From: Dehalococcoidia bacterium
Lineage (GTDB): Bacteria > Chloroflexota > Dehalococcoidia > GIF9 > AB-539-J10
Length of the DNA stretch: 33,225 bases
NCBI GenBank assembly: GCA_030603485.1
Contig: JAUVXS010000002.1
Location: forward strand, 1-33,225
Direction of reading: 5' to 3'
Shown: positions 1 to 33,225 of the stretch, one piece after another
Numbering within the stretch: the first letter of the stretch is position 1
Layout of the letters: each line of letters opens with the position of its first letter
The notes under the pieces: generated by a model
What the model was told of the DNA's origin: nothing
Database searches by the model: none
What the model saw: only the letters and a program-made list of their open reading frames with translations
Program-made: the position numbers and the translations under genes

Positions 1-227
1 ATTCTTAACGTGAAACTGGAGCGCCGTACGCTACAAGGCTTTGATTATAACGTGTCTGCGCCAGACAGCGGATACGTCCGCTCTACGCAACAATTACGAA
101 GACACACGGTACGAAATCAACGGACTAGTAACAATTAGCCAGTTTGTGCAATGAGGTAACGAACCAGGCTATTAGTATAAGGGCTGATTCCTGTACTGTA
201 TTGGTGTAATCACTCCTAGTGATCAAT

Positions 228-1226
228 TCAGAGCCGGTACACTCTTGCGGCAGTATCGTGGAACAGAGCAGAGTGAGCCTGAGGAGAGAAGCCTCTGGAG
301 ATGCGCTTAAAGGCGTTCCACATAACGGTGTATGAATATGATACTTTGTCAACCGGAAAATTGCTCTCAAACATACATCGGTCAACTCCGAATTGCTCGA
401 TACACCAGTGATAGTAAGGTGCCATAGTCTCAGCCAGCTCTGCCGAGCTCGGTGGGATAGTCCGTTCATGCCAGCCAAAGCCACACAATGGCATCCCGAG
501 GCCACCCAGCTTAATAACCACGTTTGGGCAGGCCGCCAGTGCGGCAATGTCATTCTTCCAGCTCTGGAACACTTCCTCGCGCTTCCCTGCATAGGGGCCA
601 ATACCAAGGGGACCCCCAATGTGATCCAAGATGATGGGTGTATCTGGGAAGGCTCTGGCTAGGTCAGCCAGGTCCATCAACTGCGGGTGATACAGCCAAG
701 CATCAAAACTCAAGTCATATTCCTTCAAGCAGGCGAAGCCCTCTCGGAATTTGGAATCCAATAGCAGTCTGGGAATGTTCGCAGCAGACCCAATGTCTGA
801 GCTTGCATCCCAGGCGGAACTATGGCGAATGCCACGGAATCTGCCCTTGCCGGTCGCTATATGTGCCTCAAGCACTGGCTTAACTGCAGCTCCCAAGGTG
901 AGGTTTGCAAAACCCACAATACCAGCGGCGACTCGAGTCTTTCCGTATTGCCCGCTTTCACTCTGGACGGCGATGCCCTGCACGAATTCCGTCTCACCTA
1001 CGGGCTGCATTTCCTGGGGTCCTTCCTGTCTATACTTCGACATACACTCCAAAAAGACCGTCTGTACGATATTGTGGCCTGCGTTAGTATCCTGTAGCAA
1101 TTCCTCAAGTAAGTAGCGATTATTGGGGTGGTCCCACAGGTGGTGGTGCGGATCACAAATAGGTAGTTCAGGATCTATTGGGGCCTCTGTGGTCAATATC
1201 AGCCATGCTTCACGTACAGTCATCAT
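228..1226 (-). CDS. Amidohydrolase-2 family TIM-barrel metal-dependent hydrolase (lactonase/decarboxylase-like)
   Basis: 332-aa ORF. N-terminal ICDPHHHLW metal-ligand motif. C-terminal FESNFPVDK and LFHDTAARVY motifs are typical of PF04909/COG3618 proteins. GGAGGG SD about 5 nt before the ATG. Confidence 0.8.
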   Translation of the reverse strand: MMTVREAWLILTTEAPIDPELPICDPHHHLWDHPNNRYLLEELLQDTNAGHNIVQTVFLECMSKYRQEGPQEMQPVGETEFVQGIAVQSESGQYGKTRVAAGIVGFANLTLGAAVKPVLEAHIATGKGRFRGIRHSSAWDASSDIGSAANIPRLLLDSKFREGFACLKEYDLSFDAWLYHPQLMDLADLARAFPDTPIILDHIGGPLGIGPYAGKREEVFQSWKNDIAALAACPNVVIKLGGLGMPLCGFGWHERTIPPSSAELAETMAPYYHWCIEQFGVDRCMFESNFPVDKVSYSYTVMWNAFKRISRGFSPQAHSALFHDTAARVYRL

Positions 1227-1484
1227 TTTGCCCTCCTTCGTCTAGTTTTGTCTGCTGTCCGGGTTATCCACGGCTTCCGATACAGCTACTTTGTCTATAC
1301 TATGCTTCTGTCGTCCCTAGATGTCAACAAATCTGATGAGCCCAAGAGTGGCAAGACATCAAGATGTTGTTTCTGTCATCTACAATCAGTAAGTTGTCCG
1401 TTTCGGCTTTAAGGGATAGCGCACAAGCAGAGTATCCTATATAATTATGATTACTATTCAATGAGAAGAAAAGGAGCCCTGAAG

Positions 1485-2450
1485 ATGAAGCCGCAGGAAT
1501 TCTCTGACCAAAGTCCAGCACAGGTTCCTGAAACTAGTATGTCAAAGTCAGGAATGCCGTATCGTACTTTGGGCCGTACAGGTGAAAAGGTTTCAATTGT
1601 GGGCTTAGGTGGGGCTCATATCGGCTTTCAAGAAGATGAAAACGACAGTATACAGATAATCCGCACCGCCATTGATAACGGGATCAACTTCATGGACAAC
1701 AGCTGGGACTACAACGATGGGGCCAGCGAAATCCGTATGGGCAAGGCGCTTCGGGACGGATATAGAAGCAAGGTCTTCTTAATGACCAAGATTGATGGCC
1801 AGACCAAGAAAGCGGCTGCAAAGCAGCTTGATGAGTGTCTACAAAGGCTTCAAACTGACACCATTGACCTGCTTCAGTTTCACGAGGTGATTCGCATGTC
1901 AGACCCGGACCGCATTCTAGGTCCCGGCGGTGCACTGGAAGCGGCACTGGAGGCGAAAAAGGCAGGCAAAGTGCGCTATATCGGCTTTACCGGCCACAAG
2001 AGTCCAGATATACACCTGAAGATGCTGCAAACGGCCCTGAACGATGGATTCAGATTTGATGCCGTGCAGATGCCGCTTAACGTCATGGATGCTCACTATA
2101 ATAGCTTTGAAAAGAGGATCTTGCCGGTGCTACTGGAAAATAACATCGGGGTATTGGGGATGAAGCCCCTGTGCAACGGCCTGATTTGCAGGAGTGGCAT
2201 TGCCACTGCGGTGGAATGCCTGCACTATGCTATGAGCCTGCCGACCAGCGCTGTAATTACGGGATGTAATTCTCTCCCACTTCTCCAGCAGGCACTGGAG
2301 GCAGCCAGGAGTTTCAGGCCTATGAGCGACGAGCAACGTTCAGCTTTATTAGCTAGAACGGCGAAAGAAGTTGGAGAAGGGGATTACGAGCCCTGGAAAA
2401 ACGGAACGGCATATGATGCTACGTCCCGGAATCCCCACTGGTTGGGATGA
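1485..2450 (+). CDS. Aldo/keto reductase family oxidoreductase
   Basis: YRTLGRTGEKVSIVGLGG N-terminus and family-wide similarity along the whole length. Start moved to ATG 1485, which has an AAAGGAG SD 7 nt upstream; the ORF track start at 1461 has none. Confidence 0.9.
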   Translation: MKPQEFSDQSPAQVPETSMSKSGMPYRTLGRTGEKVSIVGLGGAHIGFQEDENDSIQIIRTAIDNGINFMDNSWDYNDGASEIRMGKALRDGYRSKVFLMTKIDGQTKKAAAKQLDECLQRLQTDTIDLLQFHEVIRMSDPDRILGPGGALEAALEAKKAGKVRYIGFTGHKSPDIHLKMLQTALNDGFRFDAVQMPLNVMDAHYNSFEKRILPVLLENNIGVLGMKPLCNGLICRSGIATAVECLHYAMSLPTSAVITGCNSLPLLQQALEAARSFRPMSDEQRSALLARTAKEVGEGDYEPWKNGTAYDATSRNPHWLG

Positions 2451-2528
2451 AGAACAACTAGCAGATCGAATTCAGGTGACTATTGCCCCGAGCTGGCGAC
2501 CACCTGAACCCCATTTATAGGGCAGGTA

Positions 2529-2599
2529 TCCCAATAGGTCACTTTACGTTCAAATTAGGACTTTTGTGTCAAATGCCCAAAACTTGTTTTGTACGTAGA
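2529..2599 (+). repeat. Relic repeat L, copy 1 (element-end-like segment)
   Basis: About 70 bp, roughly 70-75% identical by eye to 10521-10590. That second copy lies 14 nt downstream of the end of the tRNA-Trp 5'-half copy, and weaker similarity seems to run back through those 14 nt to the junction. Confidence 0.5.
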
Positions 2600-2731
2600 A
2601 TATCAACTAGTAACAACCAGTTTCACTAAGTCTGTTAGCAAATTATTAGCAAAATTCTAGCTTCGGTTTAGTAGACCCCTTGTCAGATCCAACGTGGGAA
2701 AATATAATGTCCTTCATTAGGAGGTGAGTTT

Positions 2732-2977
2732 ATGGCAAATAAGCTGTCTGAAGAAGAATGCTATGAAGTAGAAAAGAAAAGGGTCAACTTATATCGGAAT
2801 ATTCTTGAACCGATAATAATGGAAATGATGATTGTGTTCATTTTTACAGAGGCGTTAGATTTATCATTTGGTGGTTTCGCACCTATCTTTTGGTTAGTGT
2901 TGGCTTTTGGTTGGGTCCTCATCATAATCTGTATGGAAGTAACGATGATACGGGCCTTCTTAGAGAGCAAGAAATAG
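2732..2977 (+). CDS. Small hypothetical membrane protein (2 predicted TM helices)
   Basis: 81-aa ORF with a strong AGGAGGTG SD 7 nt upstream. Hydrophobic stretches IIMEMMIVFIFTEAL and FAPIFWLVLAFGWVLIIICM. 18 nt upstream of the next gene. Confidence 0.5.
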   Translation: MANKLSEEECYEVEKKRVNLYRNILEPIIMEMMIVFIFTEALDLSFGGFAPIFWLVLAFGWVLIIICMEVTMIRAFLESKK

Positions 2978-2995
2978 AATTGGAGAGTACAGGAA

Positions 2996-3616
2996 ATGAA
3001 AACGAGCCAAGAAAAACATAAAGTTGAGGGAGAGAAACAACTAGAAGACCAGACAAAATCAAAAGCATCACGTTGGTTATGGTTGAGGAGATCACCAGCA
3101 CTTCTGGACGCATTAAGAAGGCTGTTTGAACCCCCTAAAAGACTCATTGAACCCTACGTTAAAGACAGTCAGGTGGTTGCTGACCTTGGTTGTGGCTCAG
3201 GTTACTGTACGCTCGCTTTGGCTGAACTCGTTGGTTCTGAAGGAAAGGTCTACGCAGTTGATTTGGATAGAAAGTGTATCCGAGCATTAGAGAAAAGGGC
3301 AAATAAAAGTGGTTACCGCAACATTGAAGTACACGCTGTATCTGCAGCAGATGTTAGCTTCATAAAAGACAGGTCCGTTGATTTCGTTCTTGCCAATGGC
3401 CTGTTATGTTCCATGGCTGACAACCGACAGTCAGCTGTGAACGAAATAAAGCGTATCCTCAAGTCAACAGGCCAGGCGTACCTTAGCCTGGGTTTTGGCC
3501 TTCCTCTTGGTTTTGTGGGCCAAGCGGAGTGGGAGAAAACACTTGAAGAATTCAGGGTTGAACAAGGGGGTAGTTACAAAGAAAAGTGGGCTGTGGTTTC
3601 CCTAAGAAAAGAGTAG
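2996..3616 (+). CDS. Class I SAM-dependent methyltransferase
   Basis: Motif I VADLGCGSGYCT and a post-I acidic residue (VYAVDLD). Methyltransf_11/25-like length. Confidence 0.85.
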   Translation: MKTSQEKHKVEGEKQLEDQTKSKASRWLWLRRSPALLDALRRLFEPPKRLIEPYVKDSQVVADLGCGSGYCTLALAELVGSEGKVYAVDLDRKCIRALEKRANKSGYRNIEVHAVSAADVSFIKDRSVDFVLANGLLCSMADNRQSAVNEIKRILKSTGQAYLSLGFGLPLGFVGQAEWEKTLEEFRVEQGGSYKEKWAVVSLRKE

Positions 3617-3703
3617 CTTGAAGTATTCTGAGGTATATCTACCCACAACCCGATATATTATCCTTATCTAACCGCATTAGGGAAAGGAGGAGAAATATAT
3701 GGG

Positions 3704-3763
3704 CTGAAGCTAATGGAGCAACAATAAGGACAGTTAGGTAGACTCCATAGCAATAGAAACAAC
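3704..3763 (+). repeat. Relic repeat X, copy 1
   Basis: 60 bp, ctgaagctaatggagcaacaataaggacagttaggtagactccatagcaatagaaacaac. It differs at about 5 positions from 10658-10717. Confidence 0.7.
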
Positions 3764-3772
3764 TATGGGGAT

Positions 3773-3821
3773 AACAACGATAATATCTAACTAGACGTGG
3801 TATGGAAATCTGCTTAGTTTG
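3773..3821 (+). repeat. Relic repeat Y, copy 1
   Basis: aacaacgataatatctaactagacgtggtatggaaatctgcttagtttg is about 85% identical to 11818-11866. Confidence 0.65.
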
Positions 3822-3839
3822 CTCATTTGGACTTAGCTA

Positions 3840-4592
3840 CTAATCGGCATGAGAAGGCTTACGAAACAGATACATCGCCCAACCAAGCGTATCACGACCC
3901 CATTGTAAATAATTCTTTCGTCCATGAGCAACGCGAGCTAGTATCTCCGGTACATCAGGGTCATCCGGGTTATCCCTGGCATACCTTTCGGCCGCATACC
4001 ACTGAAGCGTCTCGTACCGGTCCCAATCGTCCTGATTGCTGGCCATTGTGTACAGCGGGAACAAGCCTTCGTCTTCGCCGACAAGTACGTTCTCGTAGTG
4101 CGTCCCAAACATATCACGCGTGTGGTTCTCGGCAGCCAGATACGCGTCACCCGGCTCCTTAAGCCAGAAGGGTTCTCCGACGAGAATGAGGCCACCCGGT
4201 TTCGTCATAGCCTTCAAAGCACTTAAAGTCCCCCGATGTCCCTGATATACCCATGAAGCACCGATACACATGGCAAGGTCGAAGAGTTGGTCGGGGCTAT
4301 GGTCTGCTCCGTCCATGTTGAGGATTTCGATTTGAGCAACAGGCACCCGTTCCTGCAACTTCTGTTCTGTGGCCGCCACGCAGTATGGGGAGATGTCGAC
4401 CCCGACTCCGGATACCTCGTATCGTTCCGCCAACCTTGCCAGCATCTCCCCCTTGCCGCAGGCAATGTCGAGTACGGCAGACCCTGGATTCAGTTTCAGG
4501 AGCTCAATTAGCGAGTCGAGCTTCGCTGTACTCATCGGATTGCAGACTACATGGTAGCCATGCGTCACGCTGAAAAATTTCCATATATCCAT
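3840..4592 (-). CDS. Class I SAM-dependent methyltransferase
   Basis: Motif I VLDIACGKGEM, VGVDIS, and a later PGGLILVGEPFW segment. AAAGGAG SD upstream of ATG 4592. Confidence 0.85.
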   Translation of the reverse strand: MDIWKFFSVTHGYHVVCNPMSTAKLDSLIELLKLNPGSAVLDIACGKGEMLARLAERYEVSGVGVDISPYCVAATEQKLQERVPVAQIEILNMDGADHSPDQLFDLAMCIGASWVYQGHRGTLSALKAMTKPGGLILVGEPFWLKEPGDAYLAAENHTRDMFGTHYENVLVGEDEGLFPLYTMASNQDDWDRYETLQWYAAERYARDNPDDPDVPEILARVAHGRKNYLQWGRDTLGWAMYLFRKPSHAD

Positions 4593-4647
4593 CTTAATTT
4601 CTCCTTTAATTCAGGTAGGGTGATAGTAATGCAAATATGCCTCCCGC

Positions 4648-4737
4648 CAGCCAAAGAAATACAGGCTAATCCTAATTATACAACTTACTAGGTCGGTTAA
4701 GTTTGAGGATAGTCTGAGGCTTTATCGTAATATAACT
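4648..4737 (+). repeat. Relic repeat Z, copy 1 (decayed 3' end of an island-type integrase gene)
   Basis: Translates to QLTRSVKFEDSLRLYRNITSH*, compared with the intact integrase C-terminus RYTRSVQFEDSLKLYTSIME* at 13321. About 75% identical to 5480-5569. Confidence 0.65.
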
Positions 4738-5012
4738 AGTCATTAGAGCCCGCCATTGCCCAATCCAAAGGGCATACCCCCTTCTTGATATTCAGATGTC
4801 TGTCTCTGACCTATTTGGATTTTGGCAGTGATGCTTGGCTTAGGCTGATTTGGGGAAGCTCTGTAAGAGGAAAGATAGCGAAGGAACGGGAAGATGAAAG
4901 AGCAAGAACTGAGCTGCTATAAATGAGGTTAGCCGACGTTTCTATAGTAAGTATTTTGATGAACTTGAAAAAGAATAACAGGAAGTTGTTTTAGCATTGT
5001 TAAATATATAAA

Positions 5013-5363
5013 TTATCTACAGCTACTGCTAGGAATTTCTTCTTCTGGCGATTCAAGTTTCGCTAATCTATCATTAAGACCTGTCATATAGCCTTCAGAG
5101 TAAGCTGCTCCATCCTTTTCATCCCTGGAAAAGTCGGATGATGGGGGGAGGTCAAAGTAGTAAGCATCCATATAGCCAAACCATTCAGGTGTGTTCGGAG
5201 AATATGGTGTAGGTAGAGAAATAACATAGTCCAAAAAAACGTCTGGGTCAGATAGATTTCGTTCATTACTAGGGGGAGATTTTAGATAATAGAGACCAGT
5301 AACTAATATCGCAATGCCAGCTACCAACATTGCTAGCAGAATATAGGATTTTCTTCCTCTCAT
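5013..5363 (-). CDS. Hypothetical membrane-anchored protein
   Basis: 116-aa ORF with an N-terminal TM helix (ILLAMLVAGIAILVTGLYY) and a weak AGAGAGG SD. No recognisable domain. Confidence 0.45.
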   Translation of the reverse strand: MRGRKSYILLAMLVAGIAILVTGLYYLKSPPSNERNLSDPDVFLDYVISLPTPYSPNTPEWFGYMDAYYFDLPPSSDFSRDEKDGAAYSEGYMTGLNDRLAKLESPEEEIPSSSCR

Positions 5364-5479
5364 TTTGCCTCTCTTGACATTCTATTAGATTTCAAAACCT
5401 TTTGTCATACCTCCAACCAACATCTGATAGAAGACCTCCAAGGGAAGCCCTCTCCAAATCCACTGGCTGGGCTGGCTAT

Positions 5480-5569
5480 CAGCCAGAAAGATAAATCCTA
5501 ATCCTATTATACCACTTGTTAGTTCAGTGAAGTTTGAGGATAGCTTGAGGCTATATCGGAGGATTGAAC
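5480..5569 (+). repeat. Relic repeat Z, copy 2 (decayed integrase 3' end)
   Basis: Translates to SSVKFEDSLRLYRRIEQ. Collinear with 4648-4737 and with the end of the intact integrase gene. Confidence 0.65.
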
Positions 5570-5765
5570 AAAACCGAGGATTGTTCAATCAGACCGATCC
5601 GCACTTAAATAAAGCCAGTTTTCGTGCAACAATTGTGGCTCTTCTCTAGAATAGGTGGACTCTGTCTGACTAGTGAATACGGCCCACTGCACAAATGGGG
5701 AAGTATCCTCCGCTTCTTCAGGTGCTGTCTCCTAGTGTCCGTTTGTTTACCGAGTCTGCCAGCTT

Positions 5766-6281
5766 TCACTTCGCTGGCAGAATACTGTCTCCCCAGCGGC
5801 CGGAAAAGGCGATATCCCCCAGTCTCTTCCTTAGCTTGGAAGGGGTCTCGGCAGGATATCCTAATGAGAGAGCACAGATCAACCTTTGTTCCCGAGGGAT
5901 GTTCAGTATTACCTTCACTTCCTCGTCATTGAGCCCGGGGTTTATCCAGCAGGTCCCTAGGTCAAGGGCATGGGCAGCCAACATCATATTTTGAACCGCC
6001 AGGGACCCATCTTGTATTGGGCAACTGGATAGTCCGGGGTCCACTGAGACTACTATTCCTACTGGCGCCTCATCTAAGAACCACCCGTAGAGAAAGCAGC
6101 GAGTAATCCGCCGCTTGACTTCTGGGTCAGTGAAAACAACAAAGCTCCACGGCTGCGAGTTACTGGCGGACGGCGCCCATCGCCCGGCCTCCAGAATCTT
6201 GACTAACAGGTCATGCGAGACCGGATCCGGCTGATATCTCCGGATGCTCCGTCTCGTTTCGATTGCCTCTAGTACCTCCAT
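5766..6281 (-). CDS. Nitroreductase family protein (FMN-dependent)
   Basis: LEAIETRRSIRRYQPDPV and APSASNSQPW motifs. GGAGG SD upstream of the ATG. Confidence 0.9.
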   Translation of the reverse strand: MEVLEAIETRRSIRRYQPDPVSHDLLVKILEAGRWAPSASNSQPWSFVVFTDPEVKRRITRCFLYGWFLDEAPVGIVVSVDPGLSSCPIQDGSLAVQNMMLAAHALDLGTCWINPGLNDEEVKVILNIPREQRLICALSLGYPAETPSKLRKRLGDIAFSGRWGDSILPAK

Positions 6282-6371
6282 TTAGTTACCTCCATTCCGC
6301 ACGAGTGGTTGTGAGCTCAGTGGTAAAGAAGGTGGCTTTCACTATCAGGCTCATCGCCAGCTTGTCCGGCT

Positions 6372-6659
6372 CTACTTCACTCGGTGAAGTTCAAGTGTGA
6401 CTAGATTTGACCGGTCCATGCACTCTACGGTCACCACATCTGGGTTGCCCCATTCATTGGGGAAGCCACCACCAAACTGGAGCATCACTATGTAGGGGTA
6501 GATGTCATGATAGAAGAAGCCGCAAAGCCCAGCGGTATCGTGACAGCTTATGCTAAAAGTATCACCTGCCTCATGCCCCCACGAGCAGTTGCCCTTAACT
6601 GATTTCACAGTTGCGACTACCTTATGACCGGGAAATGTGGCTCGTTTCGGTTTCGCCAT
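6372..6659 (-). CDS. TIGR04076-like small Cys/His-rich protein
   Basis: Pattern KGNCSWGHEAGDTF ... GLCGFFYHDIYPYIVMLQFGGGFP ... VECMD matches my recollection of the TIGR04076 family. Start set to ATG 6659 (GGAGG SD 8 nt upstream) rather than the GTG at 6680. Confidence 0.6.
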   Translation of the reverse strand: MAKPKRATFPGHKVVATVKSVKGNCSWGHEAGDTFSISCHDTAGLCGFFYHDIYPYIVMLQFGGGFPNEWGNPDVVTVECMDRSNLVTLELHRVK

Positions 6660-7003
6660 AACTTCAACCTCCTTTTCCACTTTTTGGTTTCTGGCTGGAA
6701 TCTACTCTCGAGACTGCCCTAGGCTATTCTAACATGCCTGCCTTTCCGTCGCCAATGAGCCACCTACACCTGTCGAATGTGGCTTGAGACTAACCAGACA
6801 AAGGAAGCGGAGGCAAAGATTAAGTATAACCAAACGCTATAATGACATGTATACTAAAATCCTGATGAAGAAAGTCGGCAAATTGAATATGCTTAAAATC
6901 GGGGCCAAGATATTACTGAAATCAAAAGTTTAATAATTAACATAATTGGCTGAGTTACATCGACGTACCCCGTAAGAAAGAGACTATTGGCTGGTGCACT
7001 CAT

Positions 7004-7681
7004 TCAGCTTAGACGTGTTACCATGTTCTTCACCTTTTGGGAAGCGTTGCTTACAACAGGAGCGCCATGACCTGTAAGAAGTGTATCGAAATCCAAGGCT
7101 GAAATAGTTATTAATGAAGCTCTGGCCTTCGCTTCGTCCAGAGAAAACATTCGAGAAGGAGGCTTAGGATTACCACTCGAATCGCTCCTAAGTGCGTCAC
7201 CTACAAAGATAACCTTATTAGGCTTGTAGACACAGATACTGCCATGAGTGTGCCCTGGTACATGGATAATCCTGAAGCCTTTTATCTCGGAATCGGCACT
7301 GAGAATAATATCAGGTTCTGCTGGATGATAGTGCATTAAACTCATTGCCAGCTTGAAAATGAAGCCCAAGGGTCCTCTAATGGTCTTAAAGCTTTGTTTA
7401 CCACGGAGAATGGGGGCATCATCAGCATGTATCACTAGCCTCGCTCCGGTCGTTCTTTTCAATTCTGCCGCGCTGCCAATGTGGTCTATATCGGCGTGTG
7501 TCAATATGATAAATTTTATATCGGATAGGTTCTTCCCTAGCCCTTCGATATAAGCGACTATCCTTTTTGCGTTGCCAGGCATACCCGTGTCGATGGCCAA
7601 CGTCTCGTCCTCGCCAATGACTAAATAGGCATTAGCTCCCCTGACACCACCTACTCGGTGGATTCCAGGCATTATTTCCAT
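7004..7681 (-). CDS. MBL-fold metallo-hydrolase
   Basis: ILTHADIDHIG (HxHxDH) motif and a later HVPGHTHG. The start lies 1 nt after the stop of the upstream DUF169-like gene, suggesting translational coupling. Confidence 0.9.
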   Translation of the reverse strand: MEIMPGIHRVGGVRGANAYLVIGEDETLAIDTGMPGNAKRIVAYIEGLGKNLSDIKFIILTHADIDHIGSAAELKRTTGARLVIHADDAPILRGKQSFKTIRGPLGFIFKLAMSLMHYHPAEPDIILSADSEIKGFRIIHVPGHTHGSICVYKPNKVIFVGDALRSDSSGNPKPPSRMFSLDEAKARASLITISALDFDTLLTGHGAPVVSNASQKVKNMVTRLS

Positions 7682-7682
7682 T

Positions 7683-8477
7683 TTAACCTCTAGCCGATTC
7701 TGCTCGATTCCTCGTTGGTTTCGTCGGTGAGACCACTATCCTTTTCTGCAACTTCTTCCATGTATCAGTAATGAGGAAGCTCTCCTCCATGTTTCCAATC
7801 ATTGTGACAAATCTTTTCATGGGTACAGAGAAACTGAGCGTATCCTTCGGCACATAAGGTCGTGCTGAAGGGTCAAACATCCCGATGACGGCCCTGGGAT
7901 GTGGTGAATCCTTCTCCAAGTACGGGTAAGACACGATGGAAGAACAGCCTGAACCCATGGGCGTGATTACTCCTTCCAGTTGCGACTCGTCGAAATTCAC
8001 CAGAGTGAATAGACCCGCAAGGACATCGGGTTGAGCGAAGAAAATCACTACTTCTGGGTCATCTTCTTGGGAGAGGTTATCCCATCTCTTGAACACAGCG
8101 AAAGCCCTAGGGGCTCTAAGGTTTGGCCATTTCTTCATAATCTCCCTCACCAGTTCCGGGGACTTCTTATATCGTTCGCCTTCCATCCTGCCCGGAATGC
8201 CACAGGAGAGGAAGTACTCAAAATCAGGCCTCAATCTTTCAGCAAAGCCCAGGTACCTTCTGCCCCCGAAACATCCGATTGAATCAGCGTTAAAGCTAAA
8301 ACAGCGGCCGTTTCTTACCTCCATCAGTGCACCAATTACACATCTGTCTACTGAACCGGGCTTGACCAGTTCTGCCTGTTCCCCAGTGTCGCTGTAATAA
8401 AAGGTGATCGGGAGCTCAGCATTGTTGAAATACTTCTTACTCAATTCAATGAATTTGTCTTTGATTTTCATATCCAT
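7683..8477 (-). CDS. DUF169-like protein (COG2043-type)
   Basis: 264 aa. The layout PITFYY ... C..GAL ... GCFGGRRYLGF ... PEVVIFFAQPDVLAGL ... GSGCSS resembles DUF169. Assigned from memory of the family pattern only. Confidence 0.55.
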   Translation of the reverse strand: MDMKIKDKFIELSKKYFNNAELPITFYYSDTGEQAELVKPGSVDRCVIGALMEVRNGRCFSFNADSIGCFGGRRYLGFAERLRPDFEYFLSCGIPGRMEGERYKKSPELVREIMKKWPNLRAPRAFAVFKRWDNLSQEDDPEVVIFFAQPDVLAGLFTLVNFDESQLEGVITPMGSGCSSIVSYPYLEKDSPHPRAVIGMFDPSARPYVPKDTLSFSVPMKRFVTMIGNMEESFLITDTWKKLQKRIVVSPTKPTRNRAESARG

Positions 8478-8741
8478 AGGTCTTTGCCTCCATTAATCAG
8501 ACTTCAACCTTCTAATTGTAACAAAACTTGCTGAATATGAAATAAAATATCAAGCTCACGAACCTATGATGTAACTTATGCAGGCCGGGGCCCGTCCTGG
8601 GTTTGGTATGAAGACTCATTTTATGCTTGTTTGGTACTACACCAGTTATCGTAATTGCCTTTATCAGTCCCTTTCTCTCACTCCTTCGCCAATGATTCCA
8701 AAGCCATTGCCAATTCGGAAATAATTACCGCAAGGTCACAA

Positions 8742-9815
8742 TCAAATGGTCTTCTTCTCAACAACGGACTTCAGCCTGTGATAGGTTTCACCCCCATTAG
8801 AGAAGGGACAGACCTTCACGCAGACAGAGCAACCCATTGTCCTTTGGAAATACTCGAAACAGCTTTCTCGATCAATGCAAGTTCGAATTGCTCCAACACC
8901 AGGGACATTATCGATTCTGACCACCTTCTCGCTGTTAATTGCCTGCACTGGACACAACTGCTCGCAGAGCTGACACAGCTCACAGTACTCCTCAATCCAG
9001 TCATGGTCACGATTATCCGTAAACTCAAAGCACTTGTGTTCAATAAATACGGGAGCGAGCCGAACACGAGGCCCATACTCTGGAGTAATCAGAAGCCCGA
9101 AGCGACCCTGCCAACCCATTCCAGCTTTACCTGCAAGGGAAGGGGTATTGGTAATCCCTCCCATAGGATGATTACTCTGACACCGCAATCCTTGCTTACG
9201 CAACCATCGAGCAATCTCGTTCACTACAAGCCCGAGACTTCCGTAAACACGCATGACCTCCTGACCAGCCCGGAACTCAGGAGCATAGGCAATCTTATCC
9301 TTCTTCATCTCCTGGCTCGCAACAAGGGCGTAACGAAAAAGTGTGTACTTGCCCCGGAATATCATCTGCCGGGGCAGTTCCGTGAATCCAATTCTAACAT
9401 CACCCCACTTCTTCTTGGCAAATCTATTCAACTCATCCCAGAGACCGGGTTTAGGTTCAAATGGAGCAGGCTCCAATTCCTCGAAATATGGTTCGATGTC
9501 CTCCCAGCTCTGGCTCGATCCCTTTTGTATATTGCTCATGATCTTGATCATGCTAGCCATGGCCTGGGTTGGCATGCCCATATGCCGAGCGGAGTTTGCC
9601 TTCTCCGACTGTTGACCACTTGATGATCTCAAGTCCTTACGGGCTGCATACAGATACTCAAATCCTTCCTGAACAGAATCAGGATGAGCAGGATAGATCA
9701 AATCAGGATGTTCCTTCCCTCGCTCAAGATAGTGCGTTTCTTTTTCAGAAAAGGCAACGGAAGTGCTTTGCGACCCTCGTGTCTCAAATTGCGTCTTAGA
9801 GGTAGATACTTTCAT
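8742..9815 (-). CDS. RdhA/QueG-superfamily corrinoid/Fe-S oxidoreductase (reductive-dehalogenase-like, cytoplasmic)
   Basis: 357 aa. KAGMGWQGRFGLLITPEYGPRVRL core motif. Two C-terminal cluster motifs: CELCQLCEQLCP and C(x16)CSVCVKVCP. No RRxFLK twin-arginine signal. AGGAG SD. Confidence 0.75.
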   Translation of the reverse strand: MKVSTSKTQFETRGSQSTSVAFSEKETHYLERGKEHPDLIYPAHPDSVQEGFEYLYAARKDLRSSSGQQSEKANSARHMGMPTQAMASMIKIMSNIQKGSSQSWEDIEPYFEELEPAPFEPKPGLWDELNRFAKKKWGDVRIGFTELPRQMIFRGKYTLFRYALVASQEMKKDKIAYAPEFRAGQEVMRVYGSLGLVVNEIARWLRKQGLRCQSNHPMGGITNTPSLAGKAGMGWQGRFGLLITPEYGPRVRLAPVFIEHKCFEFTDNRDHDWIEEYCELCQLCEQLCPVQAINSEKVVRIDNVPGVGAIRTCIDRESCFEYFQRTMGCSVCVKVCPFSNGGETYHRLKSVVEKKTI

Positions 9816-10400
9816 ATCACATCTCCTGCTGTTACGAGAAACATCAGTGAACCTCGCCTGTAGTGCTTACATATTGCCTTTTTTCTCGATTAGCTGTCAT
9901 ACGCTATTACAGAGAACCACTCACGAAAGTTCGATTTGCGTCGTCCAGTTTTATCGCTTTCCCATGGCCCAAGTTGCGTAAGCCAAGACTGCAAGTCCCA
10001 ATACGTTGAGGCAGGCAAACGCAATAGTAACACCTCTGCCTCAGCCGGCAACAAACTCGTTGACTAGTAGACCAATAGTTCCAATGATAAGCAAGACGAA
10101 TGCGCTCAATTTTATAGCATTATTCTTGTCCATTGTTGCTAATAGGTATATTAGCACATTTTTTGATTCATCTTCTGGGGTGGGAGAGGTTGGAGGATGC
10201 GAGTGCCTTCTCTGATATCGCGGGGCCCTTTCAGTCGCAAAAATAGGGCAAATAAAAAGGTAAGAAGTGGCGTTGAATTATTTCCGAATTTCTTCTACAA
10301 TTCTTTTGAATTGGCTCCTCGGTGGTGAAAAAACTGCGGGTCGTTAGGGCCACAATTAGGTGGTCTTAGCTTCAAAATGAGGAGAAGCAACGAGCCTGTA

Positions 10401-10442
10401 TTCCTAAACCGCGTGTCGGGCGTTCGAGTCGCCCCAGGGGTA
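10401..10442 (+). other. tRNA 3'-half-like fragment (anticodon loop TTCCTAA through T-arm)
   Basis: ttcctaa-accgc-gtgtc-GGGCG-TTCGAGT-CGCCC is collinear with the 3' half of tRNA-Trp but carries a compensated, different T-stem. No matching 5' half or acceptor partner upstream. Confidence 0.35.
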
Positions 10443-10466
10443 TTTTTGATATAATTATGCTGATTT

Positions 10467-10506
10467 AGGGGTGTAGCTCAGTTTGGCTAGAGCAGCGGTC
10501 TCCAAA
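10467..10506 (+). repeat. Copy of the tRNA-Trp 5' half (acceptor through anticodon loop); putative att remnant
   Basis: 39 of 40 nt identical to 12345-12384. Identity stops exactly after the anticodon loop (CTCCAAA). Confidence 0.8.
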
Positions 10507-10520
10507 TTCTAAGCTAGATG

Positions 10521-10590
10521 TCCCAAAAGGTCATTTTACGTATAAGATAGAACCTTTGTGTCAATCCCGAAACCCGGTTTTGTTCGTGGA
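10521..10590 (+). repeat. Relic repeat L, copy 2
   Basis: See 2529-2599. Confidence 0.5.
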
Positions 10591-10657
10591 GTCCCATTAT
10601 GTCCCGACGCGTCCCAAACAATTTAACGCCAAAATAGCGCCAGTTTTCGGGTATGGC

Positions 10658-10717
10658 CTGAAGCTACCGGAGCAACAATAAGGACAGTTAGGTAGATCCC
10701 ATAGCAATAAAAACAAC
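10658..10717 (+). repeat. Relic repeat X, copy 2
   Basis: See 3704-3763. Confidence 0.7.
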
Positions 10718-11006
10718 AAGGACTGATAATGGCAAAAGTTGCTCTCTCAGCAACAACCCTAAAATGATGAAGGGTTTCCAAAATACCCAAAATTGAACGG
10801 AAAATCAAAATTAACGGCCTATACCAGATAAAGGGGGGTGAGGTGAATAACTGGACAGTACCATTACTAATGGGTGATTGACAGCAAGGAAGACAACGCT
10901 ATACTAGTCTTAGGGGGAAATTCCAAATACCGACATCTGGATTCCAAATAAATATCCCACGACCAAAATCCACAAAACTAGACAGTTTTGAATTTGAAAA
11001 AAGAGC

Positions 11007-11627
11007 ATGGAAATCAAACCATTCTTTTCAGCGTTGATTATTCTGGCGATGCTGGCTGTATTAGGAGTAGTTTTTTATAGGACTCTGGAACAAGCACCTC
11101 CGGAACAAGCACTCCCAGAACAAGCACTTCCAGAACAAGCACTGGGAACAGGAACCTTAAAGCTCTATCTTTGTGATGCCCCTCTAGATGCTGAAAATGT
11201 TACAGGTGCTTATATCACTATCAATGAAATTCAATATCATCTAGTTGGTCAATGGATAACGTGTGAAGAATTTGAAGGTCCCAAAACATATAACTTATTG
11301 GAATTAACCGAGGGAAATTCCGCTTTATTAGGTGAGTTGACATTACCTGCTGGGTATTATGCTCAAATTCGCTTTATGCTGGATATTGCAGAAAAGGCCT
11401 CATCCCGGGCCAATCCAGGCTGTTATATTGAATTTGCTGATAACTCCACCCAACCTCTCTTCGCCCCGAGTGGTGGAAAGACAGGGTATAAAGCGATAGG
11501 CTACTTCGAAGTGCCTGTTAATGGAACTGTTGAGGTTACCGCAGACTTTGATGTTCGTAAAGCTGTGGTTGTAGCTGGTTCTTCATACATCTTAAAGCCC
11601 ACAATCAAGCTGATAGTCAACTACTAA
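11007..11627 (+). CDS. DUF4382-like membrane-anchored protein with an N-proximal EQA(L/P)P repeat
   Basis: N-terminal TM helix. LKLYLCDAPLDAENVTGAYITINEIQYH and YNLLEL..GNSALLGELTLPAGYYAQIRFML match the DUF4382 pattern as I recall it. Confidence 0.6.
   Translation: MEIKPFFSALIILAMLAVLGVVFYRTLEQAPPEQALPEQALPEQALGTGTLKLYLCDAPLDAENVTGAYITINEIQYHLVGQWITCEEFEGPKTYNLLELTEGNSALLGELTLPAGYYAQIRFMLDIAEKASSRANPGCYIEFADNSTQPLFAPSGGKTGYKAIGYFEVPVNGTVEVTADFDVRKAVVVAGSSYILKPTIKLIVNY
11088..11144 (+). repeat. 15-bp tandem repeat, about 3.8 copies (gaacaagcacyyccr)
   Basis: Read directly from the sequence. Encodes EQAPP-EQALP-EQALP-EQALG inside the 11007-11627 CDS. Confidence 0.9.
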
Positions 11628-11817
11628 GCTGGAAGCATTCGCGGCTCACGCAACTGTAACCTAGAATTTCAATTTTGCCCTATTTGGCTCAAGGTATTTT
11701 AGCGTGCTTTTAAGTGCTTTTATTCCCTTTATTTGAAGCTAAAGAATCTTTTTCTTGTATTAAAAAGAGGAAGATAAAAGTTCTTAAACCTCTTATTCAT
11801 TCGTTAAGAATATGTGT

Positions 11818-11866
11818 AACAACGACAATATCTAACTAGACGTGATATAGGAAGTTGCTTGTTTTG
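11818..11866 (+). repeat. Relic repeat Y, copy 2
   Basis: See 3773-3821. Confidence 0.65.
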
Positions 11867-11870
11867 TGAG

Positions 11871-11907
11871 GTTTGAGGATAGCTTGAGGCTTTATCAGAA
11901 GATTGAG
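11871..11907 (+). repeat. Relic repeat Z, copy 3 (short integrase 3'-end relic)
   Basis: gtttgaggatagcttgaggctttatcagaagattgag translates to FEDSLRLYQKIE. Confidence 0.55.
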
Positions 11908-11994
11908 TCTCCTTCTCCTAACCTAGTAATGTAACAAGTAATCCAGCAAGGTTGCCTTGGAAAATAGAGTTGCCCCTATTTTAGGAGAGTCAAT

Positions 11995-12027
11995 GCCGAG
12001 GGGCGGGGACAATCCCCGCCCCTCGGC
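11995..12027. repeat. Perfect 15-bp-arm palindrome (REP-like hairpin)
   Basis: gccgaggggcgggga-caa-tccccgcccctcggc. The core GGGCGGGGACAAnCCCCGnCC recurs at 19215-19235. No T-tract follows. Confidence 0.8.
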
Positions 12028-12036
12028 TCACTAGGA

Positions 12037-12333
12037 ATGCTAGACATGGTGAGATCTTATATTTACTCTACAAAAGGCGCGAAAGACAACGTCTCGGACG
12101 GCACGGCGAGGAACTCTTGCCCAAGTGGGGCCAAGCCGAAGGTTATCTCTGAAGCACTAGGACACGCTAGCGTACCCTTTACAATGGATGTCTACTCTCA
12201 TATAATGGAGGGGATGCAATCGGACGCCATGGCGTTGCTTGATGAGGTTATGCCTGTAGGCAAAAATGGGGGGTCTCAAAAAAATAACGCCAATTTGACG
12301 CCACAACTAGACATAAAGTTGAGCAAGAACTAG
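12037..12333 (+). pseudogene. Tyrosine recombinase C-terminal fragment (frameshifted relic)
   Basis: KVISEALGHASVPFTMDVYSHI is the LGH...Y catalytic-Tyr box. An RH-box-like GRHGEELL is visible only in another frame upstream. No N-terminal or core domains. Confidence 0.7.
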
Positions 12334-12344
12334 AATTTAGCTTC

Positions 12345-12422
12345 AGGGGTGTGGCTCAGTTTGGCTAGAGCAGCGGTCTCCAAAACCGCAGGTCGCGGGT
12401 TCGAGTCCTGCCACCCCTGCCA
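12345..12422 (+). tRNA. tRNA-Trp (anticodon CCA), 3' CCA encoded
   Basis: Cloverleaf folded by hand: acceptor AGGGGTG/CACCCCT, D-arm GCTC/GAGC, anticodon stem GCGGT/ACCGC with loop CTCCAAA, T-arm GCGGG-TTCGAGT-CCTGC, discriminator G plus CCA. Confidence 0.9.
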
Positions 12423-12423
12423 G

Positions 12424-12506
12424 GCCGAGGTGGCGGAATGGTAGACGCGGCGGACTTAAAATCCGCTTCCTGCAAGGGAGTGTGGGTTCGAGTCCCTCCC
12501 TCGGCA
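12424..12506 (+). tRNA. tRNA-Leu (anticodon TAA), type II with a long variable arm
   Basis: Acceptor GCCGAGG/CCTCGGC, anticodon stem GCGGA/TCCGC with loop CTTAAAA, a long variable arm, T-loop TTCGAGT (one U-U mismatch in the T-stem), discriminator A. Starts 1 nt after tRNA-Trp. Confidence 0.88.
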
Positions 12507-13321
12507 GTAGCCAAAGTGGTAAGCAACTGGTAGGCAATTTCCTCAAGTCCAGACGGGAAGGTCTAAGTCCTCAGTCAATAGAGTTCTACGAAGGTTATCT
12601 GAGGCTTGCCAATACCGTCATAGGATTCCACATCACAGGTCAGGATATATCCCAATTCCTCAGCAATCTTGGCTGTAGCAATGGTGGCAAACATGCTTAC
12701 TACAGAGCCCTTAGAGCTTTCTACAACTGGTTATATTCCCCGAAAAGTGGCCATGGTCTAAATCCTCAGGATAATCCTATGCTGTTGGTGGAAAGTCCAA
12801 AGGTAGAAAGGAAGATACTACCGAGCCTGACAACGGAGCAGTTGGACTATCTCATAGACCAGACTGAATGTATCCGGGATAAGGCTATCATATCCTTGTT
12901 TGCTGACAGTGGGCTACGCTTATCGGAACTAGCCAATATTGACCAGGCTAACATTGACTGGCAACATCGGTTAATCAAGGTCGTTTGTAAAGGGAATAAG
13001 GAAGGACTTGCTCCCTTCGGTCAAAGGACTGAGAAGCTACTCAAGGAATGGCTATCACAACATCGTGCTGGTGGTAAGCTATGGGACATAAGAGAACGGG
13101 GAATAGCCTGGATGCTTTGGAGACTGGAAGCTAAGACAGGTCTTCCTTGTAATGCTCACACTTTCCGAAGGACATTTGCCAGCATCCTATCCAAGAGAGG
13201 GGTAGATTCCCTCCACATTATGAGGCTTGGCAGGTGGCAATCCCTGGCGATGGTAGACAGATACACAAGGTCAGTCCAGTTTGAGGATAGCCTTAAGCTC
13301 TATACCTCCATAATGGAGTAG
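12482..13321 (+). CDS. Tyrosine-type site-specific integrase
   Basis: SAM-like N-domain (SPQSIEFYEGYL...YYRALRAFYNWL). Catalytic boxes DSGLRLSEL (R), HTFRRTFAS (HxxR), LGRWQSLAMVDRYT (W...Y). The only canonical start before the N-domain is GTG 12482, inside the tRNA-Leu T-arm. Confidence 0.85.
   Translation: MGSSPSLGSSQSGKQLVGNFLKSRREGLSPQSIEFYEGYLRLANTVIGFHITGQDISQFLSNLGCSNGGKHAYYRALRAFYNWLYSPKSGHGLNPQDNPMLLVESPKVERKILPSLTTEQLDYLIDQTECIRDKAIISLFADSGLRLSELANIDQANIDWQHRLIKVVCKGNKEGLAPFGQRTEKLLKEWLSQHRAGGKLWDIRERGIAWMLWRLEAKTGLPCNAHTFRRTFASILSKRGVDSLHIMRLGRWQSLAMVDRYTRSVQFEDSLKLYTSIME
12518..12538 (+). promoter_or_regulatory. Paired GGTA(A/G)GCA motif next to attL (candidate arm-type recombinase site)
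   Basis: ggtaagcaactggtaggcaat matches 17557-17577 (ggtaagcagatggtaagcaat) at 18 of 21 positions. A third pair is at 13765-13794. Confidence 0.35.
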
Positions 13322-13322
13322 C

Positions 13323-13637
13323 TCAGGACATACCGAGACAAATTCTGAGTTTCAAATTCGAACCTGTTTCGCCCAAGACAGAGATAGACTCCCGCGCTAC
13401 ATCACATTCACCTTCAGGGTAAAGGATTTCGCCTCTCCTCAGGGCAAACTCCGCGCGACGGTCGGCTGGTCCAGGCGAGATTCCGAAGCTTGAGCGAAAA
13501 ACCTTCTCTCCTCGCAATGACAGGGGGGCGTCTTCCGTAATGACCAGTGGGAGTGTCATTGCCAGCAAAGCGCTGTAATCCATCGGCACGGTCGCTAGTT
13601 GCTCTTCGTCGCTGGTAGAATCATCTGTATTGTTCAT
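13323..13637 (-). CDS. Hypothetical protein (doubtful)
   Basis: 104-aa ORF convergent with the integrase. No SD and no recognisable motif. Confidence 0.25.
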   Translation of the reverse strand: MNNTDDSTSDEEQLATVPMDYSALLAMTLPLVITEDAPLSLRGEKVFRSSFGISPGPADRRAEFALRRGEILYPEGECDVARESISVLGETGSNLKLRICLGMS

Positions 13638-14017
13638 AGTACTAATGGACTATTACCTTTCTCCTAGTACTAGTCGCAAAAAAGGGGAAAATCCCTCGCT
13701 CCTCCAGTACTCCTGATTGACTTTCTTCCGAGGGGAGTAGCAATCCGTTGTGGATAGCTAAATTGGTAAGCACTTACCTTTGTGCTGGTAAGCAAAGGGT
13801 GGAGTCTCCCTACTTATCTCTTCTGAAAGGATAGGTATCTTCATCTCTGAGGACTACACCTACGAGCTAGCTATATGTGATACCCCCTACCCTTGCCCTC
13901 TCTCCTTCTCACCTACGCTCACCGAGCCAATATCTGCTCGTAGAGAAAATCCAGTCAGGCTTAGAATATTCGGGATTACATAATCAACTCAGGCTACGAG
14001 TGTGGTAAAATAGGAAT

Positions 14018-14557
14018 ATGGAAGAAACCTATTATATTTGGCAGATTATTCTCGTTGGGATTCTTGTTGCAGTCACTATATACTATGCTATTCAAACACA
14101 CCGTCAGGCTAACCTCCTCAAGAGACAGATGGATGAAACCCGCTATATCCACAATATAGCGACTCTGAAGCAATCTATAGAACAGATATACGAATGGGCA
14201 CAATACGGAGTTAATGAATACTGTATTCCTGGGCTTGGGCGTTTTGATAGAGGCAACTATCCTGTAAGTACAAAAGCTACAACACACTTGGTATTATCAG
14301 GTGCTAGGGCACTGGGCAATGCTTCGTATATCGGAGGCGATTTGTGGGATAATGTAAAGCAGGCATATGATTCTATGGAGACAGTAGTTGCATCTCTGGG
14401 GGTGGATACTACACTTGAACTTCTATCAGACTCAGAATATGAACGCCATATTGAGGATTTCCAGAAATCTTTACAAGCTCTTTTAGACAAATTCTCAGAT
14501 GTGATGGTGGCATGCCGTAATTTAATGGTTGGGTTAGACATGGAAACATACGGATAG
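14018..14557 (+). CDS. Hypothetical protein, N-terminal TM anchor plus helical domain
   Basis: 179-aa ORF. TM helix IWQIILVGILVAVTIYYAI. AT-rich island cargo. Confidence 0.5.
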   Translation: MEETYYIWQIILVGILVAVTIYYAIQTHRQANLLKRQMDETRYIHNIATLKQSIEQIYEWAQYGVNEYCIPGLGRFDRGNYPVSTKATTHLVLSGARALGNASYIGGDLWDNVKQAYDSMETVVASLGVDTTLELLSDSEYERHIEDFQKSLQALLDKFSDVMVACRNLMVGLDMETYG

Positions 14558-14752
14558 TTTTCTGATGCATTAGAATCCCTTTGTTTACAACCTTCCTCTT
14601 GCCCTCTCCAAATCCACCTAGCTTAGCTAGTCATCGGCTAATCATGACTTCATCCAAGATTAGTGGCTCTGAAGGACTACCAGAATCAAGCCAACTAAGT
14701 CTGTTGTGCCGTCTTACCTGTTCTTCTGTAATTTCCTTTAAATGTCCGTAGT

Positions 14753-15409
14753 CTAGCCCCGATAAGTACATATCATGAATAATTTATCTTTATCTTTGTA
14801 GAACATGAGCCATGTGATTGAGTTAGTAGGGTCATCCTTCATTGTGTTTCTCCAATATGTAACTACACCATTGCCTAAGTCCACCCTTTTTGCACCCTTT
14901 ATGGCTTCGTCAAGCGGAGGAGAAAGGAAACGCTCAGGTTTACCATTTGCGTAGTCCACGAGTATTTGTACATTTTCTGGCAATATAGCACCTGTGTCCA
15001 AGTAGTAAAGACCTTTCGCAATTTTACGCAAGACACGATTGATGACCTCTCCATCCATTTCTAATACCAGCGTACGACCAAGCAATGCACCAGACTCTGA
15101 TATTACTCTTGCTTTTCTTATGTATGACCTTATGGTTGGCTTCAACAATGGTCTACGACCTTTCAGGTCTGGGCGAATCCTCTCGTTCCAAATGCGGAAG
15201 CCAGGCTCATTTTCATAAGCCATTCCCGAAGCTAAAAAAACTCTGAATTTTTCCTCATCACTGGACAAAGCATTATTACATTCAGTACACGCAGGCAATG
15301 TTCTAAGATTGGCTGGCAAAGGTTTATTAAACAAGCTACTAGGGAAAAGATGGTCTCTAGTATCAGCTAGTTTAGAACCACAGAGATAGCACTTTTTGCT
15401 AATAGACAA
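14753..15409 (-). CDS. HNH-nuclease-like protein with an unknown C-terminal domain
   Basis: N-terminal CYLCG...TRDHLFP...LPACTECNN gives two CxxC pairs plus the His and Asn of a beta-beta-alpha-Me finger. TTG start with a GAAGGTGA SD. About 150 aa of unassigned C-terminus. Confidence 0.6.
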   Translation of the reverse strand: MSISKKCYLCGSKLADTRDHLFPSSLFNKPLPANLRTLPACTECNNALSSDEEKFRVFLASGMAYENEPGFRIWNERIRPDLKGRRPLLKPTIRSYIRKARVISESGALLGRTLVLEMDGEVINRVLRKIAKGLYYLDTGAILPENVQILVDYANGKPERFLSPPLDEAIKGAKRVDLGNGVVTYWRNTMKDDPTNSITWLMFYKDKDKLFMICTYRG

Positions 15410-15451
15410 GTTGTCACCTTCTCTTCAACAGCCTGTAAATCCATCTATCTA

Positions 15452-15649
15452 CTACCCATCAGGCAAAGTATACATGGTAATCGTAATGGTAGCACTTGCC
15501 GAGGAATTGCCTGTCTTGCTTACGCTACCAGTCACCTCATTATCAGGGATGCTGGTATCAGCAATAGCAATGCGAGTATCATTTAAGCCAAGTAGGACTA
15601 ACCCTACCAGAAGGATTGCAAGGGTGACTACAGTGACCAGGCTCTTCAC
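15452..15649 (-). CDS. Small hypothetical secreted or membrane peptide (doubtful)
   Basis: 65-aa ORF with a GTG start and signal-like LVTVVTLAILLVGLVLLGL. Lies 42 nt upstream of the HNH-like gene. Weak SD. Confidence 0.25.
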   Translation of the reverse strand: MKSLVTVVTLAILLVGLVLLGLNDTRIAIADTSIPDNEVTGSVSKTGNSSASATITITMYTLPDG

Positions 15650-15810
15650 TTCAACCCACTCTTAAATCAATTATAGGCTTGAATAGCTACAGAAGCAATA
15701 CCCTTGAAGGGTAAATGTGACCAAGTGCAAGGGAGCACCGCACTACGCTAAACCAGAACATGAGGAACGCTAGTGTTCAGCCTACGATGTTATATAATAA
15801 GGGAAGTAAA

Positions 15811-16614
15811 ATGACTTCACAAAGACCCAAGATTATCCATCACCAGAACAATTTAAGTGGGTATGTCGGTAACTGGCGTCTCTTAATGAATCAAATTTTG
15901 AAGGTGCAACCTCCTATTGATATTCCACGAGAACTAGTTTCTCTGGGTGACAATACCCATGATTTATCTGTAATGCTTTCATATCTGGACGCTAACCTGA
16001 CAATACTTGAGGAAACACCAGATGTAGCTGGTCAGCAAATTAACTATTTAGCTTATGCTGAGGCAAGGAGTTTCTTGAAGGCGTGTTATATGTTAGTCCG
16101 CATATTGTTTGATGATGTATCAGGGGTAATTAAGTATTTTTACGACAAGAAAGAACCAAATTCGGGAGTAACTAAAAGTTTTGATAAACTTCTTAGTAGA
16201 GCTAAGAATGGGAAATTGCCTGAAGACCTTTCTACACTACTCAAACAAACCATTGTAAATTTTCCTGAAATGAGAAACAGGAGAGTTGATTTGGAGCATT
16301 ATTATGAATCTCTTCTGATTTCTTTTAGGCACGATGAAGAAGGTAAAACCATTCTTGGACATTTCAGCACGAAGCAACGCCCTGCCAAAGAGTATGAAGA
16401 TATTAGGCAATACTTTGGTTCTGTTCTTTGCGAGTATCAGACTTTAATTGACAGTTTGCTTGACCATTTTGATGCCAAGTTCGTAGATTGGTACAGATTC
16501 AAACCGCACAGAGATTTAAATATTCTCCAGGGATACGCAGGCATTATGTTATGGTGGGCGTGCAAGTATGGTAACTACAGGCACAAAGACTTAGTAGTAA
16601 TTGAGAGTGATTAA
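15811..16614 (+). CDS. Hypothetical soluble protein (ORFan)
   Basis: Start placed at ATG 15811 (AAGGGAAG SD 5 nt upstream); the ORF is open from 15760. No motif recognised. Confidence 0.55.
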   Translation: MTSQRPKIIHHQNNLSGYVGNWRLLMNQILKVQPPIDIPRELVSLGDNTHDLSVMLSYLDANLTILEETPDVAGQQINYLAYAEARSFLKACYMLVRILFDDVSGVIKYFYDKKEPNSGVTKSFDKLLSRAKNGKLPEDLSTLLKQTIVNFPEMRNRRVDLEHYYESLLISFRHDEEGKTILGHFSTKQRPAKEYEDIRQYFGSVLCEYQTLIDSLLDHFDAKFVDWYRFKPHRDLNILQGYAGIMLWWACKYGNYRHKDLVVIESD

Positions 16615-16711
16615 TACTGACACTAGACAACAATTCTGTATGCTCTATACTACTGCGAGGGATAGAATCATAATATATCGAGAGAAACGGAAAGGAGGTT
16701 AAGCAAGGAAG

Positions 16712-17275
16712 ATGTCGAATAGTTTACAACCAGAGCAAATTACGGACGAGCAGCGACGAGTATGGTTAACCGAATACCAAGTTTGTCAACAACATAATGA
16801 CGCTATTGGGTCACAAGCCTGGGTGAGCACAACTATATTTCTAACGATAAATGTGGCTTTGTTGGGTGGTCTCGTCTATACACTCATGACAAACTTAGGA
16901 AGCAGCAGTTCAGAATTACGACTCATAATATTAATCAGCTTCATAGCACTAAGCGTAGGAATACTCTTGATTTTAAAGAAATGGGTGAATTGGTTAAAGA
17001 GAATGAGATTTACGGCATCAATTAATTATGAAAGGATGGGTCAAATAGAGCGATTCCTGGGAATGAGGAAACATACAATGTGCTACGAGCTTGACGAAGA
17101 ATATCGCCAAGTGAAGACATCAGCCGCAAGAAAAGAGTTTAATAAAAGGAATGAACCCTTCAAATACTTCAAGGCAAGTGGATTTGATGGACTAATGTTC
17201 ATAGCTAAAACATTAATGGGACTATGGTCTTTATCAATCTTACTATTGTTGATTGCACTAACTATTTCACCCTAG
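16712..17275 (+). CDS. Hypothetical 3-TM membrane protein
   Basis: Strong GGAAAGGAGG SD. TM helices WVSTTIFLTINVALLGGLVYTL, LRLIILISFIALSVGILLIL and LMGLWSLSILLLLIALTI. Lies 97 nt after the preceding ORF on the same strand. Confidence 0.6.
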   Translation: MSNSLQPEQITDEQRRVWLTEYQVCQQHNDAIGSQAWVSTTIFLTINVALLGGLVYTLMTNLGSSSSELRLIILISFIALSVGILLILKKWVNWLKRMRFTASINYERMGQIERFLGMRKHTMCYELDEEYRQVKTSAARKEFNKRNEPFKYFKASGFDGLMFIAKTLMGLWSLSILLLLIALTISP

Positions 17276-17342
17276 CGAGCTTGGGGGGGAAGGTTAAGGA
17301 AGGGGGGCGTAGCCCCCATCCCAGGAGTTGGGTTACTTCTCC

Positions 17343-17483
17343 CTAAGATACTGCCCCTGTCCAAATTTCTTCAATTACTCCCTCTTTACACTTGGGGCAG
17401 GTTTCTCCGACCATCTCAAGTTCCGTTTTGACATTCTTTGACTTGCACTCGGGACATTCTCTCGTGTCTTTCTTCCGCTTCAA
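17343..17483 (-). CDS. Possible small zinc-ribbon protein (below the ORF-track size cut-off)
   Basis: My own translation: LKRKKDTRECPECKSKNVKTELEMVGETCPKCKEGVIEEIWTGAVS*. Only TTG starts are available (17483, 17495 or 17501), and the SD is weak. Confidence 0.3.
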   Translation of the reverse strand: MKRKKDTRECPECKSKNVKTELEMVGETCPKCKEGVIEEIWTGAVS

Positions 17484-17556
17484 CCTAACATACAAAGTCA
17501 ACCTATCACTACACGGGAAGAGACCACCTAGTGATAGGGTTGCTCAAGCTCTAAAC

Positions 17557-17577
17557 GGTAAGCAGATGGTAAGCAAT
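17557..17577 (+). promoter_or_regulatory. Paired GGTAAGCA motif next to attR (candidate arm-type site)
   Basis: See 12518-12538. Confidence 0.35.
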
Positions 17578-17592
17578 ATTGAAGCTAATAAG

Positions 17593-17649
17593 GGACTTAA
17601 AATCCGCTTCCTGCAAGGGAGTGTGGGTTCGAGTCCCTCCCTCGGCAGT
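17593..17649 (+). repeat. attR: 57-bp copy of the tRNA-Leu 3' part (anticodon stem to 2 nt past the discriminator)
   Basis: Identical base for base to 12452-12508. Confidence 0.92.
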
Positions 17650-17716
17650 GAACTAATCACATGGCCATCCGAAATGTTACCCGTGTTTATCACTTAAAGA
17701 CAGTACTTTTATCTCA

Positions 17717-17745
17717 TTGACTTCTGCGATATTGCGAATTATACT
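17717..17745 (+). promoter_or_regulatory. Sigma-70-like promoter for the 463-aa gene
   Basis: TTGACT, a 17-nt spacer, then TATACT. GGAGG SD at about 17762 and ATG at 17774. Confidence 0.45.
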
Positions 17746-17773
17746 CTTTTGATTACGTCAACGGAGGCAAAGC

Positions 17774-19165
17774 ATGGCAGGAGTCGATAAGGCGCTAGAA
17801 GCAACAGAAACCCCACAAGTCATAAGCGGCATGGAGAAAGATGGAATGGTGATGAAATTGGTGGCTGAAATGCTGGAGGGGAAGATTATTGAACTCAGAC
17901 CCCAGCTTGATTTCACTACTGAGCTGGGCTTCACATATCCAGCCGCTGAGCAAACACTAAAGGTCACAAGTAAGGAAGCAGCATTAATTCTGGAATCCCT
18001 GGCTGACAAAGGTATATTAAGGAAGAACTTTTTTGACAGGCTCCTTCGTTGTCCCCGCTGCCAGTCAATAAATATAAGACCAACTATCCACTGCCCTAAA
18101 TGCGGCTCGGGAGATATCGTCCAGGGCAGAGTCCTCGAGCACTTGGCCTGCAAGTATGGGGGCCTTGAAGGTGAATTTCTAGTCAGGGGTAGATATGTAT
18201 GCCCCAGGTGTAAAGTGGAACTGCGGACTCTAGGCGTCGACTACCAGAGCCAGGGAGTGCTGCGCAAGTGTCGTGATTGTGGCGAGATATCCAGTGCGCC
18301 GCTGATAAAATGGCGCTGTCTGAAATGTTCCACGCTTACCGATGTGGGTGGAGTTGGCGAAGTGACTATCTACTCGTACAGCCTTGATGAGGCGAAGAGA
18401 AATTGGCTGGAATTTGAAATTCAGCCTAAAGTGCAGTTCCTTGAATTCTTGAGGCAGCACGGGTATGAAGTAACGCAAAATGCCAGAATGAAGGGAAAGT
18501 CGGGGGCAGAACATTGCATAGATATACTGGCTACCAAGGATGACGGCGTCGTTACCCATAGTATCGCTATCGGGATTGAGATTGCCAGGGATAAGGTAGG
18601 ATTGGACAGGATATTGGACTTTGATGTCAAAGCCTATGATAGCGGCATCCACGATAAGGTAATGATTATCAGCCCCGGGTTGGGCGAAGAGGCGGAGAAA
18701 TTTGCCAGCTACCAGAGAATAAAGGTGCTTGAACCCAAGGACCTGGAGATAGTGCTGACTGGTGGTCCCCAGCCCGGCCGGGAAATAATAAAGGAGCCCT
18801 TTGAATTTAAGTCCAAATCACAGCTTATAGAATACCTGGAGAAACAGGGCTACACGGTAAAGAAAAATGCTAAAGTCGAAGGCCGGTCTGGCGCTGCCCA
18901 TAACATAGACATACTGGCTACCAGGGATGAGGGCATCATTACTCATCGTATTGCTATTGGCATCAAGGTGGGTAAGAAGCCGATGGGGCTGGATAAGGTA
19001 TTTGACTTCGACGACAAGGCTTATGATGCAGGTATTATGGACAAGGTCCTTATTGCCGTTCCTGGACTCACTAGGGAGGCCAGGCAGTTTGCGAAGCGTC
19101 AGGGAATAAGGGTCTTTGAGGCCGGGCAAATGAAGCCATCTGGAGAGGGGAACCCTGAATCCTGA
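17774..19165 (+). CDS. Multi-zinc-ribbon protein with two tandem PD-(D/E)xK (Mrr/NucS/YraN-like) nuclease-fold domains
   Basis: 463 aa. A wHTH-like segment (KEAALILESLADKGIL). Five CxxC pairs between aa 93 and 185. Two repeats of about 100 aa (aa 219-321 and 348-450) are about 54% identical, each with G.SGA.H.IDILA...IAIGI(E/K). Confidence 0.6.
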   Translation: MAGVDKALEATETPQVISGMEKDGMVMKLVAEMLEGKIIELRPQLDFTTELGFTYPAAEQTLKVTSKEAALILESLADKGILRKNFFDRLLRCPRCQSINIRPTIHCPKCGSGDIVQGRVLEHLACKYGGLEGEFLVRGRYVCPRCKVELRTLGVDYQSQGVLRKCRDCGEISSAPLIKWRCLKCSTLTDVGGVGEVTIYSYSLDEAKRNWLEFEIQPKVQFLEFLRQHGYEVTQNARMKGKSGAEHCIDILATKDDGVVTHSIAIGIEIARDKVGLDRILDFDVKAYDSGIHDKVMIISPGLGEEAEKFASYQRIKVLEPKDLEIVLTGGPQPGREIIKEPFEFKSKSQLIEYLEKQGYTVKKNAKVEGRSGAAHNIDILATRDEGIITHRIAIGIKVGKKPMGLDKVFDFDDKAYDAGIMDKVLIAVPGLTREARQFAKRQGIRVFEAGQMKPSGEGNPES

Positions 19166-19214
19166 TTTCTGAATCCTAAACAACAGCAGAGTCCAAAATA
19201 CCAATGACCAAAAT

Positions 19215-19235
19215 GGGCGGGGACAAGCCCCGTCC
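19215..19235. repeat. Second copy of the GGGCGGGGACAAnCCCCGnCC hairpin element
   Basis: gggcggggacaagccccgtcc versus gggcggggacaatccccgccc at 12001-12021. The flanking CAATG.C is also shared. Confidence 0.6.
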
Positions 19236-19396
19236 TGCGGTATTGAATAATGACAAATGACAAGGCTCAAATGTCAAATCAAGCTTAAAATCCAAATAAC
19301 AAAAAGAGCAAACAATGTAGTGGCGGAGGTCATTTCCCTCTTACAAATGCCAGCAATGTTTCAGCACGCGAATGAACTCTATGTCAAACGGAGGAT

Positions 19397-20215
19397 ATGA
19401 TGCAAAAGATTAGTCGGAATGTCTATGCTGAAAATAGCTTTCGAGGGTGCAATCCTGGCTTTGTTGTCACCAGTGAAGGAGTAGTGATGATTGATACCCC
19501 CCAGATGCCAGCAGATGCAATATGGTGGCGGGATGAGATTGCCAAACAAGGTCCGGTTCGCTATTTGATAAACACCGAGCCGCATGGTGACCATTTCGCC
19601 GGTAACTACTTCTTCGAAGGCACGGTAGTAGCTCACCAGGGCACCAGAGAAGCAATCTTAGCTGCCTCCGTGGAGCAGTTCAAGGAGCGTCTTAAGCAGT
19701 CTGACCCTGACAGCCTTCCTCTGGTCAAGAATTACAGCTATCGACCTCCAGCCATTACTTTTTCCGAGCAAATGACCCTCTACGTGGGCAATCACACTTT
19801 CCAGCTTATTAACCTCCCTGGACACACGCCCTATCAGATAGCTGTCTATATTCCTGAGGAGAGGGTAGTATTCACCTCGGACAACGTTTTTTGCAGAGTG
19901 CAGGCCTGGCTTCACGAAGCTCTGCCCCACAAGTGGCTGGATTCCTTGAGGCGGCTTGAGCAACTGGAGGCGGATGTGCTGGTGCCCGGGCACGGTAGTA
20001 TCTGCGACCCGAGCTACATTCGGGAAATGGGCGCGTTTATTCAGGACTGGATAGACGCAGTCAGTGGCGCCATTGGGCAGGGGATGAGCCTGGAAGAAGC
20101 TCAAGAGAAGATCTCATTTCTTGACCGCTACCCTATGGAACCAGGTAGCGAGCCGATGGCTCAGTTCGTACAGTACATGAACGTGGCACGCCTGTATCAA
20201 GTGCTCAAGAAGTAA
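19397..20215 (+). CDS. MBL-fold metallo-hydrolase
   Basis: INTEPHGDHFAGN (variant HxHxDH), NLPGHTP and VPGHG motifs. GGAGG SD. Confidence 0.85.
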   Translation: MMQKISRNVYAENSFRGCNPGFVVTSEGVVMIDTPQMPADAIWWRDEIAKQGPVRYLINTEPHGDHFAGNYFFEGTVVAHQGTREAILAASVEQFKERLKQSDPDSLPLVKNYSYRPPAITFSEQMTLYVGNHTFQLINLPGHTPYQIAVYIPEERVVFTSDNVFCRVQAWLHEALPHKWLDSLRRLEQLEADVLVPGHGSICDPSYIREMGAFIQDWIDAVSGAIGQGMSLEEAQEKISFLDRYPMEPGSEPMAQFVQYMNVARLYQVLKK

Positions 20216-20425
20216 ACAGCGATCTGGTATGCTTGTTCCGAAAAACAGGAGACATTTGCTTTGTCACCATGGTCGCCATGATCGCTGCTGCCTTTTGTGC
20301 AAATGGGGCTAGCCCCTGAAGAAGCCATCCACCGGCAGAAGTCTGAGGAGAGGTGCCAAAATAACAACAGGTGAGGCGAGTATCTTAATTATGGGATTTG
20401 TAGTAATCGAATCACTTGGGTCTTT

Positions 20426-20451
20426 GCCCCGATTTCATCGGGGCTTTCTTT
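20426..20451 (+). terminator. Rho-independent terminator
   Basis: GCCCCGAT-ttc-ATCGGGGC followed by TTTCTTT. Lies about 210 nt downstream of the MBL gene. Confidence 0.5.
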
Positions 20452-20564
20452 GATAACACGGGGATACTTACCAGGCGCCCATACCCCGGAATTTCCCTAT
20501 AAACATTCATAGTGCAACAATTATAGCGTCCTTTCACAACTGATGTGTCACCCCTCTATCTAAA

Positions 20565-21701
20565 CTAACTCAGCCCCAGTTCAATGGCTATCACTTCTCT
20601 GTGCAAGTCAGTGTCGCCGGCAGCAAACTCTGCCGCCTTGACACGGCGGTAATAGAGCCCAATATCATGGTCCATGGTATATCCGATAGCCCCATGAGCA
20701 GCAATGGCTTCAATGCAAATTCGCTGGTAAGCTTCATTGGCTTTAGCCTTGGCTGCGGAAATCTGCCAGGGCGATGGTGAACCGACGCTTATCCCCCACG
20801 CTGCCTGATAAAGCAAATACTGAACTGCCTCTACATCAATCAACATGCCAGCCAGTTTGTGCTGTATCGCTTGAAAAGAGCCGATTGGCCGGTCAAACTG
20901 AATTCGTTCCTTGGCATAGCTACTGGTCATGTCCAAAACAGCCTGACACGCTCCGCATATCTCAGCGCACTTCAGCACAGCAGCCCGTTGTAATATAAAG
21001 TCCACTACGTCCCAGCCGTTGCCTATCTTGCCCAGGATATTGTCTTTTGGCACCGCTACTCTATCAAAGCTGACTTTGAATTGCCTGTCACCGCCTATAG
21101 TCGGGATCGCCTCCATCTTCACATTTGGCTCCCTGGCATCCACTATAAACAGTGTGATTCCATCCTCGGTTCTTTTCCCCTTTCCGGTCCTGCCGGCAAC
21201 CAGGATATAATCAGCCACATGGGCATCGGCAACAAAAAGCTTACATCCATGGAGAACATAATTGGTCTCCTCCGATACAGCACGAAGTTTTACCTCAGAA
21301 GCTTTATATCTGCCTGACGACTCGGCTAAAGCGAAAGTCCAGATAGCCTCGCCTCTAGCTATTTGTGGCAGAAACTTAGTTTTTTGCTCACTGCTTCCAT
21401 ATTCAAATAGAGGCAGAGCACAAAGGGCGATAGTGGAGAAGAAAGGACCGGGCAGGATATTTCTTCCCATCTCCTCCATCAAGACAACCAGGTCCATAAA
21501 GCTGCCAGCCATGCCGCCATATTCTTCTGGAAAGATGAGTCCTATCCACCCCAGTTCTGCCATAGCGCGCCATAATTGCGGGTCATAGCCTTTACCATCT
21601 TTGTCCATCTCCCTGACTTTAGCTTTGGGACATTCCTTTGCCAGAAAATCTCTGGCCAAAATCCGCAGCATCTCTTGCTCTTCTGTTAAACTGAAATCCA
21701 T
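20565..21701 (-). CDS. Acyl-CoA dehydrogenase family protein (possibly a non-catalytic partner subunit)
   Basis: Full-length ACAD fold. Ala replaces the MCAD-type Glu (EFAAGDTDL versus IYEGT). Gln replaces the IVD-type Glu (FILQR). Confidence 0.85.
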   Translation of the reverse strand: MDFSLTEEQEMLRILARDFLAKECPKAKVREMDKDGKGYDPQLWRAMAELGWIGLIFPEEYGGMAGSFMDLVVLMEEMGRNILPGPFFSTIALCALPLFEYGSSEQKTKFLPQIARGEAIWTFALAESSGRYKASEVKLRAVSEETNYVLHGCKLFVADAHVADYILVAGRTGKGKRTEDGITLFIVDAREPNVKMEAIPTIGGDRQFKVSFDRVAVPKDNILGKIGNGWDVVDFILQRAAVLKCAEICGACQAVLDMTSSYAKERIQFDRPIGSFQAIQHKLAGMLIDVEAVQYLLYQAAWGISVGSPSPWQISAAKAKANEAYQRICIEAIAAHGAIGYTMDHDIGLYYRRVKAAEFAAGDTDLHREVIAIELGLS

Positions 21702-21813
21702 AATAACCCTTTAGAAAATCTACCTTTCATTACCCTGAACATCATGGAGAGTTTATATTCTCCGCTCTACTCACAACGGCAGAGAAATGTTATTAAGCAA
21801 ACTCCAAAACTTT

Positions 21814-23016
21814 TCAATATGATTTGGGTAATCCCAGTCCAAATTGCGCAATTATACTCTTTTCGATTTCAGCAGTGCCAGCCGCGATTGCCATACCGGG
21901 AAAACCCAGATACGCACCTTGTATTGTGCCGTTGAGTTTGGACCATTCGGAATCCGGGTCAACCTGAGAATATATGCCTAAAAGCTCCGCCCCGGTAATA
22001 GCCACCCGTCTCATTACCTCGTCACTCATTATCTTGTTCCTTGAGGACTCATAGACAGGAATTTGACCTTGACTTATCCGCCAGGCGATCTGGAAGGCGA
22101 ACATCCTCAGTACTTCCAGGTCAATAGCCAGATCAGATAGCTTGGCACGAATCACAGGATTCTGCGACAGCGGCTTTCCTTCATGCTCGGTTTGAGCAGC
22201 GTACTTAACTAGCTCTTCTAATGCCCTCTTAAAACCACCGTAGGTGATAGGCGCTAAGCTGCGCCGCTCAAAGGCCAGTGCCTGCATAAGGTGGTACCAA
22301 CCTTTGTTTTCCTCCCCAACCAAGTTGGAAGCCGGCACTCTGACATTATCGAAAAACATTTCATTGAAGTGATGCCGCCCGTAATAGTTTAAAATAGGAT
22401 TGACTGTAACACCCGGGCTCTTCATGTCCACAATAAAGATACTGATTCCCTGGTGTTTCTTAGCGGCATTGGGGTCTGTTCTGGCGGCCAGCCAGCACCA
22501 TCTTGCCTGGTGAGCAGCACTTGTCCACACCTTTTGCCCATTTATAATATAGGCATCTCCATCCCTCACCGCCCGCGTCTGAAGATTGGCAAAGTCTGAG
22601 CCAGCATTTGGTTCACTGTAACCCGTGCACCAGACACCATCTTTTTCACCCGAGGCAATTAACGGCAAATATTTTTTTCTTTGCTCTTCGGTACCGAACA
22701 TCATCAGGCAGGGTCCTACCCATTGTGTGCCGCTTATACCCATCCCTGCCCCCGGTATACCCCAGTAGGATATCTCCATTTCGTATACTGTTTGTTCCCA
22801 GAGAGAAGCACCACGTCCGCCATATTCCTCCGGCCAGCTCATAACGAGCCAACCCCTCTGGGCTAGCTTTTTGGATATGGATATTTCGAACTCAAAATCT
22901 CTGCATTCTCCATCAATTGGAGTGCTGCGCCTCCAGTCTGGAGGTAATTCGACTTCGGCAAACCTGCGAATTTCTTCCTTCAGAGCTAGTTCTTTTTCAC
23001 CCAGTCTAAAGTCCAT
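21814..23016 (-). CDS. Acyl-CoA dehydrogenase family protein
   Basis: ACAD fold (YSEPNAGSD, GQKVWTS). The C-terminal IAAGTAEI lacks the MCAD-type Glu, but AFERRSL keeps a Glu at the IVD-type position. Confidence 0.85.
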   Translation of the reverse strand: MDFRLGEKELALKEEIRRFAEVELPPDWRRSTPIDGECRDFEFEISISKKLAQRGWLVMSWPEEYGGRGASLWEQTVYEMEISYWGIPGAGMGISGTQWVGPCLMMFGTEEQRKKYLPLIASGEKDGVWCTGYSEPNAGSDFANLQTRAVRDGDAYIINGQKVWTSAAHQARWCWLAARTDPNAAKKHQGISIFIVDMKSPGVTVNPILNYYGRHHFNEMFFDNVRVPASNLVGEENKGWYHLMQALAFERRSLAPITYGGFKRALEELVKYAAQTEHEGKPLSQNPVIRAKLSDLAIDLEVLRMFAFQIAWRISQGQIPVYESSRNKIMSDEVMRRVAITGAELLGIYSQVDPDSEWSKLNGTIQGAYLGFPGMAIAAGTAEIEKSIIAQFGLGLPKSY

Positions 23017-23120
23017 TCTTACCTTCCTAGATATTGATTGTCCAGGATGTAACGCCTTTGCCCTTCTTATATCGAAAGCGGCCAGTCAAATTGAGCCCGA
23101 TTATAGCACACAGCCAGCCA

Positions 23121-24017
23121 TTACTTTGGTTGGGGTGGGTCCGGATTTACCAATTCCCAGGTCATCGTTATTGGCATGAAGTTGAATAGCTCATCAATTG
23201 TCCATCCGCCAGCTTTAACCAGTTGTTTCTCCATTACCGGCTCTGAATAGAGCCCGATTCGGCCTGTTTGTACATAAAATGCCCGCCCATTGACATTAGC
23301 AGCGTCATCGGAGGCGAGCCATACTACCATAGGAGCAATATCCTCAGGCTTCATCTCTTCAAGCCTGGCTATATCCTCTGTCCGAGCTTTCATCATCTCC
23401 TCACTGAGGGTAAGCCGAGTCCCGGCAGTAGGCCGAATACAATTACACGTTACACCGTACCGGCCCATGTCCCTCGCCACTTTTCTTGTCAATCCAACGA
23501 TTCCCTCTTTCGCTGCACCGTAGTTAGCCTGCCCGTAAGTAGTGGCATATAGACCTGCTATAGATGAGGTATTTATTATTCGTCCATACCTCTGCTGACG
23601 GAAGAAGGGACTCACCGCTCTGATGGTATAGAAATGTCCAAAGAGATGCACTTTGAGCACCAAATCCCAGTCTTCCTCGCTCATGTTGAACACCATTCTA
23701 TCACGCAGAATGCCAGCATTGTTGACCAGTATGTCAACCTTATTAAAGTTGTCCATGGCAGTCTTTACAATGTTCTCGGCACCTTGTAGGGTGGTCACCG
23801 AGTCGTGGTTGGCAACTGCCTGTCCACCGAGTTTCTTAATCTCTGCTACCACCTCGCCCGCTGGTGAAGTTGATGCTCCAGTGCCATCTCTAGCGCCTCC
23901 AAGGTCGTTCACGACGACTTTAGCACCCTCCGATGCTAAAGCCAGAGCTTCTCCTCGTCCAATACCTCGTCCCGCACCGGTAACTATAGCTACCTTGCCT
24001 TGTAGTCTATCGCCCAT
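23121..24017 (-). CDS. SDR oxidoreductase, MFE-2-type (3R)-hydroxyacyl-CoA dehydrogenase-like
   Basis: GKVAIVTGAGRGIGRGEALALASEGAKVVVNDLGG ... VNNAGILRD ... YGAAK closely parallels the N-terminal dehydrogenase domain of peroxisomal multifunctional enzyme 2. Confidence 0.8.
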   Translation of the reverse strand: MGDRLQGKVAIVTGAGRGIGRGEALALASEGAKVVVNDLGGARDGTGASTSPAGEVVAEIKKLGGQAVANHDSVTTLQGAENIVKTAMDNFNKVDILVNNAGILRDRMVFNMSEEDWDLVLKVHLFGHFYTIRAVSPFFRQQRYGRIINTSSIAGLYATTYGQANYGAAKEGIVGLTRKVARDMGRYGVTCNCIRPTAGTRLTLSEEMMKARTEDIARLEEMKPEDIAPMVVWLASDDAANVNGRAFYVQTGRIGLYSEPVMEKQLVKAGGWTIDELFNFMPITMTWELVNPDPPQPK

Positions 24018-24113
24018 TTTTACCTCCTTGAATTTTGTTTTTTAAAGACACTGGCTCGATTCAGTATTTCCAGGAAACTAACTCTAAATAACTATCAAAA
24101 CCAATACTCTCGC

Positions 24114-24584
24114 TTATTTCGCGCTCCGTATGGGTAAGGCAACCAGAGCTGAGCCAGGTGTCGTCTTTTCTCCGTTTCCATTCTCCACCCAAATCTCGCA
24201 CTCAACAAGGTGCTCACCGCCCTCATCATATTTCTTGGTCACCTTGCCTTTACACCAACAGGTTTCGCCATCATGCGGCTTTTCCATCGTCTTCATTTTC
24301 CGGGGATAATCCATGCCGCGGTATTGGCAGGACAATTTCTTGAGTTTCCCCTTCTCTCCAATCCAGTCAGTCATCAATTGTCCTAGCCAGGCACGCTTAA
24401 GCGCTCCGTGTACAATGGGGGCACCTACGCCCATAGCTTTAGCGAAATCATCTTCATAATGCAAAGGGTTAAAATCTCCCGATGCTCCCGCCCATTGGAC
24501 TAACATGCGACTTGTAGCAATTTTAGCCAATGGTGTTATCTCACTATCTACTCTAACATCCTCATAATAAACTTGTTTAGCCAT
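24114..24584 (-). CDS. MaoC-family (R)-specific enoyl-CoA hydratase, catalytic hot-dog subunit
   Basis: Hydratase-2 motif ASGDFNPLHYEDDFA ... HGAL. Start moved to ATG 24584 (GGAGGAGAG SD directly upstream) from the TTG at 24611. Confidence 0.85.
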   Translation of the reverse strand: MAKQVYYEDVRVDSEITPLAKIATSRMLVQWAGASGDFNPLHYEDDFAKAMGVGAPIVHGALKRAWLGQLMTDWIGEKGKLKKLSCQYRGMDYPRKMKTMEKPHDGETCWCKGKVTKKYDEGGEHLVECEIWVENGNGEKTTPGSALVALPIRSAK

Positions 24585-24617
24585 CTCTCCTCCAAAAAAT
24601 AAAGTAGCCAAAACAGG

Positions 24618-25091
24618 TTAGAACTGAATCAATGTCGACCGGCTTTTGAGCGCCACATTGCCAGTTTGGTTTACAAAAGTAATCTCCACTGTGGTGAACA
24701 TAGTCTTGCCCAGTCTGGTTTCGCGCTCGGTTATGCTGGAAATTCTAGTTGTGGCAGTTAATACATCGCCAGCGCCAACAGGGTCAATAAATTCGAATTC
24801 AACACCTCCATCGAGAACCCTTGGAGGCGCTCCAGCTTTTGCTAGAGTCTCAAACAGTTTGTCCGTAGGGCGGTCAGCCTTGACTGGCCAACCCGTGAAA
24901 CCTGGAGGAGCCAATAACCGACCATGCCTGGTTTTACTGGCGTAATCCGGGTCATTGTACAGGGGGTTCGGGTCACCTATAGCCTGTGCATATCTCTGGA
25001 TTGCTCCTTCTTCGACCTTGAAGATGATAGGCCCTGAGGACACGCCTATCAACTTCCGCAGTTCATCGGTAATCAAACTACCTTCCGGCAT
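24618..25091 (-). CDS. MaoC_dehydrat_N-type hot-dog protein (non-catalytic hydratase partner)
   Basis: EEGAIQRYAQAIGDPNPLYND motif. 157 aa. Directly upstream of the catalytic MaoC gene. GGAGG SD. Confidence 0.8.
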   Translation of the reverse strand: MPEGSLITDELRKLIGVSSGPIIFKVEEGAIQRYAQAIGDPNPLYNDPDYASKTRHGRLLAPPGFTGWPVKADRPTDKLFETLAKAGAPPRVLDGGVEFEFIDPVGAGDVLTATTRISSITERETRLGKTMFTTVEITFVNQTGNVALKSRSTLIQF

Positions 25092-25117
25092 AGCTAGCCT
25101 CCAAGATTTAATTTCTT

Positions 25118-26320
25118 CTACAATCCTATAATAGCAACACTAACGATGTTCATGGCTGGAAAACCGCCCATATTGTGAGTTAGACCCAGCCTGGGGTTCT
25201 TGATTTGCCGTTCTGGCAGCTGGGCTTTGCCCTGCAATTGTTTATACATTTCATACAGCATCCTGAGGCCAGAGGCACCAATAGGATGCCCGAAGCACTT
25301 CAATCCACCATCGGGCTGGATAGGCTGCGGTCCATCAAGATTGAAACGTCCAGCCTCGATGTCTTCCTTGACTTTCCCCCTGGGGCTGAATTGCAGATCT
25401 TCCATAGTCACCGCCTCAGTTATGGAGAAGCAATCGTGTACCTCAGCCATGCTTATCTCTTCACGTGGGTTCTTTATCCCCGCCTCCTTATAAGCCAGCA
25501 TACCAGCACGGTAACCGGTCTCAACATGAGCTCCATCCCATTTGGTATACATCAATTCCTCGCCTGAACTTAAAGCAATTTGTAGTGTCTTAACATATAC
25601 GGGATCTGGCCGAAATTTCTTGGCCATGTCAGCCCTGGTTACGATTGCAGCCGCTGCGCCATCACTGACTCCGCAGCAATCAAAAAGCCCCAGAGGCCAG
25701 GCTATTATAGGTGCATTTATTATCTGTTCCTCAGTTACTTCGCGGCGCAGATGCGCCTTCGGGTTCCGGGCTCCATTATAGTGGCTTTTGGCTGACACTT
25801 TAGCCAGCATTCTCTTGCCCTCCTCGGGACTGAGGCCATATACAGAAAAGTATCTGGTTGCCAGCATGGCAAAGGCTCCAGGAGCGGTCAATTTAGGCAT
25901 AATCAGTGCATTTTTTGTTCCCATAAGACCAGGATTACCTGGGAGACCACCGTATCCCGTATCTTTGAGCTTTTCTACACCCAGAGCCAGAGCGATATCA
26001 TAAGCTCCTGAAGCTACACCGTAACATGCACCCCTGAAGGCTTCTGTGGCAGTAGCACAAAAATTTTCCGTCCTGGTGACCGGAATAAAGGGCAACTTCA
26101 AGGCCAAAGCCAAAGATGTAGCCCCTTTTCCTACGCTTTGTTCCTCAAAATGCACGCCGAACCAGGCCGCATTGATGTCCTTTTTTTCTATACCCGCGTC
26201 CTCGATGCATTCCTTATAAGCATCTACCATAAGGTCATCTGCACTCTTATCCCATAGCTCTCCAAACTTAGTGCAACCCATCCCTATAATAGCAACCTTG
26301 TCTTTAATACCTTCTGCCAT
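25118..26320 (-). CDS. SCP-x/archaeal-type thiolase (lipid-transfer-protein-like)
   Basis: VAIIGMG, nucleophile context NFCATATEAF, VHDCFSITE, GHPIGASGLRM, THNMGG. Start moved to ATG 26320 (GGAGGGAG SD). Confidence 0.85.
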   Translation of the reverse strand: MAEGIKDKVAIIGMGCTKFGELWDKSADDLMVDAYKECIEDAGIEKKDINAAWFGVHFEEQSVGKGATSLALALKLPFIPVTRTENFCATATEAFRGACYGVASGAYDIALALGVEKLKDTGYGGLPGNPGLMGTKNALIMPKLTAPGAFAMLATRYFSVYGLSPEEGKRMLAKVSAKSHYNGARNPKAHLRREVTEEQIINAPIIAWPLGLFDCCGVSDGAAAAIVTRADMAKKFRPDPVYVKTLQIALSSGEELMYTKWDGAHVETGYRAGMLAYKEAGIKNPREEISMAEVHDCFSITEAVTMEDLQFSPRGKVKEDIEAGRFNLDGPQPIQPDGGLKCFGHPIGASGLRMLYEMYKQLQGKAQLPERQIKNPRLGLTHNMGGFPAMNIVSVAIIGL

Positions 26321-26359
26321 TTTTGCTCCCTCCATAGATTTTATTAATTCCCACTGTGG

Positions 26360-27802
26360 TCAAGCACGTATTGGCATTGCCTTCCATGAATAACCGTGAA
26401 CACCACCTGACTCATCAACATATCGTCTGCGGAAGGTCATCTCTACCGGCATGCCTACTTTAACGGAATCCAGGTCACAATCAACAAAATCAAACCAAAA
26501 CCTGCCACCACCATCAAAATCCACCAGGCCATATACTGAAGGTGGGTCGATACTGGCAGCTAGATTATCGCCGGTATAAGTAAATACGACGCCTTTCTTA
26601 TCCGAAAAGCGATAATCTTCCATCTGGTCAATGGCTCCGCAATCAGGATTTACACATACTCTTTGATATGGATATTGTGGCGTGCCGCATTTTTTGCACT
26701 TCGATCCACAAAGAGCCAAAACTACTTTCCGCTCCCTGAACAACGCCGACATCGGTGTGCGAATGCTTATCTCGCCACGCATACCTAAGTCCATAGGTGC
26801 TAAATTTCTGAAGGCAAGGTATTTTTCATAGCTGGTAAGCTCCTTTTTCGAGTTCAAGTGTTTCTTGACCGCCCTCTTGCCCTTTATATTCTCTATTCTT
26901 TCAGTAACCTGGAAAAACAGTGCGTCGCTACCGTTCCCAAAGCTGGCGACCAATATTTTGTCGCCTGGCTTTGCGTCTTCCAGTGCCGCTACCAACATCA
27001 TTAGAGGCGAAGCTGACCCAGTGTCACCGACTGTGCTAAGCAATGTATCCTGAAGCTGACCAGGGTCAGCACCCAATTGCTTGGCTATAGCTCCATGCCC
27101 TCGTGCATACAGTCCGGGATAAGCTATCTTGGTAAAGTCCTTGATGTTCAGATTGTATTTCTTCAATAGTCCAGAAATTACCTCCGGAATAAATTGACTA
27201 TAGCCAGAATCGCGAATGAATCTATCTTCCCAGGCATGCTCAAATTTTTCTCCACTTGCTCTCCATCGGTCGGGGAAATCGTAGGAAACAGAATACGAAC
27301 CTTCAAAAGTAGCAATCACATCATCACTGCCAACAAGAAGTGACGCAGCGCCATCACCATAGAGAGACTCTTGAGGACTGCCCGGTTTGCTCAAACGGCA
27401 ATCAGAAGCACAGACGAGAATATTACTTGACATCTCCCCCCTTACAGTATCAAATGCGGAAAGCAGTGCAGTAGTCCCTGACTTCGTAGAGCCTATGAAA
27501 TCAGCAGTCCGCATATTTGCCTGTAAATCAAGGGCAGTAGCTATCAGAGCTGAATTTTGCCTTACCATATAAGGCTGACTGGTAGTGGCAAGATACAGAC
27601 CATCAACTATCTCCCGTTTCATACCACTTAAGCAATCAATTCCTGCGGCTACTGCCATGCTGAGAGCATCCTCATCGTGATTAGCGACTGCATTTTCACC
27701 GGGCGGTGGGAACGTCCCCAGGAACCCAACAGCCGTGAAGATAGTGTTGTGATTCATTCGATACCGTGGGATATAAGCTCCGTAAGACTTGATGCCGACC
27801 AT
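26360..27802 (-). CDS. HMG-CoA-synthase-like domain fused to a DUF35 Zn-ribbon/OB-fold domain
   Basis: N-terminal MVGIKSYGAYIPRYR matches the HMGCS/KAS-III fold. C-terminal CGSKCKKCG...CVNPDCG zinc ribbon plus an OB segment (GVVFTYT...VGMPVEMTF). GGAGG SD. Confidence 0.75.
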   Translation of the reverse strand: MVGIKSYGAYIPRYRMNHNTIFTAVGFLGTFPPPGENAVANHDEDALSMAVAAGIDCLSGMKREIVDGLYLATTSQPYMVRQNSALIATALDLQANMRTADFIGSTKSGTTALLSAFDTVRGEMSSNILVCASDCRLSKPGSPQESLYGDGAASLLVGSDDVIATFEGSYSVSYDFPDRWRASGEKFEHAWEDRFIRDSGYSQFIPEVISGLLKKYNLNIKDFTKIAYPGLYARGHGAIAKQLGADPGQLQDTLLSTVGDTGSASPLMMLVAALEDAKPGDKILVASFGNGSDALFFQVTERIENIKGKRAVKKHLNSKKELTSYEKYLAFRNLAPMDLGMRGEISIRTPMSALFRERKVVLALCGSKCKKCGTPQYPYQRVCVNPDCGAIDQMEDYRFSDKKGVVFTYTGDNLAASIDPPSVYGLVDFDGGGRFWFDFVDCDLDSVKVGMPVEMTFRRRYVDESGGVHGYSWKAMPIRA

Positions 27803-27981
27803 TGATTAACCTCCTGATATAAGCTTCTTGGAACCAAGAAACTATGGCATGGAAGCTGAATAATGTCAAACCCTGACAGGCTCTGTTCTCCCACAATCAA
27901 CAATTGAAATCCTACACGAGAGTGCTTGGTAATAGCTCAGAATGACAAAGGAACGCTATTAAACAATCTCCCACACACTGT

Positions 27982-28010
27982 TTGACACGCTTTCCAAGCC
28001 ATGTTATCAT
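27982..28010 (+). promoter_or_regulatory. Sigma-70-like promoter with an extended -10
   Basis: TTGACA, a 17-nt spacer ending in TGt, then TATCAT. About 155 nt upstream of the ATG at 28168, in the divergent intergenic region. Confidence 0.4.
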
Positions 28011-28167
28011 GAAGCCCCGGGGTGATCCCCTCTCATGGAAAGTGCAGCAGGAATGCCAGCTCTGTGGCATACTATTAGTAATTGTATTTAATCGAACCTA
28101 TAGGATGTGGTAAATTATATGCAAATTTCAGTAAAAAATAGACTATTAAAATAGAAGGAGGTGACAA

Positions 28168-28938
28168 ATGAAAATCGAGGACATTAAGACTATCGGGGTT
28201 ATGGGTGCTGGTGTCATGGGTGGCGGCATTAGCCAGACGGCAATCATCGCCGGCTACAATGTTATCTGTCGCGACCTCACCGATGAAATCCTGGCCAAGG
28301 CGAAAGACACAATGATTAATGGTCGGTTTGGCTTGAAGGGCGGTGTCGAACGCGGCAAACATACTCAACAGCAGGTTGATGAAGCCCTGGCACGCCTTAC
28401 ACTGACTACAAAGGTTGAGGACCTGAAAGACTGCGACTTTGTTATTGAAGCAATAGGTGGTGGTCCCGGTCAACTAGAAAATAAGCCGATGAAAATAAAA
28501 GTATTTGGTGAACTAGATAAGATAGCCAAGAAAGAGGCTATTTTCGCCAGCAATACCTCATACTTTACCATAGCTGACCTGGCAGCAGCAACAGAACGCA
28601 AGGATAGATTTCTGGGAGTGCACTGGTTCAGTCCGGCGAACATCATGAAGCTGGCCGAGGTGATATATACCCCAGACGTCAAAGAAGAGGTAATACAGGT
28701 AGTAGAGGAACTATGTAAGAAATTAGGCAAGACAAGCGTCCGCGTAAAGGATATGCCCGGTGACCTTGGCCATATAGCTAACCGCATCTTTTACCGCGGT
28801 GTTGCAGCAGAGGCGCGAAAAGTCGTCGAGGAAGGTGTCGCCACCCCACAGGATGTTGACATTGCCATGAAACTGGGATTCAATTGGCCAGCCGGACCAT
28901 TCGAACTGGGAGCCGGTGCCCGTAGCGGTTGGGGATAA
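28168..28938 (+). CDS. 3-hydroxyacyl-CoA dehydrogenase (Hbd/FadB NAD-binding type), C-terminus apparently short
   Basis: IGVMGAGVMGGGISQ Rossmann motif and NTSYF, HWFSPA, GHIANR motifs. AGGAGG SD. Ends soon after GPFEL. Confidence 0.8.
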   Translation: MKIEDIKTIGVMGAGVMGGGISQTAIIAGYNVICRDLTDEILAKAKDTMINGRFGLKGGVERGKHTQQQVDEALARLTLTTKVEDLKDCDFVIEAIGGGPGQLENKPMKIKVFGELDKIAKKEAIFASNTSYFTIADLAAATERKDRFLGVHWFSPANIMKLAEVIYTPDVKEEVIQVVEELCKKLGKTSVRVKDMPGDLGHIANRIFYRGVAAEARKVVEEGVATPQDVDIAMKLGFNWPAGPFELGAGARSGWG

Positions 28939-29283
28939 GCCTCCAACTTGCCAAGAAGATTCATATACAAGGCACCTTACCGGACAAAGAGGGGTGGTTA
29001 GACTGGCAGGGGCTGTATCCTGGGTGAGGGTCGGAGTCCGATGGCGGTGAAAGCCTTCTGTGCCAGGGGAGGCAGGTTCGGCTATGTCGGGAAGACCTGT
29101 GTAGCTCCTCCAATCACTCCAGGGAGCACAGCCGCTCCTGCTGGACCCTAACACTATGCCGCTCGCTCAATAGTTACGGGGCGGTTACTTCGTAGCTGAG
29201 AGACGCCGGCAGGTGTCAAAGTTGGGAAACACTCATTCCCTTTCCGGCATCCTTTTCGAATTCTTCACGCTAAAAGGTGTAGA

Positions 29284-30075
29284 CTAAACAGTTTCTATCC
29301 TCACATCGTCCACGCTCTCTGCCACTTTTTTCAAGTCAACCAGGGCTATGGTGCGCTCAGAAGGATAATGTCTATAAGCTGAGGATGTGAATATAGTAAG
29401 GCATCTTCTGTCATACATTGTGGGTGGGGCATCTGGCTGGTGAGACCTTATCAAGACATTTTTACCCAGGCGGGACATGATTTCCTCGAACCAGCCTCGC
29501 CCGAATTGAGGTCTCCCGGTATAGGGGTCGATTCCCAGGAACTCTCCTTCCCTTTCTTGCCAATCCCCCCAGGTTATTTGATGCCATTCAATGCTACCTG
29601 GCTTTATCCTGTTTATATCCTCTAAACCTGACACATCGGGGAGTGCTCCATGCAGAGCAATGATTCCATTTGAAGTGGACACGGCGAGTGGCAACCTGGA
29701 AAGAACCTCACTATATCGCTGACGAAGTTCGGCATCCAGTCCTTCCCAGAAATCGGCAGGGTGGAAGCTGAGTACAGCATGGCCTTCATGATTTCCCATA
29801 AGCAGGTAAAGAGAATCGGGGTGCTCAGTTTTTTGCCCAAGCAAAAAGTTAATGTTCTCCAGGGAAGCTGGTCCCCGGTCGACATAGTCCCCCAGGAAAA
29901 CTAGCTTATTCTCCGACTTGAGATACCTGTGGACAATTTTCTCCGTGGCTTCGAGGTCACCATGAGTATCGCCAACGAAAATGACTCTGCCTGCCTCCAA
30001 CTGTATCAACTTTGCTTCCGAGGCAAACTTCTTCTCCGCCTCGTTGAGCAATTCCTTTATTTCTTCCCTGGTCAT
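29284..30075 (-). CDS. PPP-family metallophosphoesterase (Ser/Thr phosphatase-like)
   Basis: GDTHGD, GDYVDRG and GNHE motifs. ATG 30075 preferred; the ORF is open to the TTG at 30114. Confidence 0.8.
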   Translation of the reverse strand: MTREEIKELLNEAEKKFASEAKLIQLEAGRVIFVGDTHGDLEATEKIVHRYLKSENKLVFLGDYVDRGPASLENINFLLGQKTEHPDSLYLLMGNHEGHAVLSFHPADFWEGLDAELRQRYSEVLSRLPLAVSTSNGIIALHGALPDVSGLEDINRIKPGSIEWHQITWGDWQEREGEFLGIDPYTGRPQFGRGWFEEIMSRLGKNVLIRSHQPDAPPTMYDRRCLTIFTSSAYRHYPSERTIALVDLKKVAESVDDVRIETV

Positions 30076-30300
30076 ACTACAAAGCCTGTCGGTTCGAAGA
30101 AGTATACACTTCAATCAGCATAAATACTTTCCGTGATAAAAAGCAACAAAAGCTGTCTTTGATTTACTTCTGGGTAATTCGGAGATAGATGACCCTTTGG
30201 GAAAGGCATCAATGGCAAGAAAACCCGAGGGATTTGACGAGCATATCAGGGAAATAAAGAGAATACACCATATTCGTTGACAGCTCTCAGTATATAACTA

Positions 30301-31230
30301 TTATGCTGGTCTCTTAGTGAAAGGCCAGAGTTCCCTCCACTCTCGTTTTTCCCACACCACCAGAAGCTGGCTGGAGACGCAGATAGAGCTGTAGGTGCCG
30401 ATGATGACGCCGAGGAGCAATACCAGGACGAAATAGTGTATGGTGGCTCCACCGAAAAGGAACAGGGCCAGGAGCACAAAAAAGGTGGTCAGGGCAGTAT
30501 TTAGACATCTCCCCAGCGTTTCTACGAGGCTATCATTGACCGTCTTGGCGAAATCGGGTCCAGTTTGTCTTGATACATTTTCCCGAATGCGGTCAAAGAC
30601 GACCACAGTGTTATTGATGCTGTAGCCGACAACGGCAAGCAGCCCGGTGATAAACAGGGCATCAATCTCCACCTCGGCAAGCCAGCCCAGGAGGGAGAAA
30701 ATGCCCGTTATTATGAACACATCGTGGATGAGAGCAATGACGGCGCAGGTGCCCCAGCGAAAGGGACTGGGCATGCGACGAAAAGCCCAGACAATGTAAA
30801 ACATCATAGCCACAGCAGCTATTATTACGGCGATGACAGCATTGCGCGCTGTTTTCGCCGCCACTGTTTCCGAGACTAAATAGTAATCGGTTATTTCAAC
30901 CTGAGAATCCAATTCTGTCCCGAGTTTCCCTGCCAGCTCTCTTGCATTAGTTGAGGTTATTTCCCTGGTGTGGATGATGAAATTACCCTCACCGGCGTTT
31001 TGAATAGTTGCCTTATCATATCCCAGCTTAGCCATCTCTTCCCGCAACTGGCTTTGCTCGACCGCCGGGCTAAACTGAAGAATCATAGATGTGCCACCGG
31101 TGAAATCCGTTCCAAGCCGCAGTGGAGATTTGACCTGTATTTGAGAGATGACCAGGGCAACTATTGCTATAACTACAAGTATTCCTGAAATAAGGAAAAA
31201 CCACCGCTTCTTACCGACAAAGTCTATCAT
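30301..31230 (-). CDS. secF: Protein translocase subunit SecF
   Basis: LGTDFTGGT motif, a six-TM layout, and position immediately downstream of secD. Confidence 0.9.
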   Translation of the reverse strand: MIDFVGKKRWFFLISGILVVIAIVALVISQIQVKSPLRLGTDFTGGTSMILQFSPAVEQSQLREEMAKLGYDKATIQNAGEGNFIIHTREITSTNARELAGKLGTELDSQVEITDYYLVSETVAAKTARNAVIAVIIAAVAMMFYIVWAFRRMPSPFRWGTCAVIALIHDVFIITGIFSLLGWLAEVEIDALFITGLLAVVGYSINNTVVVFDRIRENVSRQTGPDFAKTVNDSLVETLGRCLNTALTTFFVLLALFLFGGATIHYFVLVLLLGVIIGTYSSICVSSQLLVVWEKREWRELWPFTKRPA

Positions 31231-31240
31231 TTCAGGTTTC

Positions 31241-32605
31241 TCACTTCTTTGGGACTGACGTTACTCCATATGCTGCCAGATTTTTAACCACGCGGCTGCC
31301 TATAATCAGGCGGAGGAAGGTTCTGGTGACCACAATGGCTGTGAACATGGATAAAGCCACACCAATAAGCAGGGTCTGGGCAAAGTCTTTGACCATAAGA
31401 GCGCCAAACCCGCGGCCAAGCCAGATAAGTATGATGCAGGCGATAAAGGTGGTGATGTTGCTATCTCTGATAGCCGTCCAGGCGCGGTTGAACCCGGTCT
31501 CAGTGGCAGCACCTAAGCTGCGACCCCCCCGTAGTTCCTCCTTGGTGCGCTCAAAGATAAGGACGTTGGCATCTACAGCCATGCCCAGCGAGAGGATAAA
31601 TCCGGCCACGCCAGGCAAAGTCAGGGTTATGGGCGCTACAGGCCAGAGCTTAAAAATGGATAAAAGCATCACGCCATAAATCCCCAAGCTGAGGCAAGCT
31701 ACCAGGCCAAGGAGACGGTAGTAAACAAGCATAAATATCACCAGTAGCACTATCCCAATCACTGCTGCCATTATGCTCTTCTCGATAGAATCCTGCCCTA
31801 AGGTAGCATTTACTGTCCTTTCGTAGAGCGGAACACTAGGTTCAAATATTCCAGCTACCCACCTCCCCAGTGGAACGGGGATACGCCCGGCGTTAAGCAA
31901 CCGGGATAATTCCTGGGCGTCAGCAAGGCTCAGCCCTTCAATTTGTCCCTTGTCTTCTATCACCGCTTGTACCACCGGAGCGATGATACGACCATCTTCA
32001 CCCCGGAGCGGCTCATCGCTAAGGTAAATAGCTAATTGTTTTCCGAGAAGGCGGGTTGTAATCTGTTTGGAAAGCTCCTGTCCCTCTTCATCCCATTCAA
32101 ATTTTAATAACGGTCTGCCCAACTGGCCTACAGTAGCGTAAGTGTTTTCCTTAAAATATCTACTGGTAAGGGTTAATTCTTCGCCATTCACCATTCCTGT
32201 AGCAGGAGTCCAATTTCCTCCGGCATCCTGTTCACGGAATTCGAGCACGGTGAAGAGCCCAATCGTCTCCTTGGCTTTCTCAATGTCAGCAATGCCTGGT
32301 AGTTGGATGACAATGTTATATTCACCCTCGTATTTCTGTAGTTGGACAACGGACTCGGTTATGCCCAGAGCATCGATACGCCTTTCTATAACCCCCTTCA
32401 CACCCCTCATAGTATCATCCTCTTTGCCAGGCTCGATGTCGCTGACATCGGCCTGATAAACCAGATAGCTGCCGCCGGCAAGGTCAAGCCCCAGCCTTAG
32501 TCCTTCCCTGCCAAAAACATTCCTACCCAGCGGGGCTATGGACCATAAGGCGAAGCCGAACAGAACAAGGATGAAAATAAGTAAATAAACGTTTCCCCTT
32601 CTCAA
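31241..32605 (-). CDS. secD: Protein translocase subunit SecD
   Basis: LGLDLAGGSYLVY motif and a C-terminal RND-like TM bundle. TTG start located 1 nt after the stop of the upstream gene. Confidence 0.9.
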   Translation of the reverse strand: MRRGNVYLLIFILVLFGFALWSIAPLGRNVFGREGLRLGLDLAGGSYLVYQADVSDIEPGKEDDTMRGVKGVIERRIDALGITESVVQLQKYEGEYNIVIQLPGIADIEKAKETIGLFTVLEFREQDAGGNWTPATGMVNGEELTLTSRYFKENTYATVGQLGRPLLKFEWDEEGQELSKQITTRLLGKQLAIYLSDEPLRGEDGRIIAPVVQAVIEDKGQIEGLSLADAQELSRLLNAGRIPVPLGRWVAGIFEPSVPLYERTVNATLGQDSIEKSIMAAVIGIVLLVIFMLVYYRLLGLVACLSLGIYGVMLLSIFKLWPVAPITLTLPGVAGFILSLGMAVDANVLIFERTKEELRGGRSLGAATETGFNRAWTAIRDSNITTFIACIILIWLGRGFGALMVKDFAQTLLIGVALSMFTAIVVTRTFLRLIIGSRVVKNLAAYGVTSVPKK

Positions 32606-32606
32606 T

Positions 32607-33225
32607 TTAGTCTACCTTTGTGTTAGGGATTGTTTTTACTCCAGACTTCTGGGATTTTTGGATAACTTTTGTTTGCTGTTTGCTCACAGACGACAACTCC
32701 CTGCGAACTAAGGCTAATGCTTCTTCCCTGGTGCTTAACTCACCGCTGGCATGAGCCTCGTTGACTGTAGAGAGGAGTTTGCCAACCAGTGGTCCTGGTG
32801 CTAAGCCAAACTGATTCATTATATCATGTCCATCAATAAGTTTCACTGGTAAAATTTTGACTTGCTGCTTGTCATGCTCTGCCAGTATGTAGTTTATTAA
32901 TTGGCAATGCTTTTTCCATTCCTCCATAGATGCCAGAGGACCACGGCTGGCCAGATAATCGGCCAAAGCCAGGAATAGAATATCAATGCCGACCCCGCCG
33001 GTATCCCGAAAGTAGCGATAAATTGCCCGTTGGGTAGGCAGTCCTTCATTTGCCATCTGGACCGGACGGAGGTGATGATAAACAAGGCTTTCCACCAGTC
33101 TTATTTCCCGATTGCTAAATCGCAACCGTTCCAAAATGTTCGCAGTCATAGCTGCTCCTTGTTTGGTATGCCCTAAAAACCTGGCTCTACCTGTATCATC
33201 AATAGACTTTGTCATTGGTTTTGCA
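32607..33225 (-). CDS. HD-domain C-terminal region of a CCA-adding enzyme/poly(A) polymerase-family protein (5' end outside the window)
   Basis: LVYHHLRPVQM ... IYRYFRDTGGVGIDILFLALADYLA resembles the C-terminal part of bacterial tRNA nucleotidyltransferases. The frame stays open to the window edge. Confidence 0.6.
   Translation of the reverse strand, partial: AKPMTKSIDDTGRARFLGHTKQGAAMTANILERLRFSNREIRLVESLVYHHLRPVQMANEGLPTQRAIYRYFRDTGGVGIDILFLALADYLASRGPLASMEEWKKHCQLINYILAEHDKQQVKILPVKLIDGHDIMNQFGLAPGPLVGKLLSTVNEAHASGELSTREEALALVRRELSSVSKQQTKVIQKSQKSGVKTIPNTKVD

Follow-up and report, generated by a model that had tools for sequence, protein, structure and literature searches.

A soluble, putative corrinoid/iron-sulfur reductase of a clade beside the reductive dehalogenases, set among shuffled gene modules in a Dehalococcoidia genome

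The window analyzed here, i.e., the whole stretch of 33,225 nucleotides from a Dehalococcoidia bacterium, encodes a protein related to both reductive dehalogenases (RdhA) and epoxyqueuosine reductase (QueG), with four small genes following on the same strand. This raises the question of what kind of enzyme the protein is, and whether the five genes act together. Our reading, which we hold at a probability of about 60%, is that the protein is a soluble cytoplasmic corrinoid reductase of a small molecule, from a clade sister to the reductive dehalogenases, that it was horizontally acquired, and that its neighbors are independent modules. The five genes, as delimited and assigned to families in an earlier note on this DNA, and one further small ORF are as follows:

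5766..6281, minus strand: nitroreductase-family flavoprotein, 171 aa (Nitroreductase, 121 bits)
6372..6680, minus strand: TIGR04076-family protein (TIGR04076, 55 bits, exceeding the cut-off of 33)
7004..7681, minus strand: metallo-beta-lactamase-fold (MBL) protein, 225 aa (Lactamase_B, 112 bits)
7683..8477, minus strand: DUF169 (PF02596) protein, 264 aa (PF02596, 109 bits)
8742..9815, minus strand: RdhA/QueG-like reductase, 357 aa, a putative cytoplasmic corrinoid/2x[4Fe-4S] protein of an orphan clade
9954..10133, minus strand: small ORF, 60 codons, two TM helices, with an in-frame TGA where its intact paralogue (contig C85) has Trp

The five coordinates and family assignments stand, as does the spacing of 1 nt (position 7682) between the DUF169 and MBL genes; the remaining intergenic gaps measure 264, 323 and 90 nt. 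The TIGR04076 gene probably starts at the ATG at 6659, giving a protein of 95 aa that matches its relatives. Selenocysteine forms of DUF169, flagged by in-frame TGA codons, were considered and dismissed, as the stops are natural gene ends. The absence of an RdhB-type anchor near the reductase, pointed out in the earlier note, was confirmed: the sole small membrane ORF nearby (9954..10133) is not an RdhB, because it is broken by TGA, has two TM helices, and its C85 paralogue adjoins another membrane ORF with no rdhA-like gene beside it. This ORF is probably a pseudogene. In the 1.2-kb gap upstream of the reductase we detected no cobalamin riboswitch or other RNA, the Rfam search giving tRNAs and sub-threshold noise only; scans for promoters and terminators found fewer sites than in shuffled sequences and are no guide here.

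The core claim made for the protein, that it belongs to the RdhA/QueG superfamily of corrinoid Fe-S proteins and has neither a Tat signal nor a membrane anchor, was borne out. There is no RR within residues 1-50 and no hydrophobic or TM segment (maximum 19-residue Kyte-Doolittle mean 0.87), and an RRxFL-like motif was found in 0 of 35 family members, so that the two hallmarks of the respiratory type, a Tat signal and an adjoining rdhB, are both lacking. Scored against TIGR02486 (RDH), the reductase reached 70.8 bits, under the cut-off of 160.35, and PF13486 gave no match at E<=0.01; Pfam detects only Fer4 domains. The score against TIGR00276 (QueG) was 47.3 bits, under the cut-off of 200 and restricted to model positions 135-251, and the protein ends 21 residues past the last Cys motif with no HEAT-like tail, in agreement with the earlier observation that the C-terminal extension of QueG is missing. 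A separate QueG-like gene in the same genome (C111:2189-3202) covers the whole TIGR00276 model (1-336) at 166 bits, likewise below the cut-off of 200. Searched against the PDB, the family profile matched PceA at 94.5 and 77.6 bits, QueG at 45.6 and NpRdhA at 37. Scores, domain content, the tree described below and the separate QueG-like gene rule out QueG identity; the reductase is neither the QueG of this genome nor a canonical respiratory RdhA.

The residues of the protein were compared with those of RdhA and QueG in HMMER and MAFFT alignments. Of the two Fe-S motifs, the first (CxxCxxCxxxCP) takes in C278/281/284/288 of the reductase and the second (CxxCxxxCP, preceded by a further Cys) C319/329/332/336; both are kept unchanged in 59 clade members and every RdhA and QueG reference. 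The other key residues are Y191, R206, R252, N215-H216-P217-x-G219-G220, K230 and W273. Y191 and R252 correspond to the catalytic Tyr/Arg pair of RdhA and are invariant in the family; R252 and R206 are common to the family and RdhA, their QueG counterparts being L/V/Y and E. N215, H216, K230 and W273 are invariant and specific to the family, and the Asn conserved in RdhA (PceA N272 column) is replaced by Gly, so that the pocket is expected to differ from that of RdhA. An AF2 model of the reductase (pLDDT 84, pTM 0.83) was searched with Foldseek, and the top matches were PceA (E=2e-11, TMq 0.56) and NpRdhA (6e-9, TMq up to 0.59), with QueG at 3e-5 (TMq 0.40) and MMACHC at 6e-3. The predicted fold is closer to PceA and NpRdhA than to QueG and contains the corrinoid-binding core; the check on a structural model that had been suggested for this protein gave an RdhA-like core, and in the alignments the Tyr/Arg pair and all eight Cys are kept, beside signature residues of its own.

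In a phylogenetic tree with QueG as the outgroup, the reductase fell into a clade of 59 sequences (SH-aLRT 100, stem 1.37), whose sister was a clade (97) containing PceA, NpRdhA and 25 Dehalococcoidia RdhAs, including those of Dehalococcoides. The reductase clade therefore lies outside RdhA, as sister to all RdhAs and not with QueG. Judged from its sequence, the protein belongs to a distinct, unnamed and putatively B12-dependent iron-sulfur reductase clade beside the reductive dehalogenases. Proteins of the clade are about 320-360 aa long and, at E<=1e-30, fall into at least 108 clusters of 50% identity. Identity within the family across domains is about 45-77%, with a mean column identity of 57%, and RdhAs are far less conserved among themselves. 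The family is common to Asgard archaea and scattered bacteria, usually as a single copy per genome. Promethearchaeum syntrophicum, an Asgard archaeon in culture, has a member, as do Clostridia genomes at isolate level; a suspected break in the gene of P. syntrophicum MK-D1 proved to be a TGA upstream of the start, the gene being intact. Its distribution is patchy: 67 of 201 Asgard genomes (33%) carry it at E<=1e-50, which excludes a core housekeeping role there, and among 36 other species genomes of the window's own genus a single one has a homologue, a distant paralogue of 39% identity. The Asgard genomes searched have, besides this family, a second and weaker RdhA-like match. Four homologues (P0202, P0289, P0302 and P0292) are fused to a Pyr_redox_2 flavoprotein. 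Public names for the family, in the sources searched, are of the ferredoxin type only ('4Fe-4S binding protein', 'ferredoxin'), and some database members of the reductase's own 90% cluster carry a QueG label.

The neighborhoods of homologues were also surveyed. DUF169, MBL or TIGR04076 genes lay within 8 kb of a homologue in 0 of 80 species-level genome loci (phmmer), and a Pfam census covering 150 nearest neighbors has none of the three among its leading families; together with de novo clustering of neighbors, these surveys dispose of a conserved five-gene cluster and of the idea that the neighbors are dedicated partners. The order reductase, DUF169, MBL was found outside the window in L019/L020 only, which is not independent evidence because this lineage is near-identical (96-97% nt). 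In three further lineages (L008/L009, L060 and L082) the reductase has a small nitroreductase of the same subfamily beside it; these are the only nitroreductase matches in about 1 Mb of flanks, and this adjacency is no more than a weak hint of partnership. A MarR or TetR gene lies within 600 nt of the homologue in 21 of about 85 loci, and the census counted 12 MarR and 10 TetR, regulators that are the family's usual neighbors; the window itself has neither. In Asgard archaea the homologues stand beside unrelated housekeeping genes, e.g., those for aminoacyl-tRNA synthetases (aaRS) or ESCRT, and in one Thorarchaeota locus a class-II aaRS gene lies 20 nt upstream of the homologue.

At the nucleotide level, the five genes resolve into three stretches with separate counterparts, accompanied by remnants of mobile elements:

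5565..6840, minus strand: module 3, TIGR04076-nitroreductase pair, 90-92% nt identity to L146, L148 and L149
6977..8590, minus strand: module 2, DUF169-MBL pair, 89-91% nt identity to L104, L105, G025 and G004
8732..10054, minus strand: module 1, reductase gene with about 240 nt upstream, 92.5% nt identity to L016 and 97% to L019
5480..5558, plus strand: tyrosine-recombinase gene relic (3' end), with other copies at 4648-4727 and 11855-11906
10464..10506, plus strand: 43-nt copy (95%) of the 5' part of tRNA-Trp (source 12342-12384), an att-type scar

Module 1 stands alone in L016, where a QueG with Fer4_16 and HEAT_2 domains is also encoded. The counterparts of module 2 have no adjoining reductase and unrelated flanks, and those of module 3 lie in yet other contexts, again without the reductase; that is, the ~90% copies of the two pairs sit elsewhere in Dehalococcoidia, and the reductase recurs without either. 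The 264- and 323-nt gaps are the boundaries between modules. On these comparisons, the five-gene 'cluster' reads as three independently shuffled modules and not as a conserved unit. The modules are set among decayed integrase relics and integrative elements, a further copy of the tyrosine-recombinase 3' end being present within an intact integrase at 13265-13303. Integron gene cassettes were rejected as an explanation: folding of the spacers showed no advantage over shuffled sequences (z from -0.3 to +1.0) and no attC-like hairpins, and the DNA shared by module copies reaches upstream of the genes, not downstream.

The earlier reading, then, holds for the Tat-less cytoplasmic, putatively B12-type reductase, and gives way where it joined the enzyme to its four neighbors in a pathway. 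We propose that horizontal transfer brought in the gene, which lies in a zone of decayed integrative elements, from a pool shared with Asgard archaea, and that the DUF169-MBL and TIGR04076-nitroreductase pairs are two-gene modules moved beside it by rearrangement, with no dedicated pathway. Electrons would pass from a soluble low-potential donor (ferredoxin, or the built-in NAD(P)H flavoprotein in the fused homologues) through the two [4Fe-4S] clusters to the cobalt of the corrinoid. Co(I) would then attack the small-molecule substrate, and Tyr191, placed by Arg252, would give the proton, as in PceA (Y246/R305) and NpRdhA (Y426/K488). Because the gene is accessory and patchy, and lies elsewhere beside small-molecule-responsive MarR/TetR regulators, the substrate is most likely an organohalide, or else a different compound that is unsaturated or a substituted aromatic. 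Counter to a dehalogenase-type reading, the curated RdhA thresholds are missed, PF13486 is absent and pocket residues differ, and the high conservation across domains would fit one fixed substrate better than diverse organohalides.

These last points lead to the rival that we take most seriously while considering it unlikely, namely that the family adds a third function to the class-III B12 enzymes, acting on one conserved non-halogenated substrate and being no dehalogenase at all. The reduction might concern another leaving group, a metabolite epoxide or hydroxyl, or, as with CblC/MMACHC, the corrinoid itself; MMACHC is a weak fold match of the model. Such a class would accord with strong conservation across Archaea and Bacteria, invariant residues of its own, the replacement of the RdhA Asn, a long stem outside all RdhAs, the usual single copy and the housekeeping neighbors in Asgard archaea. 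However, the Tyr/Arg pair and R206 are as in RdhAs, the family is absent from most Asgard genomes and nearly so from the window's own genus, a nearby MarR or TetR gene typically marks the inducible handling of xenobiotics or aromatics, and the neighborhoods yield no candidate substrate.

The remaining alternatives fare worse. One cytoplasmic pathway or operon of all five proteins, the model of the earlier note, draws on five same-strand genes in 4 kb, the L019/L020 order and the adjoining nitroreductases in three lineages, but is improbable given the empty survey of 80 loci, the separate copies of each pair and of the reductase, the gaps of 264 and 323 nt between modules and the near-identity of L019. 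A tRNA-directed paralogue of QueG, working on epoxyqueuosine or a similar modified base, is more improbable still: shared superfamily membership, the QueG labels and the Thorarchaeota copy behind an aaRS gene would suit it, yet the TIGR00276 score is low, a HEAT or tRNA-binding tail is missing, QueG falls as the outgroup with a weaker fold match and other residues at the R206/R252 positions, and a full-length QueG-like gene exists elsewhere in the genome. Hardly credible is a plain ferredoxin-like Fe-S protein without cobamide binding, as implied by the public names and by Pfam's Fer4 hits, since about 250 residues beyond the Fe-S domain are strongly conserved with a predicted fold like the RdhA corrinoid core, and the catalytic Tyr/Arg pair is invariant.

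To our knowledge, the B12/Fe-S superfamily has only two activities, dehalogenation and epoxyqueuosine reduction; from a sister clade as well conserved as this one, a third chemistry might emerge, or else a natural organohalide as conserved substrate. We tentatively raise the possibility that the corrinoid/Fe-S ('class III B12') reductases include, beside RdhA and QueG, a third class by function, with one conserved non-tRNA, possibly non-halogenated substrate. Such a class would have originated in Asgard archaea, entered Bacteria on two or more occasions (Dehalococcoidia; a Firmicutes/Spirochaetes/Thermotogae group) and stayed hidden under 'ferredoxin' labels. That databases mislabel the clade as ferredoxin matters for annotation, as does the warning that same-strand adjacency in Dehalococcoidia plasticity zones should not be taken as an operon. 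Small, soluble and sometimes self-sufficient through the fused flavoprotein, these proteins are attractive targets for expression.

Among known systems, the reductase comes closest in sequence and fold to the respiratory RdhAs, i.e., PceA of Sulfurospirillum multivorans (4UQU) and PceA of the RDH complex (8Q4H), and shares with them the core motif AGxGxxGRxGxxITPEFGPRxR, Tyr246/Arg305 (PceA numbering) and both Fe-S motifs. The reductase differs from them in lacking Tat, RdhB, and the insertion and N-terminal units, in being about 100-150 aa shorter, consistent with the deficit of ~100 aa first noted, and in not being nested among RdhAs. QueG (5D08, 5D6S; TIGR00276) belongs to the same superfamily and is likewise cytoplasmic and of similar size, with two [4Fe-4S] clusters and a cobalamin core; the reductase is set apart by the lack of the C-terminal HEAT-like tRNA-binding domain, the R206/R252 positions and much weaker scores. 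Putative reductive dehalogenases have been described in Asgard archaea, from Loki- and Thorarchaeota of marine sediments (Manoharan et al., 2019; PMC6737245). These are Tat-less rdhA-like genes as in the reductase family, but were reported with PF13486 and, in Thorarchaeota, an extra N-terminal 4Fe-4S domain, neither of which the family has. 'Simplified cytosolic type' reductive dehalogenases have also been reported in marine Chloroflexota/Desulfobacterota (PMC12219181). Compared with these and the other cytosolic or catabolic RdhAs (NpRdhA, BhbA), the family lies outside the RdhA clade and below the TIGR02486 cut-off, is shorter, without PF13486, the vestigial second cobalamin-like domain of NpRdhA or the RdhA Asn, and has its own signature residues; the reductase fused in some homologues is of the Pyr_redox_2 type, that of NpRdhA of the ferredoxin-reductase type. 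Like these cytosolic enzymes, the reductase is soluble, with no Tat or RdhB and with a corrinoid core and two [4Fe-4S] motifs; Y191/R252 align with Y426/K488 of NpRdhA, the fused NAD(P)H flavoprotein echoes the self-sufficient NpRdhA, and MarR-type regulators lie near the homologues, as reported for cytosolic rdhA-like genes.

The window corresponds to contig C23 of a metagenome-assembled genome of 1.36 Mb that is 58% complete; proteins that cluster with those it encodes carry Dehalococcoidia names. Five genes lie on one strand, within the stretch and in the families that the earlier note had given:

8742-9815, minus strand: 357-aa RdhA-like, putative corrinoid Fe-S protein (the reductase)
7683-8477, minus strand: DUF169 protein
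7004-7681, minus strand: MBL-fold protein
6372-6680, minus strand: TIGR04076 protein
5766-6281, minus strand: nitroreductase

The DUF169 and MBL genes are indeed separated by 1 nt, whereas spacers of 264, 323 and 90 nt part the remaining genes. For TIGR04076, the ATG at 6659 is the probable start codon rather than the GTG at 6680; it yields 95 aa and agrees with the relatives at L146, L148 and L149.

The reductase falls below the cut-offs of both curated families, scoring 70.8 bits against the RDH model TIGR02486 (cut-off 160) and 47.3 bits against the QueG model TIGR00276 (cut-off 200). Pfam matched Fer4 domains alone and did not match PF13486. The Tat-less reading held, since neither a twin-arginine motif nor a hydrophobic segment was found in the protein, nor in 35 relatives; likewise, the protein stops 21 residues past the last Fe-S cysteine, without a QueG-like C-terminal extension. 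In PDB searches with the single sequence and with a profile, two PceA structures ranked on top (family-profile scores of 94.5 and 77.6 bits), followed by Bacillus subtilis QueG (45.6 bits) and NpRdhA (37). An AlphaFold model built from 35 homologues was confident (pLDDT 84, pTM 0.83), and Foldseek placed it closest to PceA (E=2e-11), then NpRdhA (E=6e-9, TM up to 0.59), QueG (E=3e-5, TM 0.40) and MMACHC (E=6e-3). A ferredoxin devoid of the corrinoid cofactor, to which the Fer4-only Pfam result might point, is unlikely to be what this RdhA-like model represents.

In the alignment, Tyr191 of the reductase corresponds to PceA Tyr246 and NpRdhA Tyr426, and Arg252 to PceA Arg305 and NpRdhA Lys488. 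Both residues are invariant across the family, as are the eight cluster cysteines; the Arg252 column is Leu, Val or Tyr in QueG. Because of these shared residues and invariant cysteines, the reductase is predicted to share its set of cofactors and its pair of proton-donor residues with RdhA. Electrons would arrive from a ferredoxin or flavoprotein, Co(I) chemistry would take place at the putative corrinoid, and Tyr191/Arg252 would act as proton relay. The pocket residues are distinctive: the PceA N272 column, a conserved Asn in RdhAs, is Gly in this family, and N215-H216-P217-x-G-G, K230 and W273 are invariant residues specific to it.

We computed a maximum-likelihood tree of 91 sequences by a quick search with SH-aLRT as the support measure, comprising family members, paralogues, 25 Dehalococcoidia RdhAs from genomes, the genome's own homologues, QueGs and PDB references (entered as core fragments). 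Every family member fell into one clade (SH-aLRT 100, stem length 1.37), whose sister is a clade (97) holding every RdhA, PceA and NpRdhA included, with QueG outside both. The earlier note would have given up its reading had the protein clustered with QueG as the only queG of the genome; besides the placement in the tree, a gene on contig C111 of the same genome covers the QueG model in full (positions 1-336) at 166 bits, itself below the cut-off of 200, so that the reductase is not the genome's sole QueG candidate. A QueG-like role in tRNA modification, for which the weak QueG similarity might speak, is unlikely. A third superfamily member in this genome (C59:5314-5781) is short (242 aa) and long-branched, with equally weak scores for QueG and RDH, and one same-genus genome carries a 329-aa paralogue-type superfamily protein (G013:C86).

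The best-supported reading is that the reductase is a horizontally acquired, cytoplasmic, putative corrinoid/2x[4Fe-4S] reductase of a small molecule. An organohalide is a plausible substrate. The clade might instead be a third functional class acting on a different, single conserved substrate; we regard this as a tentative alternative, to which the high conservation of the clade and its distinctive pocket residues nonetheless leave substantial room, while the proton-donor pair is the one seen in RdhA. Four homologues of 650-830 aa in total (P0202, P0289, P0302 and P0292) carry a fused C-terminal Pyr_redox_2 flavoprotein of ~480 aa, which suggests a possible route of electrons to the clusters and would support a cytoplasmic redox role. 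Further homologues are fused to GNAT (P0264), methyltransferase (P0337) and U32 peptidase (P0327) domains.

Close homologues, at 45-77% identity, come chiefly from Asgard lineages (Thor-, Hermod-, Prometh-, Hod- and Heimdallarchaeota), with others in Bathyarchaeia, a few Dehalococcoidia and one bacterial group (Clostridia, Tissierellales, Halanaerobiales, Spirochaetes, Brevinematales, Thermotogaceae). Cultured Promethearchaeum syntrophicum MK-D1 has an intact member (L076, 7605-8690) that retains the Tyr and Arg; its genome holds a second, weaker RdhA-like match elsewhere. Among 1.84 billion representatives searched, 108 clusters matched at E<=1e-30; a threshold of E<=1e-10 raised the number to 697, and most of the proteins are 300-360 aa long. 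The family is accessory: it occurs at E<=1e-50 in 67 of 201 Asgard species genomes, and in the window's own genus none of 36 other species has an orthologue, with a 39% paralogue in only one. In the tree, the reductase belongs to a clade of 22 members (support 100) in which Thor- and Hermodarchaeota appear together with Dehalococcoidia, and the nesting of this clade within Asgard diversity points to a cross-domain transfer.

Neighbourhoods were compared at 80 species-level genome loci with flanks of up to 8 kb. No DUF169 or TIGR04076 homologue lay near the family gene at any of the 80, and MBL appeared at one, as a distant homologue. Pfam assignment of the 150 nearest neighbouring genes returned MarR (12), TetR (10), aldo-keto reductase (7), MFS (4) and lysine aminomutase (4), with DUF169 and MBL not among the recurrent families. 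MarR or TetR genes stand within 600 nt of the family gene at 21 loci; they point the same way as it in bacteria and are divergently oriented in Lokiarchaeia. Clostridia and Spirochaete loci with such a neighbouring regulator include L050, L053 and L055. At seven lokiarchaeial loci (L042-L045, L048, L052, L058) the gene has lysine 2,3-aminomutase on one side and, on the other, a conserved protein of 346 aa without a Pfam match, together with a divergent MarR, an arrangement that may reflect mere shared ancestry of the genomes. In three other lineages the family gene adjoins a nitroreductase of 170 aa from the same subfamily as the window's, and these are the only nitroreductase matches in ~1 Mb of flanks. 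Of the clustering that the earlier note described, a weak nitroreductase association survives, and that with DUF169, MBL and TIGR04076 does not.

Nucleotide comparison resolved the region into three modules:

8732-10054: reductase module, 92.5% identical to L016, where the reductase stands alone
6977-8590: DUF169-MBL module, 89-91% identical to L104, L105 and two same-genus genomes
5565-6840: TIGR04076-nitroreductase module, 90-92% identical to L146, L148 and L149, in differing contexts

The DUF169-MBL copies have unrelated flanks and no reductase. The reductase-DUF169-MBL order is retained only at L019 and L020, which at 96-97% identity represent one lineage. No attC-like hairpins were found in the spacers between modules. 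With the modules occurring apart at ~90% identity, and given the survey of 80 loci, the proposal that the five genes form one pathway with dedicated partners did not hold up and is unlikely. Just upstream of the reductase, a 60-codon ORF for a two-TM protein (9954-10133, minus strand) is interrupted by a TGA that is a Trp codon in an intact paralogue (C85:2498-2671); at L016-L018 its degenerate second half alone remains.

The flanks carry relic 3' ends of three tyrosine-recombinase genes (4648-4727, 5480-5558, 11855-11906), an ORF (12037-12333) encoding a second C-terminal integrase fragment, a 43-nt duplicate of the tRNA-Trp 5' part (10464-10506) and collinear short repeats (2529-2599 with 10521-10590, 3698-3763 with 10652-10717, 3772-3821 with 11817-11866). 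Together, 2529-5624 and 10464-12333 look like serial integration followed by decay upstream of tRNA-Trp. A small element between the tRNA-Trp fragment and tRNA-Trp contains a DUF4382 gene (11007-11627) with three tandem 15-nt repeats (11088-11143) encoding PEQAL. An integrative, low-GC island of ~5 kb (12424-17649) lies at tRNA-Leu. Its intact integrase (12482-13321) overlaps the 3' end of the tRNA, and 27 nt of that end are repeated at the far boundary (17623-17649); an HNH protein (14753-15409) and a membrane protein of 8xMP-like type (16712-17275) are among the cargo. Elsewhere in the window are a beta-oxidation-type set (20565-28938: two acyl-CoA dehydrogenases, SDR, two MaoC-like hydratases, thiolase, ChsH2-like OB-fold protein, 3-hydroxyacyl-CoA dehydrogenase) and SecDF (30301-32605).

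The general idea of rdhA-like genes without Tat signal and RdhB is already known, since such genes have been described in marine Dehalococcoidia, Desulfobacterota and Asgard archaea (PMC6737245, PMC12219181, PMC12090745). Our literature search found no published characterisation of the reductase's clade or of DUF169. The published Asgard RDases carry PF13486 and those of Thorarchaeota an extra N-terminal Fe-S domain, whereas the clade of the reductase has neither.

Follow-up and report, generated by a model that had tools for sequence, protein, structure and literature searches.

A small tRNA-Leu island in a Dehalococcoidia-like bacterium probably carries a mosaic of independently circulating genes, including a HEPN-family cassette

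Do the nuclease and membrane-protein genes on a small genomic island of a Dehalococcoidia-like bacterium form one defence system, or did they come together as separate pieces of cargo? A sequence-only reading of the window, the whole 33,225-nt stretch of DNA analysed here, had placed an island at a tRNA gene and proposed that its cargo may be a defence or abortive-infection module; all the open reading frames that it listed were present at the positions it gave them (Table 1). The island was confirmed by a 57-bp repeat, an integrase, the tRNA-Leu(TAA) gene, a lower G+C content and an empty site in a related genome. This 5.1-kb (5,141-bp) region is a small integrase-only integrative element in the tRNA-Leu(TAA) gene. 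The 3' part of the tRNA gene forms attL, the perfect repeat pair encloses an intact integrase, and the G+C content of the island (0.38-0.44) is below that of the flanks (0.47-0.50). The same-genus genome G212 has a tRNA-Leu(TAA) 100% identical to the target tRNA with a TackOD1 gene directly 3' of it, and therefore represents the empty site. The translated integrase shows the catalytic R...K...HxxR...W...Y residues, matches the NCBIfam XerA-like model at 1.8e-32, which is under the equivalog cut-off, and has a paralogue (61% identity) elsewhere in its own genome, on contig C104. No replication or packaging genes of phage-inducible chromosomal islands (PICIs) were found in the island by the PHROG search.

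Table 1 Features of the island and its integration site (positions in the window)
Feature	Position	Strand	Evidence
tRNA-Leu(TAA), integration target	12424..12506	+	ARAGORN; Rfam tRNA 60.8 bits
attL, 57-bp direct repeat copy	12452..12508	.	Repeat search, 100% identity, spacing 5141
Tyrosine integrase (Xer-like)	12482..13321	+	PF00589 2.5e-23; phrog_1 integrase 6.7e-32
104-codon ORF (doubtful gene)	13323..13637	-	One homologue in 301 genomes; dN/dS 0.47
179-aa protein, N-terminal TM anchor and helical C-terminal part	14018..14557	+	TM 3-28 (hydropathy)
Stand-alone HNH_5 (beta-beta-alpha-Me) predicted nuclease, 218 aa	14753..15409	-	HNH_5 E 2.6e-5
orf65, 65-aa protein with signal or anchor segment	15452..15649	-	TM 1-30 (hydropathy)
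HEPN single-gene cassette, ~0.9 kb, between orf65 and membrane-protein gene	15751..16656	+	blastn limits, flank alignments
267-aa HEPN_Cthe2314-family protein, predicted metal-independent RNase	15811..16614	+	Homologues, R-x5-H motif, PF18730
TAGAAT, -10 box kept from the native promoter of the membrane-protein gene	16663..16668	+	Comparison with L018 empty site
187-aa membrane protein, borderline Pfam 8xMP (PF24838)	16712..17275	+	28.3 bits vs cut-off 30
52-aa Zn-ribbon protein (CxxC-17-CxxC)	17343..17501	-	Zn_ribbon_3 5e-5
attR, 57-bp repeat copy, duplicated tRNA 3' part	17593..17649	.	Repeat search, 100% identity

The cargo had been described as entirely ORFan and without a recognisable family, which did not hold. 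We found more than 212 homologues of the 267-aa protein, about 100 full-length homologues of the 218-aa protein, 15 of the 187-aa protein and 17 of the 179-aa protein, and the Pfam families HEPN_Cthe2314, HNH_5 and 8xMP could be assigned. The accompanying view that the genes are neither housekeeping nor phage-structural was borne out, as were the transmembrane predictions: by hydropathy the 187-aa protein has three segments, the 179-aa protein and the 65-aa protein have a single one, and the 267-aa protein lacks any. A coding signal was also present, with purifying selection on the HEPN (dN/dS 0.10-0.20), HNH (0.19-0.23) and membrane-protein (0.31-0.58) genes. Among 301 genomes of the class, the HEPN gene occurred in 3, the HNH gene in 7 and the membrane-protein gene in 2, and only this genome carried them together; both sampled same-genus genomes lacked all three. 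The phage, plasmid and IMG/VR collections searched held no copies of the HEPN or HNH gene. Sibling variable regions carry a PADLOC HEC-09-like gene, and the cargo lies in variable hot spots along with HNH, HEC-09-like and SNase genes.

Judging from its relatives, the 267-aa protein belongs to or adjoins Pfam HEPN_Cthe2314 (PF18730). The window's own protein is below detection, with no Pfam match up to E 1, and the assignment was made because homologues about 60% identical to it match PF18730 and the motif is present. Sixteen of 32 homologues matched the profile (best E 5.6e-8), and in a rescan 5 of 6 scored above the gathering cut-off (27.5-33.4 bits vs 27.1), with alignments spanning profile positions 40-170 of 174. 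In 32 aligned sequences with identity down to 54%, R157 and H163 never vary, and this R-x5-H fits the Rx4-6H motif given for Cthe_2314 in the 2013 HEPN survey, whose entry on contextual associations, 'None detected', agrees with the lack of a conserved gene neighbourhood here (Anantharaman et al. 2013, PMC3710099). The clade differs from the family in its length (~267 aa), in additional helices at the N-terminus, in a beta-hairpin inserted past the motif and in an extended C-terminus, and its gene is delimited here as a ~0.9-kb cassette. The clade also includes an archaeal MAG, while the survey gives the family as bacterial (PMC3710099). Homologues were found in Chloroflexota, Planctomycetota, Actinomycetota, Desulfobacterota and that one archaeal MAG, at 44-64% identity across phyla, on contigs that are mostly short metagenome fragments whose taxonomic labels rest on MAG binning. 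The AF2 model (pLDDT 85) is largely helical; a Foldseek search with it returned nothing significant, and HEPN toxins appeared only at E 0.36-1.3.

The CxxC...DH...CxxCN signature noted earlier in the 218-aa protein proved sound: HNH_5 covers about residues 1-55, and C7xxC10, D19-H20, N34 and C41xxC44-N45 show little or no variation among 27 homologues. A conserved alpha/beta domain of ~165 aa follows. The protein shares the CxxC...DH...N...CxxCN beta-beta-alpha-Me core with HNH_5 (PF14279) nucleases, including Septu PtuB and the PADLOC candidate PDC-M01B, and its weak PADLOC matches to PDC-M01B (9.7e-6) and PtuB (3.2e-4) are confined to residues 2-67. Unlike these modules, its N-terminal HNH precedes a C-terminal domain that is novel; the AF2 model (pLDDT 83) had no significant Foldseek match in PDB or BFVD. 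The island contains no PtuA-type ATPase or other partner, and homologues of the protein occur singly, in three contexts unrelated to one another, with homology that stops at the ORF borders and no conserved target flanks. No island protein was significant in PADLOC, the HEPN and membrane-protein families gave no PADLOC match, and the island lacks other components of such a system.

The 187-aa protein matches 8xMP (octameric membrane protein family) at E 1.8e-6 over profile positions 2-99 of 136. Its own score is under the cut-off, and a 74%-identical homologue passes it; homologue P0123 scored 31.7 bits. Of its transmembrane segments (36-60, 66-95 and 160-187), the C-terminal one is additional to the family.

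DNA comparison delimited the HEPN gene as a cassette. Its blastn homology extends over 15751-16650 with locus L027, 15729-16656 with L029 and 15802-16656 with L030, and includes a conserved leader of ~60 nt with an SD-like AAGGGAAG and a conserved tail of ~40 nt ending in CTATACTACTGC. The flanking blocks shared with L018 and L021 stop at 15675 and resume at 16649/16650. In L018 the site is empty (5864-5939), and a promoter, TTGACA-17-TAGAAT, precedes the membrane-protein gene; the window has only TAGAAT, with cassette DNA ahead of it and the -35 box replaced by the cassette tail. Another promoter-like site, TAGACA-16-TATACT, lies within the tail at 16624-16651 (consensus match only). The cassette is therefore placed within the promoter spacer of the membrane-protein gene, which makes the 97-nt 'pair' a secondary juxtaposition. 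No terminator-like site was found between the two genes, so that co-transcription is now possible, and a functional link could have developed in this genome. The search for a mobilisation mechanism found none, and direct repeats flanked the cassette at one locus only, L029. The same insertion point in L031 holds an unrelated 267-aa gene, and in L043 a 373-aa gene lies between the Zn-ribbon and orf65 homologues. By sequence comparison, the site between orf65 and the membrane-protein gene is a hot spot, elsewhere empty or holding unrelated genes.

Three other readings of the cargo have to be weighed against independent assembly. The sequence-only reading saw a sensor plus membrane-effector pair and had counted a lack of conservation elsewhere as refutation. 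The two genes, one encoding a HEPN-family protein and one a three-TM protein, are indeed co-oriented and 97 nt apart, uninterrupted by a terminator-like site, on a small integrase-bearing island, an arrangement analogous to the HEPN-TM anti-phage defence system of PICIs cited in PMC12948488 and bioRxiv 10.1101/2025.08.01.668193. However, the membrane protein was present in 0 of 22 independent HEPN loci and the HEPN gene in 0 of 6 independent membrane-protein contexts. Neither a membrane-protein profile HMM run against 16 HEPN genome loci nor phmmer/BLAST with the membrane protein of the window against the HEPN metagenome contigs gave a match. The neighbours at HEPN loci were housekeeping genes, a HicAB pair, tRNAs and integrase relics, with no family in more than 3 of the 22. 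A two-gene defence or abortive-infection system is thus unlikely, given also that the adjacency arose by cassette insertion, that the L018 membrane-protein gene has its own predicted promoter where HEPN is absent, and that PADLOC gave no matches. The island also differs from the PICI system in that its pair lacks conservation elsewhere and in having none of the PICI replication or packaging genes.

It is somewhat less improbable, and still rather doubtful, that the nuclease genes are purely selfish, the HNH protein being homing-endonuclease-like and the HEPN protein an addiction toxin stabilising its element, with no host benefit. Both genes are solitary and patchy, in unrelated intergenic contexts and beside tRNAs or integrase relics, the HEPN cassette brings its own leader, and in one genome the HEPN gene directly adjoins the HicAB pair; yet no antitoxin partner recurs, the HNH gene lacks the conserved flanks of a target, neither gene turned up in the mobile-element collections, and strong purifying selection across wide divergence fits a maintained function. 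Very unlikely in our view is a cargo with no role in conflict, in which the HEPN-like protein would serve RNA processing or nucleotide binding and the membrane proteins envelope or transport functions, as chance cargo of a decaying element. The invariant catalytic Rx5H dyad, the extreme patchiness, the spread of HEPN across phyla and the variable hot-spot location with HNH, HEC-09-like and SNase genes speak against it, although the fold search did not confirm a HEPN toxin fold, nothing matched PADLOC, 8xMP has no assigned function and many HEPN families are non-toxin (PMC3710099).

We consider it probable that the cargo is a mosaic of independent cassettes and not one system. An HNH_5 nuclease, a HEPN protein, an 8xMP-like protein, two small anchored proteins and a backbone Zn-ribbon would each circulate separately among Dehalococcoidia-like and other anaerobe genomes, and the HEPN gene would travel with its leader as the ~0.9-kb cassette that inserted here into the space separating orf65 from the membrane-protein gene. 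Of the proposed defence module, two conflict-type nuclease domains and patchy genes stand, and the conserved pair does not. We infer that the HEPN gene most plausibly encodes a stand-alone Abi/toxin-like RNase, whose Rx5H protein may act alone in single-gene abortive infection (as AbiD/AbiF/AbiJ/ApeA) or as an addiction toxin; the HNH protein may be an independent DNA nuclease. Several Abi families (AbiD, AbiF, AbiJ, AbiU2 and AbiV) are HEPN domains (PMC3710099), and the listed defence systems with HEPN domains include ApeA (PMC10952713). The 267-aa protein resembles them as a lone HEPN with an R...H dyad and extra domains, encoded by an accessory, patchy, island-borne gene, but neither Pfam nor PADLOC matched its sequence to any of them. 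That it confers phage defence by itself is a tentative proposal. An active RNase of the HEPN type that stands alone must be kept in check in some way, which counts against the stand-alone reading; the helical N- and C-terminal parts might gate its activity.

The small ORFs differ in standing. The segment 13321-13730 (0.4 kb), including the 104-codon ORF, is conserved at the DNA level, and this ORF is doubtful as a gene: it matched no family in Pfam, PADLOC, PHROG or NCBIfam, and its sole homologue, which has a 30-codon indel and comes from an intergenic, repeat-rich part of G212, shares 77% of the DNA sequence but only ~65% of the protein sequence. The 179-aa protein represents a small family in which the anchor is conserved and the C-terminus varies (17 matches by HMMER in 1.84 billion representatives, the best 58% identical over full length), and had no significant match in Pfam, PADLOC or PHROG. 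orf65 (dN/dS 0.29-0.60) recurs in related elements, namely L018/L019, L043 and, beside a second integrase, contig C104. The suspected Zn-ribbon peptide was supported by its Zn_ribbon_3 match and by copies 70-83% identical in three same-genus genomes. The Zn-ribbon gene marks the element end in L043 and lies beside the integrase in a 2.7-kb element of L044, and is a conserved far-end gene of the element family, with a probable backbone or regulatory role.

The gene for the 267-aa protein (hereafter the HEPN gene) and that for the 187-aa membrane protein are adjacent and co-oriented on the plus strand, separated by a 97-nt gap, and the second product has three TM segments. This layout had been proposed, from the sequence alone, to be that of a soluble sensor with its membrane effector. 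We examined 22 HEPN loci, 16 from species-representative genomes and 6 on metagenome contigs, and the membrane-protein family was found in none of the former by profile HMM and in none of the latter by phmmer/BLAST with the window's protein as query. Likewise, no HEPN gene was present in six independent membrane-protein contexts (homologue loci L018/19, L020, L021-24, L046, L047 and L048). HEPN genes neighboured a MiaB-like radical-SAM gene, acyl-CoA dehydrogenases, a HicAB pair, tRNA-Gly, tRNA-SeC and integrase relics, and clustering of every ORF within 3 kb gave no family present in more than 3 of the 22 loci. Among 301 genomes of the class, the HEPN family occurred in 3, the membrane-protein family in 2 (one weak) and the family of the 218-aa HNH protein in 7; all three were found together in this genome only and were absent from both sampled same-genus genomes. 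With a partner in 0/22 HEPN loci and 0/6 membrane-protein contexts, the two genes were never found conserved together, which refutes the sensor/effector proposal: the pair is not a conserved unit. Work on PICIs reports a two-gene HEPN-TM system (PMC12948488; bioRxiv 10.1101/2025.08.01.668193), with proteins described from Staphylococcus saprophyticus, which is the closest analogue of the island's layout, but the co-inheritance that defines it was not found here.

The island itself proved genuine, and all ORFs listed in the sequence-only reading were recovered in place. The evidence comprises a perfect direct repeat, a tRNA-Leu(TAA) target, an integrase, a G+C contrast (0.38-0.44 in the cargo, lower than the 0.47-0.50 of the flanks) and an empty site in the same-genus genome G212 (99% complete). 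G212 has the same tRNA cluster with a TackOD1 gene directly after tRNA-Leu(TAA), and the TackOD1 gene is the one that follows attR in the window, indicating that this junction in G212 is the empty site. Searching the island with Rfam (E up to 1) returned the two tRNAs and nothing else. PHROG matches were limited to the integrase and the HNH protein, and besides the integrase no prophage- or PICI-type replication, packaging or capsid-redirection genes were detected in the island by PHROG. The cluster of G212 (locus L038:4548-5239) contains seven tRNAs (Ala, Arg, Trp, Leu-GAG, Gly-GCC, Cys, Leu-TAA), and in the window (12345-12506) Leu-TAA directly follows tRNA-Trp. The 30 tRNAs found in the host assembly, a MAG of 1.36 Mb that is 58% complete, include no tRNA-Cys, Gly(GCC) or Leu(GAG); the window's cluster may have undergone a deletion between the two tRNA-Leu genes.

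Features of the island, its homology blocks and a sibling element
Feature	Position	Strand	Description
tRNA-Leu(TAA)	12424-12506		3' part is the left repeat copy
Perfect direct repeat, 57 bp	12452-12508 and 17593-17649		copies 100% identical
Tyrosine integrase	island left end		PF00589 2.5e-23; phrog_1 6.7e-32
179-aa protein	14018-14557	+	TM-anchored
HNH protein	14753-15409	-	218 aa, about 100 full-length homologues
orf65	15452-15649	-	65 aa, TM-anchored
HEPN gene	15811-16614	+	267 aa
Membrane-protein gene	16712-17275	+	187 aa
Zn-ribbon peptide	17343-17501	-	52 aa
Homology block 1	ends 15675 (vs L018)		orf65 and its upstream DNA
Homology block 2	15751-16650 (vs L027); 15729-16656 (vs L029)		HEPN gene, leader of about 60 nt, tail of about 40 nt
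Homology block 3	starts 16649/16650 (vs L018, L021)		membrane-protein block
Sibling element in same-genus genome G345	L044:7666-10430		integrase, 124-aa TM protein, Zn-ribbon homologue, 104-aa ORF, HTH_17 excisionase-like gene

The cargo had been described as an all-ORFan set, which is wrong: the 267-aa protein has at least 212 homologues, the 218-aa protein about 100 and the 187-aa protein 15, with family-level matches, and homologue sources, where named, are Dehalococcoidia or Chloroflexota. The homologues of the 267-aa protein share 54-89% identity with it, and an alignment of 32 sequences showed invariant R157 and H163 (MRNRRVDLEH, R-x5-H), which fits the HEPN Rx4-6H motif. The window's protein itself gave no match to HEPN_Cthe2314 (PF18730) at E up to 1 when 15760-16614 and 15811-16614 were queried; the profile was matched by 16 of the 32 aligned homologues. 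In a rescan of six homologues, 5/6 reached the gathering score over profile positions 40-170 of 174 (P0071 32.4, P0085 33.2, P0097 33.4, P0078 27.5 and P0088 27.6 bits; cut-off 27.1). The AF2 model is confident (pLDDT 85) and mostly helical, a beta-hairpin being inserted after the R-x5-H motif, and Foldseek against PDB returned nothing at E <=0.001 (HepT 6m6u_G, E 0.36; HEPN toxin 8yuf_B, E 1.3), so the HEPN assignment rests on profile and motif rather than fold. Pairwise dN/dS for this gene was 0.10-0.20. No NTase domain was found in the island that could represent the adjacent minimal nucleotidyltransferase antitoxin of the HEPN-MNT type II/VII systems. The 2013 HEPN survey recorded the motif for Cthe_2314 with contextual associations "None detected" (PMC3710099), with which our locus census agrees. 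AbiD, AbiF, AbiJ, AbiU2 and AbiV are HEPN domains (PMC3710099), and ApeA is among the HEPN-containing defence systems listed elsewhere (PMC10952713).

How the two genes came to lie side by side was apparent from the junction DNA. In blastn of the island against all loci, homology fell into three separate blocks. Blocks 1 and 3 are just 75 nt apart in the membrane-protein locus L018, where TTGACA-17-TAGAAT precedes the membrane-protein gene. In the window, TAGAAT alone is kept of that promoter (16663-16668), and its -35 side is replaced by the tail ...GCTCTATACTACTGC, which is likewise present behind the HEPN gene of L029, L030 and L027. The block limits, the shared tail and the lost -35 side together mark the HEPN gene as a cassette of about 0.9 kb, inserted within the spacer of the membrane-protein gene's promoter. 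The tail carries a promoter-like TAGACA-16-TATACT, and no terminator-like site was found between the two genes; judged from the sequence, their co-transcription today, as a new linkage, is possible. In the leader (15755-15800), an inverted repeat GAACA...TGTTC lies just upstream of TTATATAAT and a Shine-Dalgarno-like box, AAGGGAAG. The leader is conserved in L029, L027 and L003, where the repeat reads GAACT...AGTTC in the last, and the repeat could be an operator or an RNA hairpin. A LexA box (GAAC-N4-GTTC) was dropped because the spacing does not fit.

At L029, the closest HEPN locus, an imperfect 17-nt direct repeat flanks the cassette (2105-2121, AAAGGGAGGCACTGTAC; 3074-3090, AAAGGGAAGCACCGCAC), and a TTGACA box resembling that of the L018 empty site comes after its second copy. 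This repeat was not seen at the other HEPN loci, and no terminal inverted repeats or target duplications common to the loci were found as a signature of mobilisation. In the window, the right junction of the HEPN cassette shows a putative 7-nt microhomology, CTACTGC.

The three hydrophobic segments of the 187-aa protein, noted before, were confirmed. Its match to 8xMP (PF24838) is borderline at 28.3 bits against a cut-off of 30, with 31.7 bits for P0123 (74% identical), 27.7 for P0121 and 25.5 for P0133, and we found no literature on 8xMP/PF24838. Pairwise dN/dS was 0.31-0.58 for this protein and 0.29-0.60 for orf65. The 218-aa protein carries an HNH (beta-beta-alpha-Me) core with Zn-binding CxxC pairs and the catalytic His and Asn in canonical order (C7xxC10, D19-H20, N34, C41xxC44-N45); C7, C10, H20 and C44 are invariant among homologues and N34, C41 and N45 at least 90% conserved, which bears out the signature recognised earlier. 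It scored 24.5 bits against the HNH_5 (PF14279) cut-off of 27.5 (E 2.6e-5; homologue P0139, 26.4), and a PF14279 match is precomputed for about 14 homologues. Conservation is also strong in the C-terminal alpha/beta domain of about 165 aa (confident model, pLDDT 83; pairwise dN/dS of the gene 0.19-0.23), and Foldseek of the model against PDB and BFVD gave nothing significant; we regard the weak RnlA-N-terminal or PAS-like resemblances of this domain (E 0.01-0.04, TM about 0.2) as unreliable. For the HEPN, HNH and membrane-protein families alike, profile searches of PDB sequences gave nothing. HNH homology stops at the ORF borders and the homologues are solitary: one is flanked by an HD-domain gene and a histidine kinase (L034), one adjoins an RF-1-like gene (L032) and a third is part of a decayed tRNA-Gly element next to a B12-binding/mutase operon (L031). 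In the small family to which the 179-aa protein belongs, the N-terminal TM anchor is conserved and the helical part varies.

Related elements were found in the host's own genome and in its genus. A second one (contig C104:4300-5760) lies beside rpsI/rplM, with an integrase 61% identical to that of the island directly followed by an orf65 homologue and a small tautomerase-like ORF. The sibling of about 2.7 kb in G345 occupies tRNA-Ala(GGC), with the translated tRNA end GSNPISSTSL at both element ends, and could represent the family's minimal backbone. The orf65 gene is present again in three related elements and the Zn-ribbon peptide in three same-genus genomes; from its occurrence in sibling elements the Zn-ribbon seems to be part of the backbone, and the other genes seem to be exchangeable cargo. 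In L031 (5465-6548), an unrelated 267-aa gene occupies the HEPN-cassette site in opposite orientation, with a 344-aa multi-TM protein in place of the membrane-protein gene, and in L043 (9423-10743) this site, with the Zn-ribbon homologue on one side and that of orf65 on the other, holds a 373-aa gene. Neither the 267-aa nor the 373-aa protein matched Pfam or PADLOC, and the former was rejected as a diverged HEPN paralogue (hhalign probability 2%). The HEPN-cassette site acts as a hot spot of cargo exchange, with conserved linker DNA as its borders.

As for the defence or abortive-infection module suggested earlier, it is favoured by the presence of two nuclease domains of the kind typical for conflict systems, by the extreme patchiness and by the island/hot-spot location, and by a PADLOC HEC-09 match (8.6e-18) and an SNase gene in sibling regions. 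PADLOC gave no significant match for any island protein, and none for the HEPN or membrane-protein families. Its weak matches to PDC-M01B and PtuB were confined to the HNH motif, with no partner ATPase, and Septu (PtuAB) was rejected since the island has no PtuA-type ATPase ORF. None of the three families occurred in GenBank phages or IMG/VR, nor did the HEPN family, the one searched there, in PLSDB plasmids, which argues for host-side accessory genes and is silent on function. Conflict-type cargo is therefore plausible, but the sensor/effector part fell and no known system is present.

We consider the island probably a small integrase element that would carry a mosaic of individually mobile accessory genes, among them the HEPN_Cthe2314-family gene as a stand-alone cassette. 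The most likely function of that gene, offered tentatively, would be that of a single-gene Abi/toxin-like RNase. A bolder version, which we regard as improbable, would make it an autonomous, leader-bearing abortive-infection cassette of about 0.9 kb that spreads across phyla by dropping into intergenic promoters, and whose landing upstream of the 8xMP-like gene has just made a co-transcribed HEPN-TM unit; if true, the island would be a snapshot of the birth of two-gene HEPN-TM defence systems. With the mosaic reading, the Cthe_2314 HEPN family, so far uncharacterised, gains a genetic context of defined limits for the first time: a single-gene unit that is self-contained, spreads horizontally and is under strong purifying selection, and that can cheaply be tested for defence or toxicity on its own. 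Also documented is a family of integrase elements of very small size (2.7-5.1 kb), from an uncultured Dehalococcoidia-like genus, which swap cargo at conserved intergenic linkers. On a tRNA island, a soluble protein and a membrane protein that plausibly look like sensor and effector can have been brought together by an accident of cassette insertion, which calls for caution in predicting defence systems from context alone.

Several smaller features were recorded in the intergenic DNA. Window segments 13734-13802, 13937-13966 and 17284-17321 are 83-97% identical to intergenic DNA of L020, L018/L019, L031 and L043, which are otherwise unrelated variable regions; these segments may be shared regulatory or terminator linkers where cargo is exchanged. 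The 13323-13637 ORF seems to be either non-coding or under weak constraint. The surrounding 0.4 kb (13321-13730) is conserved at the DNA level, with 77% identity to G212 (L038:8742-9241), where the match lies between pilin and PilT genes amid repeats translating ...LLAMT...CHCE... in several frames, and it resembles a repeat or non-coding element more than a 104-codon gene. In the sibling variable region L018, a 134-aa ORF (4791-5195) matched the C-terminal half of PADLOC HEC-09 (E 8.6e-18), with a weak NYN match, and is by its sequence probably a truncated candidate defence gene.

Follow-up and report, generated by a model that had tools for sequence, protein, structure and literature searches.

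The locus and its promoter region

The window, that is, the whole stretch of 33,225 nucleotides analyzed here, holds a stand-alone gene whose coding sequence was called from an ATG on the forward strand and specifies 463 amino acids (Table 1); exact look-up of the protein in the contig index returned no identical record. The original prediction had this gene run from 17717 to 19165. The gene is real, but position 17717 belongs to the -35 hexamer of a promoter-like site and the reading frame begins at 17774. Placement just outside attR was correct: a perfect 57-nt direct repeat (12452-12508, in the 3' part of tRNA-Leu(taa), and 17593-17649) flanks an integrase-bearing island, with the integrase at 12482-13321, and the gene begins 125 nt past the second copy.

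Table 1. Features of the TackOD1 gene and its upstream region (positions in the window)
Feature	Position	Strand	Basis
attR, 57-nt copy of the tRNA-Leu(taa) 3' end, closing the island 12452-17649	17593..17649	+	Direct repeat
Promoter-like -35/-10 signal, TTGACT-17-TATACT	17717..17745	+	Consensus scan; orthologue conservation
Near-palindrome GCGATATTGC within the promoter spacer; candidate operator	17726..17735	.	Orthologue comparison
Shine-Dalgarno GGAGG, 6 nt 5' of the ATG	17763..17767	+	Read from the sequence; kept in orthologues
CDS: TackOD1 and two Mrr_cat-like domains	17774..19165	+	ORF, Pfam, AlphaFold2 model, dN/dS
Winged-helix-like N-terminal part of TackOD1, aa 24-92 (tentative)	17843..18049	+	Predicted topology, weak Foldseek matches
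Cys-rich core of TackOD1, aa 93-185	18050..18328	+	Ligand conservation, motif count
Restriction-endonuclease-fold domain 1, aa 215-330, without canonical ExK	18416..18763	+	Pfam, Foldseek
Restriction-endonuclease-fold domain 2, aa 342-455, without canonical ExK	18797..19138	+	Pfam

The gene does have a promoter-like signal of its own, as had been proposed. It matches the consensus at 10 of 12 positions, and the block is kept in the orthologues L002, L005, L007, L011, L029, L087, and L088, while the sequence farther upstream diverges; nevertheless, four such matches were found in the region against 3.0 expected, so that a single match does not rise above chance. Its spacer contains a near-palindrome, GCGATATTGC, which is a possible operator judging from orthologue comparison: a perfect GCAATATTGC or a one-mismatch form of it lies about 48 nt 5' of the start codon in the window and in L002, L003, L005, L006, L008, L010, L012, and L023. 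The palindrome was not found elsewhere in these loci, pilin promoters included. A role as a pilin operator thus has no support, the element being present solely at the TackOD1 gene's own promoter. Rfam searches of the window and seven homologue loci returned tRNAs only, with no riboswitch in the long gene-to-pilin spacers of those seven loci.

A TackOD1 module with three predicted metal sites

Pfam assigned residues 26-204 to TackOD1 (PF18551; cutoff 32 bits, score 128.5 bits; E = 2.9e-37), covering model positions 10-188 of 188, which substantiates a likeness that the original prediction had pointed out. TackOD1, or "Thaumarchaeal output domain 1," was described by Galperin et al. in 2018 as a domain of obscure function with a signature of eleven conserved Cys, arranged in five CxxC motifs and one HxxC, and the published forms are archaeal stand-alone, REC-, and REC-wHTH- proteins (PMC5847659). 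The window protein resembles this family in its five CxxC motifs plus HxxC and in a score far above the threshold, and the family itself, which occurs stand-alone or REC-fused, is associated with loci for type IV pili. It differs in being bacterial and in carrying two C-terminal dead nuclease domains, which that publication does not mention. The chief new result here is the gene context, described below; TackOD1, itself uncharacterized, was already known. No characterized protein with this architecture was found in the literature searched, in keeping with the earlier statement that none was known.

All five CxxC pairs sit at the residues first read (C93/96, C107/110, C143/146, C166/169, and C182/185), and H123xxC126 is a further invariant motif that had been overlooked. 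Together, they supply 11 Cys and one His, enough for three tetrahedral metal sites, and all 12 ligands are invariant among 86 homologues of 37-91% identity. Ligand spacing and predicted hairpins suggest the pairing C93/C96 with C107/C110, H123/C126 with C143/C146, and C166/C169 with C182/C185. The most likely arrangement, judged from sequence, is thus three ribbon-type Cys4 or Cys3His sites that putatively bind zinc; where two or three zinc ribbons had been envisaged, the invariant ligands fit three, with H123/C126 added.

N-terminal to this core, the AlphaFold2 model predicts helices at residues 24-34, 56-62, and 66-78 followed by a strand at 82-92, a topology that fits the wHTH-like segment of the original prediction, whereas the Foldseek matches to winged-helix proteins (Stf76, Z-alpha, MarR, and TFIIE) are weak and nonsignificant (E >= 0.47). 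We therefore call this unit winged-helix-like tentatively. A Foldseek search with the TackOD1 part of the model yielded no significant relative, and hence no solved structural relative of the Cys core; comparison of the whole protein with PDB sequences gave chance zinc-ribbon matches only (E about 0.75), and the NCBIfam search gave nothing above threshold. No Response_reg (N-terminal REC) match was returned by Pfam, and the first 22 residues are predicted to be disordered.

Two restriction-endonuclease-fold repeats without ExK

The C-terminal half consists of two repeats of about 103 residues, aa 219-321 (nt 18428-18736) and aa 348-450 (nt 18815-19123), which are identical at 56 of 103 positions in protein (54%) and at 63% in DNA. 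None of 2,000 shuffles reached the 54% protein identity. The repeat positions, their degree of identity, and the shared motif G.SGA.H.IDILA...IAIGI(E/K) are all as first described. Mrr_cat matches two stretches at 51.8 bits against a cutoff of 21, best in repeat 2 (aa 351-449). Foldseek, run on the AlphaFold2 model (pLDDT 85.9, pTM 0.68), retrieved only restriction-endonuclease-fold proteins for the nuclease-like domains, with 1y88 at the top (E = 9.2e-7), followed by EndoMS, Cdn1/Can2, MspJI, AspBHI, FokI, and BamHI. At the level of the model, these searches confirm the proposed fold for both repeats, namely an Mrr_cat-like alpha-beta-beta-beta-alpha-beta restriction-endonuclease fold.

Profile alignment to AF1548 (D...ECK), marginal in sequence E value (0.059) and backed by the top Foldseek match, puts the canonical E on A265 in repeat 1 and A394 in repeat 2, and the canonical K on G267 and G396, respectively. 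ExK is thus replaced by A265-I266-G267 and A394-I395-G396; D250 and D379 are retained. The same holds in 696 related domain instances, where the canonical E position is occupied by A, G, or V and the canonical K position by G or D, with no lysine in any group's listing of the five most frequent residues at the latter. Both domains have lost the canonical ExK half of the catalytic motif. Accordingly, the claim that neither repeat is catalytically complete stands, and of the options offered with it, the loss of ExK favors the noncatalytic one. The other, a composite active site built from complementarily degenerate repeats, fails: the GIE and GIK on which it relied are two residues out of register, and the residues involved are variable. 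Position 269 (L34 E22 A11 V8 K6) and position 398 (L36 E25 M12 I8 K2) both vary, K398 being a lineage-specific substitution where the family has L or E, and E246 is variable as well, its repeat-2 equivalent being Glu in 54 of 86 homologues. With the same A-I-G in each and no constancy at these three positions, the repeats share one degenerate pattern rather than forming complementary halves.

Conserved across the superfamily are S243, G244, H247, D250, K286, D289, and P301, although some PilB-fused copies are without even the Asp, D250 often being lost in first domains fused to PilB; D284 is Phe in Bathyarchaea. A triad of the tRNA-splicing-endonuclease kind (Y231/H247/K286) was discarded, position 231 being mostly Phe or Leu in Bathyarchaea.

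The two domains share with Mrr_cat (PF04471) and AF1548 (1y88) the fold, the GxSG...D..A strand-2 motif, and the C-terminal helix-strand pattern, but they have A-I-G for ExK, Pfam finds no Mrr_N, and their relatives stand in a pilus-related context. The features of a type IV restriction Mrr protein that were sought, Mrr_N and the catalytic motif, are thus both missing. NA-iREase1 (PF22722, NACHT-associated inactive restriction endonuclease) offers a parallel in that the fold is reused noncatalytically in signaling proteins. One relative (P0122) passes its threshold (33.4 bits against 27) and another (P0123) falls below (22.3 bits), whereas the window protein gives no Pfam match to it at E <= 1 and has no NACHT/STAND partner. 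The "restriction endonuclease" labels on genes of the TackOD1-tandem family are probably wrong.

Distribution and linkage to type IV pilus genes

The best 80 genome loci all belong to Dehalococcoidia/Chloroflexota, and the family is typical of the Dehalococcoidia. The dN/dS ratios against orthologues (0.29-0.42) indicate purifying selection, and no conserved residue is missing from the window copy. At 71-99% identity, the top matches might suggest unusually strong conservation. We rejected this since dS is just 0.16-0.49 with dN/dS of 0.3-0.4: the top matches are close relatives under ordinary constraint.

In 28 of the 31 homologue loci flanked by 5 kb or more on each side, a pilin, T2SSE ATPase, or PilM gene is found no more than 5 kb away, and this linkage is kept across four gene orders. 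In one, 100-900 nt separate the TackOD1 gene from a pilin gene downstream, and a PilT-PilM block is convergent to them; in another, PilM, ATPase, TackOD1 gene, and pilin follow one another on the same strand, 1-110 nt apart. In the third, the TackOD1 gene is followed after 0-36 nt by a T2SSE ATPase of 518-533 aa (PilB by size), and in the fourth four small ORFs separate it from an 800-aa PilB. Fusions point the same way, in that tandem homologous dead-nuclease domains form the N terminus of MshEN-T2SSE ATPases of the PilB type (E = 1e-20 to 1e-31) at L077-L080 and in seven representative clusters. Signaling fusions of the form REC-(DZR)-TackOD1-REase are also common. The linkage extends to archaea. 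Two of three Bathyarchaeia homologue loci adjoin a T2SSE gene and two T2SSF genes, and archaeal TackOD1 (arCOG06883) has been linked to thaumarchaeal type IV pilus loci (PMC5847659); the remaining Bathyarchaeia locus and the haloarchaeal loci carried no pilus genes.

The window itself contains no pilin, T2SSE, or PilM gene, and no pilus genes were found within 10-17 kb of the gene here, at the 90%-identical loci L087 and L088, or at L002 and L045. In relatives, the gene is syntenic after a cluster of seven tRNAs, with tRNA-Leu(taa) directly upstream of it, and those that lack the island have the gene at this same position. The window gene occupies the ancestral site downstream of tRNA-Leu(taa) and has lost its pilus neighbors, in place of which stand a metallo-beta-lactamase-fold gene and fatty-acid oxidation genes. 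With no pilus genes nearby, the protein would act on a distant cluster or have a wider role.

A candidate pilus regulator and its alternatives

The reading that we prefer, to which we give an even chance on these sequence data, is that the protein is a cytoplasmic, noncatalytic regulatory or adaptor component of the Dehalococcoidia type IV pilus system. The TackOD1 module, with its winged-helix-like unit and three metal sites, would be the signal-receiving or target-binding part, and the two dead Mrr-type domains would be an interaction module docking on the pilus motor. Such docking is proposed because the same tandem is built into the N terminus of some PilB ATPases. The analysis shows the domain identities, the loss of ExK, the gene linkage, and the domain fusion, whereas we infer metal binding, the direction in which regulation runs, and contact with PilB, PilT, or PilM. 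Linkage and fusion are indirect evidence, and against this reading stand the loci without pilus genes (the window, L087, L088, L002, L045, one in Bathyarchaeia, and those of haloarchaea) and the alphaproteobacterial TackOD1 proteins, whose partners are a GT2 glycosyltransferase and an HlyD-like protein instead.

The winged-helix-like unit and the promoter palindrome fit a DNA-binding regulator equally well. Such a protein would control pilin or other pilus genes and itself, binding operators through the winged-helix-like unit and the basic zinc-ribbon core (pI 8.7), while its dead nuclease domains dimerize or sense an effector. The predicted N-terminal topology with its weak MarR, Stf76, Z-alpha, and TFIIE matches, the conservation of the palindrome in the gene's own promoter spacer, and the resemblance of REC-TackOD1 proteins to response regulators with an output domain are all consistent with this, as is the frequent position of the gene upstream of pilin, where the 100- to 900-nt gap could hold the pilin promoter. 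However, those winged-helix matches are nonsignificant, the would-be recognition helix carries two invariant acidic residues, Glu68 and Glu74, and is without any conserved basic one among the 86 homologues, and the search of pilin promoters for the palindrome found none. Moreover, transcriptional control leaves unexplained both the fusion of the tandem to PilB ATPases and the tight spacing of 0-36 nt to the ATPase gene, and we regard it as doubtful, if a serious contender.

An uncharacterized pilus regulator is also more likely than a nuclease. Catalysis from a noncanonical site (S243/G244, H247, D250, K286, D289, and the repeat-2 equivalents), by which the protein might process DNA or RNA in pilus-mediated DNA uptake, would draw on a true restriction-endonuclease fold in which the superfamily retains the PD Asp together with a His three positions N-terminal to it and a Lys/Asp pair in the next helix. 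PD-(D/E)xK enzymes whose catalytic residues have migrated are known and give this idea a precedent. Still, the canonical Glu and Lys have become Ala and Gly in both repeats, the frequent loss of D250 in PilB-fused first domains and the Phe at position 284 in Bathyarchaea count against it, and relatives match a Pfam family of inactive REases, NA-iREase1. In addition, K286 and D289 belong to the helix that follows strand 3, which in this fold is stacked against the side away from the classical site, and both residues would presumably be found there. We consider an active nuclease improbable.

Far less credible still, and largely refuted, is a role in antiphage defense tied to the island, whether as a stand-alone Mrr-like (type IV restriction) protein or as one of another kind. 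Its appeal lies in the Mrr_cat domains, in the 125 nt between gene and attR, in a weak PADLOC match to PDC-S02 (E = 2.3e-4), and in the source name "restriction endonuclease" on one homologue. Yet the gene is outside the island and keeps its tRNA-Leu(taa) position in island-free relatives, the catalytic motif is missing, and the neighbors in relatives are pilus genes, not defense genes. PADLOC and PHROG searches gave no significant match, the phage collection gave none at all, and plasmid records held distant relatives only, mostly without nuclease domains. On these nulls, a defense or phage origin was rejected; given also the tRNA-cluster synteny, the gene is neither mobile nor defense-like.

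Implications

Type IV pili serve in adhesion, motility, DNA uptake, and possibly electron transfer, and their control is nearly uncharted in Dehalococcoidia, Bathyarchaeia, and Thaumarchaeota. The Dehalococcoidia are widespread, mostly uncultured, and matter for subsurface carbon and organohalide cycling. The TackOD1-tandem family is a candidate pilus regulator common to bacteria and archaea, and the pilus link would offer a first clue to what the "obscure" TackOD1 domain does. The family would also add a case of the restriction-enzyme fold reused noncatalytically, here inside a pilus motor ATPase.

More speculatively, and in our view unlikely, TackOD1 plus the dead-nuclease tandem may represent an unrecognized class of receptor-adaptors that act as direct on/off switches for polymer machines spanning the envelope. 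Their cue would be a metal, a small nucleotide, or a change in redox state, read either by the Cys11His cluster or by the conserved noncanonical S-G...H..D...K..D pocket. The machines would be GT2 glycan synthases in alphaproteobacteria and pilus ATPases in both Dehalococcoidia and archaea. If true, this class would parallel PilZ and MshEN for c-di-GMP, which both of these modules bind. The comparison is one of functional analogy. The MshEN and PilZ-type receptor modules of PilB/MshE ATPases and of glycan synthases are accessory modules on or beside pilus ATPases and GT2 synthases and gate these machines. TackOD1 genes likewise adjoin both machines, whereas the window protein has no sequence or fold relationship to either module. 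In PilB, the dead-nuclease tandem stands directly N-terminal to MshEN.

Domain composition and fold

For the 463-aa protein, the best-supported role is that of a non-catalytic regulator or adaptor in the type IV pilus (T4P) system, with predicted metal binding. Pfam profiles placed TackOD1 (PF18551; 128.5 bits, cutoff 32) at aa 26-204 and Mrr_cat (PF04471; 51.8 bits, cutoff 21) over two segments. TackOD1, a ~200-aa domain with a signature of five CxxC plus HxxC, occurs mostly in TACK archaea, stand-alone or C-terminal to REC domains; it had previously been noticed in thaumarchaeal T4P loci, and its function was termed "obscure" (Galperin et al. 2018, PMC5847659). All five CxxC pairs of the original prediction were located at the residues it named; it overlooked a sixth metal-ligand motif, H123xxC126 (in total, 11 Cys and 1 His). 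The two repeats were likewise recovered, at aa 219-321 and 348-450, with 56/103 identical residues and none of 2000 shuffles scoring as high.

An AlphaFold2 model built with 86 homologues was confident (pLDDT 85.9, pTM 0.68). Its Foldseek matches are restriction-endonuclease-fold proteins, headed by the PD-(D/E)xK nuclease AF1548 (1y88; E 9e-7) and followed by EndoMS, Cdn1/Can2, MspJI, AspBHI, FokI, and BamHI. Modeled separately, aa 1-215 (pLDDT 84.6) retrieved no significant structural relative with Foldseek; winged-helix matches were weak and nonsignificant.

We aligned a profile of 30 diverse repeat copies to AF1548. D250 and D379 pair with the Asp of its IDVVA motif, matching the PD aspartates, and its E-C-K falls on A265-I266-G267 in repeat 1 and on A394-I395-G396 in repeat 2. 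The ExK remnants proposed earlier (GIE/GIK) lie two positions downstream of the canonical ExK and are variable: in 86 homologues, position 269 is L34 E22 A11 V8 K6 and position 398 is L36 E25 M12 I8 K2, and repeat 2 of close orthologues reads IGIE, not IGIK. E246 is variable too; at the equivalent site of repeat 2, 54/86 sequences have Glu. From these positions, the repeats are degenerate alike, so the idea of complementary halves of one active site finds no support. Over 696 superfamily domain instances, the canonical Glu position holds A/G/V and the canonical Lys position G/D, Lys being absent there from the five commonest residues listed for any group. An alternative set (S243, G244, H247, D250, K286, D289, and P301) is conserved across the superfamily. 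Judged from these residues, classical nuclease chemistry is unlikely.

Genomic linkage to pilus machinery

Pilin, T2SSE ATPase, and PilM genes were sought in all loci, with the pilus gene set from a single homologue locus as seeds and with a prepilin-motif scan, and were counted in 31 nonduplicate loci flanked on each side by at least 5 kb. At least one lies within 5 kb in 28 of these; the exceptions are two homologue loci, L002 and L045, and the window, which contains no pilus genes. The linkage is kept across four gene arrangements: a same-strand pilin gene 100-900 nt downstream of the TackOD1 gene, then a convergent PilT-PilM block; PilM, ATPase, TackOD1 gene, and pilin, all in the same orientation and 1-110 nt apart; the TackOD1 gene and, after 0-36 nt, a T2SSE ATPase of 518-533 aa, a size that suggests PilB; and the TackOD1 gene, four paralogous 131-141 aa ORFs, and a 787-802 aa PilB. 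At its N terminus, this long PilB has a pair of domains that are homologues of the 463-aa protein's repeats (E 1e-20 to 1e-31), and such tandem-PilB fusions also occur in seven representative clusters. Because the same tandem has repeatedly been fused to PilB in evolution, the degenerate nuclease-like tandem would be the part touching the pilus motor. The four paralogous ORFs may encode MglB-like pilus-system regulators. In Bathyarchaeia, the homologue adjoins a T2SSE ATPase and two T2SSF genes in 2/3 loci.

TackOD1 also has a second, independent association with a surface-polymer machine. In distant plasmid-borne alphaproteobacterial relatives, it is encoded by the first operon gene, whose stop codon touches or overlaps the start of the next gene, that of a processive-type GT2 glycosyltransferase (chitin/cellulose-synthase-like). 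An HlyD-like gene is third; it is annotated as HlyD family in L092 and L093, and in L094 the annotation reads only hypothetical protein. The pilus and GT2-HlyD contexts together imply that TackOD1 recurs next to machines building or exporting surface polymers. Haloarchaeal copies have response regulator and HalOD1 genes nearby.

Alternative functions

The main rival is a transcription factor, which would fit the winged-helix-like unit, the basic (pI 8.7) predicted zinc core, and the REC fusions, as well as a conserved 10-bp palindrome, GC(A/G)ATATTGC, between the promoter hexamers of the gene itself, ~48 nt 5' of the ATG. This palindrome keeps its position in L002, L003, L005, L006, L008, L010, L012, and L023 and may be an operator; the promoter block is almost unchanged in orthologues, whose other upstream sequence differs. 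However, the candidate recognition helix is acidic, and a transcription factor leaves unexplained both the PilB fusion and how closely the ATPase gene follows. No copy of the palindrome was seen at pilin promoters. A nuclease with a noncanonical site is less likely because the Asp is lost in some PilB-fused copies. A defense role is effectively excluded by synteny after a tRNA cluster in relatives and by the absence of any match in phage genomes.

Distribution and novelty of the pilus-associated family

More than 970 proteins matched in 90% clusters, the best 120 being full length, 71-99% identical, and of the same Pfam composition; at the 50% level there were 2401 matches, 152 with E <1e-30. 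With each species represented by one genome, a scan gave 136 relatives, and the best 80 all come from Dehalococcoidia/Chloroflexota MAGs. The 50%-level matches have several architectures. TackOD1 is combined with a single nuclease-like domain (the ~326-aa Bathyarchaeal form) or with two or three of them; a REC-(DZR)-TackOD1-nuclease-like form spans 600-980 aa, and REC-TackOD1 also occurs with no such domain. Other matches are nuclease-like tandems, either free (~250 aa) or followed by MshEN and a T2SSE ATPase. One homologue, P0310, is 45% identical to the window protein. Both domain families were already known, and the fused architecture is present in precomputed annotations. We found no characterized family member, and the searchable literature yielded neither the bacterial pilus linkage, nor the module common to PilB, nor the uniform ExK loss.

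The locus in the window

Features of the window and of homologue loci
Feature	Locus	Position (nt)	Strand	Remarks
Integrated island	window	12452-17649		~5.2 kb, in tRNA-Leu(taa)
Perfect 57-nt direct repeats	window	12452-12508; 17593-17649		flank island
Tyrosine integrase	window	12482-13321		island
HNH-domain protein	window	14753-15409	-	island; weak PDC-M01B/PtuB matches
284-aa protein without family	window	15760-16614		island
8xMP-like membrane protein	window	16712-17275		island
52-aa ORF, putative gene	window	17343-17501	-	just inside attR; two CxxC pairs, sub-threshold zinc-ribbon matches
Promoter-like TTGACT-17-TATACT	window	17717-17745		5' of studied gene
Palindrome	window	17726-17735		between -35 and -10 hexamers
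Studied gene	window	17774-19165	+	463 aa; GGAGG six bases 5' of ATG
Metallo-beta-lactamase-fold gene and acyl-CoA oxidation cluster	window	19397-28938		cluster: two acyl-CoA dehydrogenases, SDR, two MaoC-like hydratase subunits, thiolase-like gene, ChsH2-type OB/zinc-ribbon protein, 3-hydroxyacyl-CoA dehydrogenase
TackOD1-GT2 operons (plasmids or chromids)	L092; L093; L094	7686-11301; 7518-11212; 4548-8409		TackOD1 protein 417-465 aa
Four paralogous ORFs	L089; L090	11625-13756; 12246-14499		weak sub-threshold matches to MAPKK1_Int and Roadblock/LC7

Directly 5' of the gene, relatives (L002, L005, L007, L011, L013, L029, and L056) have seven clustered tRNA genes (Ala, Arg, Trp, Leu-gag, Gly, Cys, Leu-taa), the last being tRNA-Leu(taa); the gene is thus native at this site in the chromosome. 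Of these tRNAs, the window retains just tRNA-Trp and, immediately after, tRNA-Leu(taa) (12345-12506), reflecting either loss of the three intervening tRNAs or a rearrangement. The island, possibly a small defense island, starts inside tRNA-Leu(taa) and, as read from gene order, is inserted between it and the studied gene; the latter indeed lies just outside attR, as originally placed. There is no second copy in the window. The window copy keeps every conserved residue, and dN/dS values of 0.29-0.42 against four orthologues indicate purifying, not extreme, selection. The metallo-beta-lactamase-fold gene and acyl-CoA oxidation cluster lie 3' of the gene, and 90%-identical relatives have the same neighbors; in L002, too, a metallo-beta-lactamase-fold gene is directly 3' of the homologue. 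The cluster is a full beta-oxidation-like set, similar in gene arrangement to steroid or branched-chain side-chain degradation clusters.

Follow-up and report, generated by a model that had tools for sequence, protein, structure and literature searches.

The window, by which we mean the entire stretch of 33,225 nucleotides analysed here from a Dehalococcoidia bacterium, carries on its reverse strand a single open reading frame, uninterrupted by internal stops and with a strong AGGAGG ribosome-binding site 5′ of its ATG, that encodes a 480-residue protein in which an HMG-CoA-synthase (HMGS)-like domain and a DUF35 module are joined in one polypeptide through a linker roughly 30 residues long (Table 1). 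An SCP-x-type thiolase is encoded directly downstream, followed on the same strand by two MaoC-family hydratase subunits, a short-chain dehydrogenase/reductase (SDR) and a pair of adjacent acyl-CoA dehydrogenases (ACADs), and a 3-hydroxyacyl-CoA dehydrogenase (3HCDH) gene is transcribed divergently from the opposite side of the fused gene.

Table 1. Genes and domains at the pseudo-HMGS-DUF35 locus, with positions in the window and the matches that identify them.
Feature	Position	Strand	Evidence
Pseudo-HMGS-DUF35 fusion gene, 480 aa	26360..27802	-	ORF; NF003274; Pfam PF08541, PF12172, PF01796; AlphaFold2 model
HMGS-like (PhlA-like) domain, residues 1-334	26801..27802	-	Alignments to 6esq_I, 5m3k_A, 9skh_A; Foldseek
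DUF35 rubredoxin-like zinc ribbon, residues 365-390 (Cys369, Cys372, Cys383, Cys388)	26633..26710	-	PF12172
DUF35 OB-fold domain, residues 401-458	26429..26602	-	PF01796; 6esq_E; PhlB 5m3k_B
SCP-x-type thiolase, catalytic set intact	25118..26335	-	NF004810; 6esq_A; BbsB 7pxp_C; motifs
MaoC-family hydratase subunit, HadA/FAS1_DH-like	24618..25091	-	PF13452 8.4e-25; NF040624 HadA 3.1e-10
MaoC-family hydratase subunit, HadB-like (R-specific)	24114..24611	-	PF01575 2.9e-12; HadB 4rlj_B 1.7e-12
SDR, MFE-2 (3R)-hydroxyacyl-CoA dehydrogenase type	23121..24017	-	PF00106 1.3e-44; 2et6_A
Acyl-CoA dehydrogenase, first of adjacent pair	21814..23016	-	Pfam ACAD N, M and C domains
Acyl-CoA dehydrogenase, second of pair	20565..21701	-	Pfam ACAD N, M and C domains
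3HCDH, divergently transcribed	28168..28938	+	PF02737 1.5e-51; PF00725 positions 1-47 of 97 only

The fusion of an HMGS-like domain to DUF35, proposed in the initial annotation from the letters of the sequence and their translations, is borne out by profile and structure comparisons alike. The NCBIfam model for archaeal HMGS, NF003274, covers the N-terminal domain with an E-value of 7.7e-67, and sequence searches of solved structures return PhlA as its best match (9skh_A, 3.9e-39; 5m3k_A, 1.1e-36) together with the HMGS of M. thermolithotrophicus (6esq_I, 9.1e-34), a similarity that, as judged from sequence, is far beyond chance. The archaeal-type NCBIfam models are the informative ones for this protein, in contrast to the Pfam HMGS models: PF01154 and PF08540 gave no match at E ≤ 0.01 in the Pfam search. 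The AlphaFold2 model of the full 480-residue chain (pLDDT 92.9, pTM 0.94) adopts the HMGS/KAS III fold of the thiolase superfamily, with top Foldseek hits at target-normalised TM-scores of 0.90 against 6esq_J/I (E 1.2e-31 for 6esq_J), 0.88 against PhlA (5mg5_A) and 0.86 against MucA (9vbo_B). The C-terminal part has the DUF35 architecture of a four-cysteine rubredoxin-like zinc ribbon followed by an OB fold: PF12172 matches the ribbon at 2.6e-4 (21.1 bits, just under the cutoff of 23.2), PF01796 matches the OB fold at 7.1e-12, and the archaeal DUF35 protein 6esq_E aligns to residues 356-478 at 7.7e-15, with further matches to PhlB (5m3k_B, 9.9e-5) and, weakly, to the BbsA model NF053627 (9.1e-4).

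The catalytic residues of HMGS are missing from this well-preserved fold. Using the E82/C114/H238/N270 tetrad numbering of the M. thermolithotrophicus enzyme given in PMC12960953, HMMER alignment to 6esq_I places Thr74 opposite Glu82, Thr106 opposite Cys114, Pro229 opposite His238 and Asp260 opposite Asn270, so that all four positions of the tetrad are replaced. The motifs quoted in the initial annotation are all present (ATTSQPY at residue 72, GSTKSGT at 104, IAYPG at 226 and NILVCASDC at 127, as well as NFCATAT at residue 91 of the thiolase), and its by-eye reading of a lost Glu/Cys/His triad survives proper alignment, with both the Cys-to-Thr and the Glu-to-Thr exchanges placed correctly. 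For the histidine, the loss stands and the proposed tyrosine does not, as the reading was one residue off register: Tyr228 aligns with Phe237, and it is Pro229 that occupies the His238 position. The replacement of the fourth residue, the asparagine, goes beyond the three exchanges noted originally. The protein also falls short of the curated HMGS cutoffs (NF003274, 225.8 versus 244 bits; TIGR00748, 148.3 versus 353.35; TIGR01835, 63.2 versus 360.35). By sequence, the 480-residue protein is thus a predicted pseudoenzyme, an HMGS fold without any of the four catalytic residues.

This loss extends across the family, which comprises 644 representatives at 50% clustering and E ≤ 1e-30. Among 132 full-length fused representatives with pairwise identities of at most 50%, the catalytic glutamate and cysteine are found in none, the histidine in one and the asparagine in 43, and the 78 copies from named genomes give the same picture (Glu 0, Cys 0, His 0, Asn 13). 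The replacements follow distinct patterns. Threonine occupies the glutamate position in 114 of the 132 representatives, and two further residues by the former active site, Ser105 (112/132) and Arg/Lys107 (125/132), are similarly retained; the nucleophile position, by comparison, varies among Leu, Gln, Thr, Met and Pro, with leucine in 79, the histidine position among Pro, Tyr, Ala and Ser, and the asparagine position among Asn, Asp, His and Tyr. Each of the four zinc-ribbon cysteines is kept in 125-130 of the same representatives. Within Dehalococcoidia, the window's class, the fused gene was found in 61 of 151 sampled genomes, the closest named record being a Dehalococcoidia MAG with 96% identity (L002), and compact genomes of 1.2-1.6 Mb hold up to 9-10 matches each. 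Desulfosarcina alkanivorans PL12 carries two copies (L043 and L062). Some relatives are further extended by SDR and SCP2 domains (P0123, 911 aa; L041, 906 aa; P0160; P0125).

The partner thiolase presents the opposite case, with its catalytic set complete. It scores 625.7 bits against NF004810 (cutoff 403), and its matches among solved proteins include the archaeal thiolase 6esq_A (3.1e-58), BbsB (7pxp_C, 1.5e-36) and PhlC (1.5e-22). The nucleophile context already recognised in the initial annotation is centred on Cys93, and the protein carries in addition the His300-Asp-Cys-Phe303 (HDCF) and Gly349-His350-Pro351 (GHP) motifs, all of which align with their counterparts in 6esq_A and are invariant in 20 of 20 aligned partner thiolases. 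The gene pairing is equally persistent: of the 57 related loci with at least 3300 nt of sequence downstream, 56 have a thiolase after the fused gene in the same orientation, the single exception being L060, with no thiolase within 4.2 kb downstream. In every one of 62 paired loci the thiolase is better conserved than the fused protein, with mean identities to the window proteins of 66.1% and 51.3%, respectively. The true start of the window's thiolase is probably its second methionine, at 26320, because stops precede the conserved MAEGI start in two related loci, L061 and L055; the in-frame stops initially suspected inside these two thiolases are located upstream of the real start and have no biological meaning.

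The remaining genes of the operon match enzymes of β-oxidation. The best solved match of the SDR is the (3R)-hydroxyacyl-CoA dehydrogenase 2et6_A (2.8e-101), followed by 17β-HSD4 (1zbq, 1gz6) and Drosophila MFE-2 (3oml), and the first of the two ACADs is closest to Tcur3483 (6wy9_A, 6e-62) and 4x28_A (5.4e-59). No PKS or NRPS gene is present in the window operon, where the neighbours are the MaoC hydratases, SDR, ACADs and 3HCDH; it is uncertain whether the last of these acts in the same pathway as the fused gene. Related loci have a comparable setting. Of 12 diverse loci, 11 place the pair beside genes for acyl-CoA dehydrogenases, hydratases, ligases, CoA-transferases or mutases; across the 57 loci, probing with the window's own proteins detected SDR neighbours in 26, ACADs in 25 and MaoC hydratases in 8-9; and relatives' loci also carry ETF, acyl-CoA ligases, CoA-transferases and TRAP/MFS transporters. 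Peroxisomal MFE-2/SCPx β-oxidation serves as a comparison system, along with the mycobacterial ChsE/ChsH system for steroid side chains: the window has an MFE-2-type dehydrogenase, MaoC hydratase, SCP-x-type thiolase and Tcur3483/4x28-like ACAD, and SCP2 occurs in fused relatives, but those systems are not known to contain a pseudo-HMGS subunit. Judged from its gene neighbourhood, the pair appears to be embedded in a complete R-specific β-oxidation operon of the MFE-2 or steroid-side-chain type. With two ACADs, a MaoC R-hydratase of two subunits and a dehydrogenase of the MFE-2 type alongside it, the pair would be assigned to the last step of R-specific β-oxidation of a bulky or branched acyl-CoA, a substrate link that we take to carry over from the peroxisomal MFE-2/SCPx and mycobacterial ChsE/ChsH systems.

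The closest solved relatives are subunits of thiolase/HMGS/DUF35 dodecamers, described as assemblies in which DUF35 bridges two thiolase-fold proteins (PMC6392133, PMC12960953). All three modules of the window pair have homologues in the archaeal complex 6ESQ; there, however, the HMGS is active through Glu82, Cys114, His238 and Asn270 and pulls thiolase condensation towards mevalonate, whereas these four residues are replaced here. The acyltransferases PhlACB (PpATase/CsATase; 5M3K/5MG5, 9SKH) and MucABC (SmaATase; 9VBO) likewise join a catalytically void HMGS fold of the PhlA/MucA type through DUF35 to a catalytic subunit of thiolase fold, with PhlC described as the sole catalytic subunit and PhlA as lacking Cys and Glu (PMC6392133, 2018); they differ in consisting of three separate polypeptides, where the window has HMGS and DUF35 in one chain, and in a thiolase subunit that has lost HDxF, has a remodelled acceptor pocket and transfers acyl groups to aromatic or tetramic acceptors, whereas HDCF is kept here. 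By its described features, the nearest counterpart is PfACAT/HMGS-DUF35 of Pseudomonas fluorescens (PMC12960953, Nat Commun, January 2026), which shares with the window pair the one-chain fusion, the loss of the E-C-H-N tetrad, an adjacent thiolase with Cys, HDxF and GHx, and neighbours other than PKS or NRPS genes. As reported there, this complex makes neither HMG-CoA nor acetoacetyl-CoA and cleaves acetoacetyl-CoA in vitro, an activity nearly abolished by mutation of the HDxF histidine, and it is proposed to be an "evolutionary intermediate" without a defined pathway; the Dehalococcoidia pair differs in its R-specific β-oxidation operon. In catabolic, β-oxidation-like pathways, finally, DUF35 also partners SCP-x-type thiolase folds in the benzoylsuccinyl-CoA thiolase BbsAB (7PXP) and in the ChsH2(DUF35)-Ltp2 and Shy-Sal steroid aldolases, but as described (PMC12329534, PMC11321319) these contain no HMGS-like subunit, and their DUF35 is free-standing or fused to a MaoC hydratase.

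Taken together, we think it likely that the dead HMGS-DUF35 fusion binds the downstream thiolase, which carries out all of the chemistry, in R-specific β-oxidation. By homology with the archaeal thiolase/HMGS/DUF35, PhlACB and MucABC complexes, the pseudo-HMGS-DUF35 protein would associate with the SCP-x-type thiolase, may keep it soluble and correctly assembled, and would probably supply part of an interfacial CoA-binding chamber. Catalysis would then rely on the thiolase alone, through Cys93, His300 of HDCF and His350 of GHP, and we infer that the reaction is the thiolytic cleavage of a 3-ketoacyl-CoA, presumably as the final step in R-specific β-oxidation of a bulky or branched acyl-CoA. 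The residue loss, the intact thiolase and the solved homologous complexes are all consistent with the earlier suggestion of a dead HMGS-DUF35 protein organising a thiolase, which is the best reading of the locus. The persistent pairing of the two genes and the solved homologous complexes lend indirect support to a physical complex.

The conservation pattern bears directly on whether the HMGS-like domain could still act as a condensing enzyme of the HMGS or KAS III type by way of other residues, such as the cysteines of NILVCASDC. Its fold is fully preserved and the window protein does contain cysteines at positions 57, 131 and 135, but across the 132 representatives these are kept in only 84, 10 and 42, respectively, no family-wide conserved cysteine column was found in the domain, and leucine predominates at the nucleophile position; moreover, no HMG-CoA is reported to be formed by the archaeal enzyme carrying the four PhlA-type substitutions or by the fused P. 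fluorescens complex (PMC12960953). We therefore consider residual condensing activity extremely unlikely. The same columns leave somewhat more room for a newly gained function, be it catalysis or the specific binding of a ligand or substrate that would determine which substrates the thiolase accepts: Thr74, Ser105 and Arg/Lys107 are strongly conserved at the former active site, many paralogues coexist in one genome, with 10 matches in a single 1.6-Mb genome, and an interfacial chamber is described as retained in PhlACB and MucABC (PMC12960953). Variable Cys, His and Asn positions argue against a shared new catalytic site, however, and the faster evolution of the fused protein relative to the thiolase in all 62 loci also speaks against this explanation, which on balance seems very improbable as a full account. 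Nevertheless, the conserved replacement residues, together with the asparagine retained in part of the family, could mean that the domain does more than scaffold, either by still binding a ligand or by having taken on another role.

What the intact thiolase does with its partner is informed by motif content and gene context. In favour of a Friedel-Crafts C-acyltransferase of secondary metabolism resembling PhlACB or MucABC, whether CoA-independent or acetyl-CoA-dependent, the HMGS-like domain finds its best solved match by sequence in PhlA, for which loss of the same tetrad is described (PMC6392133, PMC12960953). Yet PhlC and MucB are reported to be without HDxF (PMC12960953), which the window thiolase and its 20 aligned counterparts all have as HDCF, the thiolase is far closer to the archaeal thiolase than to PhlC, and β-oxidation genes stand where PKS/NRPS clusters would be expected for such an enzyme, all of which makes acyl transfer of this kind highly improbable. 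A biosynthetic direction, by contrast, in which the pair would catalyse Claisen condensation for reverse β-oxidation or the supply of storage-polymer precursors, draws on the reversibility of thiolase reactions, the biosynthetic function described for the archaeal ancestor complex (PMC6392133, PMC12960953) and the NCBIfam name of the window thiolase, acetyl-CoA acetyltransferase. Without the exergonic HMGS step, however, the unfavourable condensation receives no pull, the fused P. fluorescens complex is reported to cleave acetoacetyl-CoA and to make none from acetyl-CoA (PMC12960953), and the two ACADs of the operon, together with the ETF, ligases, CoA-transferases and TRAP/MFS transporters of related loci, are typical of catabolism; we regard this direction as improbable and favour thiolysis by the thiolase with the pseudo-HMGS-DUF35 protein as its binding partner.

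The proposal that a structural condensing-enzyme fold organises a thiolase is thus supported but has been published before (PMC6392133, 2018; PMC12960953, 2026). With both the principle and the fused form published, the window adds only a further member in this respect, and the 1,030 loci listed with PMC12960953 may already include relatives of the window gene. New here is the context, namely the R-specific β-oxidation operon, the spread of the family in Dehalococcoidia and the SDR/SCP2 fusions. In PMC12960953 the word "degradation" is absent and "oxidation" appears solely in the introductory text, methods and references, and our literature search found no relevant description of a β-oxidation role for the fused HMGS-DUF35 family. 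The locus is a clear example from nature of a condensing enzyme that has been retained as a pseudoenzyme in order to hold its thiolase partner and give it shape, and it belongs to a very large family that uniformly lacks the catalytic Glu and Cys and is nearly always paired with an intact thiolase, which are useful additions to the published picture.

We further advance, as a tentative and somewhat doubtful extension, that the pair is the standard thiolase module of R-specific, MFE-2 or steroid-side-chain-like β-oxidation in anaerobes (Dehalococcoidia, Desulfobacterota, Syntrophia, Bacillota and even Hadesarchaea) rather than a pathway-less "evolutionary intermediate", and that the dead HMGS domain, as a shared CoA/substrate chamber, might set the bulky or branched 3-ketoacyl-CoA handled by each paralogue. 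In the catabolic β-oxidation operons of uncultured anaerobes, the fused family still bears the database label "hydroxymethylglutaryl-CoA synthase", which wrongly implies a mevalonate pathway when the metabolism of Dehalococcoidia and sulfate reducers is reconstructed. If the extension were true, the multiple matches per small genome would represent a collection of pseudoenzyme/thiolase pairs, each specific for its own substrate, with which recalcitrant organic matter is handled.

The 480-residue product of the fused gene is a pseudo-HMG-CoA synthase (HMGS) joined to a DUF35 module. Its ATG is directly preceded by an AGGAGG ribosome-binding site, and the archaeal-type HMGS model NF003274 spans residues 1−334 end to end (E = 7.7e-67) at 225.8 bits, a score that does not reach the curated NCBI cutoff of 244, with TIGR00748 (148.3 vs 353) and TIGR01835 (63.2 vs 360) far under theirs. 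A Pfam scan recovers only the generic ACP_syn_III_C domain in this region, and neither PF01154 nor PF08540 matches the protein at E ≤ 0.01. Among solved structures, the N-terminal part is closest to PhlA of the PhlACB acyltransferase (9skh_A, 3.9e-39; 5m3k_A, 1.1e-36) with another close match in 6esq_I (9.1e-34), the HMGS of a thiolase/HMGS/DUF35 complex from Methanothermococcus thermolithotrophicus. For the C-terminal part, the matches are the DUF35 protein of that assembly (6esq_E, 7.7e-15) and PhlB (9.9e-5). A 34-sequence alignment gave a confident AlphaFold2 model (pLDDT 92.9, pTM 0.94), whose best Foldseek matches are the 6esq HMGS, PhlA and MucA (target-normalised TM-scores of 0.90, 0.88 and 0.86).

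Features of the window discussed here (nucleotide positions unless marked as residues of the fused protein)
Feature	Position	Strand	Remarks
Tyrosine integrase	12482-13321		
HNH-domain ORF	14753-15409		
TackOD1 + Mrr_cat protein	17774-19165		restriction-endonuclease domain
Acyl-CoA dehydrogenase (ACAD), second	20565-21701	minus	adjoins first ACAD gene
ACAD, first	21814-23016	minus	closest to Tcur3483 (6wy9) and 4x28
SDR	same operon	minus	best solved matches: MFE-2 (3R)-hydroxyacyl-CoA dehydrogenase domains
MaoC hydratase, subunit 2 of 2	24114-24611	minus	HadA/HadB-like pair
MaoC hydratase, subunit 1 of 2	24618-25091	minus	HadA/HadB-like pair
SCP-x-type thiolase	25118-26335 (start probably 26320)	minus	next gene, 24-39 nt downstream of fused gene
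Fused HMGS-like/DUF35 gene	26360-27802	minus	480-residue ORF
DUF35 zinc ribbon	residues 365-390		PF12172, 21.1 bits, slightly below cutoff
DUF35 OB fold	residues 401-458		PF01796, 7.1e-12
Divergent 3-hydroxyacyl-CoA dehydrogenase (3HCDH)	28168-28938		256 aa only; C-terminal domain covers PF00725 positions 1-47 of 97

The catalytic tetrad of archaeal HMGS is given in PMC12960953 as E82, C114, H238 and N270, and a HMMER alignment to 6esq_I places Thr74 (in ATTSQPY), Thr106 (in GSTKSGT), Pro229 (in AYPG) and Asp260 (in VGDTGS) at these positions. The Glu-to-Thr and Cys-to-Thr substitutions read by eye in the initial annotation are thus correct; the proposed His-to-Tyr exchange holds as to the loss of the histidine, but the tyrosine lies one position off, the histidine being aligned with Pro229, and the fourth catalytic residue, Asn, is replaced as well.

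Residue loss extends across the family. With the fused protein as query, 1.84 billion cluster representatives were searched exhaustively; 3323 proteins reached E ≤ 1e-3, 1905 of them E ≤ 1e-10 and 644 E ≤ 1e-30. Columns were counted in a MAFFT alignment of the query with the 132 proteins of 440−520 residues among the best 150 listed (the other 18 comprise 4 longer and 14 shorter proteins). Glu is found in 0 of the 132 (Thr in 114), Cys in 0 (Leu in 79), His in 1 and Asn in 43; among 78 near-full-length copies from named genome records, the corresponding counts are 0, 0, 0 and 13. Two other cysteines, which the initial annotation had named as possible catalytic substitutes, were rejected in that role: Cys131 is kept in 10/132 and Cys135 in 42/132, and no Cys column of the HMGS-like domain is conserved throughout the 132 representatives. 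Each of the four zinc-ribbon cysteines is kept in 125−130 of them.

The partner thiolase scores 625.7 bits on NF004810 (cutoff 403), and among solved structures it is closest to the thiolase from the archaeal complex (3.1e-58); BbsB matches at 1.5e-36 and PhlC at only 1.5e-22. It retains the nucleophile Cys93, HDCF (residues 300−303) and GHP (349−351), all aligned with the same motifs of 6esq_A, and these residues are invariant in 20/20 partner thiolases from related loci. The ORF as listed opens with MEGAK; since in relatives a stop codon lies immediately 5′ of MAEGI, the conserved start, and the second ATG follows an AAGGAG ribosome-binding site, translation probably begins at this second ATG. 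In a search of genome contigs, relatives are encoded in 543 of 602 candidate stretches. We retained 80 loci, 79 of them matching over at least half of the query. Of the 57 loci with at least 3300 nt of sequence beyond the fused gene, 56 carry a thiolase (identity 50% or more) downstream on the same strand, and only L060 does not. Where both genes are nearly complete, the thiolase is closer to the window's own protein than is the fused protein in 62/62 loci (mean identity 66.1% vs 51.3%), as would be expected where one subunit is catalytic and the other a scaffold.

The initial annotation had raised the possibility that a dead HMGS fold with DUF35 organises a thiolase complex, a reading supported by the lost tetrad, the intact adjoining thiolase and two precedents. 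According to PMC6392133, PhlACB is a Phl(A2C2)2B4 assembly in which only PhlC residues are catalytic, and PhlA lacks the HMGS Cys (Gly115) and Glu (Cys83). PMC12960953 mined 1,030 bacterial HMGS-ACAT-DUF35 loci, 1,001 without secondary-metabolism neighbours, and describes a P. fluorescens representative which, like the window pair, combines a fused HMGS-DUF35 protein devoid of the E-C-H-N tetrad with a thiolase bearing Cys, HDxF and GHx. The P. fluorescens complex formed neither HMG-CoA nor acetoacetyl-CoA and cleaved acetoacetyl-CoA, an activity nearly abolished by mutation of the HDxF His; the authors suggest that this complex may be an evolutionary intermediate which no pathway has so far recruited (PMC12960953). 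With these findings, the proposed interpretation is already in print.

Past the thiolase, the operon runs on along the same strand with the MaoC hydratase, SDR and ACAD genes. Its SDR matches 2et6_A at 2.8e-101, and further 1zbq, 1gz6 and 3oml. Tcur3483 and 4x28 are α2β2 ACADs of steroid side-chain degradation, and the closeness of the first ACAD to both suggests that the pair forms a heteromeric enzyme of this type. The 3HCDH may be truncated, given its partial PF00725 match. Beyond the window, we scanned 94 ORFs around the pair at 12 taxonomically diverse loci. This set was drawn from 119 ORFs: at most loci the fused ORFs were left out, as were some short or antisense ORFs, and three SDR or fused coordinates were added for locus L062. 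Eleven loci encode ACADs, ETF, acyl-CoA ligases, family-III CoA-transferases, MaoC/MFE-2 hydratases, SDR(-SCP2), ECH/3HCDH or acyl-CoA mutases, and the twelfth, L031, an ETF subunit only. Probing the 57 loci by tblastn with the window proteins, a weaker detection than the ORF scan, found SDR in 26, the ACADs in 25 and 16, MaoC in 8−9 and 3HCDH in 3. At two loci (L016:7033-8635, L017:7229-8905) a second SCP-x-type thiolase and then a free-standing DUF35 protein, a BbsAB-like arrangement, directly precede the fused gene, so that both kinds of DUF35-thiolase module stand side by side.

Longer fusions add SDR and SCP2 domains, a set that recalls MFE-2/SCPx: SDR plus SCP2 in P0123 (911 aa; a six-member cluster with one NCBI Deltaproteobacteria record) and in a 906-aa form at L041:9001-11721, SDR in P0160 (800 aa) and two SCP2 domains in P0125 (722 aa). 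A further protein, P0201 (723 aa), in which ATP-grasp and molybdopterin-binding domains are present, is possibly a chimeric gene call.

In a 90%-clustered database, 3884 of 7999 scored candidates reach E ≤ 1e-10; the best 120 matches are 77−96% identical and nearly all 480 aa long, their named sources being Dehalococcoidia or Chloroflexi. Named loci extend to other Chloroflexota, Desulfobacterales (two copies in Desulfosarcina alkanivorans PL12), Syntrophaceae/Smithella, Syntrophomonas, Bacillota, Actinomycetota, Dethiosulfatibacter and a Hadesarchaea MAG, besides Dehalococcoidia. Within the window's class, 61 of 151 sampled genomes (G000 included) and 39 of 108 high-quality ones have a match at E ≤ 1e-40. 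Some small Dehalococcoidia genomes (G145, G067, G110, G118, G122) have the gene in many copies, with up to 10 matches in G145 (about 1.6 Mb) and 9 in G067 (about 1.2 Mb), and tandem copies occur, for example on G067:C20 and G145:C1 and at L065/L072. The window's own assembly (1.36 Mb, 118 contigs, 57.7% complete) holds one copy. Elsewhere in the window, the integrase, HNH and TackOD1 + Mrr_cat genes group in a region of lower GC (12482-19165; 0.41−0.42), perhaps an integrated mobile or defence island, and two large membrane-protein ORFs at 30301-32605 (309 and 454 aa) look, by eye, like SecF and SecD.

The fused protein is most probably the non-catalytic partner of the adjoining intact thiolase, presumably in a complex with it, and the thiolase would probably work in the direction of thiolysis, as the last step of a putative R-specific β-oxidation. 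The database label ‘hydroxymethylglutaryl-CoA synthase’ is misleading for the fused family, and the window pair is a further member of a published kind, to which the window adds gene context.
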